Assembly (NCBI GenBank): GCA_025363675.1
Contig: JANYDJ010000160.1
Span: forward strand, 1-58,970
Source of the DNA: Flavobacteriaceae bacterium
Lineage (GTDB): Bacteria > Bacteroidota > Bacteroidia > UKL13-3
Direction: 5' to 3'
DNA length: 58,970 nucleotides
The position numbers and the translations under genes were made by a program. Under the pieces are notes generated by a model. That model had not been told where the DNA came from. It searched no databases and saw only the letters and a list, made by a program, of their open reading frames with translations. How positions within the stretch are numbered: the stretch's first letter is position 1; every line of letters starts with the position of its first letter. Of the stretch, positions 1 to 58,970 are shown piece by piece.

Positions 1-160
1 TGCACATGCTGAATCATATAATGCAAAACTAAAATTATTCAGGGCTAATTTAAGAGGTGTTACTGATATTAAATTCTTCCTGTTTAGGCTTGAAAAAATA
101 TTTGCCTAATATGACTGCTCCCGTTAAAAAACAAGTGACCCTGACTAACTAGCAACAAAA

Positions 161-194
161 AATTAAAAGGCCACCCATTGCAGAGCGGCCTTTT
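161..194 (-). terminator. Hairpin AAAAGGCC-N14-GGCCTTTT, bidirectional intrinsic-terminator-like, just downstream of the thiolase stop
   Basis: GGCC at 169-172 pairs with GGCC at 187-190. The stem is extended by A4/T4, and on the minus strand it is followed by a T-rich tract (TTTTAATTTTTT). Confidence 0.55.
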
Positions 195-217
195 AAAACA
201 AAATCTTGTCACAAATA

Positions 218-1396
218 TTATAACAACTCCACCACAATAGCACTAGCACCGCCACCGCCATTGCATATACTGGCACAGCCGTATTTGCCTCCGTGCTGTT
301 GCAGTGTGCTAATTAAACTCATGGTAATACGTGTACCGCTCATCCCAATAGGATGACCCAATGCAACAGCACCACCATTTTTATTTAGTTTTTCTTCGGG
401 TATATTTAGTAGCTGGCAATTGGCAATTCCTACTACAGAAAATGCTTCATTAATTTCAAAACTATCTATTTGGTCGATGGTTAATCCCGCTCTTTGCAAA
501 GCAACAGGTATTGCTTTTGCAGGAGTGGTGGTAAACCATTCTGGAGCTTGGGCAGCATCGCCATATCCTATAATTTTTGCCAATGGTTTTAAGCCCAGTT
601 CGGCAGCTTTTTCAGCACTCATTAATACAACGGCTGCGGCTGCATCATTTAGTTTAGATGCATTGGCTGCGGTAATAACACCATCTTTACTAAAAGCAGG
701 TTTTAATGTTAGCATTTTTTCAAAATTGCCTTTACTCACGTCTTCATCAGTATCAAACAATATAGGATCTTTTCCTCTCACAGGAATTTCAACGGGAACA
801 ATTTCATTTTTAAAATTACCTGCAGCTTGTGCAGCTTGTGCTTTTTTATAACTGCTAATGGCAAACTGATCTTGTTGCTCGCGACCAATTTTATATTCTG
901 TTGAGCAAAGTTCGCCAGCCATTCCCATGTGGTAATCTTTATATACATCCCACAATCCGTCTTTTATCATACCGTCAATTATTTGTCCGTGCCCCAAGCG
1001 ATAACCATTGCGGGCTTTGTCTAGATAATAAGGAATATTGCTCATGCTTTCCATGCCACCTGCTACTATAATATCGGCCTCACCCAGTTTAATACTTTGG
1101 GCAGCCATCATAATAGCTTTCATTCCACTTGCACATACTTTATTAATAGTGGTGCAGGGAGTGGTATTTGGCAAACCTGCAAAAATTGCAGCTTGTGTGG
1201 CAGGTGCTTGTCCTACATTGGCCGACACCACATTGCCCATATATACTTCATTAACTTGCTCGGGTTTTATGCCGGCACGCTCTACGGCGGCTTTAATGGC
1301 AAATGAGCCCAATTGTGTGGCTGTAAATCCGTTCAAACTTCCATTGAAACTTCCTACTGGCGTGCGTGCCATGGATACGATTACTACTTCTTTCAT
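218..1396 (-). CDS. Acetyl-CoA C-acetyltransferase (thiolase II)
   Basis: 392-aa ORF with thiolase motifs VCASGMKA (nucleophilic Cys), NGGAVALGHPIGMSG and C-terminal CNGGGGASA. Confidence 0.95.
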   Translation of the reverse strand: MKEVVIVSMARTPVGSFNGSLNGFTATQLGSFAIKAAVERAGIKPEQVNEVYMGNVVSANVGQAPATQAAIFAGLPNTTPCTTINKVCASGMKAIMMAAQSIKLGEADIIVAGGMESMSNIPYYLDKARNGYRLGHGQIIDGMIKDGLWDVYKDYHMGMAGELCSTEYKIGREQQDQFAISSYKKAQAAQAAGNFKNEIVPVEIPVRGKDPILFDTDEDVSKGNFEKMLTLKPAFSKDGVITAANASKLNDAAAAVVLMSAEKAAELGLKPLAKIIGYGDAAQAPEWFTTTPAKAIPVALQRAGLTIDQIDSFEINEAFSVVGIANCQLLNIPEEKLNKNGGAVALGHPIGMSGTRITMSLISTLQQHGGKYGCASICNGGGGASAIVVELL

Positions 1397-1514
1397 GTAT
1401 TTATATTATATATGTTTTTTTGTGCGAAGGTAAAGCCATAGTTTGGAAAAAACGAATTTGTTAAATATGTATAGTTTACTTAATATAAACTATTATATTG
1501 TTTGTAATATTCTA

Positions 1515-2087
1515 TTAAGTAAATTTCTTCTTTTGTTTAAGGCTTTCTTCCTCATAGGTAGTTTGATATATACCATTTTTGTCTCGCTTGTTAATTTTAT
1601 ATGCTTCTCTCTCACTGTTTATACTTGTTCTCGTTTCATAAAAAATCCTAAGGTCATTGCTCAAAAATGAATGTCCGAATTTGAGCAACTCATTTTTAGC
1701 ATTTGTTAAACTGTATATTATTTTGTCATCAAGCGGAAAGGAATATTCTTTTGTTTTTGCTGTCGGGTCAATAGTTTGCTTTAATCTCCAAAGTGCGATA
1801 GAATTCCAATCATATTCAGAAAAGTCATTACTGTTCCCTTCTCCTAAAACAATGTTATAGTAGTATGGATAATCTGTCGGATAGTTTGAACTACATACTC
1901 GGATATACCGTTTATCCTTACGCCAAACAATCTTTGTTGAATATTTTTCAACTTCTGTTTTATTGTGTCCGAAACCAAATTGGTCAATTGCGGGTGTAAT
2001 AATTTCAACAGCTTTTTCTGCAAAACTTATTTGTTCAATACTACCATTAGCTATTTGTTTGCGTTTAAAGAAGTCAAAAAGTCCCAC
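1515..2087 (-). CDS. Hypothetical protein (190 aa)
   Basis: Long ORF with a GTG start, AT-rich, no motif I recognise. It occupies the position directly downstream of nuoF where nuoG would be expected. Confidence 0.6.
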   Translation of the reverse strand: MGLFDFFKRKQIANGSIEQISFAEKAVEIITPAIDQFGFGHNKTEVEKYSTKIVWRKDKRYIRVCSSNYPTDYPYYYNIVLGEGNSNDFSEYDWNSIALWRLKQTIDPTAKTKEYSFPLDDKIIYSLTNAKNELLKFGHSFLSNDLRIFYETRTSINSEREAYKINKRDKNGIYQTTYEEESLKQKKKFT

Positions 2088-2139
2088 AGTATTATTTTAA
2101 GATTCTAATGCATGAACAAGTATAACATATAACAATATT

Positions 2140-3489
2140 TTATTGTGCTATCTCAAAAACCTTCTCAGCCACCAAACCATAGTTTTTGGTTTGTGCCAAT
2201 TGTGGGTTTTTAATATGCCATTCAAATTCTTCTCTAAAATGGCGGATAGCAGCCGCAACAGGCCATGCAGCAGCATCTCCAAGCGGGCATATTGTATTTC
2301 CTTCTATGCGGCGTTGTATATCCCACAGCAAATCTATATCATCCATTTTTCCTGTGCCATTTTCTATATGATATAATACTTTTTCCATCCATCCTGTTCC
2401 TTCGCGGCATGGGCTGCATTGTCCACAACTTTCGTGGCGGTAGAAACGGGCAAGATTCCAGGTATTGCGAACTACACATTGGTCTTCATCATATACTATA
2501 AATCCTCCCGAGCCTAGCATAGAGCCAGTAGCAAATCCACCATCAGCAAGCGATTCGTAACTCATTAATCGGTCTTCGCCTTTGGCTGTTTTACAAACTA
2601 AAAAGTGTGGTATAATAGGAACCGATGAACCACCGGGAATACAAGCTTTTAATTTTTTTCCGTTTTTTATTCCGCCACAATATTCATCACTATATAAAAA
2701 CTCTTCCACAGGAATTCCCAATTCTATTTCATATACTCCGGGTTTATTTATATTACCACAAGCAGAAATTAATTTAGTTCCCGTACTTTTTCCAATTCCA
2801 ATTTTTGCATACTCATCGCCACCATCATTTATAATAGGAACAACTGCTGCAATAGTTTCAACATTATTTACCACAGTAGGGCTTTGCCACAAACCTTTTA
2901 CCGCAGGGAAAGGTGGTTTCATTCTAGGGTTTCCGCGTTTTCCTTCAAGGCTTTCTAACAGGGCAGTTTCTTCACCACATATATATGCACCCGCACCGCA
3001 GGTAACATATAAATCTAAGTTGTAGCCTGTACCTAATATATTCTTTCCCAACCAGCCATTTGCGTAAGCTTCGGCGATGGCTTTTTCTAATATATGTAAT
3101 ACCCACATATATTCTCCACGTATATATATATAGGAGGTATTTGCTCCCAAAGCATAACTACTTGTTATCATACCTTCCACCAAATAGTGTGGAATTTTTT
3201 CCATCAAATATCTATCTTTAAAAGTGCCTGGTTCGCTCTCATCGGCATTGCAAACGAGGTAACGGGGAATGCCTTCGGGTTTTGCCAGAAAACTCCATTT
3301 CATACCTGTAGGAAAGCCTGCACCGCCACGTCCACGCAGTCCCGATTTTTTTACTTCTTCCACCACTTCTTCGGGTGTCATCGTTTTTAGAGCTTTTTCT
3401 ACGCTGCGGTATCCACCTTCTTTGCGATAAACTTCGTATGTTTCAATATCTGGAACATTTACTTTATCTATCAATAATTTTCTGCCCAT
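2140..3489 (-). CDS. nuoF: NADH-quinone oxidoreductase subunit F
   Basis: 449 aa with GRGGAGFPTG (FMN/NADH site) and ESCGQCSPCREG (4Fe-4S motif). Only a 4-bp gap separates it from nuoE. Confidence 0.97.
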   Translation of the reverse strand: MGRKLLIDKVNVPDIETYEVYRKEGGYRSVEKALKTMTPEEVVEEVKKSGLRGRGGAGFPTGMKWSFLAKPEGIPRYLVCNADESEPGTFKDRYLMEKIPHYLVEGMITSSYALGANTSYIYIRGEYMWVLHILEKAIAEAYANGWLGKNILGTGYNLDLYVTCGAGAYICGEETALLESLEGKRGNPRMKPPFPAVKGLWQSPTVVNNVETIAAVVPIINDGGDEYAKIGIGKSTGTKLISACGNINKPGVYEIELGIPVEEFLYSDEYCGGIKNGKKLKACIPGGSSVPIIPHFLVCKTAKGEDRLMSYESLADGGFATGSMLGSGGFIVYDEDQCVVRNTWNLARFYRHESCGQCSPCREGTGWMEKVLYHIENGTGKMDDIDLLWDIQRRIEGNTICPLGDAAAWPVAAAIRHFREEFEWHIKNPQLAQTKNYGLVAEKVFEIAQ

Positions 3490-3493
3490 TGTA

Positions 3494-4000
3494 TTATACT
3501 TTATTTTTTAGCTCTGCTATTAATTGATCTACTATTTCGGGTGTGAGATGTTCACGAAAACTATCACCCAATTGTAACATAGGGGCATAACCACAAGCAC
3601 CCAAACATTCTACACCACGCCAGCTAAAAAGCCCATCGGGTGTGGTTTCGCCTTGTTTTACACCCAAACGATTTTCTATATGATTACAAAGTTTCTCAGC
3701 ACCTTCTATCATACATGGACCCGTATGACAAACATCGAAAACATATTTGCCAACAGGTTTGGTAAAATACATAGAATAAAAAGTAGCCACTTCATATACT
3801 TCGATAGGTTTTAGATTCATTACTTCAGCCACATAATTCATAGTGTCTGCACTCAACCATCCATCGAATTGTTTCTGTGCAATATGTAATATTCTTAGTA
3901 ATGCTGATTTATGTTTACCTTCAGGATACTCTCCCATCAAGCGTTTCACCAGTTGCATATTTTCTGGAGAAAATTCAATTTTTTGATCAGTTGTTGTCAT
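3494..4000 (-). CDS. nuoE: NADH-quinone oxidoreductase subunit E
   Basis: 168 aa with the 2Fe-2S cysteine pattern CHTGPC ... CLGACGYAP. Confidence 0.96.
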   Translation of the reverse strand: MTTTDQKIEFSPENMQLVKRLMGEYPEGKHKSALLRILHIAQKQFDGWLSADTMNYVAEVMNLKPIEVYEVATFYSMYFTKPVGKYVFDVCHTGPCMIEGAEKLCNHIENRLGVKQGETTPDGLFSWRGVECLGACGYAPMLQLGDSFREHLTPEIVDQLIAELKNKV

Positions 4001-4012
4001 CTATATATAAAA

Positions 4013-4125
4013 TTTTGTCAGTCTGAGTTTATCGAAGACTACGATTTTTATTTTGTCATGTTGAGCGGAGTCGAAGCATGCGATTTTTTTATTTGTTATG
4101 TTAAGCATAGTCGAAACATTATGCG
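4013..4125. repeat. Three tandem copies of a hairpin repeat (TTTTGTCA-stem-GAGCGKAGTCGA-stem-CGATTTT) in the nuoE-nuoD spacer
   Basis: Copies lie at 4013-4048, 4051-4087 and 4092-4125. Stems are AGTCT/AGACT, CATGTT/AGCATG and ATGTT/AACAT around a conserved 11-12-nt centre. The last copy overlaps the nuoD stop codon. Confidence 0.85.
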
Positions 4126-5318
4126 TCCAATTCGCCAGCTATTACATTGAGTGAACTTAAGGTAACTACCGCATCACTCAATAAACAACCTTTTATCATT
4201 TCAGGATATGCTTGGTAATATATAAAACAGGGTCTGCGAAAATGCAAACGAAAAGGTTTGCGACCACCGTCAGATACTAGATAGTAGCCCAACTCGCCGT
4301 TACCACCTTCCACGCTATGATATACTTCGCCCACCGGAACATCCATCTCGCCCATTACAATTTTGAAATGATATATAAGAGCTTCCATATTATTATATAC
4401 ATCATCTTTCGGCGGCAAATAGAAATCGGGAACATCAGCATGGTAATTTCCTTCGGGCAAATTATTATATGCCTGATTGATTATTTTTACACTCTCCCAA
4501 ATTTCTTGTTGGCGTACCATATATCTATCATAAGTATCGCCTGAAATTCCAACAGGTATAATAAAATCAAAATCCTGATAACTGCTATAAGGATTCATTA
4601 CACGCACATCGTAGTCAACGCCCGCAGCACGAAGGTTGGGGCCAGTGAAGCCATAATTCAAACTGCGTTCAGCATCAAAAGGACATGCATTAATTACACG
4701 ATCCATAAATACACGGTTACGTTCGGTAAGGTCGCAAAACTCTTGGAATTTTTTTGGAAATTCGGCCAAGAATTTTTTAAGTTTTTGGTGAAATGCGAGA
4801 GAAAAATCTCTTTCAAATCCACCGATTCTTCCTATATTGGTAGTGAGCCTTGCACCACAAACTTCTTCATACAATTCATATATTTTTTCACGCTCTTGAA
4901 ACATATACGTAAAACCCGTTAATGCTCCCGTATCCACTGCTATCACAGTATTACAAACCAAGTGATCGGCAATGCGGGCAAGTTCCATTATAATAACACG
5001 CATATAATCTACACGTTTGGGAACGGTACAGCCGATTAGTTTTTCCACCGTCATGTGCCAACCCAAATTATTGATGGGCGATGAGCAATAGTTAAGTCTA
5101 TCAGTAAGTGGTGTTATTTGATTAAATGGTCTATGCTCTGCAATTTTTTCAAAGGCTCGGTGTATATAACCTACTGTTTGCTCGCTATTATATATTCGTT
5201 CGCCATTCATGGTTAATATATTTTGAAATATACCATGGGTGGCAGGATGCGTAGGGCCTAAATTGAGGGTAGAAAATTCGCCTTCAAGGGTATCAATATC
5301 TATAGAATCTATGCTCAT
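4119..5318 (-). CDS. nuoD: NADH-quinone oxidoreductase subunit D
   Basis: 399 aa with LNLGPTHPATHG near the N-terminus and a NuoD/49-kDa-like C-terminus. Only a 3-bp gap separates it from nuoC. Confidence 0.97.
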   Translation of the reverse strand: MSIDSIDIDTLEGEFSTLNLGPTHPATHGIFQNILTMNGERIYNSEQTVGYIHRAFEKIAEHRPFNQITPLTDRLNYCSSPINNLGWHMTVEKLIGCTVPKRVDYMRVIIMELARIADHLVCNTVIAVDTGALTGFTYMFQEREKIYELYEEVCGARLTTNIGRIGGFERDFSLAFHQKLKKFLAEFPKKFQEFCDLTERNRVFMDRVINACPFDAERSLNYGFTGPNLRAAGVDYDVRVMNPYSSYQDFDFIIPVGISGDTYDRYMVRQQEIWESVKIINQAYNNLPEGNYHADVPDFYLPPKDDVYNNMEALIYHFKIVMGEMDVPVGEVYHSVEGGNGELGYYLVSDGGRKPFRLHFRRPCFIYYQAYPEMIKGCLLSDAVVTLSSLNVIAGELDA

Positions 5319-5321
5319 AAA

Positions 5322-5861
5322 TTATTTTATATAACGTTGGTCAAACTCTACACCATCATGTCCATCGCGGCCAAAGAAACGATCGTCTTTATCGGTACGT
5401 GTTCCATCTTCCAGTTTGTATTGTTTCAACATTGGGTGATAATCCATATCATCCATATTTAAAATTCTTCTCAAATCGGGATGGCCCTTAAATTTGATTC
5501 CATAAAAATCGAAAGTTTCGCGTTCCATCCAGTTGGCTGCTTTAAAAAGAGAGGTAATACTATCAATATGTGGATCGCCTATCGGCATAAAACATTTGAT
5601 ACGGATGCGAATATTTTTTCTCATCCCATGAAACATATATACCATGCCCAGCTCACGCCCTTGTTGGTCGGGATGGTGCATGCCGCAGAGGTCGGTCATA
5701 AAATTGCATTGTAATAGTTCGTCGGTTTTAATAAACTCGACCACCGGTAATAAAGCATCGCTATTTATTATAATAGTGAGCATACCATAAGGCTCATCAA
5801 ACTCCAAAATTTGATCGGCAAATTTGGTTCTTATATGGTCTAAAATTTCTTGGTTGGTCAT
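5322..5861 (-). CDS. nuoC: NADH-quinone oxidoreductase subunit C
   Basis: 179 aa with ERETFDFYGIKFKGHPDLRRIL, the 30-kDa subunit signature. Confidence 0.95.
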   Translation of the reverse strand: MTNQEILDHIRTKFADQILEFDEPYGMLTIIINSDALLPVVEFIKTDELLQCNFMTDLCGMHHPDQQGRELGMVYMFHGMRKNIRIRIKCFMPIGDPHIDSITSLFKAANWMERETFDFYGIKFKGHPDLRRILNMDDMDYHPMLKQYKLEDGTRTDKDDRFFGRDGHDGVEFDQRYIK

Positions 5862-5882
5862 TAATTATTTACGATTTTTTTA

Positions 5883-6000
5883 TTTTGTCATGCTGAGCGT
5901 AGTCGAAGCATACGATTTTGCTGACGCCGGATTTAATAGTGCTTGCGATTGTATATTTTTTTTTGACTGCATTGTTATCCTGAGCGTAGTCGAAGGGTTA
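5883..6000. repeat. Two further copies of the GAGCGTAGTCGA-loop hairpin repeat in the nuoC-nuoB spacer
   Basis: Copies lie at 5883-5919 (stem ATGCT/AGCAT) and 5971-6000 (stem ATCCT/AGGGT). The second copy overlaps the nuoB stop codon. Confidence 0.85.
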
Positions 6001-6534
6001 ACTTATATTATATGAATCTTTTAATGCTTTGTATTCGGGACTATTGCGTCGGTTTCCACTTTCGTTTTTCACCAGTTCTTGTAGTTTGATAATGCCATCA
6101 ATAATTTGCTCAGGACGCGGAGGGCAACCCGGCACATATACATCTACAGGAATTACTTTATCAATTCCCTGCAACACAGAATAGGTATCGAAAATACCAC
6201 CACTACTGGCACAGGCACCGATGGCAATTACCCAGCGAGGCTCTGCCATTTGATCATATACTTGTTTCAATACTGGGCCTAGCTTTTTGGCGATGGTTCC
6301 AGCCACCAACAATACATCTGCTTGTCTCGGACTAAAGCTCATACGCTCCATCCCGAAACGGGCCAAGTCGTAGTTAGAACCCATAGTTGCCATAAACTCA
6401 ATGCCGCAGCAAGAAGTGGCGAAAGGCAAAGGCCAAAGAGAATTAGCTCTGGCAAGGCCTATTATCTTATCTACCCCTGTGGCAAAAAAACCAGGACCTT
6501 CAAATCCATCGGGGGCGTTTACCGTCTTTACCAT
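5998..6534 (-). CDS. nuoB: NADH-quinone oxidoreductase subunit B
   Basis: 178 aa with the Cys motifs [14 protein letters not shown] and PGCPPRPE (cluster N2 ligands). Confidence 0.97.
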
Positions 6535-6540
6535 TATTTT

Positions 6541-6638
6541 TAGTTTTTAGTCGTTAGTCAATTAGTCGTTAGTCCTAGTGATTAGTATTCAGAGTTTACA
6601 CCGTCCCGACCATTCGGGAGGTACTAATTACTGATTAC
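6541..6638. repeat. Imperfect palindromic element with 7-nt periodic arms (TAGTCGT-type) around a CCCGACCATTCGGG hairpin, in the nuoB-nuoA spacer
   Basis: The left arm TAGTCGT TAGTCAA(T) TAGTCGT TAGTCCT AGTGAT TAGTATT lies within 6541-6592. The core hairpin CCCGA-CCAT-TCGGG is at 6605-6618. The right arm GTACTAATTACTGATTAC is at 6621-6638 and is partly complementary to the left arm. Confidence 0.7.
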
Positions 6639-6642
6639 TTTT

Positions 6643-7014
6643 TTATTTTTCCCATTCCAAAGCACCTTTTTTCAGTACGTAAAAAAATCCAATCAAGAAA
6701 AAAGCAACGAACATTACTACTGCCAAAAAACCCGGAGAGCCGAGCGATTTGAAATTGACTGCGTAAGGATAAAAGAAAATTACTTCCACATCGAACAACA
6801 CAAAAAGAATTGCCGTTAGGAAATACTTCACAGAGAATTTAACACGGGCATCGCCTTGAGATTCAATACCGCATTCAAAATTATCGGTTTTGGTTGCCCC
6901 TTTACTTTTAGGCCCGAGCATGGGTACCAATACCAGTACCAAACCCACAAAACCCAAAGCCACAATAGATTGTAGCACAATAGGCATATAACTTGACGAT
7001 GATGAATCTAACAT
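6643..7014 (-). CDS. nuoA: NADH-quinone oxidoreductase subunit A
   Basis: 123 aa, three hydrophobic segments, FECGIES and FDVEVIFFYP motifs. It is the first gene of the nuo run. Confidence 0.95.
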   Translation of the reverse strand: MLDSSSSSYMPIVLQSIVALGFVGLVLVLVPMLGPKSKGATKTDNFECGIESQGDARVKFSVKYFLTAILFVLFDVEVIFFYPYAVNFKSLGSPGFLAVVMFVAFFLIGFFYVLKKGALEWEK

Positions 7015-7043
7015 GGTTTCAATTTTTTTGATTTTTTACGATG

Positions 7044-7051
7044 CAAAAGTA
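7044..7051 (-). promoter_or_regulatory. Candidate Bacteroidota -7 box (TACTTTTG = TAnnTTTG) upstream of nuoA
   Basis: Exact match to TAnnTTTG on the minus strand, 29 nt upstream of the nuoA ATG. I found no clean -33 TTTG. Confidence 0.35.
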
Positions 7052-7340
7052 CGAAAAGAAGTGAGAAAAAAAGAATAGATATTATAGGTGTTTTTGTGAA
7101 TTACTCTGAGTATTAAGTTTGATGCATAAGTTTATTTATAACAATCTATTTTATAAATTTTTATATTTAAGCGGGGACAAATTTGCACAATTAAAAATAT
7201 GGATTACATTTGCTTTTCAAATCCTAAAAATTAAAACATGAAAAAACACATTACCCCCCCCCACAGTTCAAAATTTAACTGCACTGCCTTCAAAAGGACA
7301 CAGTTGTAAAATTAAGTTCGTTTTTGCCTCCATCTTCATA

Positions 7341-7751
7341 TTGTTATTTAGCGTTACTAAAGGACAAAATTGTTGGGGAACGCTAAGTCAGTGTCCACCT
7401 CAATATCAGATATGCAATGAAACCAGTTGCCCACTAACAATAGATTTAGCAGAATTTGTTTGCAAAAATGGGCAAAATATGACGACTTGTACGACTATAT
7501 GGGCACCTTTAACTCTTCTTCCTCAAAATGGTGCAACCCCATATTGTGTTATGTATGTTAATACAAACAATTCATGCATTGATTGCAATTTTCACCTGTT
7601 AACAAATACTGTTGGACTACCGTGGCATATGGACTGTGGTACAGCTAACATCCCTAATCCAACACCATATTCCTGCAATGGAATGGCTATATGGTGTACT
7701 TATTTACCAGGAACTCCTGCTACAGGAGCCCAATTCAGATTTCATTATTAA
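7341..7751 (+). CDS. Small cysteine-rich secreted protein with an unresolved N-terminus
   Basis: The open frame actually extends back to 7242. It encodes ...KIKFVFASIFILLFSVTKGQ (signal-peptide-like) followed by about 130 aa with 12 Cys. The only canonical in-frame start is TTG at 7341, which would delete the signal peptide. ATG at 7238 is off by one frame across a C9 tract (7254-7262). Confidence 0.6.
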   Translation: MLFSVTKGQNCWGTLSQCPPQYQICNETSCPLTIDLAEFVCKNGQNMTTCTTIWAPLTLLPQNGATPYCVMYVNTNNSCIDCNFHLLTNTVGLPWHMDCGTANIPNPTPYSCNGMAIWCTYLPGTPATGAQFRFHY

Positions 7752-7790
7752 AAAGGTACAAGCGGCAAGGGTACAAAAGGAGCTATATAT

Positions 7791-10700
7791 ATGAGAAAGA
7801 CTATTTTTTTTATTTTAATTATCTTTAATGTCACCACTTGCCTGTTTGCTCAATCTATTGATACTGGAATAGTTTTTCCGTCTCAAATTGGAGGAAATGA
7901 TTTTATTGTCAAATCATTTAAAACTTCAAATGCCGGGAACCACTATATATTGGGAGCTTTTAGAAATAGTTTTTCATGGAACAAAAAGGTTTATTATTCC
8001 ACGGGCCAGCATGATTTATTTTTCATAAAAATGGATGCAGACTATCATGTTATATGGATTCACACATTGGGGAGTTCAAATGACGATATGCCAGGATTTT
8101 TACTCTTAGATGATAATGAGGATGTATATTATAGCGGATTTATTTTTGGAACGGGTTATTTTGATAATAGTAAAAAAATTATTCAAGATCCTAGTGGTAA
8201 ATCTAGTTCCTACAATTTTATTTTAAAATTGGATTCCAGTGGAAATAAGCGATGGTCAAACTTTTTTGGGTCAACTTATTATTTCACCTACTTTAATGTG
8301 CCGATTATCAGTTCTAATTTCCCAATTTATATTAGAGATAATAATGTTTTTGTTTCAGGGTTTTTCCAAGGGGATGCAATGTCATATACTTATACGCCCA
8401 AATATGATTCTGTGCACCATCTCCAATTCTCCTCTTCAGTTAAATTATGGGTGGTGCAGACTTATGATCTCAATGGCTATTTAAAAAACACAAATTATTT
8501 TGAAGGGGGGAATCAGTTTATAGGGATAAATAATATTCTTGGCGATAACTTAGGCAATATAGGTATTAACATTAATTCAAGTGAAATATTAAAATTGAAT
8601 AAAGACACCCTACTTGATGTTGCGTTTAATTCATTTAGCAAAATATCTAACGCGTTTGTATACTTAGATTCAAACAGACAAGCCAAAAATAGTTTATTTC
8701 TACCATTAAGTGCATATTCACGCGTAGAAGCCTCCACTTGGAACAATGATAGTGATATTATTAGTCTTGGATATTGTTCCTATTATGATAATTTTAATTC
8801 GTCATCAAACTATCACACAGTTGACGGAATCAATTTTATTTCAATATCTAGCCTTTCAGGAAAAATAAAGCAAGTAAAATACCTTTCTGATACGAATCTA
8901 AATTTTCAATTTTCAAACCTTTATTTCAATAGAAAATCTAAAGAGTATTATGTATATGGGCATTGTGGTTTTCGACCTAATAACTATAAAAGTAAACTAT
9001 ATGGTTTGACTTTTAATAATAGCTCCATGGACTATGCATTATTTAAGTTCGATAGCAACTTTAATAATATTTGGTCAGTAAAAATTAAAGGCCTAACTTC
9101 AAATTATCTATATTCTTATAATTCAAACATGGGTAATCTTGCGGCACAAGGGCTGTTGGACAATAAGGGTATTGACATGGAATACAATGAACAAAAAGGC
9201 ATCATATATCTAGGAGGAATCAGTTCAGCTGACAGCATACAGGTCTATTTTAACAGCGACAACAATAAGGTGTACACAAGTCCACAATTGTATAATGGAA
9301 GCGTGGTATTAGCAATCGCTGATAGTAATTTTGTTGGCATAGGTCCGCTTCCTCCGCGACTTTGTCAGGGACAGTCTTACAGTTTGCCAGTTGCAGCGAG
9401 GGCTGTATTTGGAGCTAACAATAAATTTGTTTTATATATTACAGCTATTGATAGTGTATTTAAGAGTATAGACAGCATTGCATCAATAAAAAATATAAAA
9501 AAAGGAGACCGCATTAATTTTATAGTCCCAAATAATTTTAAGGGGAAGTATAAAATTTCTCTGAAAAGTGACAGTGTGTTGTTATGGTCAAATATCTTAG
9601 AAGTTGTGGTTGATTCAGTTCCAACATCGTCACTATATACATCGAGGGATTCCGTTTGCATAGGCGATAGCATTTTGCTTAGAGCTGTCCATAGCCACGC
9701 TGGAAAATGGTGGTTACCTAATTTAAAAAAGCCGGTTGCTAAAGATTCGGTCTATGTTATCGCAAGCACTTCAAACTATTATGTTTTTGAAACCGATAAT
9801 AGCTCATGCAATAAATATGATACCGTTTTTATATATGTTGCTTCTAAACTTATTGCCGATGCAGGTAGAGACACAAATATATGCGAAGGCAGCAGTTTTG
9901 ACTTGCGGGGTAAGGGAGGGGTTTATTATAACTGGAGTAATGGAACAGACTCATCATTTACTAAAGTTCAAATAAATACAGATACACTATTTGTGCTCAC
10001 TGTATCGGATTCTTTGGGTTGCAAAGATTATGATACAGTGGAATTTAAGGTACGTCCTCTTCCACAGGTAAGTTGGGCAGGTTTCACAAAAAAACAATTC
10101 TGTCTTGAAGACGATTCTCTGCTCTTGACCAATGGAAGCCCTAATGGTGGTTATTTTACTGGCAATGGAGTGATTGGGAACTATTTCTACCCCAAGCAGG
10201 CGGGACCAGGACAGCAAACAATAAGTTATAATGTGAAGGGCAGCAACGGGTGTACATCAATTGCAACAGATGCGGTAAATATTACAAAGCCTCCGCTTGC
10301 TTTGTTAAACATTACCGGGACAGCTTCAAAATGCGAAGGAGATAGTTTTATCTTGTTTAATTTAGATACCGCTCATATCAAAAAGTTCCAATGGAGTACA
10401 GGCGACACTTCTAAGATTATTACAGTTAAGAATGCAGGTGTTTATACTTTAATAGTTACTGACACTATTGGTTGCACCAACACTTCTTCAATAATGCATT
10501 TGGTTTTTAACCCAACCCCCTATGTATATATTATATATGCGAATGGGAAACTGGTTGGTATCTCTAACCCCAAAGTTAAAGCATGGTTTTGGCAGCTTGA
10601 TGGAAATATGTTGCCAAACGATAGTACTGCTGAAATAGCAAATCCCACAAAGGGCAAGTATTCACTTAAAGTTACTGACAGTAATAGTTGTACAGGATTC

Positions 10701-10970
10701 TCACCCACATATATATTTACTGCAATTGAAGACATATATACCAGCTTCAAAGTGGAATATATATACGGAGAAAATTTGATATATATTTATAAACCCGTGC
10801 AAGCTAAATACTTTTCTTGGCAGCTATATGACGCCTTGGGCAGAAAAGTATCAGAAGGTGACAATAGTGCAAACCCAATTGCACTTGATATGACCCGAAA
10901 CCCAAAGGGATTGTATACTCTAATTTTCTCTTTAAATGGTCTTTCCACCGCTATTAAGTTACTTTGGTAA
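7791..10970 (+). CDS. Large secreted surface protein with T9SS-type C-terminal sorting domain
   Basis: 1059 aa. It has an N-terminal signal peptide (MRKTIFFILIIFNVTTCLFAQ) and repeated Cys-flanked Ig-like modules (CEGSSFDL...YNWSNG...). Its C-terminus is ...WQLYDALGRKVSEG...GLYTLIFSLNGLSTAIKLLW. Confidence 0.85.
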   Translation: MRKTIFFILIIFNVTTCLFAQSIDTGIVFPSQIGGNDFIVKSFKTSNAGNHYILGAFRNSFSWNKKVYYSTGQHDLFFIKMDADYHVIWIHTLGSSNDDMPGFLLLDDNEDVYYSGFIFGTGYFDNSKKIIQDPSGKSSSYNFILKLDSSGNKRWSNFFGSTYYFTYFNVPIISSNFPIYIRDNNVFVSGFFQGDAMSYTYTPKYDSVHHLQFSSSVKLWVVQTYDLNGYLKNTNYFEGGNQFIGINNILGDNLGNIGININSSEILKLNKDTLLDVAFNSFSKISNAFVYLDSNRQAKNSLFLPLSAYSRVEASTWNNDSDIISLGYCSYYDNFNSSSNYHTVDGINFISISSLSGKIKQVKYLSDTNLNFQFSNLYFNRKSKEYYVYGHCGFRPNNYKSKLYGLTFNNSSMDYALFKFDSNFNNIWSVKIKGLTSNYLYSYNSNMGNLAAQGLLDNKGIDMEYNEQKGIIYLGGISSADSIQVYFNSDNNKVYTSPQLYNGSVVLAIADSNFVGIGPLPPRLCQGQSYSLPVAARAVFGANNKFVLYITAIDSVFKSIDSIASIKNIKKGDRINFIVPNNFKGKYKISLKSDSVLLWSNILEVVVDSVPTSSLYTSRDSVCIGDSILLRAVHSHAGKWWLPNLKKPVAKDSVYVIASTSNYYVFETDNSSCNKYDTVFIYVASKLIADAGRDTNICEGSSFDLRGKGGVYYNWSNGTDSSFTKVQINTDTLFVLTVSDSLGCKDYDTVEFKVRPLPQVSWAGFTKKQFCLEDDSLLLTNGSPNGGYFTGNGVIGNYFYPKQAGPGQQTISYNVKGSNGCTSIATDAVNITKPPLALLNITGTASKCEGDSFILFNLDTAHIKKFQWSTGDTSKIITVKNAGVYTLIVTDTIGCTNTSSIMHLVFNPTPYVYIIYANGKLVGISNPKVKAWFWQLDGNMLPNDSTAEIANPTKGKYSLKVTDSNSCTGFSPTYIFTAIEDIYTSFKVEYIYGENLIYIYKPVQAKYFSWQLYDALGRKVSEGDNSANPIALDMTRNPKGLYTLIFSLNGLSTAIKLLW

Positions 10971-10976
10971 AACTTT

Positions 10977-12080
10977 TCAGTATTCCCTTTCTTTCCACAC
11001 ATATTTTATGGGCAATATATAATAGATGGCCAAAGCCAAATTGAATATAATTTGTATATACTCATATACTAAAATTTGTATATAAGAATACGATTGTTTT
11101 AAATAGCGAGAGAGTACTATGATATGTATGCTTTGGATTATATATTTAATACAAAAAAACAACAGCCCCAGTTTCCAATTTATAATACTTAACAGGATAA
11201 GGCAAAGTGGGTAAATACCATAATAAAACAAGGTAATTTTGGTAAACAAGCCCAAGCTTGCAGCTCCCACTAGCCAACGCTTTCGTTGACTAAAGAGGAT
11301 TGGAATTTTATCGGTAGCCTGCGTAAAATTTAAAGTCTCCCTGTCCAATAAATTTAGAGATTTGTACCCCTGTTTTCTGATTGCTTTATAGAGTGCTAAA
11401 TCTTCGGTAATTGAAAACTCGATAGCTTCATAACCGCCAGTTGCAAAATATGCATCGCGTTTCACCGCCATATTATTGCCAACAGCAGTTACAGGTATTC
11501 CAAAATTGGAAATAGCTTTAAGTAAAGAAGAAAAATATAGCCAATCATATTTTTGCAGTACAGAACGGTCATTTTTCATCACAGTTGTGCCGCTTATAAT
11601 TCCTGTTTTTTCGGTAAATGAATTGACGATATATTTTGCCCAATTTTTATTTACAGTAATATCAGCATCGGTTACCAAAAAAAAATCAGCTTTGGCTTGG
11701 TGGGCAAGGTGGGCAAGCACATTGGCCTTGGCTTTTGCCTCACCTAGCTGTTTTGTAATATTATATATAATAAATGGTATTTTAGTGGTGTTTTGAGCAA
11801 TAAATTGTTGTACTATTTTTTCTGTATTATCTGTTGAATTGTCGTTCCCAATTAATACTTCTATTTTATGGTGCGGATAATCCATCTCTATAATACTTTG
11901 CAAACAGTTCCAGATATTTTGTTCCTCATTTCGGGCAGCTATTAAAATAGAAATATGGGGTTGGTGTACCAATGGTGTTTTTTTTACAGGATCCATTACA
12001 AAAACTGAAACAAAAAACAACACCTGCAAGCCAATCAGTACCGCAGCATACAAAAGTAAAATGTTTAATAGTATGCTCAT
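10977..12080 (-). CDS. Family-2 glycosyltransferase, processive NodC/PgaC-like
   Basis: 367 aa with an N-terminal TM, then ISILIAARNEE, GNDNSTDNT, VTDAD, ITEDLAL and QRKRW, followed by C-terminal TM helices. Its ATG overlaps the stop of the upstream deacetylase (ATGA). Confidence 0.9.
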   Translation of the reverse strand: MSILLNILLLYAAVLIGLQVLFFVSVFVMDPVKKTPLVHQPHISILIAARNEEQNIWNCLQSIIEMDYPHHKIEVLIGNDNSTDNTEKIVQQFIAQNTTKIPFIIYNITKQLGEAKAKANVLAHLAHQAKADFFLVTDADITVNKNWAKYIVNSFTEKTGIISGTTVMKNDRSVLQKYDWLYFSSLLKAISNFGIPVTAVGNNMAVKRDAYFATGGYEAIEFSITEDLALYKAIRKQGYKSLNLLDRETLNFTQATDKIPILFSQRKRWLVGAASLGLFTKITLFYYGIYPLCLILLSIINWKLGLLFFCIKYIIQSIHIIVLSRYLKQSYSYIQILVYEYIQIIFNLALAIYYILPIKYVWKEREY

Positions 12081-12691
12081 AAAGAATGAAACTGATAACC
12101 TTCTTTACTAAATTTTTCCAATAAATAAGGCAGCAGTATTTTTAAATTGCTCGCTGCTTTTACACTATCATGAAAAACAATAATGCTGCCTGCTTTTATA
12201 TATTTTCCCATCTTCTTCTTGCAGTTTTCAATATTAAGTTTTGGGTCAAAGTCGCCAGTAATAAAATCCCACATTATAATATCGTAGTGCTGTTTTAAAT
12301 GGGCTACCTGTTTGGTTTTAATCTTGCCGTAGGGTGGGCGAAAGAGCCTGCTTTCGATAGCGTTTGCCGCAGTTGCGATATCATTATAATATACAGTATT
12401 ATTGGTTGCGAAACCATCGAGATGGTGCTGTGTATGGTTGCCTGTGGCATGTCCGTTTTCCAGAATATTCGTATAGATTTCAGGATATTTGTTTACATTG
12501 TTGCCCACACAAAAAAAAGTAGCCTTTGCTCTATACTGTTTTAATAAATCCAATACATAATCTGTCATTTCTGGGCAAGGGCCGTCATCGAAAGTAAGAT
12601 ATAGTATTTGTTCGCCCACCTGTTTTTGCCAAGTAAGCTGTGGAAACATATTAATGAGCCACTGTGGGTTATGGTGGGGATATAATTTCAA
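12077..12691 (-). CDS. NodB-type (CE4) polysaccharide deacetylase
   Basis: 204 aa from TTG at 12691; an alternative ATG is at 12649. Motifs are LTFDDGP, GNHTQHH, RPPYGK and IVFHD. Confidence 0.9.
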   Translation of the reverse strand: MKLYPHHNPQWLINMFPQLTWQKQVGEQILYLTFDDGPCPEMTDYVLDLLKQYRAKATFFCVGNNVNKYPEIYTNILENGHATGNHTQHHLDGFATNNTVYYNDIATAANAIESRLFRPPYGKIKTKQVAHLKQHYDIIMWDFITGDFDPKLNIENCKKKMGKYIKAGSIIVFHDSVKAASNLKILLPYLLEKFSKEGYQFHSL

Positions 12692-12846
12692 TCGCTGTGC
12701 TTAAATTAAGATTCACAATGGGCAAAGTTGAAGAATATAATTCTTCTTTTAGCCCTGATTTTTCAACATCAGCGATAATTTTTTTTACATTTAAAACTTT
12801 TATCATAGAAACACGTAACAAACACTATAATTTTGAAACCACAAAA

Positions 12847-14265
12847 ATGAACAAAACACTATATATATTTTTTGCTGGTTTGTTGTTATATATAAACTCG
12901 GCAGATGCCCAACAGGTATGGAAGTTGGAAGATTGCGTACGAAAAGCAGTACAAGAAAATTTTAGGATAAAGCAGGCACAACTCAATACCCAAAGCAATG
13001 TACTTGATGTGAACCAAGCCCGTGCCCAGATGCTTCCATCAATCAATGGCTCAGGTACCCAAGCCTTCAATTTGGGCCGCAATGTGGATCCATTCACCAA
13101 CACGTTTTCAAACCAAACCATCCGCTCCAATAATTTTAGCTTACAGGCCAACTGGACCTTGTTCAATGGCTTCCAGGTTCAGAACACCATTAAACGCGAA
13201 CAGTTCGATTTGCAAGCTTGGCAAGCAGATGAGAAAACTGCCAAAAATGATATTGCCTTACAAGTGGCAGGTCAGTATTTACAAATTTTGATGAACAAGG
13301 AGCTTGTTTTCACTTCCCAAAAACAATTGGAACTCTCGCAACTGCAAGGCTCCCGCTTACAAAAACTAATGGATGCTGGTAAAATTTCGGAGGGAGAATA
13401 TTTGCAACAACTTTCGCAAGTGGCCAACGATGAACTTAACCTAGTGAATGCAAAAAGCAATTTGCAGATGTCGTATTTACTCCTATGGCAATCTATGAAT
13501 ATGGAGGCCGATACTGCAAATAGTATTGAATCTCCTCCGGCACTTTTACCCATGCGAGCCACCGCCCGAAATCCCAAAGAAATATTTGATGCCATCTATC
13601 AAAACCGTCCCGAGATACAATCGGCAACATATAAATATAGGCTGGCTCAAACACAACAAAAAATTTCGGAAGGCACACGTATGCCGCGTTTAACCTTGTT
13701 CGGCAATATATCCTCGCTATATTCTTCCACCCGAAAAGATATAACGAGTTTTAATTTTAATGGCTATAATATTATTGGTATTACACAAAATAGTTATGAT
13801 ACGGTGGTAACCCCAAGGTTAGATTATGTAACCAAGACAACACCTTTTAACAAACAAATTCAAAACAATTTCGGACAAAATTTTGGGCTCAGTTTAACGG
13901 TGCCTATATTTAATAATTTGATAGCACATACCGCCGTTCAAAAAGCAAAAATACAAGCAAATTTAGCTCAAGTAAATTTAGATTTGGCCAAAATGAACTT
14001 ATATAAAAATATACAACAAGCGGTAATCGATTTGCAAGTTGCCGAAACGCGATATGAAGCTTCGCAGAAAAACTTTAGTGCCCAACAAAGAAACTTCCAA
14101 GTAAGTAAACTTCGCTACGAAAATGGAGCAACTACGCTTACTGACTTCCAATTGGCAAGCACCAATTATACCAAGTCGGAGAGCAGTTTTTTACAGTCGC
14201 GATATGAACTTATTTTTAGACAAAAGATTATAGATTTTTACATGGGCTACGAATTAAAATTTTAA
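12847..14265 (+). CDS. TolC-family outer-membrane efflux protein
   Basis: The start is placed at the ATG giving signal peptide MNKTLYIFFAGLLLYINSADAQQ. The ORF track's upstream extension from 12664 has no support. The protein shows the two-fold repeat architecture typical of OEP/TolC proteins. Confidence 0.88.
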   Translation: MNKTLYIFFAGLLLYINSADAQQVWKLEDCVRKAVQENFRIKQAQLNTQSNVLDVNQARAQMLPSINGSGTQAFNLGRNVDPFTNTFSNQTIRSNNFSLQANWTLFNGFQVQNTIKREQFDLQAWQADEKTAKNDIALQVAGQYLQILMNKELVFTSQKQLELSQLQGSRLQKLMDAGKISEGEYLQQLSQVANDELNLVNAKSNLQMSYLLLWQSMNMEADTANSIESPPALLPMRATARNPKEIFDAIYQNRPEIQSATYKYRLAQTQQKISEGTRMPRLTLFGNISSLYSSTRKDITSFNFNGYNIIGITQNSYDTVVTPRLDYVTKTTPFNKQIQNNFGQNFGLSLTVPIFNNLIAHTAVQKAKIQANLAQVNLDLAKMNLYKNIQQAVIDLQVAETRYEASQKNFSAQQRNFQVSKLRYENGATTLTDFQLASTNYTKSESSFLQSRYELIFRQKIIDFYMGYELKF

Positions 14266-14287
14266 TAAAAGTATTATATATATTGAT

Positions 14288-15679
14288 ATGGCAACCAAAA
14301 AAAAAAGTAAATTAAAATATTGGGTAATAAGTGGTATTATACTATTAATTATTTCTATAATAGTGGCTGAAAAGATGGGCAGCAAAGAAGGAGTAAAAGT
14401 ATCTTCTGAAAAAGTGATGAAACGGGATATTATAGAAACCGTAACTGCCAATGGAAAAATACAACCAGAAACGGAACTGAAAATTAGTCCCGATGTGAGC
14501 GGACAAATAGTGGAGATGATGGTAAAAGAAGGCGATTCTGTATTGCAGGGACAAGCTTTGTGTAATATAAACCAAGATATATACTCGGTAGATGTGGACA
14601 GGCAAAAAGCGGCTTATCAAAATACCCTAGCCAGTGTGGAAGCTGCACGTGCCCGATTGAAACAATCGGAAGCCCGCACTGAAAGTGAGACTGCAAATTT
14701 TAATCGAATGAAAAAATTGTTCGACCAAAAAGTAATTTCACAAGCAGAATGGGAAGCTGCTAGGAGCACTTATTTAACGGCTCTTTCGCAAGTAGAAGCC
14801 GATAAACAAAGTATAAATGCTATGGAGTTTACCGTAAAAAGTTCAGAAGCAGGAGTGCGTGAATCGCAGAAACGTTTGAGTCGTACTACTATATATGCAC
14901 CTAAAAGTGGTACCATTAGCAAACTATATAAAAAGCAGGGAGAAAGTGTGGTGGGAACCAACCAAATGATGGGCACCGATATATTATCAATTGCCGATTT
15001 AAACTATATGCAAGTGTCAGTAGACATTAATGAAAATGATATTGTAAAAATTAAAAAAGGCGACACCGCATTATTTTATATAGATGCATTTAAAGGGCGT
15101 AAATTTAAAGGACTGGTAACCGAGATTGGAACCTCATCAAACACCGCCATTACCACCGCCGACCAAGTGACCAATTTTCCAGTAAAAATAAAAGTAATAC
15201 GCGAATCGTATTTAGATTTGTGTACCAAGGAAACACCCTACCCGCTTAAGCCGGGGCTAAGTGTGAACGTTGATATACAAACCAACAGGGTAATACAAGT
15301 TTGGTCCGTTGCTATTGAAGCAGTTGCTACCCGAGAATTGAAAAAAGAAGAAGAAAAACTGGCGGAAAAAGACAAGAAAAAAGATAAAAATAAAAAGGAT
15401 GAGCAAGAAGAGTCATTTGGAAATCCATCAGGTGCAAACACATCTACCCAAGTAAAACAAGATGTAGAAGAAATTGTATTTATTATAGAAAATGGAAAAG
15501 TGAAAAAGAAAGTAGTGAAATCAGGAATACAAGACGATAATTATATACAAGTAGAAGGTCTCACGGGTACTGAAGAAGTAGTGACAGGGCCGTATGAAGC
15601 TGTTTCAAAAACTTTGAAAGATGGTGAAAATATAAAAGTGGTGAAGAAAGAGGATTTGTTTGAGGTTAAGAAGAAATAG
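14288..15679 (+). CDS. Efflux-pump periplasmic adaptor subunit (HlyD/MacA-like)
   Basis: 463 aa with an N-terminal TM anchor, a lipoyl-like segment (ISPDVSGQIVEMMVKEGDSV), a long coiled coil and a beta-barrel part. It also carries a K/E-rich insert (KKEEEKLAEKDKKKDKNKKDEQEE). Confidence 0.88.
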   Translation: MATKKKSKLKYWVISGIILLIISIIVAEKMGSKEGVKVSSEKVMKRDIIETVTANGKIQPETELKISPDVSGQIVEMMVKEGDSVLQGQALCNINQDIYSVDVDRQKAAYQNTLASVEAARARLKQSEARTESETANFNRMKKLFDQKVISQAEWEAARSTYLTALSQVEADKQSINAMEFTVKSSEAGVRESQKRLSRTTIYAPKSGTISKLYKKQGESVVGTNQMMGTDILSIADLNYMQVSVDINENDIVKIKKGDTALFYIDAFKGRKFKGLVTEIGTSSNTAITTADQVTNFPVKIKVIRESYLDLCTKETPYPLKPGLSVNVDIQTNRVIQVWSVAIEAVATRELKKEEEKLAEKDKKKDKNKKDEQEESFGNPSGANTSTQVKQDVEEIVFIIENGKVKKKVVKSGIQDDNYIQVEGLTGTEEVVTGPYEAVSKTLKDGENIKVVKKEDLFEVKKK

Positions 15680-15680
15680 A

Positions 15681-15719
15681 GTTGTCAGTTGTGGGTTGTG
15701 AGTTGCGGGACCATACGGC
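15681..15719. repeat. Half element: four GTTGYSR heptamers followed by the CCATACGGC core
   Basis: GTTGTCA GTTGTGG GTTGTGA GTTGCGG GA CCATACGGC. The identical 9-mer core occurs at 23945-23953. No complementary right arm follows. Confidence 0.7.
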
Positions 15720-15744
15720 AGATAATAAAAGTATTATATATAAA

Positions 15745-15951
15745 ATGGATTTTCGTTTAGATAAAACAGCATTCAAAAAAGGAAGTCATAAAAACTCAGG
15801 GAATGATCGTGCATATTGGTTGAGTAAAACTCCAACAGAAAGATTTGAAGCAGCGTGGTATCTGATTAGTCAGGCGTATGGGTTTGATCCGGAGAATCCA
15901 CCACCGATGTATAAAACATTATTTTATACACGCAAGCATGAGGTTCGATAA
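15745..15951 (+). CDS. Small hypothetical protein (68 aa)
   Basis: ATG-initiated ORF MDFRLDKTAFKKGSH...PPPMYKTLFYTRKHEVR. The upstream part of the tracked ORF (15682-) is translated repeat sequence. Confidence 0.55.
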   Translation: MDFRLDKTAFKKGSHKNSGNDRAYWLSKTPTERFEAAWYLISQAYGFDPENPPPMYKTLFYTRKHEVR

Positions 15952-15964
15952 GAGGATAGTTGAT

Positions 15965-17467
15965 TTAAAACAATAATTTCCATATCGCATAATTCTTATT
16001 TGCCTGCGTAATCATCAGCATTTGGTCTTTGCTTATTTGCCTCGACTCAATGGGCACTATCATCGTTTCATCATCGGCATTTAAACTTAACGAACGTTCT
16101 ATCATTTCACCAGTTTCCGTTACCGTTACTTCTATAATACCGGTGCTTTTTCTGTCGAGTTTATTATAATAAAAAACTACACGATCGGGCAGCAACATAC
16201 TGGTGAACGAGGAGAATATACCATCATCGTTAAGCGTAGATTGATTTTTGCTAATTGCCTGCTTCCAACATAAATTTCCTACACTATCCAAGCATACCAA
16301 TATAATTTCATTATATATATAAATGGTGCGATAGGTAGGCTGCAAAGTTCCATTTACATAATAATTGGTACTTTGTTGGCTGGTATAGAATTTTTCAGCC
16401 ACCAGCAAGGTCTTGCCATTTTGGAAACGGTAGAAATTTTTGATATAATAGTCTTTCAAATCCGATGAGAAATAATAGACCCTGTTTCCCAAAAATTTAA
16501 CACGATCGCTATCGTTAAAATAGTGCTTTTTTGCAAACACCAACTCTGGGGTTTGCAAACTAAATTCGCAGTGAAACATCCCATCTATCTTATCCGATTC
16601 TTCTGGCCCTTCAAAACCCTGCACTATAATTTTATGTTGGTTTTTATCCACCAAAAACGTGGTTTGTTTTATATAATAACTTTCTGAGGGTACAATAAGG
16701 CGGGTCAGTATTTTTTCCTGTTTATTATAATAGTGTACACTGTGCTTGTATTTTAAAGGAATTTTACGATATACAGAATCCAAATACTCGGTACTAAGCA
16801 TATAAAAATTTCCTTCATTGTCGAGCTGTATTTCTTCAATATCTATATTGTCATTGGTAAAACCGGGCACCACACTTGTATCATAAAACATATTGCCCTC
16901 ACCATCGAATACGCAGATATTCATCGTAAACTCTCCAATGGTATTATAATCGGTATTAAATAACAATGTTTTGCTTTTGTCTGGGCTTTGGTCTATAATA
17001 AATTCTCCATCGTCCTTATAACTTTTCAATGGTGTTTCAGCAATTTTTATGGGCTTGGCTATTGCTTTTCCTGTGTAATCATATTTTTCTATATATACGG
17101 TGTTTCTGGCTTTAAAAATATCATGTCTTTTAGTGATGAGCAATAGCTGATTATCGGATGCAAGTGTATGAATAATGCGACTTTTGCGTGATAAAGGTTT
17201 TAGCTTAAACGACTTTTGCATCTGCATATCATCAGAATACATTTGTATATATATTTTTCGGTTTTCGGTCTCATTTTTCGAAAACGAAAAAACTTGCTGT
17301 GCTGCACTTTTTCCGCACCACGTAATATTTCCTTTCCTGCTTAAAAGATAATCCTCTGGTGATTTTATAATAACCTGCGACTGGCAAAAATTTACCACAA
17401 AAAAACAACAGAAATATAGTATGCCTATGATCTTCTTTTTTTTGTTATCGCAATTTGCTTTTATCAT
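15965..17467 (-). CDS. Secreted hypothetical protein (about 500 aa)
   Basis: The start is placed at the internal ATG giving MIKANCDNKKKKIIGILYFCCFFVVNFCQSQ (signal-like). The longer ORF would overlap the divergent HD gene. No motif recognised. Confidence 0.7.
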   Translation of the reverse strand: MIKANCDNKKKKIIGILYFCCFFVVNFCQSQVIIKSPEDYLLSRKGNITWCGKSAAQQVFSFSKNETENRKIYIQMYSDDMQMQKSFKLKPLSRKSRIIHTLASDNQLLLITKRHDIFKARNTVYIEKYDYTGKAIAKPIKIAETPLKSYKDDGEFIIDQSPDKSKTLLFNTDYNTIGEFTMNICVFDGEGNMFYDTSVVPGFTNDNIDIEEIQLDNEGNFYMLSTEYLDSVYRKIPLKYKHSVHYYNKQEKILTRLIVPSESYYIKQTTFLVDKNQHKIIVQGFEGPEESDKIDGMFHCEFSLQTPELVFAKKHYFNDSDRVKFLGNRVYYFSSDLKDYYIKNFYRFQNGKTLLVAEKFYTSQQSTNYYVNGTLQPTYRTIYIYNEIILVCLDSVGNLCWKQAISKNQSTLNDDGIFSSFTSMLLPDRVVFYYNKLDRKSTGIIEVTVTETGEMIERSLSLNADDETMIVPIESRQISKDQMLMITQANKNYAIWKLLF

Positions 17468-17595
17468 ATTTTTATCCTTGTTCTTTATATAAAAATCAAT
17501 CGACAATACCTGAATAATTTGACATAGGCGAACAAAAGTAGCCACAAATGACGGATATTTGCACAATAAATCCCACGGAAATATAAATTTATCCT

Positions 17596-18822
17596 GTGCC
17601 AAAAAATAAAAGAAAAATAATTAACGACCCTGTGTATGGCCTTGTAAATGTGCCTTACGAGTTGGTGTTCGACATTATTGAAACTCCCGCATTTCAGCGA
17701 TTGCGAAGGATTAACCAGTTAGGAATGACAAATTTGGTATACCCCGGAGCTTTGCACACCCGCTTTCACCATGCCATTGGGGCTATGCATTTGATGCAGA
17801 TGGCCATAGAAAATTTGAAATTTAAAGGTGTAGAAATATCAGAGCATGAAGCCGAGGCTGCAGCGGTAGCTATTTTACTGCACGATGTGGGACATGGTCC
17901 TTTTAGTCACGCTCTCGAAAATTCTATTATACAAGTGCATCACGAAGAACTTTCCCTTGCCTTAATGGACGAGCTTAATGAGGCCTTTGGCAGCCGACTG
18001 CAAACTGCTATTCAAATATTTAAAAACGAGTATTCCCGCAAATTTTTTCACCAACTCATCAGCGGACAATTGGATATGGACCGGCTGGATTATTTACGTC
18101 GCGATAGTTTTTATACGGGCGTATCGGAGGGCACTGTGGGGTTCGACCGCATTATACACATGCTGGATGTAGCTAACGACGAATTGGTGGTTGAGGAAAA
18201 AGGAATCTACTCCATCGAAAAATTCTTATTGGCACGTCGCCTCATGTATTGGCAAGTATATCTCCACAAAACGGTGATAGCGGCTGAGAGTCTGCTTATT
18301 AATATTTTAACACGAGCAAAATATGTATCGCAGCAAGGAATCGAGCTTTTTGCCACCCCTACTTTGCAATATTTTTTGAAACAGCAAATAGATACCGAAC
18401 AATTTAACAAGGACAAAAAATATATATTAAACCAGTTTATAAAGCTGGACGATTTTGATGTGCTCGCTTCCATTAAAACTTGGACCGATGCACCTGACAA
18501 GGTTTTGTCTCTGCTGTGCCAATGGATGGTTGACCGCAATTTGCCCAAAGTAGTTTTGCAAGACAGCCCTATTTCAGCAGAAATGTTATTGGAAAAACAG
18601 ACACAGATTTCTGAAAAATATGGGGTGAGTTTGCAAGATACTGCTTATTTTGTGTATGAGGGAACGGTATCAAATATTACCTACAACAACGAAGAAAAAG
18701 GGATTAAAATTTTGATGAAGAATGGCGAGGTTTCCGATTTGTCGAAGGTTTCACAGCAATATAATATTCCTTCAGTAAATCAAACCATGGTAAAATATTA
18801 TATGTGTTTTAAGGCAAATTAA
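17596..18822 (+). CDS. HD-domain phosphohydrolase (dGTPase/SAMHD1-like family)
   Basis: 408 aa with a GTG start. Motifs are HTRFHHAIGAMHL, LLHDVGHGPFSH and DMDRLDYLRRDS. Confidence 0.9.
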   Translation: MPKNKRKIINDPVYGLVNVPYELVFDIIETPAFQRLRRINQLGMTNLVYPGALHTRFHHAIGAMHLMQMAIENLKFKGVEISEHEAEAAAVAILLHDVGHGPFSHALENSIIQVHHEELSLALMDELNEAFGSRLQTAIQIFKNEYSRKFFHQLISGQLDMDRLDYLRRDSFYTGVSEGTVGFDRIIHMLDVANDELVVEEKGIYSIEKFLLARRLMYWQVYLHKTVIAAESLLINILTRAKYVSQQGIELFATPTLQYFLKQQIDTEQFNKDKKYILNQFIKLDDFDVLASIKTWTDAPDKVLSLLCQWMVDRNLPKVVLQDSPISAEMLLEKQTQISEKYGVSLQDTAYFVYEGTVSNITYNNEEKGIKILMKNGEVSDLSKVSQQYNIPSVNQTMVKYYMCFKAN

Positions 18823-18872
18823 ATAGTTTTAAATTAGCATTTTCAATAGCATCTTTGCACAAACAAAACAAC

Positions 18873-19922
18873 ATGCAGATAACCGCAAAAATATTGGCAG
18901 AACTAACGAGTGGTGAACTTATTGGAAACCCGGATGCGGTGGTAAAAGGTGTTTCTAAAATTGATGAGAGCGAACCTGAAACCCTTAGTTTTTTTGCAAA
19001 CCCCAAATACGAAAGTCATTTATATAGTTGCAAATCAGCGGTGGTATTGGTAGCTAACACCTTTGTACCACAACAATCATTCACCACTACCTTAATAAAA
19101 GTAGATGACCCTTATGCGGCATTCACCAATTTGCTAGAGCAGTATCACCAACAGCAATTGCCCAGCTACGAAGGCATTAGCGAAAAAGCTTCGATACACG
19201 CAAGCTCTGTGCTGGGAAAGAATATATATATAGGCGACTTTGCCGTGATAGAAGAAGGGGCAAATATTGCTGATGGTGCTGCCATTTATCCGCAAACCTA
19301 TATAGGGAAAAATGTAAAAATTGGAACAGGTACTATTATATATCCCGGTGTTAAAATATATTATAACTGCGAAATTGGAAACAACTGTATTATACATGCG
19401 GGAACTATTATAGGCTCTGATGGATTTGGACACGCACCCCAAACAGATGGTAGCTATAAAAAAGTGCCACAAATGGGCAATGTTATTATACATAATAATG
19501 TAGAAGTGGGGGCAAATTGCACCATAGACAGGGCAACAATGGGCAGCACTATAATTAATGACGGCGTTAAGCTAGACAACCTCATACAAGTGGCTCACAA
19601 TTGCGAGATTGGTAAGAACACCGTGATTGCCGCCCTCACAGGAATTTCGGGAAGTTCTAAGTTGGGAGAGCAATGTGTAATAGGTGGGCAGGTAGGATTT
19701 GTGGGCCATGTAAACATTGCAAACGGTACACAAATAGGAGCCCAATCAGGAATAATGAAGGATATAACACAAGAGAAAAAAGCATGGATTGGCTCACCCA
19801 TATATGAATTGCGTGAATCGTTTAAAATGCAAGCAGCATATAGAAATTTACCCGAAATGGTAAGAAGAATTAACGAACTTGAAAAGCTCATTAAACAATT
19901 GAAGCCCGACGAAAATATATAA
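18873..19922 (+). CDS. lpxD: UDP-3-O-acylglucosamine N-acyltransferase
   Basis: 349 aa from ATG (MQITAKILAEL...). It has left-handed beta-helix hexapeptide repeats and sits immediately upstream of lpxC/fabZ. Confidence 0.93.
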   Translation: MQITAKILAELTSGELIGNPDAVVKGVSKIDESEPETLSFFANPKYESHLYSCKSAVVLVANTFVPQQSFTTTLIKVDDPYAAFTNLLEQYHQQQLPSYEGISEKASIHASSVLGKNIYIGDFAVIEEGANIADGAAIYPQTYIGKNVKIGTGTIIYPGVKIYYNCEIGNNCIIHAGTIIGSDGFGHAPQTDGSYKKVPQMGNVIIHNNVEVGANCTIDRATMGSTIINDGVKLDNLIQVAHNCEIGKNTVIAALTGISGSSKLGEQCVIGGQVGFVGHVNIANGTQIGAQSGIMKDITQEKKAWIGSPIYELRESFKMQAAYRNLPEMVRRINELEKLIKQLKPDENI

Positions 19923-19936
19923 TACTTGAACACCGC

Positions 19937-21328
19937 ATGAACTTAAAACAGACAACGATAAAAAAAGCGACAACACTTAGTGGCATTGGTCTTCACACTG
20001 GTTCGCAGGTAAGTTTGGAGTTTTGTCCAGCTTCCGAAAATCATGGATACAAATTCCAACGCATCGACTTACCCGGGCAGCCTATAGTAGAAGCCGATGT
20101 TGATTATGTAGTAGATGTGAGCCGTGGTACTACTTTAGAAAAAAATGGTGCACGCATAGCTACCGTTGAGCATTGCCTAGCAGCACTGGCGGGGCTAGAA
20201 ATTGACAATGTGCTTATTAAAATAGATGGTCCAGAAATTCCTATTATAGATGGTAGTGCAATGCCTTTTGTAGAAGCATTGCAAGCAGCGGGTATTATAG
20301 AGCAGGAAGCCGATCGTGAATATTTTAATTTGGCCCAGAATGTACATTACCTAGAGGAAGAGCGTGGAGTAGAAATGATTGCCATGCCGCTGGACGATTA
20401 TAGGCTTACGGTAATGGTCGATTATAATTCTCCTGTTTTGGGAAGCCAGCATGCGTCGCTTACCAGTTTAAAAGAATTTAAAAAAGAGATTGCTTCTTGC
20501 CGCACTTTTTGTTTTTTGCATGAACTAGAAGCCTTGTTAAAAAATGATTTAATAAAAGGTGGAGATTTAAACAATGCCATAGTAATAGTTGACCGCGTAG
20601 TTGCCGATGATGAGCTGGATCATTTGGCAGGTTTGTTTAATAAGCCCAAGGTAGAAGTGCGAAAAGAAGGTATATTGAACAATGTAGAATTGCGTTTTCA
20701 AAACGAACCCGCACGGCATAAACTACTCGATTTGATAGGAGATTTAGCACTAATCGGTATGCCCATTAAAGCTCAGATTATGTCAGCCAGGCCAGGGCAT
20801 GCAGCCAATGTAGCTTTTGCAAAAAAAATAAAAGCACTCATCAAAAAATCTAAGAAAAAAAGCGGGGCACCTATATACGATCCCAATATAAAACCAATAC
20901 ATGATACCGTTTCTATCATGAAAATGTTGCCGCACAAACATCCGTTTTTAATGGTCGATAAAATTATTGAGATGACGGCCAATACAGTGGTGGGCATTAA
21001 AAATATAACACATGACCAATACTTTTTTGCAGGGCATTTTCCAACAGAACCTCTGTTTCCAGCGGTATTGCAAATTGAAGCGATGGCACAGGCTGGCGGT
21101 ATTCTTATACTAAGCCAAGTACCGGACCCTGAAAACTATGTTACCTATTTTGTAAAAATAGATAATGCAAAATTCAAAGACAAAGTGGTGCCCGGCGATA
21201 CGTTAATTTTAAAATTAGAGCTCACACAGCCCTTCCGTCGTGGGTTGGCGATAATGAAAGGATCGGCCTATGTGGGCGATAAATTAGTTTCAGAAGCAAA
21301 TATGATGGCACAAGTAGTAAAAAAATAA
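19937..21328 (+). CDS. lpxC/fabZ: Bifunctional UDP-3-O-acyl-GlcNAc deacetylase / 3-hydroxyacyl-ACP dehydratase
   Basis: 463 aa. The LpxC part carries GIGLHTG, TVEHCLAAL and ARPGHAANV. The FabZ part carries LPHKHPFLMVD and FFAGHFP...LQIEAMAQ. Confidence 0.96.
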   Translation: MNLKQTTIKKATTLSGIGLHTGSQVSLEFCPASENHGYKFQRIDLPGQPIVEADVDYVVDVSRGTTLEKNGARIATVEHCLAALAGLEIDNVLIKIDGPEIPIIDGSAMPFVEALQAAGIIEQEADREYFNLAQNVHYLEEERGVEMIAMPLDDYRLTVMVDYNSPVLGSQHASLTSLKEFKKEIASCRTFCFLHELEALLKNDLIKGGDLNNAIVIVDRVVADDELDHLAGLFNKPKVEVRKEGILNNVELRFQNEPARHKLLDLIGDLALIGMPIKAQIMSARPGHAANVAFAKKIKALIKKSKKKSGAPIYDPNIKPIHDTVSIMKMLPHKHPFLMVDKIIEMTANTVVGIKNITHDQYFFAGHFPTEPLFPAVLQIEAMAQAGGILILSQVPDPENYVTYFVKIDNAKFKDKVVPGDTLILKLELTQPFRRGLAIMKGSAYVGDKLVSEANMMAQVVKK

Positions 21329-21380
21329 CCTTTCGATTCCGCCGCGGCGGATAGGGTGACATATAATATAACAAAGGAAA

Positions 21381-22430
21381 ATGAAAATTTGTATAACAGG
21401 AGGAGCGGGATTTATAGGATCGCATGTGGTACGTTTATTTGTAAAAAAATATCCAAACTATCATATATATAATTTAGACAAACTCACCTATGCGGGCAAC
21501 CTACAAAATATTATAGATATTGAAAACGAACCTAATTATACCTTTATAAAAGGTGATATTGTAGATAAAGATTTTATCACCCAATTATTTGAACAGGAAA
21601 AGTTTGACGGTGTTATACATTTGGCTGCCGAAAGCCATGTCGACCGTTCTATATCGAATCCGCTTGAGTTTGTGCAAACAAATGTGATAGGAACCGTTAA
21701 TTTACTAAATGCTTGTAAAACTATTTGGGGTAATAATTATGATAATAAAATATTCTATCATATATCAACCGACGAAGTGTATGGAACTTTGGGCGATGAT
21801 GATAAGTTTACCGAAGAAACGGCGTACGATCCACATTCTCCCTACTCCGCATCCAAAGCATCGAGCGACCATTTTGTGAGAGCATATTATGATACTTATA
21901 AACTGCCTATAAAAATAAGCAATTGTTCAAATAATTTCGGCACCCACCATTTTCCTGAAAAATTAATTCCTTTGTGTATTCACAATATTAAAAATAATAA
22001 ACCACTGCCTATTTATGGCAAGGGCGAAAATATAAGAGATTGGTTATGGGTTGAGGATCATGCCAGGGCAATTGATGTAATATATCATGAGGGAGTAATG
22101 GGCGAAACCTATAATATTGGTGGAAACAATGAATGGAAAAATATTGATTTGGTAAAATTATTATGCGATTTAATGGACAGCAAATTAAACAGGCCCGCTG
22201 GTGAATCACAAAAATTAATCACCTACGTTACTGATAGGGCCGGCCACGATTTTAGATATGCTATTGACTCGTCGAAACTACAAAACAACTTAAAGTGGAA
22301 ACCCACTGGAGACTTTGAGGGCGTGCTTTCACAAACTATCGACTGGTATTTAAAAAATGAAGAGTGGTTATATAATGTAACCAGTGGAAATTATCAAAAT
22401 TATTACGAGCAACAATATATAAACAGATAA
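21381..22430 (+). CDS. rfbB: dTDP-glucose 4,6-dehydratase
   Basis: 349 aa with GGAGFIGSH, STDEVYG and YSASKASSDH (SDR catalytic YxxxK). Confidence 0.93.
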   Translation: MKICITGGAGFIGSHVVRLFVKKYPNYHIYNLDKLTYAGNLQNIIDIENEPNYTFIKGDIVDKDFITQLFEQEKFDGVIHLAAESHVDRSISNPLEFVQTNVIGTVNLLNACKTIWGNNYDNKIFYHISTDEVYGTLGDDDKFTEETAYDPHSPYSASKASSDHFVRAYYDTYKLPIKISNCSNNFGTHHFPEKLIPLCIHNIKNNKPLPIYGKGENIRDWLWVEDHARAIDVIYHEGVMGETYNIGGNNEWKNIDLVKLLCDLMDSKLNRPAGESQKLITYVTDRAGHDFRYAIDSSKLQNNLKWKPTGDFEGVLSQTIDWYLKNEEWLYNVTSGNYQNYYEQQYINR

Positions 22431-22441
22431 ATATATACCTT

Positions 22442-22909
22442 ATGAATAAAAAATTAATACTATGTTTTTCATTGTTTTTTACAGTGACCTCATACGCACA
22501 AGATGGCGGCAAATATCACAATGCCATCGGCCTCTCATTGGGTTTACCTACAGGACTTAACTACAAAACCTTTTTAACAGAAAAATCTGCTTTAGATTTT
22601 GTAGGTGGAGTGCGGGCAGGGAGCGATTTTAGCGATTTATGGGCTACAGGTTTGTTCGAAATGCATATAGATTTGAAAGCGGATGGAGCAAAGTTTTATT
22701 ATGGTGCAGGAGCCTCTCTTCTATATTCGAATTTAATTACCAACCATATTGGTATGGGAGCTAACTTAGGTGTCGGCTTAGAATATAAATTCCCCGAAGC
22801 ACCTTTTGTTTTCGCGGCAGACTGGTCTCCTATTTTTTGGCTATACGGTCATCACAAAGAGTTTGATGGCATGTCAGGAGCCATTAAAGTGCGATATGTA
22901 TTAAACTAA
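22442..22909 (+). CDS. Small outer-membrane beta-barrel protein (hypothetical)
   Basis: 155 aa with signal peptide MNKKLILCFSLFFTVTSYAQ, alternating Gly/aromatic strands and a C-terminal ...IKVRYVLN. Confidence 0.7.
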   Translation: MNKKLILCFSLFFTVTSYAQDGGKYHNAIGLSLGLPTGLNYKTFLTEKSALDFVGGVRAGSDFSDLWATGLFEMHIDLKADGAKFYYGAGASLLYSNLITNHIGMGANLGVGLEYKFPEAPFVFAADWSPIFWLYGHHKEFDGMSGAIKVRYVLN

Positions 22910-22921
22910 AATATTCTAAAA

Positions 22922-23917
22922 ATGTTGCTACGCAAAAAACCCGTTCTATGCAATTACTATGTAACGTATCGTTGCAATGCAAAATGCGGTTTTTGTGATA
23001 TCTGGGAAAAGCCAAGCCCTTATGTAACTTTAGAAAACGTAGAACAAAACCTTATACAATTAAAACAACTAGGCGTGAAAGTGGTTGATTTTACAGGCGG
23101 TGAGCCCCTGCTTCACCAAGAGCTGGATAAAATGTTGTTATTGGCAAAAAAATATAAATTCATCACTACCGTTACCACCAACACTTTATTATATCCCAAA
23201 TATGCTGAAAAGTTAAAAGGATTAATAGATATGCTACACTTTAGTTTAGATTCAGCAGATGAAGCAAAGCATAATGAAAGCAGGGGTGTAAAATTATATG
23301 ATAAATTTGTTGAATCGCTGCAGATAGCTAAATCATTGGGCGAGAAACCCGATATATTATATACTGTTACCGAAAATAATATAGATGAAATAAAAGAAGT
23401 ATATACCAAATTTTGTTTGCCCAATAAATATATATTAATTCTCAATCCCATTTTTGAATACAATGGTGTGGGTAGCAAAATAAGCGACATCCAGCTTGAT
23501 GAATTAGTTAAATGGGGCAAAAAAAAATATATATATTTGAACAAAGCGTTTATCTCCTTACGCAAAGATGGCGGCAACCATATTGATAAGCCTGTGTGCA
23601 AAGCTGCAACCACCACTATTGTTATATCTCCGTTTAATGAACTGGTAATGCCTTGCTATCATTTGGATGAAGAAAAAATGCCTATCCATAATAATTTAAT
23701 TGAACTCCGCAATTCAGAAAAATCAAAATATTATATTGCCAACGAGGGTCGCTTGCCGGGCTGCGAAGGCTGTACGGTAAATTGTTATATGCAACCCTCA
23801 TTTAGTATTAATGTAAATAAATATTGGTTCGATGCACTACCTTCTACACTCAAATATAATATACTAAAAGGAACCTGGAAAAAACTAGATATTGGACTAA
23901 ACAAAGCAGCATTATGA
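22922..23917 (+). CDS. Radical SAM protein with C-terminal Cys-rich auxiliary region
   Basis: 331 aa with CNAKCGFC (CxxxCxxC) at residues 18-25, GGEPLL, and C-terminal cysteines (CKAA...PCYH...GCEGCTVNC). It ends with TGA. Confidence 0.85.
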   Translation: MLLRKKPVLCNYYVTYRCNAKCGFCDIWEKPSPYVTLENVEQNLIQLKQLGVKVVDFTGGEPLLHQELDKMLLLAKKYKFITTVTTNTLLYPKYAEKLKGLIDMLHFSLDSADEAKHNESRGVKLYDKFVESLQIAKSLGEKPDILYTVTENNIDEIKEVYTKFCLPNKYILILNPIFEYNGVGSKISDIQLDELVKWGKKKYIYLNKAFISLRKDGGNHIDKPVCKAATTTIVISPFNELVMPCYHLDEEKMPIHNNLIELRNSEKSKYYIANEGRLPGCEGCTVNCYMQPSFSINVNKYWFDALPSTLKYNILKGTWKKLDIGLNKAAL

Positions 23918-23919
23918 GC

Positions 23920-24037
23920 AGTTGTTAGTCGCTAGTCATTAGTCCCATACGGCCGACAACAACTAACGACTAACAACTGTTGACTAACAACTAACGACTG
24001 TTGACTAACGACTAACGACTGTTGACTAACGACTAAA
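23920..24037. repeat. Palindromic element with 7-nt periodic arms around CCATACGGC, extended by a 21-nt x3.7 tandem array (RACTAAC RACTAAC RACTGTT)
   Basis: The left arm AGTTGTTAGTCGCTAGTCATTAGTC is at 23920-23944 and the core at 23945-23953. The right arm at 23954-23978 has its outer 12 nt perfectly complementary. Eleven consecutive heptamers span 23961-24037 and end 10 nt before the lpxA ATG. Confidence 0.85.
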
Positions 24038-24047
24038 ATAAAAAATT

Positions 24048-24830
24048 ATGATACAACCATTTGCATACGTAAACCCCCAGGCCAAAATAGCCGACAATGT
24101 GGTGATAGATCCATTCACTGTAATCCATAAAAATGTGGAGATAGGCGAAGGTACTTGGGTTGGCCCCAATGTAACGATATTTGAAGGAGCAAGAATTGGA
24201 AAAAACTGTAGAATATTTCCAGGAGCTGTGATATCAGCTATACCCCAGGATTTGAAATTTGCAGGCGAAGAAACCACTTGCGAAATTGGCGACTATGTTA
24301 CCATTCGCGAGTGTGTAACGGTGAACCGCGGCACTACCGATAAGTGGAAAACCATTGTAGGAAGCCATGCCTTGTTAATGGCTTATGTGCACATAGCCCA
24401 CGATTGTATTATTGGCGAACACAGTATACTTGCAAACTCGGTGCAGCTGGCAGGCCACGTTACCGTAGGCGAACACGCTATTATTGGCGGACTTTCGGCA
24501 GTTCATCAGTTTGTAAATATCGGTCAGCATGCTATGGTTTCGGGAGGTTCCTTGGTGCGTAAAGATGTGCCTTTATATACAAAAGCTGCCCGCGAACCCT
24601 TAAGTTACGAAGGCGTAAATAGTATTGGTTTGCGTAGACGTGGTTTCACTTCTGAGAAAATTGCAGAGATACAAGAAATCTATAGATTGCTGTTTTTAAG
24701 AGGGCACAACACTGCCAAAGCATTGCAAATTATAGAAGCCGAAATGCCTGCTACCAAAGAACGCGACGAGATACTCGATTTTATTCGTGAATCGGATAGG
24801 GGTATTATGAAAGGCTATAATGCACGATAA
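24048..24830 (+). CDS. lpxA: Acyl-ACP--UDP-N-acetylglucosamine O-acyltransferase
   Basis: 260 aa with N-terminal hexapeptide-repeat beta-helix and a helical C-terminal domain (...GLRRRGF...). Confidence 0.95.
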   Translation: MIQPFAYVNPQAKIADNVVIDPFTVIHKNVEIGEGTWVGPNVTIFEGARIGKNCRIFPGAVISAIPQDLKFAGEETTCEIGDYVTIRECVTVNRGTTDKWKTIVGSHALLMAYVHIAHDCIIGEHSILANSVQLAGHVTVGEHAIIGGLSAVHQFVNIGQHAMVSGGSLVRKDVPLYTKAAREPLSYEGVNSIGLRRRGFTSEKIAEIQEIYRLLFLRGHNTAKALQIIEAEMPATKERDEILDFIRESDRGIMKGYNAR

Positions 24831-24894
24831 ATTAATATAAATAAAACACCCTTTATAATATATATTATAAAACTATAAATACAAAAAAATACTT

Positions 24895-27027
24895 ATGATT
24901 AAAAAAAATATTATCATACCCTGTTTAATTATTATATGCTTCCAATCAGCACTCGCACAAAAAAAAATGTTTAAATATCCCATTACACAAAAACAAAAAC
25001 AAACCGACAACTATCACGGTACCGAGGTGCAAGATCCTTATCGGTGGCTAGAGTACGACACAGCAGCCAATACTGCCGAATGGGTAAAAACCCAGAATAT
25101 GTGTACCCGAGCGTATATAGATCAAATTCCGTATAGAAATAATATCCGAAAAAAAATTGAGACGTTGAATGACTATCCGAAATATTCTTCGCCCATAAAA
25201 GCTGGAGATAATTATCTGTTTTATAAAAACAATGGCTTACAAAATCAAAGTGTTATATATATACAACAAAACCTTTATGGCGAGCCCTCGGTACTTATCG
25301 ACCCCAATACATACTCTAAAGAAGGCACTACGGCCATTGGGCTTGCGGGAATTTCTAATGACAACAAGCATGCGGCTTTCACGGTGCAAAAAGCAGGTAG
25401 CGATTGGCAAGAAATAATTGTATATAATCTCAACACAAAACAACAAACTAGTGATAAGTTGCAATGGGTGAAATTTAGTGGTGCATCTTGGTACAAAAAT
25501 GGTTTTTTTTATAGCCGATACGATGCTCCCAAACCAGGCCACGAATTTTCATCTACCAATCAAAATCACAAAATATATTATCATGTTTTGGGCAATACCC
25601 AAGACAAGGATGAGCTTATCTATACCGACCCTGCCAACCCTTTGCGATATTTTGGGGCCGAAGTTACCGAAGATGAAAAATATATGTTTATATCAATTTC
25701 AGAAGGAACTTACGGCACAGAACTATTATATAAAAATTTAGCAAGAGAGGATAAAACCTTTAATGTTCTATTTAAAGGTTTTAAGAATGAATATGGGGTG
25801 ATTGATAATATAGGAAACACACTACTGATAATCTCAAACGAGGGCACACCAAACAAACAATTAATTTTGGTGGACCCCAATAACCCACAAAAAGAAAATT
25901 GGAAAATAATTGTTCCTGAACAAAAAGAATTATTACAAAGTGCAAGCTATGTTGGTGGGAAAATAATAGTAAGCTATCTAAAAAACTGTGTTACAAAAGT
26001 ATATCAATATACACCCGATGGCACTATGGCAAAAGAAATTGTATTGCCCGGAAATGGCAGTGCATCGGGCTTCGGAGGTCATCGCAATGATGATTTTGTG
26101 TTTTATACCTATACTTCTTTTAACTATCCACCTTTTATTTTTAAATATGATATTACCACCGGAAAATCTACAAAATTTAGAGAACTAAGTCTTCCTTATG
26201 AACCCGAAGATTATATAATAGATCAGGTGTTTTATCCTAGCAAAGATGGTACAAAAATTCCCATGTTTATAGTATATAAAAAAGGCATGAAACTGGAAGG
26301 TAAGAATCCCACTTTATTATATGGATATGGCGGTTTCGATGTAAGCCTTACCCCATCGTTCAGTGCATCTCGCATCGCCTTTTTAAATATGGGAGGCGTG
26401 TATGTAATGGCCAATTTACGCGGTGGAGGAGAGTATGGCGAAGAGTGGCACAAAGCCGGAATGCTAGACAAAAAACAAACTGTATTCGACGATTTTTTTG
26501 CCGCTGCCGAGTATTTAATCGCCAACAAATATACTTCGTCGCCTTATCTCGCCATCCAGGGCGGGTCAAACGGGGGCCTGCTGGTGGGAGCCTGTATGAC
26601 GCAAAGACCCCATTTGTTTAAAGTGGCGTTTCCTGCGGTGGGTGTTTTGGACATGTTGCGTTATCACAAGTTTACTGTGGGCTGGGGCTGGGCAGTAGAG
26701 TATGGCAGCAGCGACAAAAAAGAACAATTTGATGTATTATATAAATATTCACCGCTGCACAATATAAAAAAGAATACAGAATACCCTGCCACTTTGGTAA
26801 CCACCGGCGACCACGATGACCGTGTAGTTCCTGCACATTCATTTAAATATATTGCCACCCTGCAAGAAATGCAAAAAGAGAAAAGCAAAAACCCGGTAAT
26901 GATTCGCATAGAAACCAATGCGGGCCATGGAGCTGGAAAACCTATTAGCAAACAATTAGATGAAATAGCAGATATATATGCTTTCATGTTTTGGAATATG
27001 GGTATTAAAACCATCAACCTAAATTAA
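24895..27027 (+). CDS. Prolyl oligopeptidase (S9A family), secreted/periplasmic
   Basis: 710 aa with a signal peptide, an N-terminal propeller region, and a catalytic domain with GGSNGGLL (Ser), DDRV (Asp) and GHG (His). Confidence 0.93.
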   Translation: MIKKNIIIPCLIIICFQSALAQKKMFKYPITQKQKQTDNYHGTEVQDPYRWLEYDTAANTAEWVKTQNMCTRAYIDQIPYRNNIRKKIETLNDYPKYSSPIKAGDNYLFYKNNGLQNQSVIYIQQNLYGEPSVLIDPNTYSKEGTTAIGLAGISNDNKHAAFTVQKAGSDWQEIIVYNLNTKQQTSDKLQWVKFSGASWYKNGFFYSRYDAPKPGHEFSSTNQNHKIYYHVLGNTQDKDELIYTDPANPLRYFGAEVTEDEKYMFISISEGTYGTELLYKNLAREDKTFNVLFKGFKNEYGVIDNIGNTLLIISNEGTPNKQLILVDPNNPQKENWKIIVPEQKELLQSASYVGGKIIVSYLKNCVTKVYQYTPDGTMAKEIVLPGNGSASGFGGHRNDDFVFYTYTSFNYPPFIFKYDITTGKSTKFRELSLPYEPEDYIIDQVFYPSKDGTKIPMFIVYKKGMKLEGKNPTLLYGYGGFDVSLTPSFSASRIAFLNMGGVYVMANLRGGGEYGEEWHKAGMLDKKQTVFDDFFAAAEYLIANKYTSSPYLAIQGGSNGGLLVGACMTQRPHLFKVAFPAVGVLDMLRYHKFTVGWGWAVEYGSSDKKEQFDVLYKYSPLHNIKKNTEYPATLVTTGDHDDRVVPAHSFKYIATLQEMQKEKSKNPVMIRIETNAGHGAGKPISKQLDEIADIYAFMFWNMGIKTINLN

Positions 27028-27045
27028 AAAAAGTAGAGGGATTGT

Positions 27046-27441
27046 ATGTACAAAAAGAAATTAATTATTGCCCTTTTTATATTAAGCACTACCCTCCTAT
27101 CGTGCAAAAAATCGGTGTTAGAAACTTTAAAAGATACACTCGTAAGTGGGCAGTGGAACATTGACAAATATGTATTCACCAATACCTCTAGCACATTTAC
27201 GGTTAACAACTATGGTACCTACACATTTAATAAAGATGGCAATGGTACTTATGTATTTTCTAACAACCCAAGCAACGTAAATAATTTTAAATGGTCCAAT
27301 ACGGATAGTACTATTACCACTACTTTAACAAGCAATAACCAAACAACCATATTTAAAGTAGTGGTAAATGATAAAACAAAACAACAGTGGACCACAAGCA
27401 GTAATAATGTGCACTATGATTATACTTTAACCAAAAAATAA
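27046..27441 (+). CDS. Small lipoprotein (lipocalin-like, hypothetical)
   Basis: 131 aa with lipobox-like LSTTLLSC and a Thr/Asn-rich beta-rich body. Confidence 0.7.
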
Positions 27442-27469
27442 TTATATAACAGTTTTTAATACCCAAGCT

Positions 27470-28039
27470 ATGCAAACGATAAAAAAACATTTTGAAGAAG
27501 CCGCAAATGTATTACAATCATTTATAGAAGATGATTCCAATTTTGCAAGTTTGGAAAAAGCGGGAAAGTTAATGGTGGAAGCTATTGGCCGGGGAAATAA
27601 AATAATCAGTTGTGGCAATGGGGGCAGCATGTGCGATGCCATGCACTTTGCTGAAGAGCTTACCGGTCGCTACCGTAACGACCGCAAAGCCATTGCAGCC
27701 ATATCCATTAGCGACCCCAGCCATATAAGTTGTGTGGCTAACGATTATGGATACGAATATATATTTTCTCGTTATATAGAAGCGGTAGGTAACCAAGGCG
27801 ATGTACTGCTGGCTATCTCCACCTCGGGCAATTCAAAAAACATCATTAAAGCTATTGAAGCCGCAAAAAACAAAGATATATATATTGTGGGGCTAACCGG
27901 AAAAGATGGGGGGCAGATGGCGGCACTTTGCGATGTAGAAATTCGTGCACCAAAAAGTGAATTTGCCGACAGGGCTCAAGAAGTTCATATTAAATGTATC
28001 CATGCTCTAATTGACTATATCGAAAAGCACCTTGCGTAG
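27470..28039 (+). CDS. gmhA: SIS-domain D-sedoheptulose-7-phosphate isomerase
   Basis: 189 aa with [27 protein letters not shown] and QEVHIKCIH. Confidence 0.9.
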
Positions 28040-28101
28040 AGTTGTTTAGTTTTTTAGACGCGTTTCTTGTTTGTGGACTATTGTCCAATATAAAATTTCA
28101 A

Positions 28102-28185
28102 TTTGTTGCTTCTTTGCATTATTTTTGTATCCTCATAACGTTATGATCCGCAGTTTTCAAACCAGGTGTAGCATGCAAGCGGATC
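28102..28185 (+). promoter_or_regulatory. Candidate promoter plus structured leader of the small Lys/Cys-rich peptide gene
   Basis: TTTG is at 28102-28105 and TATTTTTG (TAnnTTTG) at 28120-28127, although the spacing is shorter than canonical. A perfect 12-nt palindrome CATAACGTTATG is at 28134-28145. A 7-bp stem GATCCGC/GCGGATC (28145-28151 / 28179-28185) encloses 27 nt. Confidence 0.3.
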
Positions 28186-28217
28186 GCATGTGAAACTTGA
28201 AAAACAAAAAAACAAAA

Positions 28218-28409
28218 ATGAAAAAATTAATGTTAATCGCTGCCCTTGTTGGTGGAATGGCATTTGCCCACGCCGATGATGGCAAAAAAGGTAAAAAAGC
28301 CTGCACTACACAAGCTGGTGGAAAAGCTTGTTGCAAAGACAAAAAAGCTTGCTGCAAAGGCAAAAAAGCTACTGCTTCTACTCCAGCCGCAACTCCAAAA
28401 GCTAACTAA
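28218..28409 (+). CDS. Small secreted Lys/Cys-rich peptide (63 aa precursor)
   Basis: The ATG start gives MKKLMLIAALVGGMAFAHA (signal), followed by DDGKKGKKACTTQAGGKACCKDKKACCKGKKATASTPAATPKAN. A strong terminator follows. Confidence 0.65.
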   Translation: MKKLMLIAALVGGMAFAHADDGKKGKKACTTQAGGKACCKDKKACCKGKKATASTPAATPKAN

Positions 28410-28429
28410 GTTTTTTGGCAGAATTCTTA

Positions 28430-28464
28430 AAAAGCCCGTTTGCAAACGCATTCGGGCTTTTTCT
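28430..28464 (+). terminator. Rho-independent terminator
   Basis: AAAAGCCCG-TTTGCAAACGCATT-CGGGCTTTTT. The AGCCCG/CGGGCT stem has an inner TGC/GCA pairing and is followed by a T-run. Confidence 0.75.
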
Positions 28465-28567
28465 ATTAATTTGAAAATCAGCAATTAAATTTATTTTTTT
28501 AGGTGCTTGTATTTTTAATACTTTTGCCTCGTTATAAAAGCAACAATTTCATCATATCAAACTATTC

Positions 28568-31500
28568 ATGTTCAAAAAAAATTCAACCAATGGCTATCGT
28601 TATATCGCTGCTTTCCTCTTAATTGTTGTTGGTTTTTACGCATCGGCCCAAGGCAATAAAAAATATCAAGGTTTATTATGGGAAATAAGCGGCAATGGGC
28701 TTAAGAAACCCAGTTATGTATACGGCACTATGCATGTGAGCAGCAAAGTGGCTTTCCACTTAGATGATTCTTTCTTTTTGGCTATTGAAAATTGTGATGC
28801 CGTAGCACTCGAAATTAATGCAGATAGTTTTATGGCCGACCTCATGCGGAGCGAACGTATGGAAGGCCGCGGGGGGTATGGCAAAATAGGATCGGTGGCA
28901 TCAGAAGATTTTTTGTTGTATGATAAGAAGAGCGAACTTTTGCACAAAGCCCTATCGCTCGACCAAAATGTGGTTAACTTCCTGATGTACCGTAGCAGCG
29001 GGTATCGGGATAATTTTGAAGAAGATACCTACTTAGATTTATATATATATAAGACCGCCAAAAAACTCAAGAAAATACATTTGGGAGTTGAAAATTGGGA
29101 GGAAAGTGAACGGCTAATGAATGAAGCAGCCAAAGCACGAAGCGACGAACCTTATGACCCTAAGCGTAGCCGTGCTGCCAACAAAATGGACATGGACAAA
29201 GAGCTGGTAGATGCTTACCGCAAAGGCGATTTGGATATGCTTGATTCTATTAACCATATCGAGGATCCTGAAAGCTATCTAGAAAAGGCCATATACCAAC
29301 GCAATAGAAATATGGTAGCTGCTATGGACTCTATGTACAAACTGGGCAAATCGTTGTTTGCCGCTGTGGGTGCAGCCCATTTGGCAGGCAAAAAAGGTGT
29401 GATTGAATATTTGCGTGATCGCGGATATACCGTGCGGGCAGTAAAACATGTAGAAAAAAATAGCAAGCGAAGAGAGCAGTTGGACAAATTGCACCACTCC
29501 CTTAATTTCATCCCACAAACGGCTACCGATGGTTCTTTTAAAGTGGAAGTTCCTGGAAGATTATATGAAACTGGCATGCGTGGAAAGATGCAACTATATC
29601 TCTGCACCGATTTAGTTAATGGTGTATACTTTGATATCTCCCGCGTAAAACTATATGCTCCGTTTGTGGGCAAAGACCAAGATTTTGTGATGAAACAAAT
29701 CGACAGTTTATTGTTTGAAAATATTCCCGGAAAAATTATTGAAATGAAAATTATCAAGAAAAATGGTTACCCCGGTTATGATATATTAAACCAAACAAAA
29801 AAAGGCGATTTTCAACGTTATCATATTATAGTTACTCCTGTAGAAGTGATGATTTTTAAAATGGCTGGCCCCGATGATTTTGTAAAGAACAAAGACGGCG
29901 ACCATTTTTTCAACTCTATAGAACTTAAAGAAACTCCTGCACCATTATGGCAAAAATACACTTCTAAAGAACATGGTTTTTCACTGATGCTTCCACACGT
30001 CCCCATTAATAATGAAACTAGCGATGAGTTCCGCTACACCATAGGCCGTTTGGATTATTTGGCGGTGGACAAAAACACTGAAAATGCATATATTATATTG
30101 CAACACAGTTATAGCAATTTAAGTTATTTGGAAGAAGATACTTTTGAACTGAACCAAATGATGGATGGTTTTGCACAGACCGAAAATGCGAAAGAGTTGC
30201 ATCGGGAAATCGTAAAACACAAAGATCACTACGCGGTAAAATCGCAGCTTGAAATAAACAACAGAAAAGTAGAAGCACTTGCTGTTTTAAAAGGATCGAG
30301 GTATTATATATTTGCCCAATCTATTCCCGAAGGAGGTAGTTTTGATAAACGGTTTATGGAGAGCATAGAATTTGTAAAACCCCAATTTAAACCACTTCAA
30401 GAATATAATGATACTGGCTTGCACTTTACCGTGAAAACTCCTTTTAAACCCAAAAAACCTGCTGAAAATAGTTATGCGTACTATAATTCTTATAGCGGCA
30501 AACAGGGCCCTCAGGAAAGTGAAACAAAAGTACAATTGTTTACCCCTCCTGAAAGTGAAGAAGCTATACGCGTAGAGTATTACAGGTATGGAAAATATAT
30601 AAGTGCTATTGATACGGGATACTTTAGACGATTGGTGATAAACAACATCAACGATTCCGATTTATATGTGGTGAAGAAAAGTGAAAAGCACGAAAAAGAT
30701 ATTCATACTTACGACGTGGTTTATGCAGACACAGCCACTGCACGCCGCCACAAATATAAGTTTGTACTTAAAGGTTCGGTATTATATACCGTGCAATGTA
30801 TGATAGATAGTACTGAGGGCGAAAGTGAATTTATTACCAGTTTCTATAATACTTTTAAGCCTACTGATACCACTATTGGGAGACCCTTATTTGTGAGCAA
30901 GGCCGACACCCTTATTAAAGATTTGTTCAGTAGTGATAGTGCTACAAAATCGCAAGCTGTGGAATCGATTAAGGATGTTTGGCTCACTGATAAATTATAT
31001 AACCTCTGGATGGGAGCCATAGATAGTTTTTATTTTACCAAAAATTATTTAGACCGTAAAGCCGATATGATAGAAGAGCTTGGTTATGGATGGCGTGGCC
31101 GCAAACGGGATACTATGATATTGGATTATCTGAAAAAAGAATATATAAAAGTGGGGGATACAACTACCCTGCAATTGGCCATCCTACGCAGCATGACACG
31201 CTTTATGACTCAGGAATCGTTTCGTACCATCAAAAATATATTGTTGAGTGAAGCCCCTATCCCATCAGGTAGTTATGAGCTGAAGGGTATATTTAACAAT
31301 GCAGAAGATTCTTTTAAACTAGCCCGCCTTTGGTTTCCTGACCTGGCCAAACTAAATACTATTGAAGAATATAAATCAGGTATATATGATTTGATGTCGT
31401 GGCTGGTGGATAGCAATTATTTGAAACCTGCCGATTATGCCGCTTACAAAGTACAAATATATAACGATGCCCGTATCACCCTAAAACGCCTTCAGGCAAA

Positions 31501-32176
31501 GGAAGAAGGCGGTTCTTCAAACAATTCGGAGTATGATGATGATTTGGTAAACTATACTTATTTGCTGCTGCCTTTTTATAATGAACCGCAAATAAAAAAA
31601 TTAATTGACAAACAATTCCAAAGCAAAAACAAAGAATTCAGAATGCGTATTGCAATTGCGATGATTAAAGCAAAAGTACCTGTAGCAGATTCTATCATTA
31701 TGGAGATTGCCCAAGACGATCAGTTGCGTTACAAACTATATCAGCGTTTGCTTAGGATAAAACGTTTAGATGTATTCCCCTCAAAATATAAAACACAAGA
31801 AGCTATTGCCCGTTCTATTTTTATGAAAGATGCTGTAAGCTCTTACAGTTACAGCAGTAGCAGCGAGAGCGAAGAAGACAAAAACAAAAAAGACAGTATC
31901 GTTTTATTAGATAAAAGACTAACCACTTTTAAGCACAAAGTCGGATATGTATATTATTACAAAGTATTAAAGAAAGATGACGAGCACAAAGAATGGTATG
32001 TTGGAATTAGTGGCATGCAGCCAGAAGACACCTCGAAAATTTCACTCGACGAAAAACTAACCAGCTCCAATACTGAACTGCTGGACGAATCGAAAAAACC
32101 AGCCGAACAATTTGAAGAACTATTATATGAAATGCGATTAAAACGTCGCCGTGGTCGTGCTGATTATGGATATTAA
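28568..32176 (+). CDS. TraB/GumN-family protein with about 900-aa C-terminal extension
   Basis: 1202 aa with a signal/anchor. TraB/GumN hallmarks are GLLWEISGNGLKKPSYVYGTMHV and FAAVGAAHLAGKKGVIEYLRDRGYTV within the first ~290 aa. I do not recognise the remainder. Confidence 0.85.
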   Translation: MFKKNSTNGYRYIAAFLLIVVGFYASAQGNKKYQGLLWEISGNGLKKPSYVYGTMHVSSKVAFHLDDSFFLAIENCDAVALEINADSFMADLMRSERMEGRGGYGKIGSVASEDFLLYDKKSELLHKALSLDQNVVNFLMYRSSGYRDNFEEDTYLDLYIYKTAKKLKKIHLGVENWEESERLMNEAAKARSDEPYDPKRSRAANKMDMDKELVDAYRKGDLDMLDSINHIEDPESYLEKAIYQRNRNMVAAMDSMYKLGKSLFAAVGAAHLAGKKGVIEYLRDRGYTVRAVKHVEKNSKRREQLDKLHHSLNFIPQTATDGSFKVEVPGRLYETGMRGKMQLYLCTDLVNGVYFDISRVKLYAPFVGKDQDFVMKQIDSLLFENIPGKIIEMKIIKKNGYPGYDILNQTKKGDFQRYHIIVTPVEVMIFKMAGPDDFVKNKDGDHFFNSIELKETPAPLWQKYTSKEHGFSLMLPHVPINNETSDEFRYTIGRLDYLAVDKNTENAYIILQHSYSNLSYLEEDTFELNQMMDGFAQTENAKELHREIVKHKDHYAVKSQLEINNRKVEALAVLKGSRYYIFAQSIPEGGSFDKRFMESIEFVKPQFKPLQEYNDTGLHFTVKTPFKPKKPAENSYAYYNSYSGKQGPQESETKVQLFTPPESEEAIRVEYYRYGKYISAIDTGYFRRLVINNINDSDLYVVKKSEKHEKDIHTYDVVYADTATARRHKYKFVLKGSVLYTVQCMIDSTEGESEFITSFYNTFKPTDTTIGRPLFVSKADTLIKDLFSSDSATKSQAVESIKDVWLTDKLYNLWMGAIDSFYFTKNYLDRKADMIEELGYGWRGRKRDTMILDYLKKEYIKVGDTTTLQLAILRSMTRFMTQESFRTIKNILLSEAPIPSGSYELKGIFNNAEDSFKLARLWFPDLAKLNTIEEYKSGIYDLMSWLVDSNYLKPADYAAYKVQIYNDARITLKRLQAKEEGGSSNNSEYDDDLVNYTYLLLPFYNEPQIKKLIDKQFQSKNKEFRMRIAIAMIKAKVPVADSIIMEIAQDDQLRYKLYQRLLRIKRLDVFPSKYKTQEAIARSIFMKDAVSSYSYSSSSESEEDKNKKDSIVLLDKRLTTFKHKVGYVYYYKVLKKDDEHKEWYVGISGMQPEDTSKISLDEKLTSSNTELLDESKKPAEQFEELLYEMRLKRRRGRADYGY

Positions 32177-32242
32177 AAATCCACATTAAACACTTTTAAT
32201 GTTCAGCAAATATATATAATATAGTTTTTTTAATTTTCGTAT

Positions 32243-33127
32243 ATGTCTATTCAAAACCCTCCTAATGGCCAGTACCTACAGCGTCTAATTATGTTGTGCG
32301 GGTTATTTTTTATGGGTTTATTTATATTTACTTTTTTAGCGGCTGCGGCTGCAGTAAAAATATATGCTATCCCCTGCGAAATATATAACTTATTTGAGTA
32401 TATAAAAAAACATCCGAACGAGGCACGAACCATTAATGCACTTATTTTTACGCAGGTAATGAGCCAGCTACTGGCTATGGCCATTCCTTTTTTGGTAGTG
32501 ATGCAGATTACTTATAGAGAACAGATGTATCATGAAACAGGTTTGCTAAAAATACCCAAAATAATTATTATAATACTGGTGTTGGTATTGGTTGTTGCCT
32601 CACTTTATCCGCAAAGTTATATAGAATATTTTAATGGGTTATTGTTTGAAAGCAATAAAGAACAATCCAATTTTATTACAGCAATGATAAAAGCAGATAA
32701 TAGCAATGAAATGCTTGTTAATATTGGGTTTATGGCCATACTTCCAGCTTTATGCGAGGAGTTTTTTTTTAGAGGTGGGGTATTCCTTTTGCTTAAAAAA
32801 CTAACTGGCAAACTGTGGTTTCCTGCCATTGTTTCTTCCCTGTTTTTTGCTCTCACCCACGACCAGCCCAGCCAAATGATTGTTATATTTTTAATGGGGC
32901 TGATGCTGGCATTTGTATACGAACTTACAGGCTCGCTTTGGATGAGCATATTGCTACATTTTGCAAACAACCTGTATTTTGTACTCGCTGATTATTATAA
33001 AGTAGGTTCAACTTTCGATTTCGCATCTTTATATAATATCATTTTGGTGGTTTTAAGTGCGGTAATCATTTCAGGTATATTTTGGTATTTATATAAAAAT
33101 CGTTTCACAGAAATTAATTACGAATGA
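32243..33127 (+). CDS. CPBP-family intramembrane glutamic endopeptidase (CAAX protease/Abi-like)
   Basis: 294 aa, polytopic. Motifs are EEFFFRG, FALTHD and LHFANN. It ends with TGA. Confidence 0.9.
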   Translation: MSIQNPPNGQYLQRLIMLCGLFFMGLFIFTFLAAAAAVKIYAIPCEIYNLFEYIKKHPNEARTINALIFTQVMSQLLAMAIPFLVVMQITYREQMYHETGLLKIPKIIIIILVLVLVVASLYPQSYIEYFNGLLFESNKEQSNFITAMIKADNSNEMLVNIGFMAILPALCEEFFFRGGVFLLLKKLTGKLWFPAIVSSLFFALTHDQPSQMIVIFLMGLMLAFVYELTGSLWMSILLHFANNLYFVLADYYKVGSTFDFASLYNIILVVLSAVIISGIFWYLYKNRFTEINYE

Positions 33128-33222
33128 GGATTTACTATACGCTCTTGTTCGTAATTTCTATATATCTTTGCCTTTAATCCTTTTGGAATATATAGTGTCT
33201 GAAAGAATTAATATATCAATCG

Positions 33223-36200
33223 ATGACCAATCATAAACAAGTATTCAATACCTCTTCCAAGCTGCGATGGCGTACGTTTCAATGGGTAACGCGTTTCGTT
33301 ATTTTTGGGTTTATCATGATTGTTCCCGTGGTGTGGATTGCTCTCTCAAAAGGATATAAACCCAACCTGCCAAGCCTTAAAAGTGATGACCCTGAAAAGA
33401 AAAAAGTGGCCAATCCTGCCACGCCAAAGTCATTTTCCGAAAAAGAATTTATCAAATATAAAGGCTTCAACGATTTTTTATCTGCTAAAAATGCCAATAA
33501 AAATTTAGCAGATATTGACAATAAAAAAACCGTGAAACGCAGAATAAGAGCTGGATTTTATGTGGACTGGGATCCCCAATCATTATATTCTTTACAGGCC
33601 CATATCGACCAAATGAATATGGTATTGCCCGAATGGTTTTTTATTAACCCACATGCCGATACCCTGGCTCCAAAAATAGATCCTGAAGGGCTTAAAGTAA
33701 TGAAACAGCACGGGGTGGAGATTGTACCCATTATCAACAATATCAACGATGAAAAAGGTGAGGGCGTTTTTGATGGTGCATTAATGAATCGTATTTTTCA
33801 TAACGACAAAAAACGTAAAAGACTCATTGATGATATTGTTAAATATTTAAAATTATATGGCCTGCAAGGCATCAATATCGACTTTGAGGAACTGGATGAA
33901 AACGATGACCAAACTATCATCGATTTTCAAAAAGAATTATATGCCAAACTACACCCTTTGGGATTAACGGTTACCCAAGATGTGATGGCTGGTAATGAAG
34001 ATTTTAATTTGAAAGAACTAGCTAAGTATAATGATTACTTATTTTTGATGGCTTACGACCAACACTATTCTACCAGTGTTCCCGGCCCGGTATGCGAACA
34101 AAAATGGATAGAAAAAGTAACAGACCAAGCTGCCGCAAAAGTTCCTTCCGAAAAAATTATACTGTGTATTGCAGGCTATGGATACGATTGGCCAGATGGG
34201 ACAGAAGCTACTACAGTTAGCTACCAACAAGCTATATCAAATGCGGAAATATATAAAGCAAAAATAAAATTTGACGACAACACTTATAATAGCTCCTATG
34301 AATATACAGATGAAAATAAAAAACATCACAAAGTATATTTAGTAGATGCTCTTTGCAATTATAATACTTTGCGTTTTGCCGATGAATATGGAACCGCCGG
34401 AACTGCCATGTGGAGATTGGGCTCGGAGGATGACAGGTTATGGTCGTTTTATCAAAGAAATTTAGATAACAACGATTTAATTGTAGCCCCGTTCGATTAT
34501 AAATTGTTAAATGTTTTTACATCACGAACCCAAAAACCAAACTATGTGGGCGATGGAGAAATATTAGATGTGGTTACCAAACCACAAATAGGAAAAGTAA
34601 CTATAGAAGTAGACAGTGTAGAACAAATGATAACGGAACAACTGTATGAACAGTTCCCCACCAGCTATGTTATCCGCAAGTTTGGCAATGTAAAGAAAGA
34701 AGTGATACTCACCTTCGATGATGGCCCTGATGAGAAATATACAACAGAAATTTTAGATATATTAAAACGAGAAAAAGTGCCTGCCACTTTTTTTATTGTG
34801 GGGGTAAATGCTGAAAGCAATTTGGATGTATTAAAAAGAATATATGATGAGGGCCACGAAATAGGCAATCACACTTTCACCCATCCCAACATTGCCCATA
34901 TAAGCCTAGAAAGAGCGTATACTGAAATGGAGGCCACCCGCTTGCTGATAGAGGCTGCTATTGGGCACAGTACCATTTTGTTTCGTGCACCTTTTAATGC
35001 CGATGCCGAACCCACACGCCCCGAGGAACTTTTGCCCGTGGCCCTTAGTCGTGAAAACAACTATTATACTATTGGGGAAAGTATTGATCCACAAGATTGG
35101 AGAGTAGATGCTTCTGCTGATTCTATATATGAAAAAACAATACAACAATACGAAGAAAACCCTGCCAAAGGTATTATATTGTTGCACGATGCTGGCGGAA
35201 ACAGACAAGCGACAGTTGATGCACTGCCTCGTATTATACAATATTTTAAAAAGAAAGGCATTAAATTTACCACCGTTGCCGCCCTGCTTCACAAAAGTAA
35301 AAATGAAGTGATGCCAGTAGTAAAAGGTGGTCTGCAGGGCATTGGTAGTGGCGTTGCAAATTTTATATTTTGGTTTGAAAACTTACTGTTCGCTGCTTTC
35401 TGGGTGGCCATTACTTTAGGTATTATCAAAATTTTATTAATGGCCATATTGGCTATTATACAATATATAAAACGAAGGAAAAATATATATATACTCAATG
35501 AACCCTTCACTTCAAAAGTGAGTATTATTGTGCCAGCATATAATGAAGAGGTAAATGCCGTTAGAACTATACACAATCTGCTGTTGCAAGACTACCCCAA
35601 TTTCGATATTATTTTTGTGGACGATGGCTCCACCGATCAAACATATCATATTATAAAAAATACGTTTGATACCCATCCTCAAATAAAAGTATATACAAAA
35701 ATAAATGGCGGAAAAGCGTCAGCCCTCAATTTTGGTATCGCACAAACGGATTCGGAATATGTAATATGTATTGATGCAGACACCCATTTGCAATTCAATG
35801 CTATTAGTTGTATGATGCCCTATTTTGCTGACCACAACACGGGTGCCGTGGCTGGGAATGTGAAAGTAGGCAATGAAAGAAACATGCTTACCCGTTGGCA
35901 ATCGATAGAATATATAACAGCACAAAACTTTGACCGCAGAGCGTTTGATATACTAAATTGTATTACTGTAGTACCCGGAGCAATTGGTGCTTTCCGCAAA
36001 ACTGCTATTGAAGTTGCGGGCGGATTTACCACTGATACTTTGGCAGAGGATTGCGATTTAACGATACGGATTTTACGCAATAATTATCGTATACATAATT
36101 GCCCCAGTGCCATCGCTGTAACCGAGGCACCCGAAACTTTGAAACAATTTATGAAACAACGCTTTCGTTGGTGCTATGGTATTATGCAAAGTTTTTGGAA

Positions 36201-36600
36201 GAATAGAGATGCCTGTTTTAATCCGCAATTTAAAAAATTGGGATTGGTGGCCTTACCCAATATACTGGTATACCAAATATTGCTGCCCATGCTTGCTCCG
36301 CTTGCTGATTTGATGTTGGTATTTAGTTTATTCTGGAACCAAAACAACCCCGAAAGTGTAGAACATATATTGTTTTATTATATACTTTTTTTAGGTGCTG
36401 ACCTATTGGTTTCAGTTATTTCATTCCTTTTTGAAAAAGAAAAAATGTACAAACTTATATGGATTATACCCCAAAGATTAGTGTATCGACAATTAATGTA
36501 TATTATACTGTTTCGTTCTATTAAGAGAGCCATAAAAGGTGAAACCCAACAGTGGGGCGTACTGAAGAGAACCGGAAATGTAAAAACAATTAACAAATAA
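33223..36600 (+). CDS. Tri-domain membrane protein: GH18-like hydrolase + CE4 polysaccharide deacetylase + processive family-2 glycosyltransferase
   Basis: 1125 aa with an N-terminal TM. The GH18-like region carries GINIDFEE. The CE4 region carries LTFDDGPDE, GNHTFTHP, RAPFN and LLHDAGG. A TM block follows. The GT2 region carries IIVPAYNEE, FVDDGSTD, CIDADT, LAEDCDL and QRFRWCYG. C-terminal TM helices complete the protein. Confidence 0.9.
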   Translation: MTNHKQVFNTSSKLRWRTFQWVTRFVIFGFIMIVPVVWIALSKGYKPNLPSLKSDDPEKKKVANPATPKSFSEKEFIKYKGFNDFLSAKNANKNLADIDNKKTVKRRIRAGFYVDWDPQSLYSLQAHIDQMNMVLPEWFFINPHADTLAPKIDPEGLKVMKQHGVEIVPIINNINDEKGEGVFDGALMNRIFHNDKKRKRLIDDIVKYLKLYGLQGINIDFEELDENDDQTIIDFQKELYAKLHPLGLTVTQDVMAGNEDFNLKELAKYNDYLFLMAYDQHYSTSVPGPVCEQKWIEKVTDQAAAKVPSEKIILCIAGYGYDWPDGTEATTVSYQQAISNAEIYKAKIKFDDNTYNSSYEYTDENKKHHKVYLVDALCNYNTLRFADEYGTAGTAMWRLGSEDDRLWSFYQRNLDNNDLIVAPFDYKLLNVFTSRTQKPNYVGDGEILDVVTKPQIGKVTIEVDSVEQMITEQLYEQFPTSYVIRKFGNVKKEVILTFDDGPDEKYTTEILDILKREKVPATFFIVGVNAESNLDVLKRIYDEGHEIGNHTFTHPNIAHISLERAYTEMEATRLLIEAAIGHSTILFRAPFNADAEPTRPEELLPVALSRENNYYTIGESIDPQDWRVDASADSIYEKTIQQYEENPAKGIILLHDAGGNRQATVDALPRIIQYFKKKGIKFTTVAALLHKSKNEVMPVVKGGLQGIGSGVANFIFWFENLLFAAFWVAITLGIIKILLMAILAIIQYIKRRKNIYILNEPFTSKVSIIVPAYNEEVNAVRTIHNLLLQDYPNFDIIFVDDGSTDQTYHIIKNTFDTHPQIKVYTKINGGKASALNFGIAQTDSEYVICIDADTHLQFNAISCMMPYFADHNTGAVAGNVKVGNERNMLTRWQSIEYITAQNFDRRAFDILNCITVVPGAIGAFRKTAIEVAGGFTTDTLAEDCDLTIRILRNNYRIHNCPSAIAVTEAPETLKQFMKQRFRWCYGIMQSFWKNRDACFNPQFKKLGLVALPNILVYQILLPMLAPLADLMLVFSLFWNQNNPESVEHILFYYILFLGADLLVSVISFLFEKEKMYKLIWIIPQRLVYRQLMYIILFRSIKRAIKGETQQWGVLKRTGNVKTINK

Positions 36601-36615
36601 AAAACCCAATACTAA

Positions 36616-37497
36616 GTGAAACGTTTGCTCATTATATTATACATGCTATTTGCCGCAAGCACAAGCATACTGGCCCAACAAGATACCGCAGAAGAAGTAG
36701 AATTCGATGAAGATTTGCAGGACTCCCTAAACAGTGCAAAAGAAGACAGGCCGCACTTAATTTGGGATATCAATTATCTTTCAGATATTGTATACAATGG
36801 CCGTAGGCTAGACTCTTTGCCACAATGGGGAATTAATTTATCTCTTAAGTATCAAATGAAACATGGGTTTAATATCATGTACGATGGTGCTATATGGAGC
36901 GATGCTGTGAAACCCTATTCACTCACAAATTTTGGAATAGAAAAAGTATTTACTGTTAGCGATAATTTTGAAATTTCTACATCTTTTAACCGCTTTTTTT
37001 ATACCAATGGAACCAATGCGGAAAAAAACTATTTCAACAAAAGTGTAGACGCCTCGGCGGGATATTCACTGGGCAATTTTTATTTAGGATGGTACAGTTC
37101 TTTTATGTGGGGCACCGCCAAAACTTTTTATCACAGTCCGTCCATCGCCTGGACTTATGAAAAATGGCTGGGAAATAAAAACCATGTGAAATGGAAACTG
37201 GTGCCAGAGCTCAATGCAAGCTATGGTAGAGGCGATGCCGCAGCTCGTGCAATTAATATAAAAACTACCAAAGCTAAAGCAGCAAAAAAGAAACCCAATG
37301 GGAAACCAGCACTAAGCAAAGATGCGGTATATGTAGGGGTATTATGTTATACGGTTAATCTGGAAAACGACTTTATATATAATGATCATACTTTTTCACT
37401 TTTATTATCCGCCAATAAACCTATAGGCCCCTCAACAAATGGCAAGTGGTTATATTATTTTGGACTGGAGTGGAAAAAGAATATATATTTTAAATAA
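36616..37497 (+). CDS. Putative outer-membrane beta-barrel protein (hypothetical)
   Basis: 293 aa with a GTG start 15 bp after the synthase stop. It has signal peptide MKRLLIILYMLFAASTSILAQ, alternating aromatic/Gly strands and a C-terminal ...LEWKKNIYFK. Confidence 0.7.
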   Translation: MKRLLIILYMLFAASTSILAQQDTAEEVEFDEDLQDSLNSAKEDRPHLIWDINYLSDIVYNGRRLDSLPQWGINLSLKYQMKHGFNIMYDGAIWSDAVKPYSLTNFGIEKVFTVSDNFEISTSFNRFFYTNGTNAEKNYFNKSVDASAGYSLGNFYLGWYSSFMWGTAKTFYHSPSIAWTYEKWLGNKNHVKWKLVPELNASYGRGDAAARAINIKTTKAKAAKKKPNGKPALSKDAVYVGVLCYTVNLENDFIYNDHTFSLLLSANKPIGPSTNGKWLYYFGLEWKKNIYFK

Positions 37498-37609
37498 CAC
37501 GTGTTTTGAGGCAACTAAATGGCCTGATGTTGTGTCATATTTTTAGGGAAGTAAAATAAAATTTGAGAAATCACGTTTTACTGTTACTAATCCAAATTTT
37601 AATTAATTT

Positions 37610-39664
37610 ATGTGGTACAAAAAAATACTTTTTGTGGGGATGTCGCTTTGTTTCAACCTCTCCCAATCTCAAATGGTTTCCAACAAATTTCGAGTAAACT
37701 TTAAGGTTGACGAATATATAATTGACGATGATGATAAGCGAACGTTAGACGAATTAGTTGGCGAAGTAACGTTGGAAAAATATTGTGAAATGACGCTATC
37801 AGCTCATACCGACAATGATGCTGATGATAACTATAATATTAACCTATCCATGCGAAGAGCAAAATCGGTATATGATTATTTGGTGTCGAAAGGTGTGAAT
37901 GAAAAAGTAATGGATATTGGTTGGTATGGTGAACGCAAGCCAGAAGTAGCGAATATTACAGAAGAAGCCAAAGCAGCCAATAGACGAGTAGATATAGAAG
38001 TAAGGAAATATAAATTTACAACAACAGACGAACTGTTAAAAGAAACAGGAGGGAATTATACACAAATATTTAAGTTGAAAGGAGCGTCAGAAAGCATAGT
38101 TACAGGTATGGAGGGAACAAAAATTACTATTCCACAGGACGCATTTGAAACTAAGGACGGGAAAGCAATTTCTAATGATAAGGTTGAGATTAAACTAGAA
38201 GAATATCAGAAACCCATGGACGCTATTTTTAATAATTTGTCTACGATGTGCGACGGGAAAATTTTAGAAAGTGGTGGCATGTTTCGAGTAACAGCAAATT
38301 ATAATGGCGAACCACTAAAAGTTAGAAAGGGCAAAACATTACCTGTAGAAATGCCATCAAAGAACATGAAAAAAGATATGCAACTGTTTTATGGCAATGC
38401 TAACGAAAACAAAATAATTACCTGGAAGAATGCTAATATTCCGTTTTCGCAAAAGAAACTAACTAAAGTACAATTACCTTCAGTTAAATTGAAAGAAGAT
38501 TATTTACGAACCCTAGTTCAAGAAGTTAATATAGTAAAGGGTATTAAATTTCAAATGTCTAATCAAGTTCCAAATATTTCTCAAGTTCCACGTATTCCTC
38601 GAAAACCAAAAAAATATACAGAGGTTACAGCATCTGATATCTTAACAAATTTCCAACAAAAACTATATCCTAAAATTTTAGAGGAAAAAATAATAGCAAA
38701 AGAAAACAAAAGAAGAAAAGATATCTATGAAAAAAGAATGGAGAGGTATGAACGAAAAATGAGAGCCTATTTTATGGCATTGGAAAAATATAGAAATGAT
38801 AGCACTTCATATGAGGCCGCAATGGAAAGTACTCGTAATTGGATAAGTGCTGAAATAAATAAAAACGAAATTTTTATAGAGGAAATAGATAGAAGACTAT
38901 TCAATCAATCTTTACAAGGGCTTTTGGCTGCAAATAAAAATAATAAATTAAATATGTCTAATCCCGAACGCTATCTATTTAATCAAAAAATAAACCTAGG
39001 AGTTCAGGGTAAGATTCAATATTATAAATCACGAGTTTCAATCTTGAATTGGATGATGATGTTAACCAATGAAGAGTTATGTAAATTATCATTGAGAAAT
39101 GAAATTAACTATGATTGGGAAAGAGTTCGCGTCGCATATGAAAAATTTAGAATGGGCATAAGATTTAATAAAGTGGATGAATATCATACCAATCGTTTTT
39201 CTAAGAAATTATTACTCACAGATTCCTTGCTTAAAAAAGTTTTTGCCGACTATTATTTAGTGTATAATGCTAATGCTAAAAAATCTGGAATAAAAGACGA
39301 ACCCGAAGCTAAAAATATATATAATACTTTTTTGTCGGATATTGGATACATAAATTGTGATAGATTTGCAAGTGTCCCTCCTACATCAATGTTCACCATT
39401 CAATTGAAGGCTTCCAAAACAGCAAGAACTTATTGTTATATAAAGGAAATGAACAGTATGATATATCCAGTAATTGATAGCAATGATGTTTCTAATTTTA
39501 GATTACCCAAAGGAACAAAAGTTGAATTAATAGTTGTAGATTGGATGGATAAAATGCCAATATTTGAAATGATTCAGCACAATGTAGTTAAACAAGAAAT
39601 GATAGAAAGTAATGCAAAACCAGTTTCTTTAAAGGAAATTCAATATCTATTGGCATTGTTGTAG
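37610..39664 (+). CDS. OmpA-domain protein with N-terminal peptidoglycan-binding domain and long unknown C-terminal region
   Basis: 684 aa. An OmpA-like motif (LSAHTDNDADDNYNINLSMRRAKSV...NRRVDIEV) lies directly after the signal peptide. The middle contains a K/E/R-rich helical stretch. Confidence 0.85.
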   Translation: MWYKKILFVGMSLCFNLSQSQMVSNKFRVNFKVDEYIIDDDDKRTLDELVGEVTLEKYCEMTLSAHTDNDADDNYNINLSMRRAKSVYDYLVSKGVNEKVMDIGWYGERKPEVANITEEAKAANRRVDIEVRKYKFTTTDELLKETGGNYTQIFKLKGASESIVTGMEGTKITIPQDAFETKDGKAISNDKVEIKLEEYQKPMDAIFNNLSTMCDGKILESGGMFRVTANYNGEPLKVRKGKTLPVEMPSKNMKKDMQLFYGNANENKIITWKNANIPFSQKKLTKVQLPSVKLKEDYLRTLVQEVNIVKGIKFQMSNQVPNISQVPRIPRKPKKYTEVTASDILTNFQQKLYPKILEEKIIAKENKRRKDIYEKRMERYERKMRAYFMALEKYRNDSTSYEAAMESTRNWISAEINKNEIFIEEIDRRLFNQSLQGLLAANKNNKLNMSNPERYLFNQKINLGVQGKIQYYKSRVSILNWMMMLTNEELCKLSLRNEINYDWERVRVAYEKFRMGIRFNKVDEYHTNRFSKKLLLTDSLLKKVFADYYLVYNANAKKSGIKDEPEAKNIYNTFLSDIGYINCDRFASVPPTSMFTIQLKASKTARTYCYIKEMNSMIYPVIDSNDVSNFRLPKGTKVELIVVDWMDKMPIFEMIQHNVVKQEMIESNAKPVSLKEIQYLLALL

Positions 39665-39666
39665 TA

Positions 39667-40236
39667 TTACATTCCCAATCTCCGCCCCATTATCCCCGCA
39701 ACCTTTTCATACAACTGCAAAGGCGTCATTGTTCGCCAACCAAGCGTATCTAGTTCCCCGCCAAAGTTTATATAATAGTCGATATTGGCCTGCTGGAATT
39801 CTTGTAATACATGTTCTCTAAAATTGATGGCAACCACCCACCCATTTTCTACTTCCTGAAACCATTCTTCATAATAGCAATCGTCGCTGCTGTGGAAGTT
39901 CAATACATTCTCTCCAATTAATATATATTTATCAATGCCCGCGTCCATCAGTGTTTCTATCACTTCGCGTTTTAGCCACATAATATCATTGTTCACGGCA
40001 TCATTCCATTCTCCAATAAATTCTATCACCGCAAAGCCAGTATCATAATCTGCCATCAGCAATTTCATATATAAAGTGCTCGAACCAAACTCGTCCCACT
40101 GCGGATGAATTACATAATTGTATATTTTATTATGATACTCAAACTCACTATGCTCCCGCCCATAAAACGGCGACTGTGCATCGCTCTCGCTCTGGTAGTA
40201 TTGTCGCCAGTTATAGTAGGGTTCAAGGTCGTGCAT
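39667..40236 (-). CDS. Hypothetical cytoplasmic protein (189 aa)
   Basis: Clean ATG ORF, acidic and aromatic-rich, with no motif I can name. Confidence 0.7.
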   Translation of the reverse strand: MHDLEPYYNWRQYYQSESDAQSPFYGREHSEFEYHNKIYNYVIHPQWDEFGSSTLYMKLLMADYDTGFAVIEFIGEWNDAVNNDIMWLKREVIETLMDAGIDKYILIGENVLNFHSSDDCYYEEWFQEVENGWVVAINFREHVLQEFQQANIDYYINFGGELDTLGWRTMTPLQLYEKVAGIMGRRLGM

Positions 40237-40248
40237 GGTGCAAAGATA

Positions 40249-40450
40249 GGGGACGGGGTTCGGGATTCAGGGTCTGATGTGTCAATGCTGGATTGTTTCG
40301 ACTTATTCAAATAAGAAAAGAATAACGAACAAGGATTACCGTTTGCCGCAGCGAATTGATTTTAGAAGTATAATACTTCGTTTGTTTATCACACTCTAGC
40401 GGCAGCAAATTTGGCGAAAGCAACCCCGATTCCCGAATCCTGAATCCCCA
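40249..40450. repeat. Inverted G-rich/C-rich arms with 7-nt periodicity flanking a 144-bp spacer in a divergent intergenic region
   Basis: The left arm is GGGGACG GGGTTCG GGATTCA GGGTCTG (40249-40276). The right arm is CAACCCC GATTCCC GAATCCT GAATCCC CA (40421-40450). Confidence 0.7.
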
Positions 40451-40466
40451 TCCTATATTTGCATCT

Positions 40467-40937
40467 GTGAAAAAAGCACTTCTATTATATCTCCTATTTA
40501 TTTCTGCTCTTGCCTTTGGTCAGAAAAATGATTCTTTGCTGAAAGCAGATAGTATGCTAAAAGTGATACATGCTATTCAAAATCAATATAAAAATAACAA
40601 CGCTCTTCCCTATACCAAATGCCCTTTAGAAATTCGTTTCGACCCTTACGATTCGGTGGCTGGCTATATATTATTATATGATACCAATAATATTATTTAC
40701 TTAAGGGTTGATATATATTATCCCCAATATCACCACCTCATTTATGAAGCATGCGATTGGTCGAAGCAAAAATTCACTGCTTATTTATATACCAAGAATG
40801 GCAGTAAATTAAATAGTTTTACCGTGCTGAACCCTCCTCAAAATGGCCAAATTGGAAATGTGGGGCCCTTTAAAGATTTGAGGAAAATGAAAAAAAGTAA
40901 ACGTACCCGTTCTTCAAAGAAGAAAACAAAACAGTAA
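40467..40937 (+). CDS. Secreted hypothetical protein with basic C-terminal tail
   Basis: 156 aa with a GTG start, signal peptide MKKALLLYLLFISALAFGQ and the tail KMKKSKRTRSSKKKTKQ. Confidence 0.65.
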   Translation: MKKALLLYLLFISALAFGQKNDSLLKADSMLKVIHAIQNQYKNNNALPYTKCPLEIRFDPYDSVAGYILLYDTNNIIYLRVDIYYPQYHHLIYEACDWSKQKFTAYLYTKNGSKLNSFTVLNPPQNGQIGNVGPFKDLRKMKKSKRTRSSKKKTKQ

Positions 40938-40959
40938 TTTTATTATACAGCACCCACCC

Positions 40960-43900
40960 TTATCTGCTGATAGAAATTTTGATAGGTTTTCCCAACTGCG
41001 GGGCCTGCATTATATATATTCCACTTGGCAGCAATGATACATCAATTTGTGATGAGCCATAGTGGTTCATTTGATATACCGTTCTACCCGATAAGTCTGT
41101 AATCGTTACCAAGGCTGCTGCACTAGTGGGCATGGTGAGTGTAAGCATATTACTTGCGGGCTGTGGAAAGACAGTGATTGGTTTTTGTTCATTAAAATTA
41201 ATATAACAAATAGTACTATATATTTCCTCATTGTAATTGTGGGCTTTTATCCGATAATACAATCCATTTTGTTGTAATAGTTCGCTGCTCAATATATAAT
41301 TATAGTTGTATTTATTTGTATATTTTAATGCGTGTATAACAGCCTGCTGTTCGATAGGGCTAAAATGAGAACCATCGGACGATTGTTCCACTATAAATTC
41401 ATGTTCGTCGGCACTCAATACACATTCCCAATTTAAAAATATTTCTTTGTTAACTTTCCTTCCCGATATACTTAACCATTCCACTGGCAGTGCTTCAAAG
41501 TTCGCATCGCCACTATCGCTGGCCGCAAAAACTGAAAAGCTATTAAAAGGCCCTGCGGCAATATAGTTTCTAATAGAATCGCATGTTCCTGTATTTTTTT
41601 GAAGTACCCAAGGTGCTGTTGGGCTATCATTTTTCTTGGCCATCAGCAACCTTCTCTCGCTATTATATTTTACTGACCCTATAAGTGCTGAATCGTAATA
41701 CAGTTTAATATTATAAGTAAAGCCACTTCCACCTGTGGGTAATAATTGCCAAAAACAATTCATATATTTTGCATTGGGCCGTGTACCATTTTGGGTATTG
41801 TTGGGCGGTGTAACGCCTGTATAATATTTCACATCTACTGATGAAGGCACAGTGCCGGTGCCGCCCCACGACAGGGTGGCAATAGTATCGTCGCCCCATA
41901 TATAAGTGGTGGTGGTGTTAAGTGCGGGGCTTCCATTAGCAGTAGCAGTGGGTGGCGTAGCAGTGGGTGTAAACTCATCCGACCCGATATCGGTGCCATA
42001 GCCATAAATTATGCCTCTTGCATCGCCTGTAAAATCACTATTTATATTTCCGCTTGCACTTCCTGCAATGCCTTTTCCATTAACAAACCAACAATGTGTG
42101 CTACTTACTTTAATAGATAAAATTCCACTGGTTGCATTCGTAAACAGGCTGTCAACAGGCACGTTGGCAGAGGAGGTAGCCCATGAGTTAAGGTCTAAAT
42201 AGGTGGAAGTTATATAACTACTGAATGTGGTATAATTGATGGCATTATATAGAAATTTATTGGTTCCACTATATACGAAAAAATTATGATCACTGTTTAA
42301 TAGGTTGGTACTTGCTCCGTGGTATATCGATAAACCATTGCCCCTGCTATAATAAAATAAATTGTTCTTTACCGTCACACCGTTTCCATATCCATTATCA
42401 CGATAACAAAAATCTACATTAGTTCCCCCCGCTCTGGTACCAGCAATTACAACTGAATTATAATATATCACTGAAGTGCCCGGGCTGGTGTTTATATCAT
42501 AAATACCACCAAGCTGGCTATATCCTCCGCTTGCAGCACTGTTGTCTAAATATATTTGGTTATTATAGGTTTCTTTGGTTCCCGAAGTTTGAAGCACCAT
42601 GGCCGTAGCTTCTGCTCCCGTAGTAGCGGTTACCGCATTGCTTATATCATAGATTCTGTTTTTAATTATTTTTGATGTGCCACCTGTATTAGATAGATAA
42701 ACACCACATACCCGCAATTGGTTGGTACCCGTTGCAGTTCCGCGAATAGCATATATCGTATTCCCATTTATAAGTTGGTTATGATTGGGAGCACTCACAT
42801 TCATTGCTGTGAGATTATATTGTATACCATTATAGGTGGTGGGAGATGAAATATCATGAATTATATTATTATATATACTATCATTGGAACTGCCATTGTG
42901 CGTTGCAGACACATTTGCAAGAGCTTTAAAATAGGGATTGGCCGTGCTGCTGGTAGAGGGTACTAAAATATTAGCGATAGTATTAGAAGAGATACTAATA
43001 TTTTGATTTACTACGGAACTATAATTTATTGCTACAAATTGTGAAGTGGTGGACGAACTGCTTCCCCCAACCGTAATACTATTGGCGGTAGTTGCATGAC
43101 CAATTGTATTGCCATTACCTAAAGAATTACCAATGATATGTTTGCCAGCGGCAGCATTAATTCCTATAAAAATGGGTGTGGCACCTGCACCATTCATATT
43201 TATATTTTGTATAGTATTGTTATATGTATAACAATAATTGTTGGTATCAATTCCACTATTATAATAAATACCATAAAAATTTGCAGAAGTATTAGAAAGG
43301 GTTAACGCTGAGCCACCGCATGAAGCAGCACCGCCGCCAATATAATTTCCACTTATTACAAAACTATCTGCATCATCTAACTGTATACCATATAGGGTAG
43401 CACCAACTAGGGTAGCGGTATCATATATACTATTTCCGCTTATTACATTTCCTGTAGTGGTGCCACTATAATATATACCTGCTGTGGTCCAATTAAAAAT
43501 TTCGTTGTTTGCAAGGTTTACATAACTGGCACCTCGTTGTAAAAATCCATAACTGGGAAAATTGGTGGTTCCACCTGTTGGACTCCTCATTTGGTTCGAT
43601 GATATATATACCCTGTTTGTGCCGCTAACATCGGCATATACTATTGCATTGTTGGCCTGTGTGGTATTGCATTCTATTATACAGTTTCTAAGTGTATCAG
43701 CAGTGGCACCATTGGTGAACATAATGGTAGCATGAGCCGAAGAAGCCGTGGAATGGGTGTTTCTAAATTTTAATTTCTTATTTCCGCCATCAATAATTAC
43801 CCGATCGGCACCATCTATTCTAATCATTTTATTAGCCAGATTTGCACTGTTTGCAATGGTTCTTAAAGTACCATCACTCTGAATAGTTAAGGTATAAGTA

Positions 43901-46900
43901 TTGTTCCCATCATCTATGAATTGGTTAATCGCATTGGTTCCATCTTCCGATAAATCACTTATAACAGTAGCTGTTACATTTCCACTCACCGCATTGTTAT
44001 TTACAAAATTGAAAAAGCCACTTGCCCCAGTTAACGTAGTATAAGTTTGACCCGTGCCTATATTATAATTTCCGCTAATGCCCGATACAATTTTATATGC
44101 AGTGTATTTACTGGGTGCCGTGGTTTGCGATGTTGGATTGCTATGGCTGGCACCGTAGAACGAGCTGTACCATACATTGCCACTAATACTATCCATGGCT
44201 ACTATATAATATGCAAACGAATCGCCCACTGCAGGTGTGATACTATTGCCTGCATAATCGATAGTAAAATTATATATTGCATTATTCGCATTTCCGCTCA
44301 CAAAAGTCCCCACTTTGCTAAACCAACTACTTGTTGATGGATAAGACCTACGCCACCATATACGCGGGGCATTGCCGCCTGGGTTCATTACAATTCCATT
44401 GCCTTGGTCGGTAATGGCAACAGCAAGCGTTCTGTTGGATGTAAGGCTGGTAGAAACAAAATTGGTGAACGAAAAATTAGGAACATATATATCATCGCTG
44501 GTGCCAAAACTATAAGTACCCGCATCTGCTCCAATATCGGTGGGTGTATTAGCACTTAATAACTCTTCTTCAAAATCCACAGTAGATATGCCCAATGCCA
44601 CGCCCATCGCCTCGGCCGAGGTGGTGCTTTGGATATGCATATCCACACAACAAGATCCATTATCAGGCGAAACCAAATCAGGATCGCCAACACCACTGTG
44701 CAAGTCATTAATAATAGGTGTGGTGTTATTATACATCACTTCTCTAAATGCTTTAATAGTAGTATATGCATTGGTCGAGGCCATAAATAATTGCCCACCA
44801 CTTGCCACACTGCTGCTATAATATATATTATAATCGCTGGTGAGCCCCGTTGGGTTGGTACCACTAATTCTGCACACCGTGTGCACACCGCTGCCTCCCA
44901 AACCATTGGAGCGGCTATTTACAAAGATATTGTTTTTTACAGCACGGGTATTAACGGTAACAGAGCTAATAAATGCATAAGTAACTGCACTGCTTGATAC
45001 ACTTACACTACCCCCTACCCACACAGTATGGTGATAGAAATTATTGGTGCCGGCACTTTCATTAATACCATATAATATACAATTTAATCCCACATCGAGA
45101 CCCGATGGTAATTTTCCCATTTGAACAACATTATAATAATAATTAGTAGTACCGCCTGCTGCACTGATACCTGTGACAGTGGCGGTGGTGCTTGTTGACA
45201 CAATAGAAAAAGAATATATATTGTTTTTAGCCACCGCACACCCTGTTGCAGTATTAAAATTACAATAAATGCCCGCAACACTTATTGCCTGGCTTGGTGC
45301 ACTCTCGTATAAATCGTGTATGGCATTTCCCGAGATAGTATCATTATTACCTGTATTGATTGCGGAAATACCAATAAGAGCTGCTAATGCACCAGTACCT
45401 GTTGACCGTGAAGAGCAATAAAAAGTTTCTACTATATTATTTTTTACAGAATAAGACCCGCTCCCCGAAATTAAAATACCTGTAAGGATATTACTGATAC
45501 CCGTATTGCTGTTAGTAATTCCATACATATAATTATTATAAATAGTATGTTGCCCCGAAGCAGAATTGGTAGCATGTATTCCATAAGTAGCATTGTTTGC
45601 AGCACTATTGATAGCATTGCTTAAAGTGGCCCCTCCAAAAATATTGTCTGACACGGTCATTACACCACTGCTTCCTTGCAGCCACACACCTTTCAAAATC
45701 CCGGTGCTGCTTGTGAGAGAAATTCCGCTGATTGTATTATATTGAATGGTTGAATTTCCCAAAGTAGTTCCTGTACTAAATGCAATAGCAGAAAATACTG
45801 CTGAGACATTGCTCAAACTCATACTCAAACTATTTGTAGTATAGTATTCTCCTATATTATTTCCTGTAGTGGTGCCCACATCAAAAGCCCCCGCCACCAG
45901 CGACATAGCTGACTGGGTAGTGGAAGCCGAACTTGAGGTAAATGATATATTTTTAATTACATTGCCTTGAATGCTCGTGTTGGTTCCCGTAGCAACAGAC
46001 AATCTAAAACCCCTAAGCACCCCCGAACCAGTATAGGTGCAAGCAGAACCACCGCAAGAAGCACTGGTGCCTCCCACATAATTATTACTTATTATAAAAC
46101 CATTCCCACTGGCACTGCCATTAATCCTAATAGACGATACTTCATTGCTGGCACCCGAGAGACTTCTGGAAGATGTTTGATAAAAACTATTGCCGTTAAA
46201 TGTCCAGGTAGAAGCCGAGCCATTTGTATATAAATATATTCCCGCTTGATCGGAACCTGCTGAAAAATAATCGAATATTTCTGAATTAACGATACTCACA
46301 TAGTCAGTAGTAGTAGTGCTGTTCACTGCAGTAATACAGCACACAGGAAGATTGCTACCTGAGGGTCCAATTTTACAAGAACTAATATAACAATAGTCAT
46401 TGCCAGTGGAGCCACTCCCTTGATCGAAAGTTACCACACCGGTACCGGCGGTATTGGTACACGATCCTTTTATAGTGGTATTGCGAATGGTATCATAAGT
46501 AGCATCGTTGCTAAAAGTAAAAGCAGTAGCCGAAGTGCCCGTACTGGGGTTGTCGATTGTGAGCTTATTGCCTCCGGTATTAAGTCCATCTATTACTACT
46601 TTGTCGCCTCCATTTATTTGTATAAGTGGGGCGTTCAAACTACTTGCGGTTATACTTCTTGCACTGCCACCGCTTGGACTAATAGTTAAACGAGTCCACA
46701 TTCCTGCTGCTCCAGTAATAGAAATGGTGGCCGCCTCGGTGGTATTTCCTGTTACTGAGATGGAGATATTATTGCCGCTTTGGCTGTTGGTATTCACACA
46801 ATCACAAGCTGCTTTAAGTGTGGTGTAAGTAGTATTGCAACTGCTGGAGCCGCTAACCGATATCTGTGCTTGCACTGCAAAAGCAGTATGAAATACTATG

Positions 46901-46935
46901 ATAGCTGATAGTAGAAGTTTGTATATTTTTTTCAT
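40960..46935 (-). CDS. Giant (1991 aa) parallel beta-helix-type surface protein with T9SS C-terminal sorting domain
   Basis: It has signal peptide MKKIYKLLLSAIIVFHTAFAVQAQ and hundreds of Gly/Asn/Thr/Ser-rich short repeats (N-x-I-x-N/G type). The C-terminus is ITVFPQPASNMLTL...TITDLSGRTVYQ...LPSGIYIMQA...KISISR. Confidence 0.9.
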   Translation of the reverse strand: MKKIYKLLLSAIIVFHTAFAVQAQISVSGSSSCNTTYTTLKAACDCVNTNSQSGNNISISVTGNTTEAATISITGAAGMWTRLTISPSGGSARSITASSLNAPLIQINGGDKVVIDGLNTGGNKLTIDNPSTGTSATAFTFSNDATYDTIRNTTIKGSCTNTAGTGVVTFDQGSGSTGNDYCYISSCKIGPSGSNLPVCCITAVNSTTTTDYVSIVNSEIFDYFSAGSDQAGIYLYTNGSASTWTFNGNSFYQTSSRSLSGASNEVSSIRINGSASGNGFIISNNYVGGTSASCGGSACTYTGSGVLRGFRLSVATGTNTSIQGNVIKNISFTSSSASTTQSAMSLVAGAFDVGTTTGNNIGEYYTTNSLSMSLSNVSAVFSAIAFSTGTTLGNSTIQYNTISGISLTSSTGILKGVWLQGSSGVMTVSDNIFGGATLSNAINSAANNATYGIHATNSASGQHTIYNNYMYGITNSNTGISNILTGILISGSGSYSVKNNIVETFYCSSRSTGTGALAALIGISAINTGNNDTISGNAIHDLYESAPSQAISVAGIYCNFNTATGCAVAKNNIYSFSIVSTSTTATVTGISAAGGTTNYYYNVVQMGKLPSGLDVGLNCILYGINESAGTNNFYHHTVWVGGSVSVSSSAVTYAFISSVTVNTRAVKNNIFVNSRSNGLGGSGVHTVCRISGTNPTGLTSDYNIYYSSSVASGGQLFMASTNAYTTIKAFREVMYNNTTPIINDLHSGVGDPDLVSPDNGSCCVDMHIQSTTSAEAMGVALGISTVDFEEELLSANTPTDIGADAGTYSFGTSDDIYVPNFSFTNFVSTSLTSNRTLAVAITDQGNGIVMNPGGNAPRIWWRRSYPSTSSWFSKVGTFVSGNANNAIYNFTIDYAGNSITPAVGDSFAYYIVAMDSISGNVWYSSFYGASHSNPTSQTTAPSKYTAYKIVSGISGNYNIGTGQTYTTLTGASGFFNFVNNNAVSGNVTATVISDLSEDGTNAINQFIDDGNNTYTLTIQSDGTLRTIANSANLANKMIRIDGADRVIIDGGNKKLKFRNTHSTASSAHATIMFTNGATADTLRNCIIECNTTQANNAIVYADVSGTNRVYISSNQMRSPTGGTTNFPSYGFLQRGASYVNLANNEIFNWTTAGIYYSGTTTGNVISGNSIYDTATLVGATLYGIQLDDADSFVISGNYIGGGAASCGGSALTLSNTSANFYGIYYNSGIDTNNYCYTYNNTIQNINMNGAGATPIFIGINAAAGKHIIGNSLGNGNTIGHATTANSITVGGSSSSTTSQFVAINYSSVVNQNISISSNTIANILVPSTSSTANPYFKALANVSATHNGSSNDSIYNNIIHDISSPTTYNGIQYNLTAMNVSAPNHNQLINGNTIYAIRGTATGTNQLRVCGVYLSNTGGTSKIIKNRIYDISNAVTATTGAEATAMVLQTSGTKETYNNQIYLDNSAASGGYSQLGGIYDINTSPGTSVIYYNSVVIAGTRAGGTNVDFCYRDNGYGNGVTVKNNLFYYSRGNGLSIYHGASTNLLNSDHNFFVYSGTNKFLYNAINYTTFSSYITSTYLDLNSWATSSANVPVDSLFTNATSGILSIKVSSTHCWFVNGKGIAGSASGNINSDFTGDARGIIYGYGTDIGSDEFTPTATPPTATANGSPALNTTTTYIWGDDTIATLSWGGTGTVPSSVDVKYYTGVTPPNNTQNGTRPNAKYMNCFWQLLPTGGSGFTYNIKLYYDSALIGSVKYNSERRLLMAKKNDSPTAPWVLQKNTGTCDSIRNYIAAGPFNSFSVFAASDSGDANFEALPVEWLSISGRKVNKEIFLNWECVLSADEHEFIVEQSSDGSHFSPIEQQAVIHALKYTNKYNYNYILSSELLQQNGLYYRIKAHNYNEEIYSTICYINFNEQKPITVFPQPASNMLTLTMPTSAAALVTITDLSGRTVYQMNHYGSSQIDVSLLPSGIYIMQAPQLGKPIKISISR

Positions 46936-47192
46936 AACGTTTTCTGGTTTTATAATTTATATATATATCAACCATGTTGGTTTTGATAATGGCTTAAACT
47001 TGATATTGCATTATATTTGTTTGCCTCATTTATTTATGTACAAATATAAGCGAAGCAGTTTCTTTTACCAATTTTTTTCTAACTTGGCAACATTCAAATC
47101 AATCCGCACATTTGTCACCCAACATGCTTGGGGCAAAACATTTGTTACCTAATTTCGCGGTTTAAAGATTACATCCAAAGAAATTAAAATAT

Positions 47193-50100
47193 ATGCTAGG
47201 TTCGTTAGTTAAAGGATTATCAACGTTGTTCGGCGGTTCAAAGGCCGATCGTGATATGAAAGAGTTCTCCCCGCGGGTAGAAGACATCAACAAACATTTT
47301 GAAAGCTATCAATCCCTATCCGACCAAGGACTAAGGGACAAAACTTTAGAACTCAAAGCTCGAATAGCGGAGTTTCTCAAAGAAATTGACGATGAAATAG
47401 GCGAGCTTGAATCTAACCTACAAGCTACTATTGGTGGCGATATAGGCGAGCGTGACGATATTTTTAAAGCTATCGACAAACTTAAAAAAGACCGCGACGT
47501 AGAGCTCGAAAAAATTCTGGATGTGATACTTCCCGAAGCATTTGCCGTAGTAAAAGATACCGCCCGACGCCTCACCGAAAACAAAGGCATGCGTGTGCCC
47601 GCTACACAAATGGACCGCGAGCTCGCTATCGATTATGATTTTGTAGATATTGAAGGCGATACCGCTATCTATAAAAACCTATGGTCAGCTGCGGGCATTG
47701 AGATTATCTGGAACATGATACACTATGATGTGCAGTTGATTGGTGGTATGGTATTGCACAAAGGAAAAATTGCGGAGATGGCCACTGGTGAAGGAAAAAC
47801 ATTGGTATCCACTTTACCTGCATACCTTAATGCACTAAGCGGACAAGGCGTACACGTAGTAACGGTGAACGATTACCTAGCCCGACGTGACTGCGAGTGG
47901 AATGGTCCTATTTTCCAGTTCCACGGACTGAGTGTTGATTGTATCGATTTCCATGAACCCAATGGCGATGAGCGTCGCAGAGCTTATGCTTGCGATATTG
48001 TATATGGTACCAATAACGAGTTTGGATTCGATTACTTGCGTGACAACATGGCACGCTCAACCGACGACCTGGTTCAACGCAAACATCATTTTGCCATGGT
48101 GGATGAGGTTGACTCCGTTTTGATTGACGATGCCCGAACTCCTTTAATTATTTCTGGCCCAGTGCCCAAAGGCGACGAGCAAGAATATTTTGCTTTGAAA
48201 CCACGTATTGAAAGATTGGTTGAAGCTCAAAAAAAATATATAAATACCGCTTTTAATGATGCTAAAAAATTAATTGCTGAAGGAAAAGAGGAAGAAGGCG
48301 GAAAATTATTATTGCGTTCGCATCGTGGCTTGCCCAAAAATAAAAATATCATTAAATATTTGGGCGAACCCGGAATGAAACAATTCCTTACCAAAATAGA
48401 AAATGTATATTTGGCCGATCAACAAAAACGGATGAACGAAATTGATGAAACTTTATACTTTGTGATAGATGAAAAAAGCAACAGTGTAGAGCTCAAAGAA
48501 AAAGGTGTTGAAATGATTACCGGTGCGGGCGATGATCCCCACTTTTTTATTATGCCCGATGTTGGTGCCTCAATTGCCGAAATAGAAAAATCTGCGGGAA
48601 CTGATGAAGAACGCAAGGCTCGTAAAGAAAATTTGATGCGTGATTTTGCCATTAAATCGGATAGAATACATTCGATAAATCAATTATTAAAAGCATATAC
48701 TTTATTCGAGCGTGATGTTGAATATATAATAGATGGTGGCAAAATAAAAATTGTGGATGAACAAACAGGCCGTGTGCTCGATGGGCGTAGATATTCAGAT
48801 GGTTTACATCAATCTATCGAAGCCAAAGAAAATGTGAAAGTAGAAGCTGCCACGCAAACTTATGCAACGGTTACCTTGCAAAATTATTTCCGTATGTATC
48901 ATAAACTTTGTGGTATGACCGGTACTGCCGAAACAGAAGCTGGAGAGTTGTGGTCGATATATAAATTGGATGTGGTGGTGATACCTACCAACCGCGGTAT
49001 GATAAGAAAAGATTTGAACGATGTAATATATAAAACCACCCGTGAAAAATATAATGGAGCCATCGATGAAATAGTAAAACTACAAAACGAGGGAAGACCT
49101 GTACTTGTAGGTACCACATCGGTTGAGGTTTCTGAGTTATTGAGCCGGATGATGTCGTTACGCAAAATTAAACACAATGTACTGAATGCAAAACAACATC
49201 AACGTGAAGCCGAAGTGGTAGCCGAAGCAGGTATGGCGGGTACCGTTACTATATCAACAAATATGGCTGGTCGTGGTACTGATATTAAACTGGGGCCCGG
49301 CGTAAAAGAAGCTGGTGGCTTGGCTATTCTAGGTACTGAGCGTCACGAAAGTCGCCGTGTGGATAGGCAGTTGCGGGGGCGTGCAGGTAGGCAGGGAGAT
49401 CCGGGTTCATCACGTTTTTATGTATCACTAGAAGATAATTTGATGCGTTTGTTTGGGTCAGATAGAATAGCTGCTATTATGGACAGAATGGGTATGAAAG
49501 AAGGTGATGTGATAGAACATTCTATGATATCAAAATCCATAGAACGTGCTCAGAAAAAAGTAGAGCAAAATAACTTTGGTACCCGTAAAAGATTATTAGA
49601 GTTTGATGATGTAATGAATGCACAACGCGAAGTTATATATAATAAACGCCGCAATGCTTTGTGGGGTGATAAATTGGCGATGGACTTAAATAATATGCTA
49701 TATGATTTTGTAGATGAGCAGGTAAAAGAATATAAAGACGATGCTGATTTAGAAGGATTTAAATTGGAATTTTTGAGAAGCCTCGCATGGGAACCCGCAG
49801 TAGATGCAGGCATGTTCAAATCCATGAACGAAGAAGCTTTGACCGAAGAAATATTTGCACAAGCCAATGCTTATTATAAAGAAAAAGGTGAAACCACGGC
49901 AAGTAATTCTGTACCCGTATTAAAAAATATACAACAGGAAAAAGGCGACCAAATACAATATTTAGGCGTACCATTTACCGATGGTTTGCACAATATGAAT
50001 GTTACAGTCGATTTTAATAAAGCTATAGAAACATCGGGAAAAGAAATAGTATATACTTTTGAAAAGCTGATGGTACTGAACCAAATTGACGAAGAGTGGA

Positions 50101-50507
50101 AAGAACATCTTCGTGAAATGGACGAATTAAAAACAGCAGTATATAATGCCCAGCTTGAGCAAAAAGATCCATTGCTTATCTATAAACTGGAATCGTTTAA
50201 TTTATTCAAATCTATGTTGTCACGTATTAATCGTGATGTGTTGGGCGTATTGTTTAAAAGCCAAGTAGAAGGTCAAACGCAGGTGCGTGAGCAAAAACAA
50301 ATTACCCGTACCCCACAACCTAAATTACAAACGAGCCGTACCGATAACATCAGTGCTACGGGAAATATACAACCCAATTACCAAACCAATGAAGAGGCAC
50401 CTGCAAAACCACAACAAATAAAAGGTGTGATAAAAGTAGGACGCAATGATCCTTGTCCTTGTGGTAGTGGTAAGAAGTTTAAGCAGTGTCATGGGAAAGA
50501 TGAGTAA
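47193..50507 (+). CDS. secA: Preprotein translocase ATPase SecA
   Basis: 1104 aa with MATGEGKTLV, VDEVDSVLIDDARTPLIISG, TNMAGRGTDI and the C-terminal zinc motif CPCGSGKKFKQCHG. Confidence 0.98.
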   Translation: MLGSLVKGLSTLFGGSKADRDMKEFSPRVEDINKHFESYQSLSDQGLRDKTLELKARIAEFLKEIDDEIGELESNLQATIGGDIGERDDIFKAIDKLKKDRDVELEKILDVILPEAFAVVKDTARRLTENKGMRVPATQMDRELAIDYDFVDIEGDTAIYKNLWSAAGIEIIWNMIHYDVQLIGGMVLHKGKIAEMATGEGKTLVSTLPAYLNALSGQGVHVVTVNDYLARRDCEWNGPIFQFHGLSVDCIDFHEPNGDERRRAYACDIVYGTNNEFGFDYLRDNMARSTDDLVQRKHHFAMVDEVDSVLIDDARTPLIISGPVPKGDEQEYFALKPRIERLVEAQKKYINTAFNDAKKLIAEGKEEEGGKLLLRSHRGLPKNKNIIKYLGEPGMKQFLTKIENVYLADQQKRMNEIDETLYFVIDEKSNSVELKEKGVEMITGAGDDPHFFIMPDVGASIAEIEKSAGTDEERKARKENLMRDFAIKSDRIHSINQLLKAYTLFERDVEYIIDGGKIKIVDEQTGRVLDGRRYSDGLHQSIEAKENVKVEAATQTYATVTLQNYFRMYHKLCGMTGTAETEAGELWSIYKLDVVVIPTNRGMIRKDLNDVIYKTTREKYNGAIDEIVKLQNEGRPVLVGTTSVEVSELLSRMMSLRKIKHNVLNAKQHQREAEVVAEAGMAGTVTISTNMAGRGTDIKLGPGVKEAGGLAILGTERHESRRVDRQLRGRAGRQGDPGSSRFYVSLEDNLMRLFGSDRIAAIMDRMGMKEGDVIEHSMISKSIERAQKKVEQNNFGTRKRLLEFDDVMNAQREVIYNKRRNALWGDKLAMDLNNMLYDFVDEQVKEYKDDADLEGFKLEFLRSLAWEPAVDAGMFKSMNEEALTEEIFAQANAYYKEKGETTASNSVPVLKNIQQEKGDQIQYLGVPFTDGLHNMNVTVDFNKAIETSGKEIVYTFEKLMVLNQIDEEWKEHLREMDELKTAVYNAQLEQKDPLLIYKLESFNLFKSMLSRINRDVLGVLFKSQVEGQTQVREQKQITRTPQPKLQTSRTDNISATGNIQPNYQTNEEAPAKPQQIKGVIKVGRNDPCPCGSGKKFKQCHGKDE

Positions 50508-50551
50508 GAAAGCAATAAATCAATTATATTTGCCAATAATAATAATAATAA

Positions 50552-51700
50552 ATGTTAAACTCATTAGACATAAAGAATTACAGAAATCTAAAAAATTTAA
50601 GAATAGATTCCTTAGGAAGGGTAAATCTTATTACTGGTAAAAATAATACTGGTAAATCTACTATTTTAGAAGCAATTGCAATTTATGCAACAAAAGGAGA
50701 TTTAAATCAAATTTATCAGTTACTAGAAGAAAGAGGAGAAAATTTCAAGCATACAGAAGTGGGTAGGCATAGAGAAGGAAATAAGAACACAACAGAGTAC
50801 AACATAAGAACTTTTTCTTCTTTATTTACAAATAGAACGGTCAGTTTTGACCAAGAAGGTATCATATCAATTGGTATTATTGAAAATACGCTTTTTGGAG
50901 AAGAAAAATCTACAGAGGAATCAGTTTCTCTCCGCTTTGTATTATATCATGAAGAAATACAAAAAGACGATCATGGAGTTATGATTAGTAGAAGAAGGAT
51001 TGTTTTAGAAAATGCGATAGACAAACAAATAAGTTATAAAGTGGGAGTAGAGATAAGAGTGGGCAATAGTTCTTTTATTTTACCGCTTGATGAGGATAGG
51101 CCTTATAGATTGGGTTATAGAGGATTGGAGAAAAATGAAAATTTTCAATTTATTCGTACTAGTAATATAGATAAAGAAATAAATGGTAAACTATGGGATC
51201 TTGTAACTTTAACAGAAAAAGAACAATATGTTGTCGATGCATTAAAAATTATTGAACCCTTTACCGAAAGGATTGCATTTATTGAAGAAAACTCGCGAGA
51301 AAGGACAGCTGTTATAAAACTATCAAATTCGCCAATTGTCTTACCATTACTTAGTATGGGTGATGGCATTAATCGAATTTTGACCATTATACTTGCTTTA
51401 GTAAATTCAGACAATGGCTTTTTACTTATTGATGAATTTGAGAATGGTCTTCATTATACAGTACAAGAACAACTTTGGGACATTGTTTTCAATTTAGCTC
51501 AGAAATTAAATGTTCAAGTATTTGTTACGACTCACAGTGAAGATTGCATATCTGGTTTTCAAAATATTTTAAATCGAAAGGACAATTTAGTGGATGGAAA
51601 ACTGATTAGACTTGATAATAAAGAAGGGATTATTAAGCAAGTAGAGTTTGATAAGGAAGAATTAAAAATAGCTGCTGACCGAAATATTGAAATTCGATAA
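50552..51700 (+). CDS. ABC/AAA_21-type ATPase (OLD/AriA/AbiLi-like)
   Basis: 382 aa. Motifs are Walker A GKNNTGKST, signature-like LSMGDGINR, Walker B FLLIDEFENGLH and H-loop VTTHSEDC, with a long insertion between Walker A and the signature. The local sequence is AT-rich. Confidence 0.85.
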   Translation: MLNSLDIKNYRNLKNLRIDSLGRVNLITGKNNTGKSTILEAIAIYATKGDLNQIYQLLEERGENFKHTEVGRHREGNKNTTEYNIRTFSSLFTNRTVSFDQEGIISIGIIENTLFGEEKSTEESVSLRFVLYHEEIQKDDHGVMISRRRIVLENAIDKQISYKVGVEIRVGNSSFILPLDEDRPYRLGYRGLEKNENFQFIRTSNIDKEINGKLWDLVTLTEKEQYVVDALKIIEPFTERIAFIEENSRERTAVIKLSNSPIVLPLLSMGDGINRILTIILALVNSDNGFLLIDEFENGLHYTVQEQLWDIVFNLAQKLNVQVFVTTHSEDCISGFQNILNRKDNLVDGKLIRLDNKEGIIKQVEFDKEELKIAADRNIEIR

Positions 51701-52329
51701 TGTGGGTAAAAGAGAAGTTCAATAAAAAGTTACTAGTAGAGGGAAATGATGACCAACATGTAGTATGGGCATTATGTTTAAAATTTAATATTCCTGAAAC
51801 ATTTGATGTGTTGGAATGTGGGAGCGATAATCAACTTATTCAAGAAATTTCAATAAGATTTAAGCAATCGGAGGTTAATACGGTAGGAATTATTATTGAT
51901 GCTGATACAGATATAAGTAATCGATGGAACTCATTAAAGCAATTGCTAACTACGCTGGGATTTCCTGCACCAAATAATTTATCCAAGGAAGGATTAATAT
52001 TAAAAGATGGAAACAATAAAACTATAGGAGTTTGGATTATGCCAAACAATAATTTGAATGGAATGCTTGAGGATTTCATTTCATTTCTTGTACCAAATGA
52101 TGATCAACTTTTACCAATTGTAAATACAACACTCGATAGTATAGAAGAAAGAGGATTGAATAAATATTTAACTATACATAGATCAAAAGCTGCTATCCAT
52201 TCTTGGCTTGCATGGCAAGAAGACCCAGGCACTCCAATGGGATTAGGTATAACAAAACGGTATCTTACAACTGATCAAGAAACGTGTTCACATTTGATAG
52301 AATGGCTTAAGAAACTATTCAGCGAATAA
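51700..52329 (+). CDS. Small TOPRIM-like protein, partner of the upstream ATPase
   Basis: 209 aa. Its ATG overlaps the upstream TAA by 1 nt (TAATG). LLVEGNDDQHVV supplies a conserved Glu and GIIIDADTD supplies DxD about 53 residues later, which is the TOPRIM pattern. Confidence 0.75.
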   Translation: MWVKEKFNKKLLVEGNDDQHVVWALCLKFNIPETFDVLECGSDNQLIQEISIRFKQSEVNTVGIIIDADTDISNRWNSLKQLLTTLGFPAPNNLSKEGLILKDGNNKTIGVWIMPNNNLNGMLEDFISFLVPNDDQLLPIVNTTLDSIEERGLNKYLTIHRSKAAIHSWLAWQEDPGTPMGLGITKRYLTTDQETCSHLIEWLKKLFSE

Positions 52330-52395
52330 GTCAAATGCATATTATTACTTTATTCAAAAGGTGATAATTATTTTAAAGACAGATTAAACAACCAC

Positions 52396-53229
52396 ATGCA
52401 AATCTTCACCCATAAAAAAGACCTTCAAGAATATTTAAGGAAATGGTTTTCGGGGAACACTATAGGTTTTGTTCCTACCATGGGAGCTTTGCATGCAGGG
52501 CATTTATCATTAATTGAACAATCGAAAAAAAAGTGTGGTGTTACAGTATGTAGCATCTTTGTAAACCCCACGCAGTTCAATGACCCCGCTGATTTAGCCA
52601 AGTATTCAAGACCCATCGAAAATGATATACAATTACTTGAACAAGCAGGTTGCGATATAGTATATAATCCCGATACAAATGATGTATATGATGGTGAACC
52701 AAGTATTATACAAATTGATTTGGGTGGACTGGATAAAGTATTTGAAGGAGCCCAACGACCTGGGCATTTTGATGGGGTAGTTTCCGTTGTAAAAAAATTA
52801 TTTGAAGCCGTAAAACCTACCGATGTTTTCTTCGGGCAAAAAGATTATCAGCAAACTTTGGTGGTGAGAAAAATGATTCGGCAGGAGGATATGTCCATTA
52901 AATTTTATACTTGTCCTACCACACGAGAAGCTGATGGATTGGCCATGAGCAGCCGCAATGCGAGGCTTACTATAGAAGAAAGAGCACAGGCAACTAATAT
53001 ATATAAAGTACTAAAACAAGCTGCCTTAAAACAAGGATTATATACACCTACCCAAGTAGAAGAATATATGCATACTGAACTTAAGAAAAATAGTTTAATG
53101 CAAATAGAATATGCATCTATTGTTGATCCCACAGATTTAAAACCTATTATAGATTGGCAACATGGAGCAGTAATATTGGTGGCAGTAAAAATGCCTTCCA
53201 CCCGTTTAATAGATAATGTAGTATTATAA
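52396..53229 (+). CDS. panC: Pantoate--beta-alanine ligase
   Basis: 277 aa with GFVPTMGALHAGHLSL, FVNPTQF and GHFDGV. Confidence 0.96.
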   Translation: MQIFTHKKDLQEYLRKWFSGNTIGFVPTMGALHAGHLSLIEQSKKKCGVTVCSIFVNPTQFNDPADLAKYSRPIENDIQLLEQAGCDIVYNPDTNDVYDGEPSIIQIDLGGLDKVFEGAQRPGHFDGVVSVVKKLFEAVKPTDVFFGQKDYQQTLVVRKMIRQEDMSIKFYTCPTTREADGLAMSSRNARLTIEERAQATNIYKVLKQAALKQGLYTPTQVEEYMHTELKKNSLMQIEYASIVDPTDLKPIIDWQHGAVILVAVKMPSTRLIDNVVL

Positions 53230-53242
53230 TATATATAGTAGA

Positions 53243-53274
53243 ATTGTAATGCTGAGCGTAGTCGAAGCATGATT
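53243..53274. repeat. Single copy of the GAGCGTAGTCGA-loop hairpin repeat (panC-kdsB spacer)
   Basis: ATTGTA-ATGCT-GAGCGTAGTCGA-AGCAT-GATT. It has the same plus-strand orientation as the nuo copies although the flanking genes are on the opposite strand. Confidence 0.8.
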
Positions 53275-53291
53275 ATAGAAACAAATAATAT

Positions 53292-54020
53292 ATGAAAGTA
53301 ACTATTATAATACCTGCACGCTACGCATCTACCCGTTTCCCAGGTAAACCTTTAGTTGATCTTGGTGGTAAATCGATGTTGATGCGTGTATATGAGCAAG
53401 CGGGCAAGGCAAAAGGAATTTCTGATATTATTATAGCAACGGATGATACTAAAATACAAGAACATTGTATCAATCACGGAGCCAAAGTTTGCATGACAAG
53501 CACTGATCACCAAACGGGCACAGACCGCTGTGTGGAAGTGATTGAAGGATTTAGCACCAAACCAGATATTATAATAAATGTACAAGGTGACGAACCTTTT
53601 ATACAGCCACAGCAAATAGAACAGTTAATCAATTTATTGCAACAACAACATATACAAATTGCCACGCTTTGCAAAAAAATTGATGCGGTAGAAGATATCA
53701 TAAATCCGAATATTGTTAAAGTTGTAAAATCTACAAAAGATAAGGCATTGTATTTTTCGCGTCAGGCAATTCCTTATTATAGAGATAAACAAATTTCAGA
53801 AATATATTATAAACATTTGGGCATCTATGGTTTCAAAACCGAAACATTTTTACAACTCGCCAAACTTCCGCAAAGCCCACTGGAAAAGGCCGAGAACTTG
53901 GAACAACTTAGATGGTTGGATAATGGTTATGCTATATATTTAGCCGAAACCGATTTCCAAAGTGTGGCGATTGATACACCGGAGGATGTGCAGAAGGCTT
54001 TGGATTTTTTGGGTTTGTAA
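53292..54020 (+). CDS. kdsB: 3-deoxy-manno-octulosonate cytidylyltransferase
   Basis: 242 aa with IIIPARYASTRFPGKPL and NVQGDEP. Confidence 0.95.
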   Translation: MKVTIIIPARYASTRFPGKPLVDLGGKSMLMRVYEQAGKAKGISDIIIATDDTKIQEHCINHGAKVCMTSTDHQTGTDRCVEVIEGFSTKPDIIINVQGDEPFIQPQQIEQLINLLQQQHIQIATLCKKIDAVEDIINPNIVKVVKSTKDKALYFSRQAIPYYRDKQISEIYYKHLGIYGFKTETFLQLAKLPQSPLEKAENLEQLRWLDNGYAIYLAETDFQSVAIDTPEDVQKALDFLGL

Positions 54021-54081
54021 TTCTAGGTTAGCTAAAAGAGACATTAAAAGGAAGATTTGTTTTCACTAGGGAAATCCCTAG

Positions 54082-54112
54082 TTGCATCAATACATTTTTA
54101 TACTTAAGTTTG
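54082..54112 (+). promoter_or_regulatory. Candidate Bacteroidota promoter (TTG ... TAAGTTTG)
   Basis: TAAGTTTG (TAnnTTTG) is at 54105-54112, 23 nt before the ATG at 54135. TTG is at 54082-54084, 20 nt upstream of the -7 box. Confidence 0.4.
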
Positions 54113-54134
54113 ACCCCTAAAATTATAAAAATAT

Positions 54135-55031
54135 ATGAAAAAGTTAATTTACATTACACTTGTGCTGCTTATCTTGTTCACCAGTAAAATGCATGCACAA
54201 TCGCAAACAATTGTAACCAAAAAATGGTCAAGCTGTATCGGGAATCCAGACACAGTGAATTGGGCGTCATCAACTTTCGATTCTTATGGCTGTTTAACAG
54301 TTACTGGCAGTAAAAAGGTTGGCTCAGGTAATACCGATGTATTTGTTGTGAAATATGATTTAAGTGGCAATATAATGTGGCAAAAAACATATAACGGGAC
54401 TTCCAACTCGCTTGACTATGGTGTTGCGATTGCAGCAGGTACAAATGGGGATATATATATTGCTGCTGCAACCACGAACGCCGGTAGTGGTTTGGATATG
54501 TCTATTTTAAAATATAGTAATACAGGAACTTTAACATGGTCAGTAAATTGGAGCGGTGCAGGCAGTTTTAATGATGCACCTTCGTGTATTGCCTTGAATG
54601 GTACGGGTGATATTTTTATTGCAGGCACTACATACTCAGCCACAAGTTTATATAATTATGCATTGATAAAATACAACAGTAGCAGTACCAAACTTTGGCA
54701 AAGTACTTACGATTATACTTCAAAAAATGATTTTGCAACAGCTATGGTAGTAAATTCCAGCAATGATGTGATTGTAACTGGAAGTTCCGCAGCTACTACA
54801 ACCAATTCCGATTTTACCACCTTGAAATACGCAGGAACTAATGGAGCATTGTTAAATACGAAAAGGATAAATATAGCAGGGCACGGCCAAGATGTTGCTG
54901 CAGCTATTGCCAAAGATGATTCAGACAATATAATAATAACAGGATATACTTATGCAAACTCAAACTTCGATATACAAACAGCCAAACTAAGCTCAACACT
55001 AGTATCAAAATGGACAAAAACATTATCTTGA
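54135..55031 (+). CDS. N-terminal fragment: signal peptide + SBBP/NHL-like beta-propeller repeats, terminated by in-frame TGA
   Basis: 298 aa with signal peptide MKKLIYITLVLLILFTSKMHAQ. About 35-aa repeats (W..TY.G....D.a.aia....G.IyitG.t) continue uninterrupted into the next ORF, which is in the same frame. Confidence 0.8.
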   Translation: MKKLIYITLVLLILFTSKMHAQSQTIVTKKWSSCIGNPDTVNWASSTFDSYGCLTVTGSKKVGSGNTDVFVVKYDLSGNIMWQKTYNGTSNSLDYGVAIAAGTNGDIYIAAATTNAGSGLDMSILKYSNTGTLTWSVNWSGAGSFNDAPSCIALNGTGDIFIAGTTYSATSLYNYALIKYNSSSTKLWQSTYDYTSKNDFATAMVVNSSNDVIVTGSSAATTTNSDFTTLKYAGTNGALLNTKRINIAGHGQDVAAAIAKDDSDNIIITGYTYANSNFDIQTAKLSSTLVSKWTKTLS

Positions 55032-55037
55032 CAAGGT

Positions 55038-57758
55038 TTGGATGATGTTGCCTATGATATTGGAGTAGACATATATGGAAATATATTTATTACTGGACAA
55101 ACAAGGAAATTAAATAACGGTATCGATTTTATTACAAAAAAATACAACAGAGCGGGGACTGAACTGTGGAGTAACAGATACCCTGCCGATGATGAAACCA
55201 AATATGCTAAGGCAAGCAAGTTGTTTGTAAAATCAAATGGGAATGTAATAGTTGCTGGAACTGCTGATAGGACCAATAATTCAGATATAGTTGCAATAGA
55301 ATATGATTCTGTTGGAAGTATTAAATGGGAAAAATATTATAATGGCTCAGGAGACACCAATGATATGGCACTTAGTGTAAAATGCAACAATACTGGTTCT
55401 GTATATATTACCGGAATGTCGAGAGACTTATATGATACTATGAGATATGCAACTATTAAATATGATTATGATATATTAGATCACGAACAGGTTTTAGACA
55501 CAGTTTCAGATACGTCGCAAACTTTATTATACATGAAAGGCGAGATAGTGGCTAGTTTTAAACCTGAGTATGTGAACACAGCAATAGTTGATGATATAGA
55601 ATGGCAATCTGGTATGCTTGATGAAGTTATTCTTGATTCGAATTATGTAAATATGGTATATGAAAAATTGGGGTTGGGGAGTAACTATGAACCTGGCTTG
55701 AAAGTCTATAAGATATTTAAACGCTTGACAACAGGGGACAGCCTTTCTATAACTAGATTAGGAGATACTATCCACATGGAACCATTATGGAGTGCTTTTG
55801 TTTTGGCTATTCCAAGTTCTTTGGGCACTCTAGCAGCAGCCGATAGTCTAAATAGCCTCGATACAATTATTGAATTTGCAGAGCCTAATTATGTGTGTAT
55901 GGGAGCAGTTAGTACCTATGATCCATATTATAGCGAGCAACACTCATTATATGCAAGGTCAACAAATCTAGATGAAAGTATTAATATCGGCCCGGCATGG
56001 GATATTGAAACCGGCAAAAACTATGTTAAGGTTGGCGTCTTGGATTCACCTGTCGATTGGCAACATGAAGAGTTTGGAAATGGTACTTACTCTGGATCTA
56101 AAATTAAAGGTGGAAGGGACTATGTAAACTCTGTAAATGCAGACAAATGGCAAGATTTTGGCGACCATGGAACGGCTTGTGCAGGCATTATTGGTGCATT
56201 TAGGAATAATTACAACTCTAATACTAATGCCTATATTGGAATGGCTGGTATAGCTGGTGGCTCTTTGGGTACTTTTATGAATGGCCCTGCGGGTGTTAAT
56301 CTATATTCATTAGCGATTTTTCAACCTAAGATGGATGGGGGCACTGAAGCTACTATGTCAGATGGCCTAACAGAAGCTTCTTCTTCTTCAACGAACTCGT
56401 ATGGGTTTGGTTTGCATATTGCTAGCTGTAGTTGGATAACACCAGATAACGGCAAAATGCTTTTGAAAGCAGTAAGGAATTGTTATTTAAACGGCTGTGC
56501 TGTTTTTGCAGCAAGAGGGAATATACCAAATAATGTTGGTGTTACGAGCTTAACGGCAAAAATGTACCCAGCATGTTATGGTGATAGGTTGGTATTTAAT
56601 ATTGGAGGAAGTGGGACAGATGGAAAACATAAAATGAACGGATATAATGGAGATGCTTATAGTGAATCTATGTATGATAATGGTGTAGATGTGATAGCAC
56701 CTGGCTCAGCAGATATTGTTTTAACTACAGCCGTTCATAACCCCCCTTTACAAGGGGACGTCTATAGTGCTGATTCAAAATACCAATGGTTTAGCGGCAC
56801 TTCTGCTGCCACCCCCCATGCTGCTGGTGTTGCTGCGTTGATGATGAGCAAGCATAACACCAACAACAACAATAGCTATCCGAATAACCTTCACCCTGAC
56901 GACGTAAAACAGCTATTTAAAAAATATTCTGATGATGTAACAGGTGTAAGTCCAGACCCACCACAAAAATACACCTATGCAACGGGTTATGATATATACA
57001 CAGGATGGGGGCGTATTAACGCTGGTAATTTATTGGTACAGGTCGATAAAAGTAAAGGGCATTTTATACAACATCTTAAAACTCCTACAAAAGTTACAAC
57101 AAGTGCCAGTAGCCCTAGCGGTGTGTTTTTAAGAGACCCAATGAATAGTGCCGGAACCGGGACCTATGATGGTTACCTTTGGACTGTAACACATACTTAC
57201 AATTATACTCTCCCTTCCAGTACTTATCAGATTATTGGTAACTGGCCTATTAATTGCCTCGACAATCTGGGTCTTGGGAGCAGCACTTATATCACAAATA
57301 CACCATTTACATCTAGCACAGTAACTGTATCTGGGTTGAACGTCACTGTAGTCACAGTCACTTATTGTTGGCATTTGACTTATAAATACGGCAATGGGGC
57401 TACAGATTATTGGTTGCCTCAATATGTTGACGATATTTCTGAAGACTGGTCATTGCAAATGTATGACCCAACACTTACTTCGGTTGGACAAAAACCAATA
57501 ATTGCAGTAAGTGAATTAATAATTTATCCCAACCCTTCATCAAATATTGCAAACATAAACTATGGTTTCAATTATGAACCAAAAACATTGAATATTGATG
57601 TTTACGATTTAACAGGTAAATTTGTATCGCATATACAAAATTATAAGAAAAATACAGACAATATTAGTTTCGATATTGGGGATTGGGGGGCTGGGCTTTA
57701 TATAGTAAATATAAGAACAGATAGGGAGACACTGGTGAGAAAGTTTATTAAAGACTAA
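55038..57758 (+). CDS. C-terminal fragment: beta-propeller repeats + subtilisin-like S8 peptidase + T9SS sorting domain
   Basis: 906 aa from a TTG start. The S8 triad contexts are VGVLDSPVD, GDHGTACAGIIGA and SGTSAATPHAAGVAALM. The C-terminus is LIIYPNPSSNIANINYG...VYDLTGKFV...GLYIVNIRTD...KFIKD. There is no signal peptide of its own. Confidence 0.85.
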   Translation: MDDVAYDIGVDIYGNIFITGQTRKLNNGIDFITKKYNRAGTELWSNRYPADDETKYAKASKLFVKSNGNVIVAGTADRTNNSDIVAIEYDSVGSIKWEKYYNGSGDTNDMALSVKCNNTGSVYITGMSRDLYDTMRYATIKYDYDILDHEQVLDTVSDTSQTLLYMKGEIVASFKPEYVNTAIVDDIEWQSGMLDEVILDSNYVNMVYEKLGLGSNYEPGLKVYKIFKRLTTGDSLSITRLGDTIHMEPLWSAFVLAIPSSLGTLAAADSLNSLDTIIEFAEPNYVCMGAVSTYDPYYSEQHSLYARSTNLDESINIGPAWDIETGKNYVKVGVLDSPVDWQHEEFGNGTYSGSKIKGGRDYVNSVNADKWQDFGDHGTACAGIIGAFRNNYNSNTNAYIGMAGIAGGSLGTFMNGPAGVNLYSLAIFQPKMDGGTEATMSDGLTEASSSSTNSYGFGLHIASCSWITPDNGKMLLKAVRNCYLNGCAVFAARGNIPNNVGVTSLTAKMYPACYGDRLVFNIGGSGTDGKHKMNGYNGDAYSESMYDNGVDVIAPGSADIVLTTAVHNPPLQGDVYSADSKYQWFSGTSAATPHAAGVAALMMSKHNTNNNNSYPNNLHPDDVKQLFKKYSDDVTGVSPDPPQKYTYATGYDIYTGWGRINAGNLLVQVDKSKGHFIQHLKTPTKVTTSASSPSGVFLRDPMNSAGTGTYDGYLWTVTHTYNYTLPSSTYQIIGNWPINCLDNLGLGSSTYITNTPFTSSTVTVSGLNVTVVTVTYCWHLTYKYGNGATDYWLPQYVDDISEDWSLQMYDPTLTSVGQKPIIAVSELIIYPNPSSNIANINYGFNYEPKTLNIDVYDLTGKFVSHIQNYKKNTDNISFDIGDWGAGLYIVNIRTDRETLVRKFIKD

Positions 57759-57764
57759 TGTTTT

Positions 57765-58718
57765 ATGAAAAAGGTAAGAAGTTTTATACCAGTTATATTA
57801 TCGCTCCTGGCAATATTCTCAAGTTGCCACAAGGACCAGCAAATACCTTTGCAGCCCTATCCCAAAAATTGCCAAGATAATGGTTTTGACACCATGCCAT
57901 ATAGTTATGGGGAACCTATGATATATGCCGATAGCCTAAATATACAGTTCCCCTATTTTAATCCCAATAACCCTAACGAGATTATTTATTATCTGGGTTA
58001 TAGACGGGAATTGATTAAATACAATATTGCAAACAAAACAAAGCAAATTTTATACAAAGGGCAGCTTTTCAACAGGGCCAAATGGAGCAGAAAGGGATGG
58101 ATGCTGATTCCTGCGGATGATGGGCAGATATGGAAAATAAAAGATGATGGCACACAGTTGACCCAACTAACTTTTGGATCAATGGGGCATCTTTATCCTG
58201 AATGGAATATGGAAGGCACCAAATTTGGGTGTTGGGCAGTTACTAAAGGGAATAGTTATACGATTATTTATGATGAATTTGGGGCTGCTATTGATAGTTT
58301 GAAAAGCCCGCTAACAGGTTGTTGGCAAGGTAGGGATACAAACATACTATTGGGTGCGGGCGGCAGTGCAATAGGCTATACAGATATTCGGCAAGATTCA
58401 TTCATCTTATTGTTTCGATGGCCACCGAGCAATCAGAATGAATTTCATGATTCCTATTGGATGCAGGATGGGATTAATGCCATCGTAGTTGCAAATAATG
58501 GAATATATTCATTTAACACGCAAACAAAAAAACTAACTTTTTTAAAACAATTCTGTCCGCATGATTACTATTATTCTCTATCTATATCATATCAGTCTAA
58601 TAAAATTTTATTGCAAAAAAGCACTTGGTATTTTGTAGGGAATAATAGAGTTTTTATTAAAACCAAGTTGGTACTAATGAACCCTGATGGAAGCGGGGAA
58701 ACGGAGATAGAGATATAG
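57765..58718 (+). CDS. Lipoprotein, TolB/PD40-like beta-propeller (hypothetical)
   Basis: 317 aa with lipobox-like LLAIFSSC and repeated W/G-rich blades (DGQIWKIKDDGTQLTQLT...YPEWNMEGTKF). It starts 6 bp after the peptidase gene. Confidence 0.7.
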   Translation: MKKVRSFIPVILSLLAIFSSCHKDQQIPLQPYPKNCQDNGFDTMPYSYGEPMIYADSLNIQFPYFNPNNPNEIIYYLGYRRELIKYNIANKTKQILYKGQLFNRAKWSRKGWMLIPADDGQIWKIKDDGTQLTQLTFGSMGHLYPEWNMEGTKFGCWAVTKGNSYTIIYDEFGAAIDSLKSPLTGCWQGRDTNILLGAGGSAIGYTDIRQDSFILLFRWPPSNQNEFHDSYWMQDGINAIVVANNGIYSFNTQTKKLTFLKQFCPHDYYYSLSISYQSNKILLQKSTWYFVGNNRVFIKTKLVLMNPDGSGETEIEI

Positions 58719-58759
58719 TTCTATTATAATATTAAACCAAGCGTTTTTGAAACTAGGTT

Positions 58760-58846
58760 ATGCTGAATTTATTTCAGCATCTCTACCTATTCCTTATATT
58801 CTATGATTAATTTTCTCCAAATGAGATGCCGAAACAAGTTCGGCAT
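58760..58846. repeat. Inverted pair of ATGCYGAA-N4-TTCRGCAT hairpin repeats
   Basis: ATGCTGAATTTATTTCAGCATCTC lies at 58760-58783 and GAGATGCCGAAACAAGTTCGGCAT at 58823-58846. The second equals the reverse complement of the first apart from loop changes and a compensated stem pair (T-A versus C-G). Confidence 0.75.
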
Positions 58847-58970
58847 GCCGGAATTCGTGTTCAGACTGAGTGCTATCTCCCCATCAAATACCCATTCACT
58901 TCCAACAATAATTTCCTAGCTTTTTCCGTTTTATATTTCTGTGCAATTTCTTTGGCATGCACTGCCCCGC

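Follow-up and report, generated by a model that had tools for sequence, protein, structure and literature searches.

The stretch of DNA analysed here (the window, 58,970 nucleotides from a Flavobacteriaceae bacterium) carries two adjacent genes on the forward strand. The first (33223..36600, +) is an open reading frame with an ATG start, encoding a 1125-aa protein with Pfam and NCBIfam domain matches, which is referred to below as the fusion protein. The second (36616..37497, +) starts with GTG and encodes a 293-aa protein, the partner. Both reading frames were exactly as given by an earlier sequence-only reading, and the spacer of 15 bp between them (36601..36615, +) was borne out by coordinates and sequence. 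No terminator-like site was found in this spacer, and the short distance suggests that the two genes are co-transcribed. No match to PgaD, PilZ or another c-di-GMP module was obtained with the Pfam and NCBIfam profiles. As part of the explanation favored below, which we consider somewhat better than even, the locus would be a two-gene synthase-dependent exopolysaccharide module in an uncultured, Chitinophagaceae-like host of the phylum Bacteroidota.

Architecture and Membrane Topology of the Fusion Protein

The fusion protein contains, in order, a glycoside hydrolase of family GH18, a CE4 deacetylase and a GT2 glycosyltransferase, each scoring above the Pfam gathering score, and all motifs quoted in the sequence-only reading were located in the order described there. 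Eleven catalytic or signature motifs are kept in 110-121 of 121 full-length fusion homologues, which indicates that the motif matches are not due to chance.

The hydrophobic segments that had been described, namely an N-terminal helix, a middle block and C-terminal blocks, were recovered by hydropathy analysis. TM1 (residues 25-43; 33295..33351, +; Kyte-Doolittle score 2.27) is predicted as an N-in signal-anchor helix, based on positive-inside counts: over 117 homologues, the 15 residues ahead of it contain 3.92 Lys and Arg on average, against 1.85 behind it, and 93% of the homologues obey the rule. The block between CE4 and GT2 (residues 712-746, followed by QYIKRRKN; 35356..35460, +) shows the opposite bias, with means of 1.19 before and 3.80 after, and 96% of the 117 homologues obey the rule here; this block most likely crosses the membrane once as a helix and may also include an interfacial segment. 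The C-terminal membrane region (36238..36600, +) comprises hydrophobic blocks at residues 1006-1037 and 1049-1067 and ends in a basic cytoplasmic tail, with a mean of 8.5 Lys and Arg in the last 45 residues and a WGVLKRTG motif (residues 1111-1118) present in 110 of the 121 homologues. It aligns with the C-terminal transmembrane region of PgaC and is presumed to be the translocation channel.

From the charge bias at TM1 and at the pre-GT2 block, the predicted topology is a cytoplasmic N-terminus, periplasmic GH18 and CE4 and a cytoplasmic GT2, and the cytoplasmic placement of CE4 and GH18 that would contradict the earlier interpretation was not obtained. The 1125-aa protein is predicted to be an inner-membrane synthase carrying periplasmic modifying domains. 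The prediction gives no more than about four clear transmembrane segments, fewer than in solved processive synthases, so oligomerization or extra partners may be needed.

Catalytic Domains and the Probable Nature of the Polymer

The GT2 domain (residues ~765-985; 35515..36177, +), predicted to be cytoplasmic, is PgaC/IcaA-like. It matches PF00535 (116 bits), PF13641 (98 bits) and PF13632 over residues 766-1035, and contains the motifs VDDGS (799-803), DAD (851-853), AED (941-943) and QRFRW (979-983). The best NCBIfam model is TIGR03937 PgaC_IcaA (202 bits, E=1e-59), a score below the 422-bit equivalog cutoff but well above those of NodC (88 bits, E=7e-25) and CelA (E=2e-18). Alignment with E. 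coli PgaC gave 29% identity over 365 residues (E=9e-42), in which the ED and QxxRW motifs align. The PgaC-like character of this domain suggests a beta-1,6 linkage.

The CE4/NodB-type deacetylase domain (residues ~491-692; 34693..35298, +), predicted to be periplasmic, matches PF01522 over residues 491-592 (117 bits). The five CE4 motifs all occur, in the canonical order: TFDD (497-500, in the wider string TFDDGP, 497-502), HTFTH (550-554, within GNHTFTHP, 548-555), RAPF (588-591), DPQDW (622-626) and LLHD (653-656), and they are kept in 119-121 of the 121 homologues. The fourth of these, DPQDW, was missing from the earlier motif list. Among solved structures, the domain is nearest to peptidoglycan GlcNAc deacetylases of the PgdA type (5o6y, E=7e-34; 4l1g, E=1e-32), and it hardly resembles PgaB (E=5e-4 over 53 residues).

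The GH18 domain (residues ~109-400; 33547..34422, +), also predicted to be periplasmic, belongs to a YdhD/SleL-like subfamily. PF00704 matches residues 191-400 with 66.4 bits (cutoff 29.6), and alignments with solved structures push the start to about residue 133. The signatures are RAGFYVDW (109-116), GINIDFEE (216-223) with D220-x-E222, and LMAYD (275-279). The best structural relatives include 3cz8 (E=1e-25), 5jh8 (E=1e-24) and 4s3k (E=2e-19). In HMMER alignments, D220-x-E222 coincides with the D-x-E of YdhD (3cz8), 5jh8, 4wiw and YaaH/SleL (4s3k), so that the catalytic acid, whose loss would have left a mere binding module, is in place; the motif G[IVL]x[IVLF]D[FWY]E is found in 121 of 121 homologues. 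With YdhD, SleL/YaaH (3cz8, 4s3k, 4s3j) and 5jh8 the domain has in common the G-[IV]-x-[IV]-D-F-E signature, LMAYD and the full barrel; it differs from these enzymes in being membrane-tethered, fused to CE4 and GT2, and devoid of LysM or other carbohydrate-binding modules in Pfam searches.

There is a tension between these domains. The PgaC-like GT2 points to beta-1,6 links, but GH18 enzymes, as far as known, cut beta-1,4 GlcNAc linkages, and the CE4 relatives nearest to this domain have peptidoglycan or chitin, again beta-1,4 GlcNAc glycans, as substrates. We know of no GH18 enzyme that cleaves beta-1,6 PNAG. The same architecture could accordingly be read as making a beta-1,4 chitin-like polymer that becomes chitosan-like, with a NodC/chitin-synthase-like GT2, a CE4 chitin deacetylase and a GH18 chitinase for trimming. 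The GH18 has its full catalytic machinery, and the solved enzymes nearest to it (YdhD, SleL/YaaH and a "probable chitinase") act on beta-1,4 GlcNAc-containing glycans; the CE4, canonical in motif order, is nearest to PgdA, NodB and chitin deacetylases; Chitin_synth_2 is just above its Pfam cutoff (29.5 bits against 27); and the GT2 lies far under the PgaC/IcaA equivalog cutoff. However, the GT2 is much nearer to PgaC/IcaA than to NodC or chitin synthases. It was also reported that MatB of Streptomyces, a CE4-TM-GT2 protein whose PgdA-like CE4 lies outside the cell and whose PgaC-like GT2 lies inside, with one transmembrane helix between them, produces PNAG, as demonstrated by binding of antibody F598 and sensitivity to dispersin B, and not a calcofluor-stainable beta-1,4 glycan (PMC5972031). 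A beta-1,4 product is therefore possible but rather unlikely, and a PNAG-type polymer is preferred.

The structural relatives of the two periplasmic domains raise another option, in which GH18 and CE4 would remodel peptidoglycan locally, either opening or marking a way for the GT2 polymer through the sacculus or modifying the wall independently. The best structures for CE4 (PgdA 5o6y, 4l1g and 2c1g; PdaA) and for GH18 (YdhD 3cz8; the cortex-lytic SleL/YaaH 4s3j and 4s3k) are all peptidoglycan-active, and spore-forming Bacillus has the architecture too, in a locus next to a ger operon. Covalently linked domains most simply share one substrate, the premise of fusion-based function prediction, and since the three domains are strictly linked across phyla, a common substrate is the simplest account. 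Moreover, the fusion protein contains no LysM or other peptidoglycan-binding module, which YdhD and SleL do have, and the PgdA-like CE4 of MatB was interpreted as a PNAG deacetylase (PMC5972031). This option is considered improbable, and the domains are discussed below as acting on the GT2 product.

The 293-aa Partner

The partner consists of a signal peptide, a helix (residues 32-43) with a conserved DSL motif, and a 12-stranded barrel (47-291) with a disordered Lys-rich loop (206-239). The signal-peptide-like N-terminus (MKRLLIILYMLFAASTSILA/QQ), the beta-rich composition and the AF2 model agree with the earlier description of a barrel-like protein carrying a signal peptide. The model is a 12-stranded antiparallel barrel (pLDDT 87.8, pTM 0.79), and its strands show alternating hydrophobicity, the observed value being reached by 20 of 2000 shuffles. 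No family match, and no PgaA model match, was found in Pfam and NCBIfam. Every top Foldseek match of the model was an outer-membrane barrel, including FapF, LpxR, OmpG, NanC, KdgM, GalP and the PgaA barrel 4y25, with TM-scores of only 0.4-0.5 and about 10% identity, and with an enzyme, LpxR, among the best. The partner is thus modeled as a member of a new, unannotated family of outer-membrane barrels.

FapF and the 12-stranded channels NanC, KdgM and GalP are the best structural matches (E 4e-7 to 5e-5), and the partner resembles them in its 12 antiparallel strands preceded by a short helix. It differs in having no HMM match, in the low TM-scores and identity given above, and in its genomic neighbor, which is a polysaccharide synthase and not an amyloid or sugar-uptake system.

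Pairing of the Two Genes

Members of the partner family, down to about 25% identity, adjoin a GH18-CE4-GT2 gene in nine lineages. The pairing is seen in the window, in three close relatives of it (L005, L012 and L013), and also in L006, L007/L014, L010/L011 and L015, the fusion proteins of these loci being 47%-93% identical to that of the window; in L020, L021 and L022 the order is inverted, with the partner upstream and, in L020, an 11-nt overlap of the two genes. The one exception is P0130 in L009, where the available 8.5 kb contain no fusion gene. Retention of the pairing in nine lineages, three of them inverted, supports functional coupling of the predicted barrel and the fusion protein. 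Six further fusion loci were sampled beyond these lineages (Flavobacterium, Agriterribacter, Paraflavitalea, Prevotella, Sphingomonas and Bacillus), and none of them carries the partner (0/6); the barrel is thus not generally required. The "dedicated porin" of the sequence-only reading holds for the barrel fold and for the adjacency, but most fusion genes sampled have no partner, and export would be a role inferred for the barrel.

The partner could instead be tied to the synthase without being a pore, either as an outer-membrane anchor or receptor holding a cationic polymer at the cell surface or as an outer-membrane enzyme, for instance an LpxR-like lipid-modifying barrel, that is co-regulated with an envelope-charge program. 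One of the top structural matches is the 12-stranded lipid A deacylase LpxR, the barrel has the long Lys-rich loop, and the envelope-charge genes MprF and VirJ adjoin other fusion loci; in addition, export could proceed without the barrel, since most fusion-bearing genomes lack it. However, no conserved His/Ser/Asp constellation was found across the partner family, in which only D36, G62, Q70, G84 and P269 are invariant or nearly so. The best Foldseek matches include secretion and sugar channels (FapF, OmpG, NanC, KdgM and GalP), the helix ahead of the barrel recalls the gated FapF channel, and tight adjacency in either order, the overlap included, fits a stoichiometric machine component. A role other than a pore is accordingly held to be doubtful, and the barrel probably lets the polymer out.

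Distribution and Relation to Known Systems

More than 120 full-length homologues of the fusion protein (61-64% identity) were found, and full-length relatives occur across Bacteroidota and in Bacillus, sphingomonads, Deinococcus and Sulfitobacter. The three-domain protein thus spans phyla, including monoderm bacteria without an outer membrane. The string "GH18-CE4-GT2" was listed in 2012 for ZP_09465738 of Acetivibrio cellulolyticus, a Clostridium relative (PMC3413522), which is the identical three-module order, and the survey of Bundalovic-Torma et al. (2020; PMC7112194) recorded GT-deacetylase fusions of the same kind in Gram-negative operons without pgaA and pgaD. Both records are catalogue-level, and their entries do not describe the role of GH18, the topology or a barrel partner. 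In our literature search, no experiment was found on any GH18-CE4-GT2 protein, that of the window included. The earlier statement that the fused architecture is experimentally uncharacterized therefore stands for the three-domain form and not for its CE4-TM-GT2 part, which is known as MatB (PMC5972031). The interpretation given earlier is supported in part: its architecture, topology, GH18 acid and barrel agree with the computed results, while a GlcNAc polymer trimmed by GH18 would be its more tentative side. The fusion is not rare and was already catalogued, and the new part is the barrel partnership.

In MatB, as in the window protein, a single polypeptide carries an extracellular CE4 and, beyond one transmembrane helix, a PgaC-like GT2 inside the cell, and the CE4 of both is nearer to PgdA/NodB-type enzymes than to PgaB or IcaB. 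Set against the published description of MatB, which has no GH18, the extra elements here are an N-terminal signal-anchor, a GH18 and a barrel partner; the MatB host (Streptomyces, which also has MatA) is monoderm and has no outer-membrane component. The logic of E. coli PgaABCD is the same, with a processive GT2 (PgaC, to which the GT2 of the window protein is 29% identical), periplasmic de-N-acetylation and glycoside hydrolysis, and an outer-membrane barrel. There, PgaB combines CE4 and GH153 and, as deacetylase and hydrolase, trims dPNAG in the periplasm (PMC5933820). The functions are distributed over separate proteins in PgaABCD, whereas one inner-membrane protein holds the synthase, deacetylase and hydrolase in the window; its CE4 is not PgaB-like, its hydrolase is GH18 and not GH153, its GT2 scores under the PgaC/IcaA equivalog cutoff, and PgaD is missing. 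Unlike PgaA, the 12-stranded barrel has no TPR domain.

Proposed Mechanism

The domain identities, conserved catalytic residues, topology, barrel fold and conserved gene pairing come from computation, whereas the sugar, its linkage, what CE4 and GH18 act on and export through the barrel are inferred. The cytoplasmic GT2 would polymerize UDP-GlcNAc to a beta-linked GlcNAc homopolymer, most likely of the PNAG-type beta-1,6 linkage, which would pass through the transmembrane helices of the fusion protein itself. The tethered CE4 would partially de-N-acetylate the emerging chain in the periplasm, and the tethered GH18 may cut it where residues are still acetylated, controlling length or release. 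The presumably co-transcribed barrel would then let the processed chain through the outer membrane. A fused GlcNAc-polymer synthase, deacetylase and hydrolase with a barrel exporter is the explanation that we favor overall, with fair confidence. The locus would represent a variant of the synthase-dependent exopolysaccharide systems, in which making, deacetylating and cutting of the polymer are united in one protein that works with a barrel partner.

The Two Genes and the Domains of the Fusion Protein

The fusion gene is located at 33223-36600 on the forward strand and, from an ATG start, encodes a GH18-CE4-GT2 polypeptide of 1125 aa, to which the residue numbers of the three domains refer. It is followed after 15 bp by the partner gene (36616-37497, forward strand), which has a GTG start and encodes a protein of 293 aa. 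Both reading frames lie where the sequence-only reading had put them, and the three domains occur in the order that it gave, well above the Pfam gathering scores: GH18 (PF00704) at residues 191-400, with 66.4 bits against a gathering cutoff of 29.6 and profile positions 83-315 covered; CE4 (Polysacc_deac_1, PF01522) at residues 491-592, with 117 bits; and GT2, recognized by several overlapping Pfam models, at residues 766-1035. All the motifs quoted in that reading are present, together with the fourth CE4 motif, DPQDW. Eleven scored motifs are kept in 110-121 of 121 full-length homologues, which marks them as functional signatures and excludes chance strings. The one argument for co-transcription of the two genes is the 15-bp gap; scans of 32100-40400 for promoters and terminators returned sites no more numerous than in shuffled sequence.

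The concern that the GH18 region might be only a binding module lacking the catalytic acid was not borne out. In HMMER and phmmer alignments with solved structures, D220-F-E222 of the GINIDFEE string matches the catalytic D-x-E of 3cz8, 5jh8, 4wiw, and 4s3k, and the counterpart strings are GVTIDFEQ in YdhD (3cz8) and GINVDFEA in 5jh8. The phmmer match to 3cz8 and 4s3k extends toward the N-terminus as far as residue ~133; RAGFYVDW at 109-116 resembles a beta-1 strand, and LMAYD is found at 275-279. Based on these features, with the (beta/alpha)8 barrel covered by HMM and both the catalytic D-x-E and the (M)xYD motif in place, the region is predicted to be a complete YdhD/SleL-like GH18 domain with its catalytic acid, and no degenerate binding module. 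The catalytic motif was seen in all 121 homologues. The two upstream Asp of the DxxDxDxE pattern are replaced by Gln and Asn, likewise in 5jh8 and YdhD, and the domain was therefore assigned to that subfamily. This subfamily, which also includes the GH18 domain of a fusion protein on a Bacillus plasmid (L017), is the one holding spore-cortex hydrolases. The only alignment of the GH153 hydrolase domain of PgaB with the fusion protein was non-significant (20% identity, E = 0.049).

The five CE4 motifs stand in the canonical order (TFDD 497-500, HTFTH 550-554, RAPF 588-591, DPQDW 622-626, and LLHD 653-656), are kept in 119-121 of the 121 homologues, and include those of the Asp-His-His metal triad, the Asp base, and the His acid of the CE4/NodB-homology family. 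In the PgaB/IcaB deacetylases, the order of the CE4 motifs is rearranged. Similarity to these enzymes was not found for the CE4 domain, as BLASTP against E. coli PgaB aligned only 53 residues (E = 5e-4), and homology of either CE4 or GH18 to PgaB was rejected on this comparison. The nearest CE4 matches in NCBIfam and PDB are PgdA-type peptidoglycan GlcNAc deacetylases, PdaB, and NodB. That GH18 and CE4 remodel peptidoglycan, instead of a polymer made by the attached GT2, is considered improbable.

The GT2 domain carries DDGS (800-803), DAD (851-853), AED (941-943), and QRFRW (979-983), kept in 119-121 of the 121 homologues, and hydropathy reveals transmembrane (TM) blocks on both sides of the domain; D, DxD, (T/A)ED, Q(R/Q)xRW, and flanking TM segments are the features of the processive synthase-type GT2 enzymes. 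The top NCBIfam model is that of PgaC/IcaA (TIGR03937, 202.4 bits, E = 1e-59), NodC scoring 88 bits; the 202.4 bits fall short of the equivalog cutoff of 422.3 bits, so the domain is PgaC-like and no member of the equivalog. With E. coli PgaC it shares 29% identity across a 365-residue alignment (E = 9e-42), in which the ED and QxxRW motifs of the two proteins match up. NCBIfam and Pfam gave no match to the small subunit PgaD/IcaD among the neighbors, namely a CPBP protease, the barrel protein, and an OmpA-like protein.

About four membrane-spanning helices are predicted in the fusion protein from hydropathy: a helix at 25-43, a block at 712-746 with KRRK after it, and two blocks toward the C-terminus (1006-1037 and 1049-1067); the protein ends in a strongly basic tail. 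Among 117 homologues, the mean K+R is 3.9 before and 1.9 after TM1, where the positive-inside rule is obeyed by 93%, and 1.2 before and 3.8 after the block at 712-746, where it is obeyed by 96%. From hydropathy and charge statistics together, GH18 and CE4 are assigned to the periplasm and GT2 to the cytoplasm, where the cell has its UDP-sugars. The predicted topology is thus the one that the sequence-only reading relied on, which would fail with CE4 and GH18 on the cytoplasmic side.

Distribution of the Fusion Protein and Its Relation to MatB

A protein search with the fusion protein gave 2670 matches at E ≤ 1e-10. The best 120 of these 2670 each contain the GH18, CE4, and GT2 Pfam domains and align with at least 98% of the query, their identity being 61-90%; they originate from Flavobacterium, Agriterribacter, Ferruginibacter, Paraflavitalea, Pollutibacter, and many metagenomes, and their labels are generic ("polysaccharide deacetylase family protein," "glycosyltransferase," "PNAG synthase"). 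A tblastn search on annotated plasmids and secondary replicons gave uninterrupted, one-piece matches over 89-99% of the query in Prevotella nigrescens (44.5% identity), Bacillus mycoides and B. nitratireducens (38%), Novosphingobium, Sphingomonas, and Sphingobium (35-37%), Deinococcus (35%), and Sulfitobacter (33%). Such one-piece matches in several phyla indicate that the three-domain architecture is old and cross-phylum, occurring also in monoderms, which have no outer membrane. Among the Bacteroidota of soil and water, the fusion is found very frequently, and several other phyla have it as well.

MatB of Streptomyces consists of an extracellular CE4 domain, one TM helix, and an intracellular PgaC-like GT2 domain, and PNAG production was shown to need it by means of antibody F598 and dispersin B sensitivity (PMC5972031). 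By its domain order, hydropathy, and positive-inside statistics, the fusion protein agrees with the description of MatB in having CE4 outside, one TM segment, and a PgaC-like GT2 inside, and the CE4 domains of both resemble PgdA/NodB (PMC5972031). PgaB joins a deacetylase to a GH153 hydrolase, and dPNAG is trimmed in the periplasm (PMC5933820). In an operon survey, Gram-negative GT-deacetylase fusions without pgaA and pgaD were reported, and PNAG production there was called unconfirmed (PMC7112194). The string "GH18-CE4-GT2" was tabulated, without characterisation, in the genome paper of Acetivibrio cellulolyticus (PMC3413522); apart from this catalogue entry, no experimental study of the three-domain protein was found in the searchable literature. 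The earlier remark on the lack of experimental characterization of the fused architecture thus stands for the three-domain form but needs qualification where the CE4-GT2 core is concerned. The family to which the fusion protein belongs is widespread and catalogued but experimentally unstudied, and its two-domain core is familiar from MatB.

The linkage of the product is the main uncertainty. The affinities of GH18 and CE4 favor a beta-1,4 chitin- or chitosan-like polymer, whereas the affinity of GT2 and the precedent of MatB favor beta-1,6 PNAG; a beta-1,4 product is regarded as unlikely.

The Partner as a Predicted Outer-Membrane Barrel

The partner has no match in Pfam or NCBIfam, and neither have the members of its family in Pfam. 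Only three close relatives were retrieved by a word-indexed search; when 1.84 billion cluster representatives were searched exhaustively with HMMER, a small and divergent family emerged, with 37 representatives at E ≤ 1e-3, most of them having 21-34% identity and a length of 280-320 aa. The confidence of the AlphaFold model hinges on alignment depth: the pLDDT was 58.6 with four close sequences and 87.8, with a pTM of 0.79, with the 33-sequence family alignment, and the structure described here is that of the latter run, which supersedes the former. The N-terminus is signal-peptide-like, with a cleavage site that ends in A-Q across the family. In the model, residues 32-43 form a short helix bearing the conserved DSL motif of the family, twelve long antiparallel strands span residues 47-291, and a disordered Lys-rich loop occupies residues 206-239; only about 25 residues separate the signal peptide from the barrel, which leaves no TPR domain.

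Foldseek against the PDB gave 185 matches at E ≤ 1e-3, and the top 50 are all outer-membrane barrels. The top matches, including the helix-plugged, 12-stranded FapF, LpxR, OmpG, NanC/KdgM/GalP, and the PgaA barrel, have TM-scores of 0.4-0.5 and about 10% identity, which points to a general outer-membrane barrel fold, yet a distinct family. The match to the PgaA barrel (4y25, TM-score 0.41) is generic. Hydrophobicity alternates along the strands beyond shuffled controls (the observed value was reached by 20 of 2000 shuffles), and the family-averaged profile alternates in all twelve strands. With its signal peptide, even strand number, and structural likeness, the modeled protein falls among the outer-membrane beta-barrels, and the expectation that the gene downstream encodes a barrel is in this way well supported at the level of predicted fold. 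That the barrel is an anchor or an outer-membrane enzyme instead of a pore, an alternative independent of the polymer question, is rather doubtful. Assignment of the partner to the exporters of the PgaA, BcsC, PelB, or AlgE-AlgK type was rejected, as it has 12 strands against their 16-18, no TPR, and no HMM match.

Some members of the family (P0134, P0142, P0154, and P0157 in the family alignment A3; e.g., L010 7001-8320) are longer, at 430-476 aa, and have ~150 additional residues in their N-terminal part, after the signal peptide and before the DSL motif. This low-complexity extension may be helical and could reach into the periplasm toward the synthase.

Conserved Pairing of the Barrel and the Synthase

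The genomic neighborhoods of distant members of the barrel family were looked up (relatives' loci are labeled L003-L022, with coordinates counted within each locus). In the window, in its close relatives L005, L012, and L013, and likewise in L006, L007 (on the same contig as L014), L010, L011, and L015, the fusion gene is followed directly by the partner; at loci with this order, the fusion protein is 47-93% identical to that of the window. The order is inverted in L020, L021, and L022, where the barrel gene directly precedes the fusion gene, the two overlapping by 11 nt in L020. That the two genes are neighbors in nine lineages, even where their order is inverted, provides strong comparative evidence for a functional coupling of the barrel and the synthase. 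One family member, P0130 in L009, has no fusion gene in the 8.5 kb covered there. In L015, a Chitinophagaceae MAG, the partner (6001-6683) is matched by tblastn in two segments whose reading frames differ, reflecting either a frameshifted pseudogene or an assembly error.

Fusion genes without a neighboring barrel gene occur in Flavobacterium reichenbachii, Agriterribacter, Paraflavitalea, Bacillus, Sphingomonas, and Prevotella. A scan of species-representative genomes, seeded with a 7-sequence subset of the barrel family, found only four barrel loci, all in uncultured MAGs assigned to Chitinophagaceae, Sphingobacteriales, or unclassified "Bacteroidetes." The barrel is a lineage-restricted accessory of a widespread synthase, and neither the barrel family nor its conserved association with the synthase appears to have been described so far. 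Of the "dedicated porin" in the sequence-only reading, the barrel fold is upheld and the dedication to the synthase gains support from nine lineages, but its role in export is what we infer.

Neighboring Genes

A 684-aa protein with a signal-peptide-like start is encoded at 37610-39664 (forward strand); its OmpA-type peptidoglycan-binding domain is at an unusual N-terminal place (residues 31-125) and is followed by ~550 Lys/Glu-rich residues without a family match. The gene was rejected as a third component, because neither L013 nor any of the distant loci has it after the partner. The genes on the other side, for a very large TraB/PrgY/GumN-family protein of 1202 aa (28568-32176, forward strand) upstream of the fusion gene and for a CPBP/Rce1-like intramembrane protease (32243-33127, forward strand) immediately before it, were also rejected as components, since they are kept only in the close relatives L005, L012, and L013 and not in distant loci.

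Other genes recur near fusion genes elsewhere, and the window has none of those for MprF, VirJ, DUF1003, CHASE3 kinase, and Gfo/Idh/MocA proteins. MprF (lysyl-phosphatidylglycerol synthase/flippase) and VirJ/AcvB (lysyl-PG hydrolase) genes occur within a few kb of fusion genes in two Bacteroidota MAG loci (L006 9980-13227; L015 about 9184-12419) and in Sphingomonas parapaucimobilis (L018 5777-6529 and 12956-15550), and thus across phyla; this hints at a shared envelope-charge programme of a cationic lipid plus a cationic polymer. A DUF1003 membrane-protein gene directly precedes the fusion gene in three loci (L003 7265-7984; L006 3792-4514; L015 about 1802-2489), a CHASE3 hybrid histidine kinase gene lies upstream of it in two (L006 548-2755; L007 1112-3310), and a HAMP kinase and a response regulator flank it in L018; these are possible accessory or regulatory partners, all of them missing from the window. 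Genes for Gfo/Idh/MocA oxidoreductase, DUF4421, and DUF2252 proteins recur in varied lineages (L019 12619-14779; L006 13227-14204; L003 11531-12631; L004 11930-13129; L020 2726-3943). DUF4421, found near fusion genes in L006 and Prevotella, was rejected as a divergent form of the barrel, with an hhalign probability of only 1.2%. On the B. cereus-group conjugative plasmid pBM02-1 of Bacillus nitratireducens (L017 6971-14595), a full-length fusion gene adjoins a gerA-type spore germination operon.

In its wider extent, the window has a uniform GC content and carries genes of an ordinary chromosomal core (lpxD, lpxC-fabZ, lpxA, secA, and a prolyl oligopeptidase gene), and an Rfam scan of the whole window returned no family. 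Just after secA, at 50552-52329 (forward strand), a gene for an AAA_15/AAA_21 ATPase (382 aa) is overlapped by one for a DUF3226 protein (209 aa), a pair that looks like a small two-gene defence-type module. An ORF of 1991 aa on the reverse strand (40960-46935) is rich in Ser/Thr/Asn/Gly and highly repetitive, with a signal-peptide-like start, and its C-terminal region resembles, by eye only, a type IX secretion sorting domain.

Proposed Pathway and Its Significance

The best-supported reading, which we hold to be moderately probable, is a pathway of four steps. The cytoplasmic PgaC-like GT2 would polymerize GlcNAc and move the chain across the inner membrane; the tethered CE4 would remove part of its N-acetyl groups in the periplasm; the tethered GH18 would cut the chain, only where residues are still acetylated, because catalysis needs the N-acetyl group of the residue beside the cleavage; and the 12-stranded barrel would pass the chain over the outer membrane. 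The earlier interpretation of a one-protein synthase, deacetylase, and hydrolase with its own porin is retained in its domains, catalytic residues, topology, barrel fold, and coupling, and we infer the polymer identity, the GH18 substrate, and the export role of the barrel.

In the synthase-dependent exopolysaccharide systems studied to date (Pga, Bcs, Alg, and Pel), synthesis, periplasmic modification, and outer-membrane export are distributed over four or more proteins, and the exporters are large TPR-linked barrels of 16-18 strands. In contrast, the fusion protein collapses the inner-membrane and periplasmic steps into one polypeptide, and one group of lineages combines it with a small barrel that fits no known family. 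It is tentatively proposed, at somewhat less than even confidence, that the partner is the founder of a hitherto undescribed family of minimal outer-membrane exporters, with 12 strands and no TPR, which are dedicated to a GlcNAc-polymer synthase/deacetylase/hydrolase in one polypeptide. If so, two adjacent genes would suffice for exopolysaccharide secretion through the whole envelope, and no synthase-dependent system known from a diderm bacterium would be more compact. Characterization of the pair would reveal the polymer of these abundant environmental bacteria and would test GH18 processing of PNAG against bacterial chitin- or chitosan-like matrix polymers, and the pair would serve as a minimal two-component model for the passage of a polysaccharide across both membranes.

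Follow-up and report, generated by a model that had tools for sequence, protein, structure and literature searches.

The 58,970-nucleotide stretch of DNA analysed here (the window) carries an acquired island of about 1.85 kb within an otherwise housekeeping stretch from a poorly sampled Bacteroidota lineage. The island consists of two plus-strand open reading frames, gene A (50552-51700, 382 residues) and gene B (51700-52329, 209 residues). It is probably a horizontally acquired, self-promoted two-gene conflict cassette with a defence or toxin-antitoxin-like role, a PDC-M38 member of the class in which an ABC-type ATPase is split from an OLD-type Toprim nuclease. The family to which it belongs is already catalogued, as PDC-M38 in PADLOC and as DUF3226 in Pfam, and is not itself new. 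The locus contains the following features:

47193-50507, SecA (Pfam), the upstream flank of the cassette
50525-50532, plus strand, putative -7 promoter element of the Bacteroidetes type, TATATTTG, fitting the consensus TAnnTTTG, 27 nt 5' of the ATPase start codon
50552-51700, plus strand, gene A, a 382-residue ABC-type ATPase (AAA_15/AAA_21, SMC/Rad50-like), PDC-M38A, AbiLi-like (Pfam, PADLOC, AF2)
51698-51702, plus strand, TAATG, the stop/start overlap of genes A and B (translational coupling), read from the sequence
51700-52329, plus strand, gene B, a 209-residue DUF3226 protein, PDC-M38B, predicted to be a Toprim nuclease of the OLD type in minimal form, with a helical region added to the Toprim core
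52396-53229, pantoate-beta-alanine ligase (panC; Pfam), the downstream flank of the cassette
53292-54020, CMP-KDO-synthetase-type cytidylyltransferase (kdsB; Pfam), beyond panC

The initial annotation had described the pair as wedged between secA and panC, richer in AT than its surroundings and functionally linked to neither neighbour. Pfam matches bear out both flanks, and the GC content of the cassette is 0.310, compared with 0.400 in the 5 kb upstream, 0.372 in the 5 kb downstream and 0.371 in the whole window. A functional tie to secA or panC was rejected, since the neighbours differ at every other cassette locus. Within 7 kb of panC, neither secA, kdsB nor the cassette was found at any of 80 Bacteroidota panC loci, indicating that the secA-panC adjacency is itself not conserved in Bacteroidota. 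The pair is not strictly tied to one locus with host-like composition; it occupies different loci in different genomes, with a GC content lower than its surroundings, in agreement with horizontal acquisition. As had been read from the sequence, the stop codon of gene A (TAA, 51698-51700) shares one base with the ATG of gene B (51700-51702). This 1-nt overlap recurs at seven of ten cassette loci from two phyla, with gaps of 0 to 4 nt at the remaining three, and the two genes are adjacent and on the same strand at all ten. The pair is coupled in translation and invariably moves as a unit. Elsewhere in the window, ten larger open reading frames scanned with PADLOC (218-36597) gave zero matches.

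Bacteroidota cassettes usually seem to bring their own putative promoter of the Bacteroidetes type. A scan with sigma-70 promoter and terminator models returned sites no more commonly than in shuffled sequence, and, since the sigma-70 model is the wrong one for Bacteroidota, the motif TAnnTTTG was used in its place. We take this motif to be the -7 element of the Bacteroides primary sigma factor. It lies 20-27 nt 5' of the ATPase ATG at six of seven Bacteroidota cassette loci, against an expectation from its background density of about 0.0055 per 10-nt window. A search for terminal repeats around the cassette, inverted or direct, gave nothing convincing. An inverted pair of 19 nt (50529-50547 and 52340-52358; 74% complementary, AT-rich and of low complexity) brackets it and was taken as a chance occurrence because it is just one among 29 comparable pairs within 2.3 kb. 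A search of species genomes and JGI metagenomes yielded no close host relative for comparing the insertion with an empty site; among the 185,579 species genomes, as among the JGI metagenomes, relatives of panC are at most about 50% identical, and an identical ATPase occurs on just one other contig, in the same arrangement as in the window.

Gene A encodes an ABC ATPase that is SMC/Rad50-like and falls in the AAA_15/21 group; it is predicted to be catalytically complete and is AbiLi-like in sequence. Its motifs are as follows:

50636-50662, plus strand, Walker A (P-loop) GKNNTGKST, residues 29-37; G29, N31, N32, T33, G34, K35 and S36 invariant in 39 homologues
51350-51367, plus strand, ABC signature-like LSMGDG, residues 267-272; S268, G270, D271 and G272 invariant in 39 homologues
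51422-51454, plus strand, Walker B and D-loop LLIDEFENGLH, residues 291-301; D294, E295, F296, E297, N298, G299 and L300 invariant in 39 homologues
51527-51538, plus strand, H-loop TTHS, residues 326-329; T326, T327, H328 and S329 invariant in 39 homologues

All four had been reported in the initial annotation and were found in place, and the roughly 230-residue insertion that it described between Walker A and the signature measures 233 residues from K35 to S268. Pfam searches matched AAA_15 (1.1e-24) and AAA_21 (1.1e-18), the latter being a family that the initial annotation had named. In PADLOC, gene A matched PDC-M38A end to end (PDLC04611; 1.8e-100, residues 1-382 on positions 1-383 of 383) and AbiLi, the closest named system, over the full profile (PDLC02336; 2e-57, residues 1-382 on positions 1-340 of 340). 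Two AriA profiles scored far below these (1.6e-25 and 2.2e-24), HEC-01A gave about 1e-16, and AriA chains in the PDB aligned at the conserved ends only (9e-9). The AF2 model (pLDDT 74.8) resembles the heads of retron I-A/PtuA-like ATPases, Rad50, SMC, GajA and AriA (E values from 1e-11 to 1e-7), AriA 8v47 being the 34th fold match (3.4e-7). The closest database relative of gene A is 79% identical, and its 120 closest ATPase homologues span 373-394 residues.

Gene B is a full-length member of DUF3226, another of the families named beforehand. It covers positions 2-207 of the 208 in the Pfam profile (PF11536; 3.6e-70, 236.4 bits with a cut-off of 27), and its residues 6-208 match positions 11-219 of 220 in PADLOC PDC-M38B (PDLC04624; 2.3e-67). 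The view that the Toprim partner is unusually small at 209 residues did not hold: this is an ordinary length for a family with a 208-position profile, and the structures 6njx/6njv, which show the catalytic C-terminal region of OLD, are of similar length (204-206 residues). The predicted Glu...DxD layout was found as described, with LLVEGNDD at residues 11-18, IIIDADTD at residues 64-71 and 53 residues from E14 to D67. Conservation was scored in 131 diverse representatives, which are just 32-54% identical to gene B, and in 47 close homologues; the closest database relative is 71% identical. The candidate catalytic positions are the following:

51739-51753, plus strand, the Toprim glutamate E14 and D18 (E+4) in LLVEGNDD; E14 invariant and D18 at least 90% conserved in 131 representatives
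51898-51906, plus strand, the DxD motif D67-A68-D69; in 131 representatives, D67 invariant and A68 and D69 each conserved to at least 90%
52069-52074, plus strand, E124-D125, a candidate for binding metal B as E508 does in Bp OLD; E124 at least 90% conserved family-wide, both residues invariant in close relatives
52186-52188, plus strand, K163, a candidate for the catalytic lysine that is K562 in Bp OLD; invariant in 131 representatives

G42, at the conserved-glycine position after strand 2, reaches at least 90% in the close relatives and is the majority residue, below 90%, in the 131 representatives. Given their invariance in the 39 ATPase homologues and the 47 close homologues of gene B, the motifs of the cassette are not a matter of chance.

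The best reading of DUF3226 is that of a divergent, predicted Toprim nuclease of the OLD type, with which fold and profile similarities, individually weak, are consistent. Bp OLD requires a two-metal-plus-lysine set (E400/E404/D455/D457/E508/K562) for processive DNA cleavage. By order and spacing, E14/D18 would correspond to E400/E404 and D67/D69 to D455/D457; E124 is equated with E508 by order and spacing alone, and K163 with K562 by alignment and spacing rather than by a superposed structure. The AF2 model of gene B (pLDDT 81.7, pTM 0.76) shows a beta-alpha-beta-alpha-beta-alpha core in which E14 ends strand 1 (9-15) and the DxD motif follows strand 3 (61-66), while E124 starts helix 123-130 and K163 lies within helix 158-171; this succession of strands and helices suits a Toprim fold, a four-stranded parallel sheet flanked by helices. 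The top two PDB fold matches in Foldseek, 6njx and 6njv, are the C-terminal region of Xcc (Xanthomonas) OLD. The match to 6njx extends over the full length with a probability of 0.99, an E value of 6e-3 and a TM score of 0.46, which is below 0.5, and no PDB match reached E <= 1e-3. AriB structures were absent from the top 50 fold matches, and a Foldseek search of the viral BFVD library gave nothing at E <= 1e-3, with a few Toprim or primase entries amid noise. When the gene B family was aligned by hhalign to the Toprim region of E. coli YbjD (P = 1e-3, probability about 21%), E14/D18 fell on LLVEGETE, D67-A68-D69 on DGD and K163 on an invariant lysine (SKP) in the C-terminal part of YbjD; E124 was not aligned to the YbjD D-x-E motif. 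Gene B itself has no Pfam Toprim-family match at E <= 1. Among its 131 relatives, 35 matched OLD-like_TOPRIM below threshold (best 4.5e-4), compared with eight for DUF4435, two for RloB and at most four for any unrelated family. A PDB sequence search for a solved DUF3226 structure matched nothing with gene B as a single sequence and returned just a spurious ubiquilin match (E 0.86) with the 47-sequence profile.

PDC-M38 is one of 145 phage-defence candidates predicted in PADLOC by guilt-by-embedding, which were nominated from their embedding in BREX, DISARM or type I restriction-modification loci. Both window proteins match it end to end, adjacent and on the same strand, and nothing structural differs in this copy; its setting differs, as it stands alone with housekeeping genes on either side, outside any locus of that kind. 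DUF3226 comprises 3,446 clusters at 50% identity, and we found no paper mentioning DUF3226, PF11536 or PDC-M38. What had been suggested as a distinct, uncharacterised variant has a catalogue entry already, and the argument from size for its distinctness fails. The examples examined come from Bacteroidota and Gammaproteobacteria and lie on chromosomes, on small plasmids and beside a prophage. In Bacteroidota, the same pair occupies seven different chromosomal neighbourhoods, at each of them solo amid housekeeping genes and away from defence islands, and the GC content of the cassette lies under that of the rest of the locus at all ten loci. The pair makes up essentially all the cargo of a ColE1-type plasmid of 4.1 kb from Klebsiella, is also carried by 13-14 kb Acinetobacter plasmids, and occurs in 9 of 5426 E. 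coli genomes, solely on plasmids of 3.8-4.7 kb. A Plesiomonas copy is found about 3.3 kb beyond the last tail gene of a prophage. No phage-borne copy of gene B was found by tblastn against 50,697 phage records or by a profile scan of IMG/VR, and PHROGs yielded no family for gene B and generic ATPase families alone for gene A. Fused ATPase-DUF3226 proteins were likewise absent from the 120 closest ATPase homologues and from the best 150 DUF3226 representatives, which are at most 251 residues long.

The initial annotation had proposed a split OLD-family candidate module, made up of an ABC/AAA_21 ATPase and a separate Toprim-like protein, and had likened it to PARIS and AbiL. The AAA_15/AAA_21, AbiLi and AriA matches of gene A and the catalytic pattern, fold and sub-threshold profiles of gene B support the module and its architecture, but the cassette is neither PARIS nor AbiL proper, because its effector family is a different one. 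AbiL (AbiLi and AbiLii, from Lactococcus) and RloAB combine, as the cassette does, an ABC ATPase with a separate OLD-like Toprim effector in two genes, and the best superposition of the predicted AbiLii fold is on Xcc OLD 6NJV, which is also among the top two PDB matches of gene B. However, gene B has neither a PADLOC AbiLii match at E <= 1 nor a match to Pfam RloB and represents a different, smaller Toprim family, so that strict membership of AbiL was rejected. In PARIS (AriA and AriB), proposed as class 4 OLD, an AriA hexamer sequesters AriB in an AriA6:AriB3 complex, a trigger releases AriB, and AriB cleaves tRNA-Lys; the system is described as toxin-antitoxin-like and is often encoded in viral genomes. 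It has in common with the cassette the split between ABC ATPase and Toprim nuclease, for which it offers the sole worked-out mechanism. Gene A, however, falls short of the solved AriA chains (464 aa) by about 80 residues and lies much nearer to the profiles of PDC-M38A and AbiLi, gene B matches neither DUF4435 nor AriB, a far larger protein of 35 kDa, at E <= 1, and the viral carriage of PARIS contrasts with the phage searches described above. Membership of PARIS was rejected, since gene B is not an AriB/DUF4435 protein. OLD classes 1-2 (P2 Old, Ts/Bp/Xcc OLD, YbjD) and GajA join an ABC ATPase to a Toprim that has additional metal-B ligands and, within a helical region, a catalytic lysine. Gene B appears to reproduce the order and spacing of the Bp OLD residues and is roughly as long as the catalytic C-terminal region of OLD, whereas canonical OLD (classes 1-3) and GajA are single polypeptides and the cassette is two open reading frames. 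[quoted passage not shown] In experimentally validated pairs, AAA antitoxins neutralise TOPRIM_OLD toxins.

To judge from these analogies, the cassette most likely acts as a PARIS/AbiL-like sensor ATPase that restrains a nuclease toxin. The ATPase would oligomerise, bind the nuclease and hold it inactive, as in PARIS and the AAA antitoxin/TOPRIM_OLD toxin pairs, and its insert of about 230 residues may serve as the sensor. A cue from a phage or other invading element, sensed in an ATP-dependent manner, would then release or activate the nuclease. The enzyme could then cut nucleic acid, either nicking or degrading DNA like OLD and GajA or cleaving tRNA like AriB, and the outcome would be cell arrest or destruction of the invader. 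The step of sequestration and release is, for this cassette, purely an analogy. Against a conflict cassette stand the housekeeping setting at seven of seven Bacteroidota loci, the PADLOC scan of the ten other window reading frames that gave no match, the lack of copies in the phage records and IMG/VR searched, the individually weak similarities of gene B to OLD Toprim regions and the absence of HEC-01 defence in one of two studies.

It is possible, if doubtful, that the DUF3226 pairs make up a distinct and very large fifth branch of the split OLD-family systems (over 3,400 clusters when grouped at 50% identity), with the smallest known stand-alone OLD-type nuclease and a function that does not copy PARIS. 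For example, what the AbiLi-like ATPase senses might be DNA ends or foreign replicons and not anti-restriction proteins, and the pair would then act mainly in competition of plasmid with plasmid or plasmid with phage, a role that would explain both its state as sole cargo on ColE1-type plasmids of about 4 kb and its solo chromosomal copies. The same small-plasmid copies in Klebsiella and E. coli, those on the larger Acinetobacter plasmids and the solo chromosomal copies outside defence islands would also suit an addiction (toxin-antitoxin) or inter-element competition module with the chief role of stabilising or favouring its carrier, not of phage defence. Gene B would be the toxin and gene A the antitoxin, and the nuclease would be set free when the cassette is lost or a competing replicon enters. 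AAA and TOPRIM_OLD pairs do act experimentally as toxin-antitoxin pairs. We nevertheless consider this unlikely: the PADLOC nomination rests on copies embedded in BREX, DISARM or type I restriction-modification loci, one copy lies just past prophage tail genes, and the mechanism overlaps with that of the sensor ATPase restraining a toxin, PARIS itself being described as toxin-antitoxin-like.

A further alternative dispenses with toxin release and abortive infection. Here the two proteins would form a constitutive ATPase-nuclease complex that works as the fused OLD or Gabija enzymes do, acting directly on invading DNA as a nickase or exonuclease gated by ATP or another nucleotide. The closest affinities of gene B are indeed with OLD class 1/2 Toprim regions (6njx, YbjD, PF20469) and not with AriB/DUF4435, it appears to keep the full metal and lysine set of Bp OLD, and tight translational coupling suits an obligate complex. 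The ATPase is nevertheless nearer to the AbiLi and AriA profiles than to those of GajA or OLD, and no fusion was found among the homologues surveyed, which leaves this reading improbable. A housekeeping DNA-repair or recombination pair outside genetic conflict, like RecF with RecR or SbcCD, is exceedingly improbable. Gene A does show weak N-terminal matches to RecF, Rad50, SbcC and RecN models and a Rad50/SMC head-like fold, and RecR is likewise a small Toprim protein. A source on Bp OLD names RecR among the Toprim proteins. The RecF equivalog TIGR00611, however, scored 40.4 bits with a cut-off of 172, over residues 2-47 alone (the P-loop region), and gene B conserves OLD-type nuclease residues. 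The location of the pair varies by genome, near panC at none of the 80 Bacteroidota loci, its GC content is below that of every host locus, and copies lie on tiny plasmids and beside a prophage. On the RecF score, the changing location, the low GC content and the plasmid copies, the RecF/RecR-like reading was rejected.

The splitting of an ABC ATPase from a Toprim protein is an established theme of bacterial immunity (OLD, Gabija, PARIS, AbiL, HEC-01), and recent reviews ask whether other ATPase and Toprim pairs work like PARIS. The DUF3226 branch is large yet without an experimental record, and a concrete candidate active site is now proposed for one of its pairs, comprising E14, D18, D67, D69, E124 and K163 together with K35 of Walker A. 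Since the effector appears, from its sequence and predicted fold, to be essentially a bare OLD catalytic region, the cassette may provide a compact model for the control of an OLD-type nuclease by an ATPase encoded apart from it.

The cassette lies between secA and panC on the forward strand, and both ORFs, their coordinates, the TAATG overlap and the motifs were found in the sequence exactly as the initial annotation had claimed:

50552-51700, forward strand: ORF of 382 aa encoding the ABC-type ATPase (A)
51700-52329, forward strand: ORF of 209 aa encoding the DUF3226 protein (B)
51698-51702, forward strand: TAATG stop/start overlap of A and B, one base being common to both ORFs

In A, the motifs are GKNNTGKST (residues 29-37), LSMGDG (267-272), LLIDEFENGLH (291-301) and TTHS (326-329); in B, they are LLVEGNDD (11-18) and IIIDADTD (64-71). 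The GC content of the cassette is 0.31, whereas it is 0.40 on the upstream side, 0.37 on the downstream side and 0.37 over the entire window; the pair is indeed more AT-rich than its flanks, as had been claimed. Its neighbours were identified by Pfam as SecA, pantoate-beta-alanine ligase and a CMP-KDO-synthetase-type cytidylyltransferase, and an identical arrangement was found in a second sequencing run. An imperfect, AT-rich 19-nt inverted repeat (50529-50547 and 52340-52358; 74% complementary) brackets the cassette, 5 nt 5' of the ATPase ATG and 11 nt past the B stop, but it is probably due to chance, because it is one among 29 similar pairs in 2.3 kb.

HMM searches placed both proteins in families that the initial annotation had named. 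A matched AAA_21 (1.1e-18) and, more strongly, AAA_15 (1.1e-24), along with SMC_N and AAA_23, and B is a full-length DUF3226 protein (PF11536; 3.6e-70, 236 bits versus a cut-off of 27); no specific NCBIfam model exists for either. Against PADLOC-DB, A was matched by PDC-M38A (1.8e-100, positions 1-382 of 383), by AbiLi over the full length (2e-57) and by AriA (1.6e-25). B was matched by PDC-M38B (2.3e-67) and, besides that, by HEC-01B alone and marginally (0.032), while the AriB and AbiLii profiles gave no match to B. By these profiles, the cassette is a member of Pfam DUF3226 (B) and of PADLOC PDC-M38 (A+B).

Among 39 homologues of A, all of the ABC motifs are invariant (Walker A G29-S36, signature S268/G270-G272, Walker B D294-E295 and H328). 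The AF2 model of A (pLDDT 74.8) matches retron I-A PtuA-like ATPases, Rad50/SMC heads, GajA, AriA (3.4e-7) and PtuA; it shows no particular closeness to AriA. RecF was rejected as the identity of A, its match being restricted to the P-loop and reaching 40 bits versus a cut-off of 172. The insert of ~230 residues in A, for which the model predicts mostly beta structure and two segments of low confidence, is likely a sensor or oligomerisation module. Its beta-strands fall mostly at residues ~95-178 (window 50834-51085; pLDDT about 74-83), between Walker A and the signature, and are flanked by two predicted disordered segments (residues 66-79 and 182-198).

In the AF2 model of B (pLDDT 81.7, pTM 0.76), a strand-helix-strand-helix-strand-helix core precedes further helices; E14 ends strand 1 and D67xD69 directly follows strand 3. 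When this model was searched against 350,542 PDB chains, the top two matches, 6njx and 6njv, both came from Xanthomonas campestris OLD, of which they represent the catalytic C-terminal region. The former aligned over the full length with a probability of 0.99, an E value of 6e-3 and a TM score of 0.46, which is below 0.5; the other matches were generic flavodoxin- or Rossmann-like folds. According to a 2026 review, 6NJV is also the best superposition for AbiLii. A profile search of 1.84 billion representatives retrieved 3,446 clusters (E <= 1e-3), of which 131, being 32-54% identical to B, served as the conservation set. E14, D67, G110, W112, P115, G121 and K163 are invariant in these relatives, and G15, D18, A68, D69 and E124 are at least 90% conserved. 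Bp OLD uses E400, E404 (E+4), D455/D457, T506/E508 opening the helical domain, and K562; B presents equal elements in the same order and at similar spacing, namely E14, D18 (+4), D67/D69 (+53), E124 (+55) and K163.

Pfam scans of the individual relatives found DUF3226 in 131/131, and further matches to OLD-like_TOPRIM in 35 (best 4.5e-4), DUF4435 in 8, RloB in 2, OLD-like_TOPRIM_1 in 2 and Toprim in 1, each unrelated family being matched by at most 4; B of the window itself has no Toprim-clan match in Pfam. With hhalign, the DUF3226 profile placed B 8-85 on residues 379-456 of E. coli YbjD, a class 1 OLD protein, a region that includes its Pfam OLD-like_TOPRIM domain (376-440). When the YbjD C-terminal region was represented by a profile of 24 sequences, P was 1e-3 and the probability was low (about 22%). 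This alignment pairs E14 with the Toprim Glu, D18 with E+4, DAD with DGD, and K163 with the invariant lysine of 'SKP', and gives no YbjD counterpart for E124. Taken together, five agreeing lines, each moderate alone (AF2 model, fold search, conservation, Pfam scan of relatives and hhalign), lead us to conclude that B is a predicted divergent, minimal OLD-type Toprim nuclease, in accordance with the Toprim-like call of the initial annotation. Contrary to what had been thought, B is not 'unusually small', since with 209 aa it is about as long as the catalytic C-terminal part of OLD, which has 204-206 residues in 6njx/6njv. Residues 176-189 (PGTPMGLGITKRYL, window 52225-52266) are among the most conserved DUF3226 stretches (WLAWQ..PG.P.G.AIT), and residues 177-189 are the sole B segment left unplaced by the model (pLDDT <50); this loop could be an ATPase-docking or substrate-binding element.

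The PARIS/AbiL-like assignment held for the ATPase, which is AbiLi-like and also matches AriA, but not for the effector. The cassette is not PARIS, because its effector is not DUF4435, nor AbiL proper, because the effector belongs to neither AbiLii nor RloB. Canonical OLD (classes 1-3) was ruled out because the ATPase and nuclease are on separate genes. It had also been suggested that the pair may be a distinct, uncharacterised variant; its effector family does differ from those of PARIS and AbiL, but it is already catalogued as PDC-M38/DUF3226. PDC systems are 145 'phage defence candidates', proposed on the grounds that copies of them lie inside BREX, DISARM or type I R-M loci. M38 is not among the PDC/HEC candidates assayed by others, and our literature search found no paper mentioning DUF3226, PF11536 or PDC-M38.

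The pair occurs in varied settings.

Neighbours of the cassette at seven Bacteroidota loci
Window locus, Bacteroidota: upstream secA; downstream panC
L001, Flavobacterium oreochromis: upstream trpA; downstream two small ORFs, then CAT
L002, metagenome: upstream thioredoxin; downstream MFS
L003, metagenome-assembled genome: upstream pyrimidine-catabolism genes; downstream oxidoreductase
L167, metagenome: upstream PMT_2; downstream Rrf2
L169, metagenome-assembled genome: upstream MlaD; downstream carboxyl transferase
L171, metagenome: upstream Y1 transposase; downstream araA

No integrases or defence islands were found in these seven loci. The Y1 (IS200/REP-associated type) transposase of L171, a locus present in many samples, is the sole mobility gene found adjoining any chromosomal copy (6302-6640, opposite strand, 112 aa, ~200 nt away on the upstream side). 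In a comparison of 10 loci drawn from two phyla, A and B share a 1-nt stop/start overlap in 7 and are 0-4 nt apart in 3, and at each of the 10 the cassette has a lower GC content than the remainder of its locus. Distant copies, with B identities of 24-39%, come from four hosts. In Klebsiella, the pair is the only cargo of a 4.1-kb ColE1-type plasmid, and in Acinetobacter it is on plasmids of 13-14 kb. The pair occurs in 9 of 5,426 E. coli genomes, only on 3.8-4.7 kb plasmids (NZ_CP093231.1 is an example) and never on the chromosome. In Plesiomonas, it sits on a 396-kb replicon, ~3.3 kb beyond a prophage's final tail gene. Searches of phage genome collections yielded no copies. The Plesiomonas prophage encodes, between its lysis genes and terminase, an 'AAA family ATPase' and an 'S8 family peptidase' with overlapping ends (L177 1407-4825; Plesiomonas shigelloides NZ_CP027853.1 216406-219824), and this gene pair resembles further cargo or a candidate defence module.

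TAnnTTTG is a Bacteroides promoter element. In 6 of 7 Bacteroidota copies it lies 20-27 nt ahead of the ATPase start codon, against a background expectation of about 0.0055 per 10-nt window, which suggests that the cassette brings its own promoter. The ~45 nt 5' of the ATPase gene are recognisably alike in L002 and L003 (6820-6867 in both; gaaaaTTGacgaa..TAnCTTTG..aaaaaatATG) despite unrelated neighbourhoods, suggesting that the cassette carries this promoter region along and that its left edge lies there.

The host appears to belong to a poorly sampled Bacteroidota lineage, because none of the 80 best matches to its panC product, from species-representative genomes or from JGI metagenomes, exceeds about 50% identity; secA-panC adjacency was not conserved in the genome collections searched. 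SecA (47193-50507) is long at 1104 aa, and its DEAD-like match covers residues 15-587 although the profile has 290 positions, implying that the motor domain contains a large insertion. A 1991-aa repeat-rich secreted protein (40960-46935, reverse strand), whose C-terminus resembles a type IX secretion sorting domain by eye, and a 906-aa secreted S8 subtilase in which a Por_Secre_tail domain was confirmed (55038-57758, forward strand) flank the cassette, and these genes indicate a Bacteroidota host with T9SS. Neither tRNA genes nor Rfam families at the gathering threshold were found in the 59-kb window.

Computationally, A has a complete set of ABC ATPase motifs and B a complete predicted set of OLD-type metal-binding and lysine residues; the two are obligately paired and translationally coupled, and their distribution is patchy and mobile. 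In PARIS, six AriA form a hexamer that keeps three AriB sequestered, and ATP-dependent trigger detection frees AriB, which then cleaves tRNA-Lys; AAA-antitoxin/TOPRIM_OLD-toxin pairs have been validated. By analogy with both, we infer that the cassette would work like split OLD-family systems: A would restrain B and sense an invader cue, and B, once freed or activated, would cut DNA or RNA. Nicking or degradation of DNA by B inside a stable A-B complex stays a live alternative, because B sides with OLD class 1/2 rather than with AriB. The PDC-M38/DUF3226 kind is already known as a candidate, and the cassette adds another member to it. For the large, unstudied DUF3226 family, the analysis now offers a testable predicted active site.
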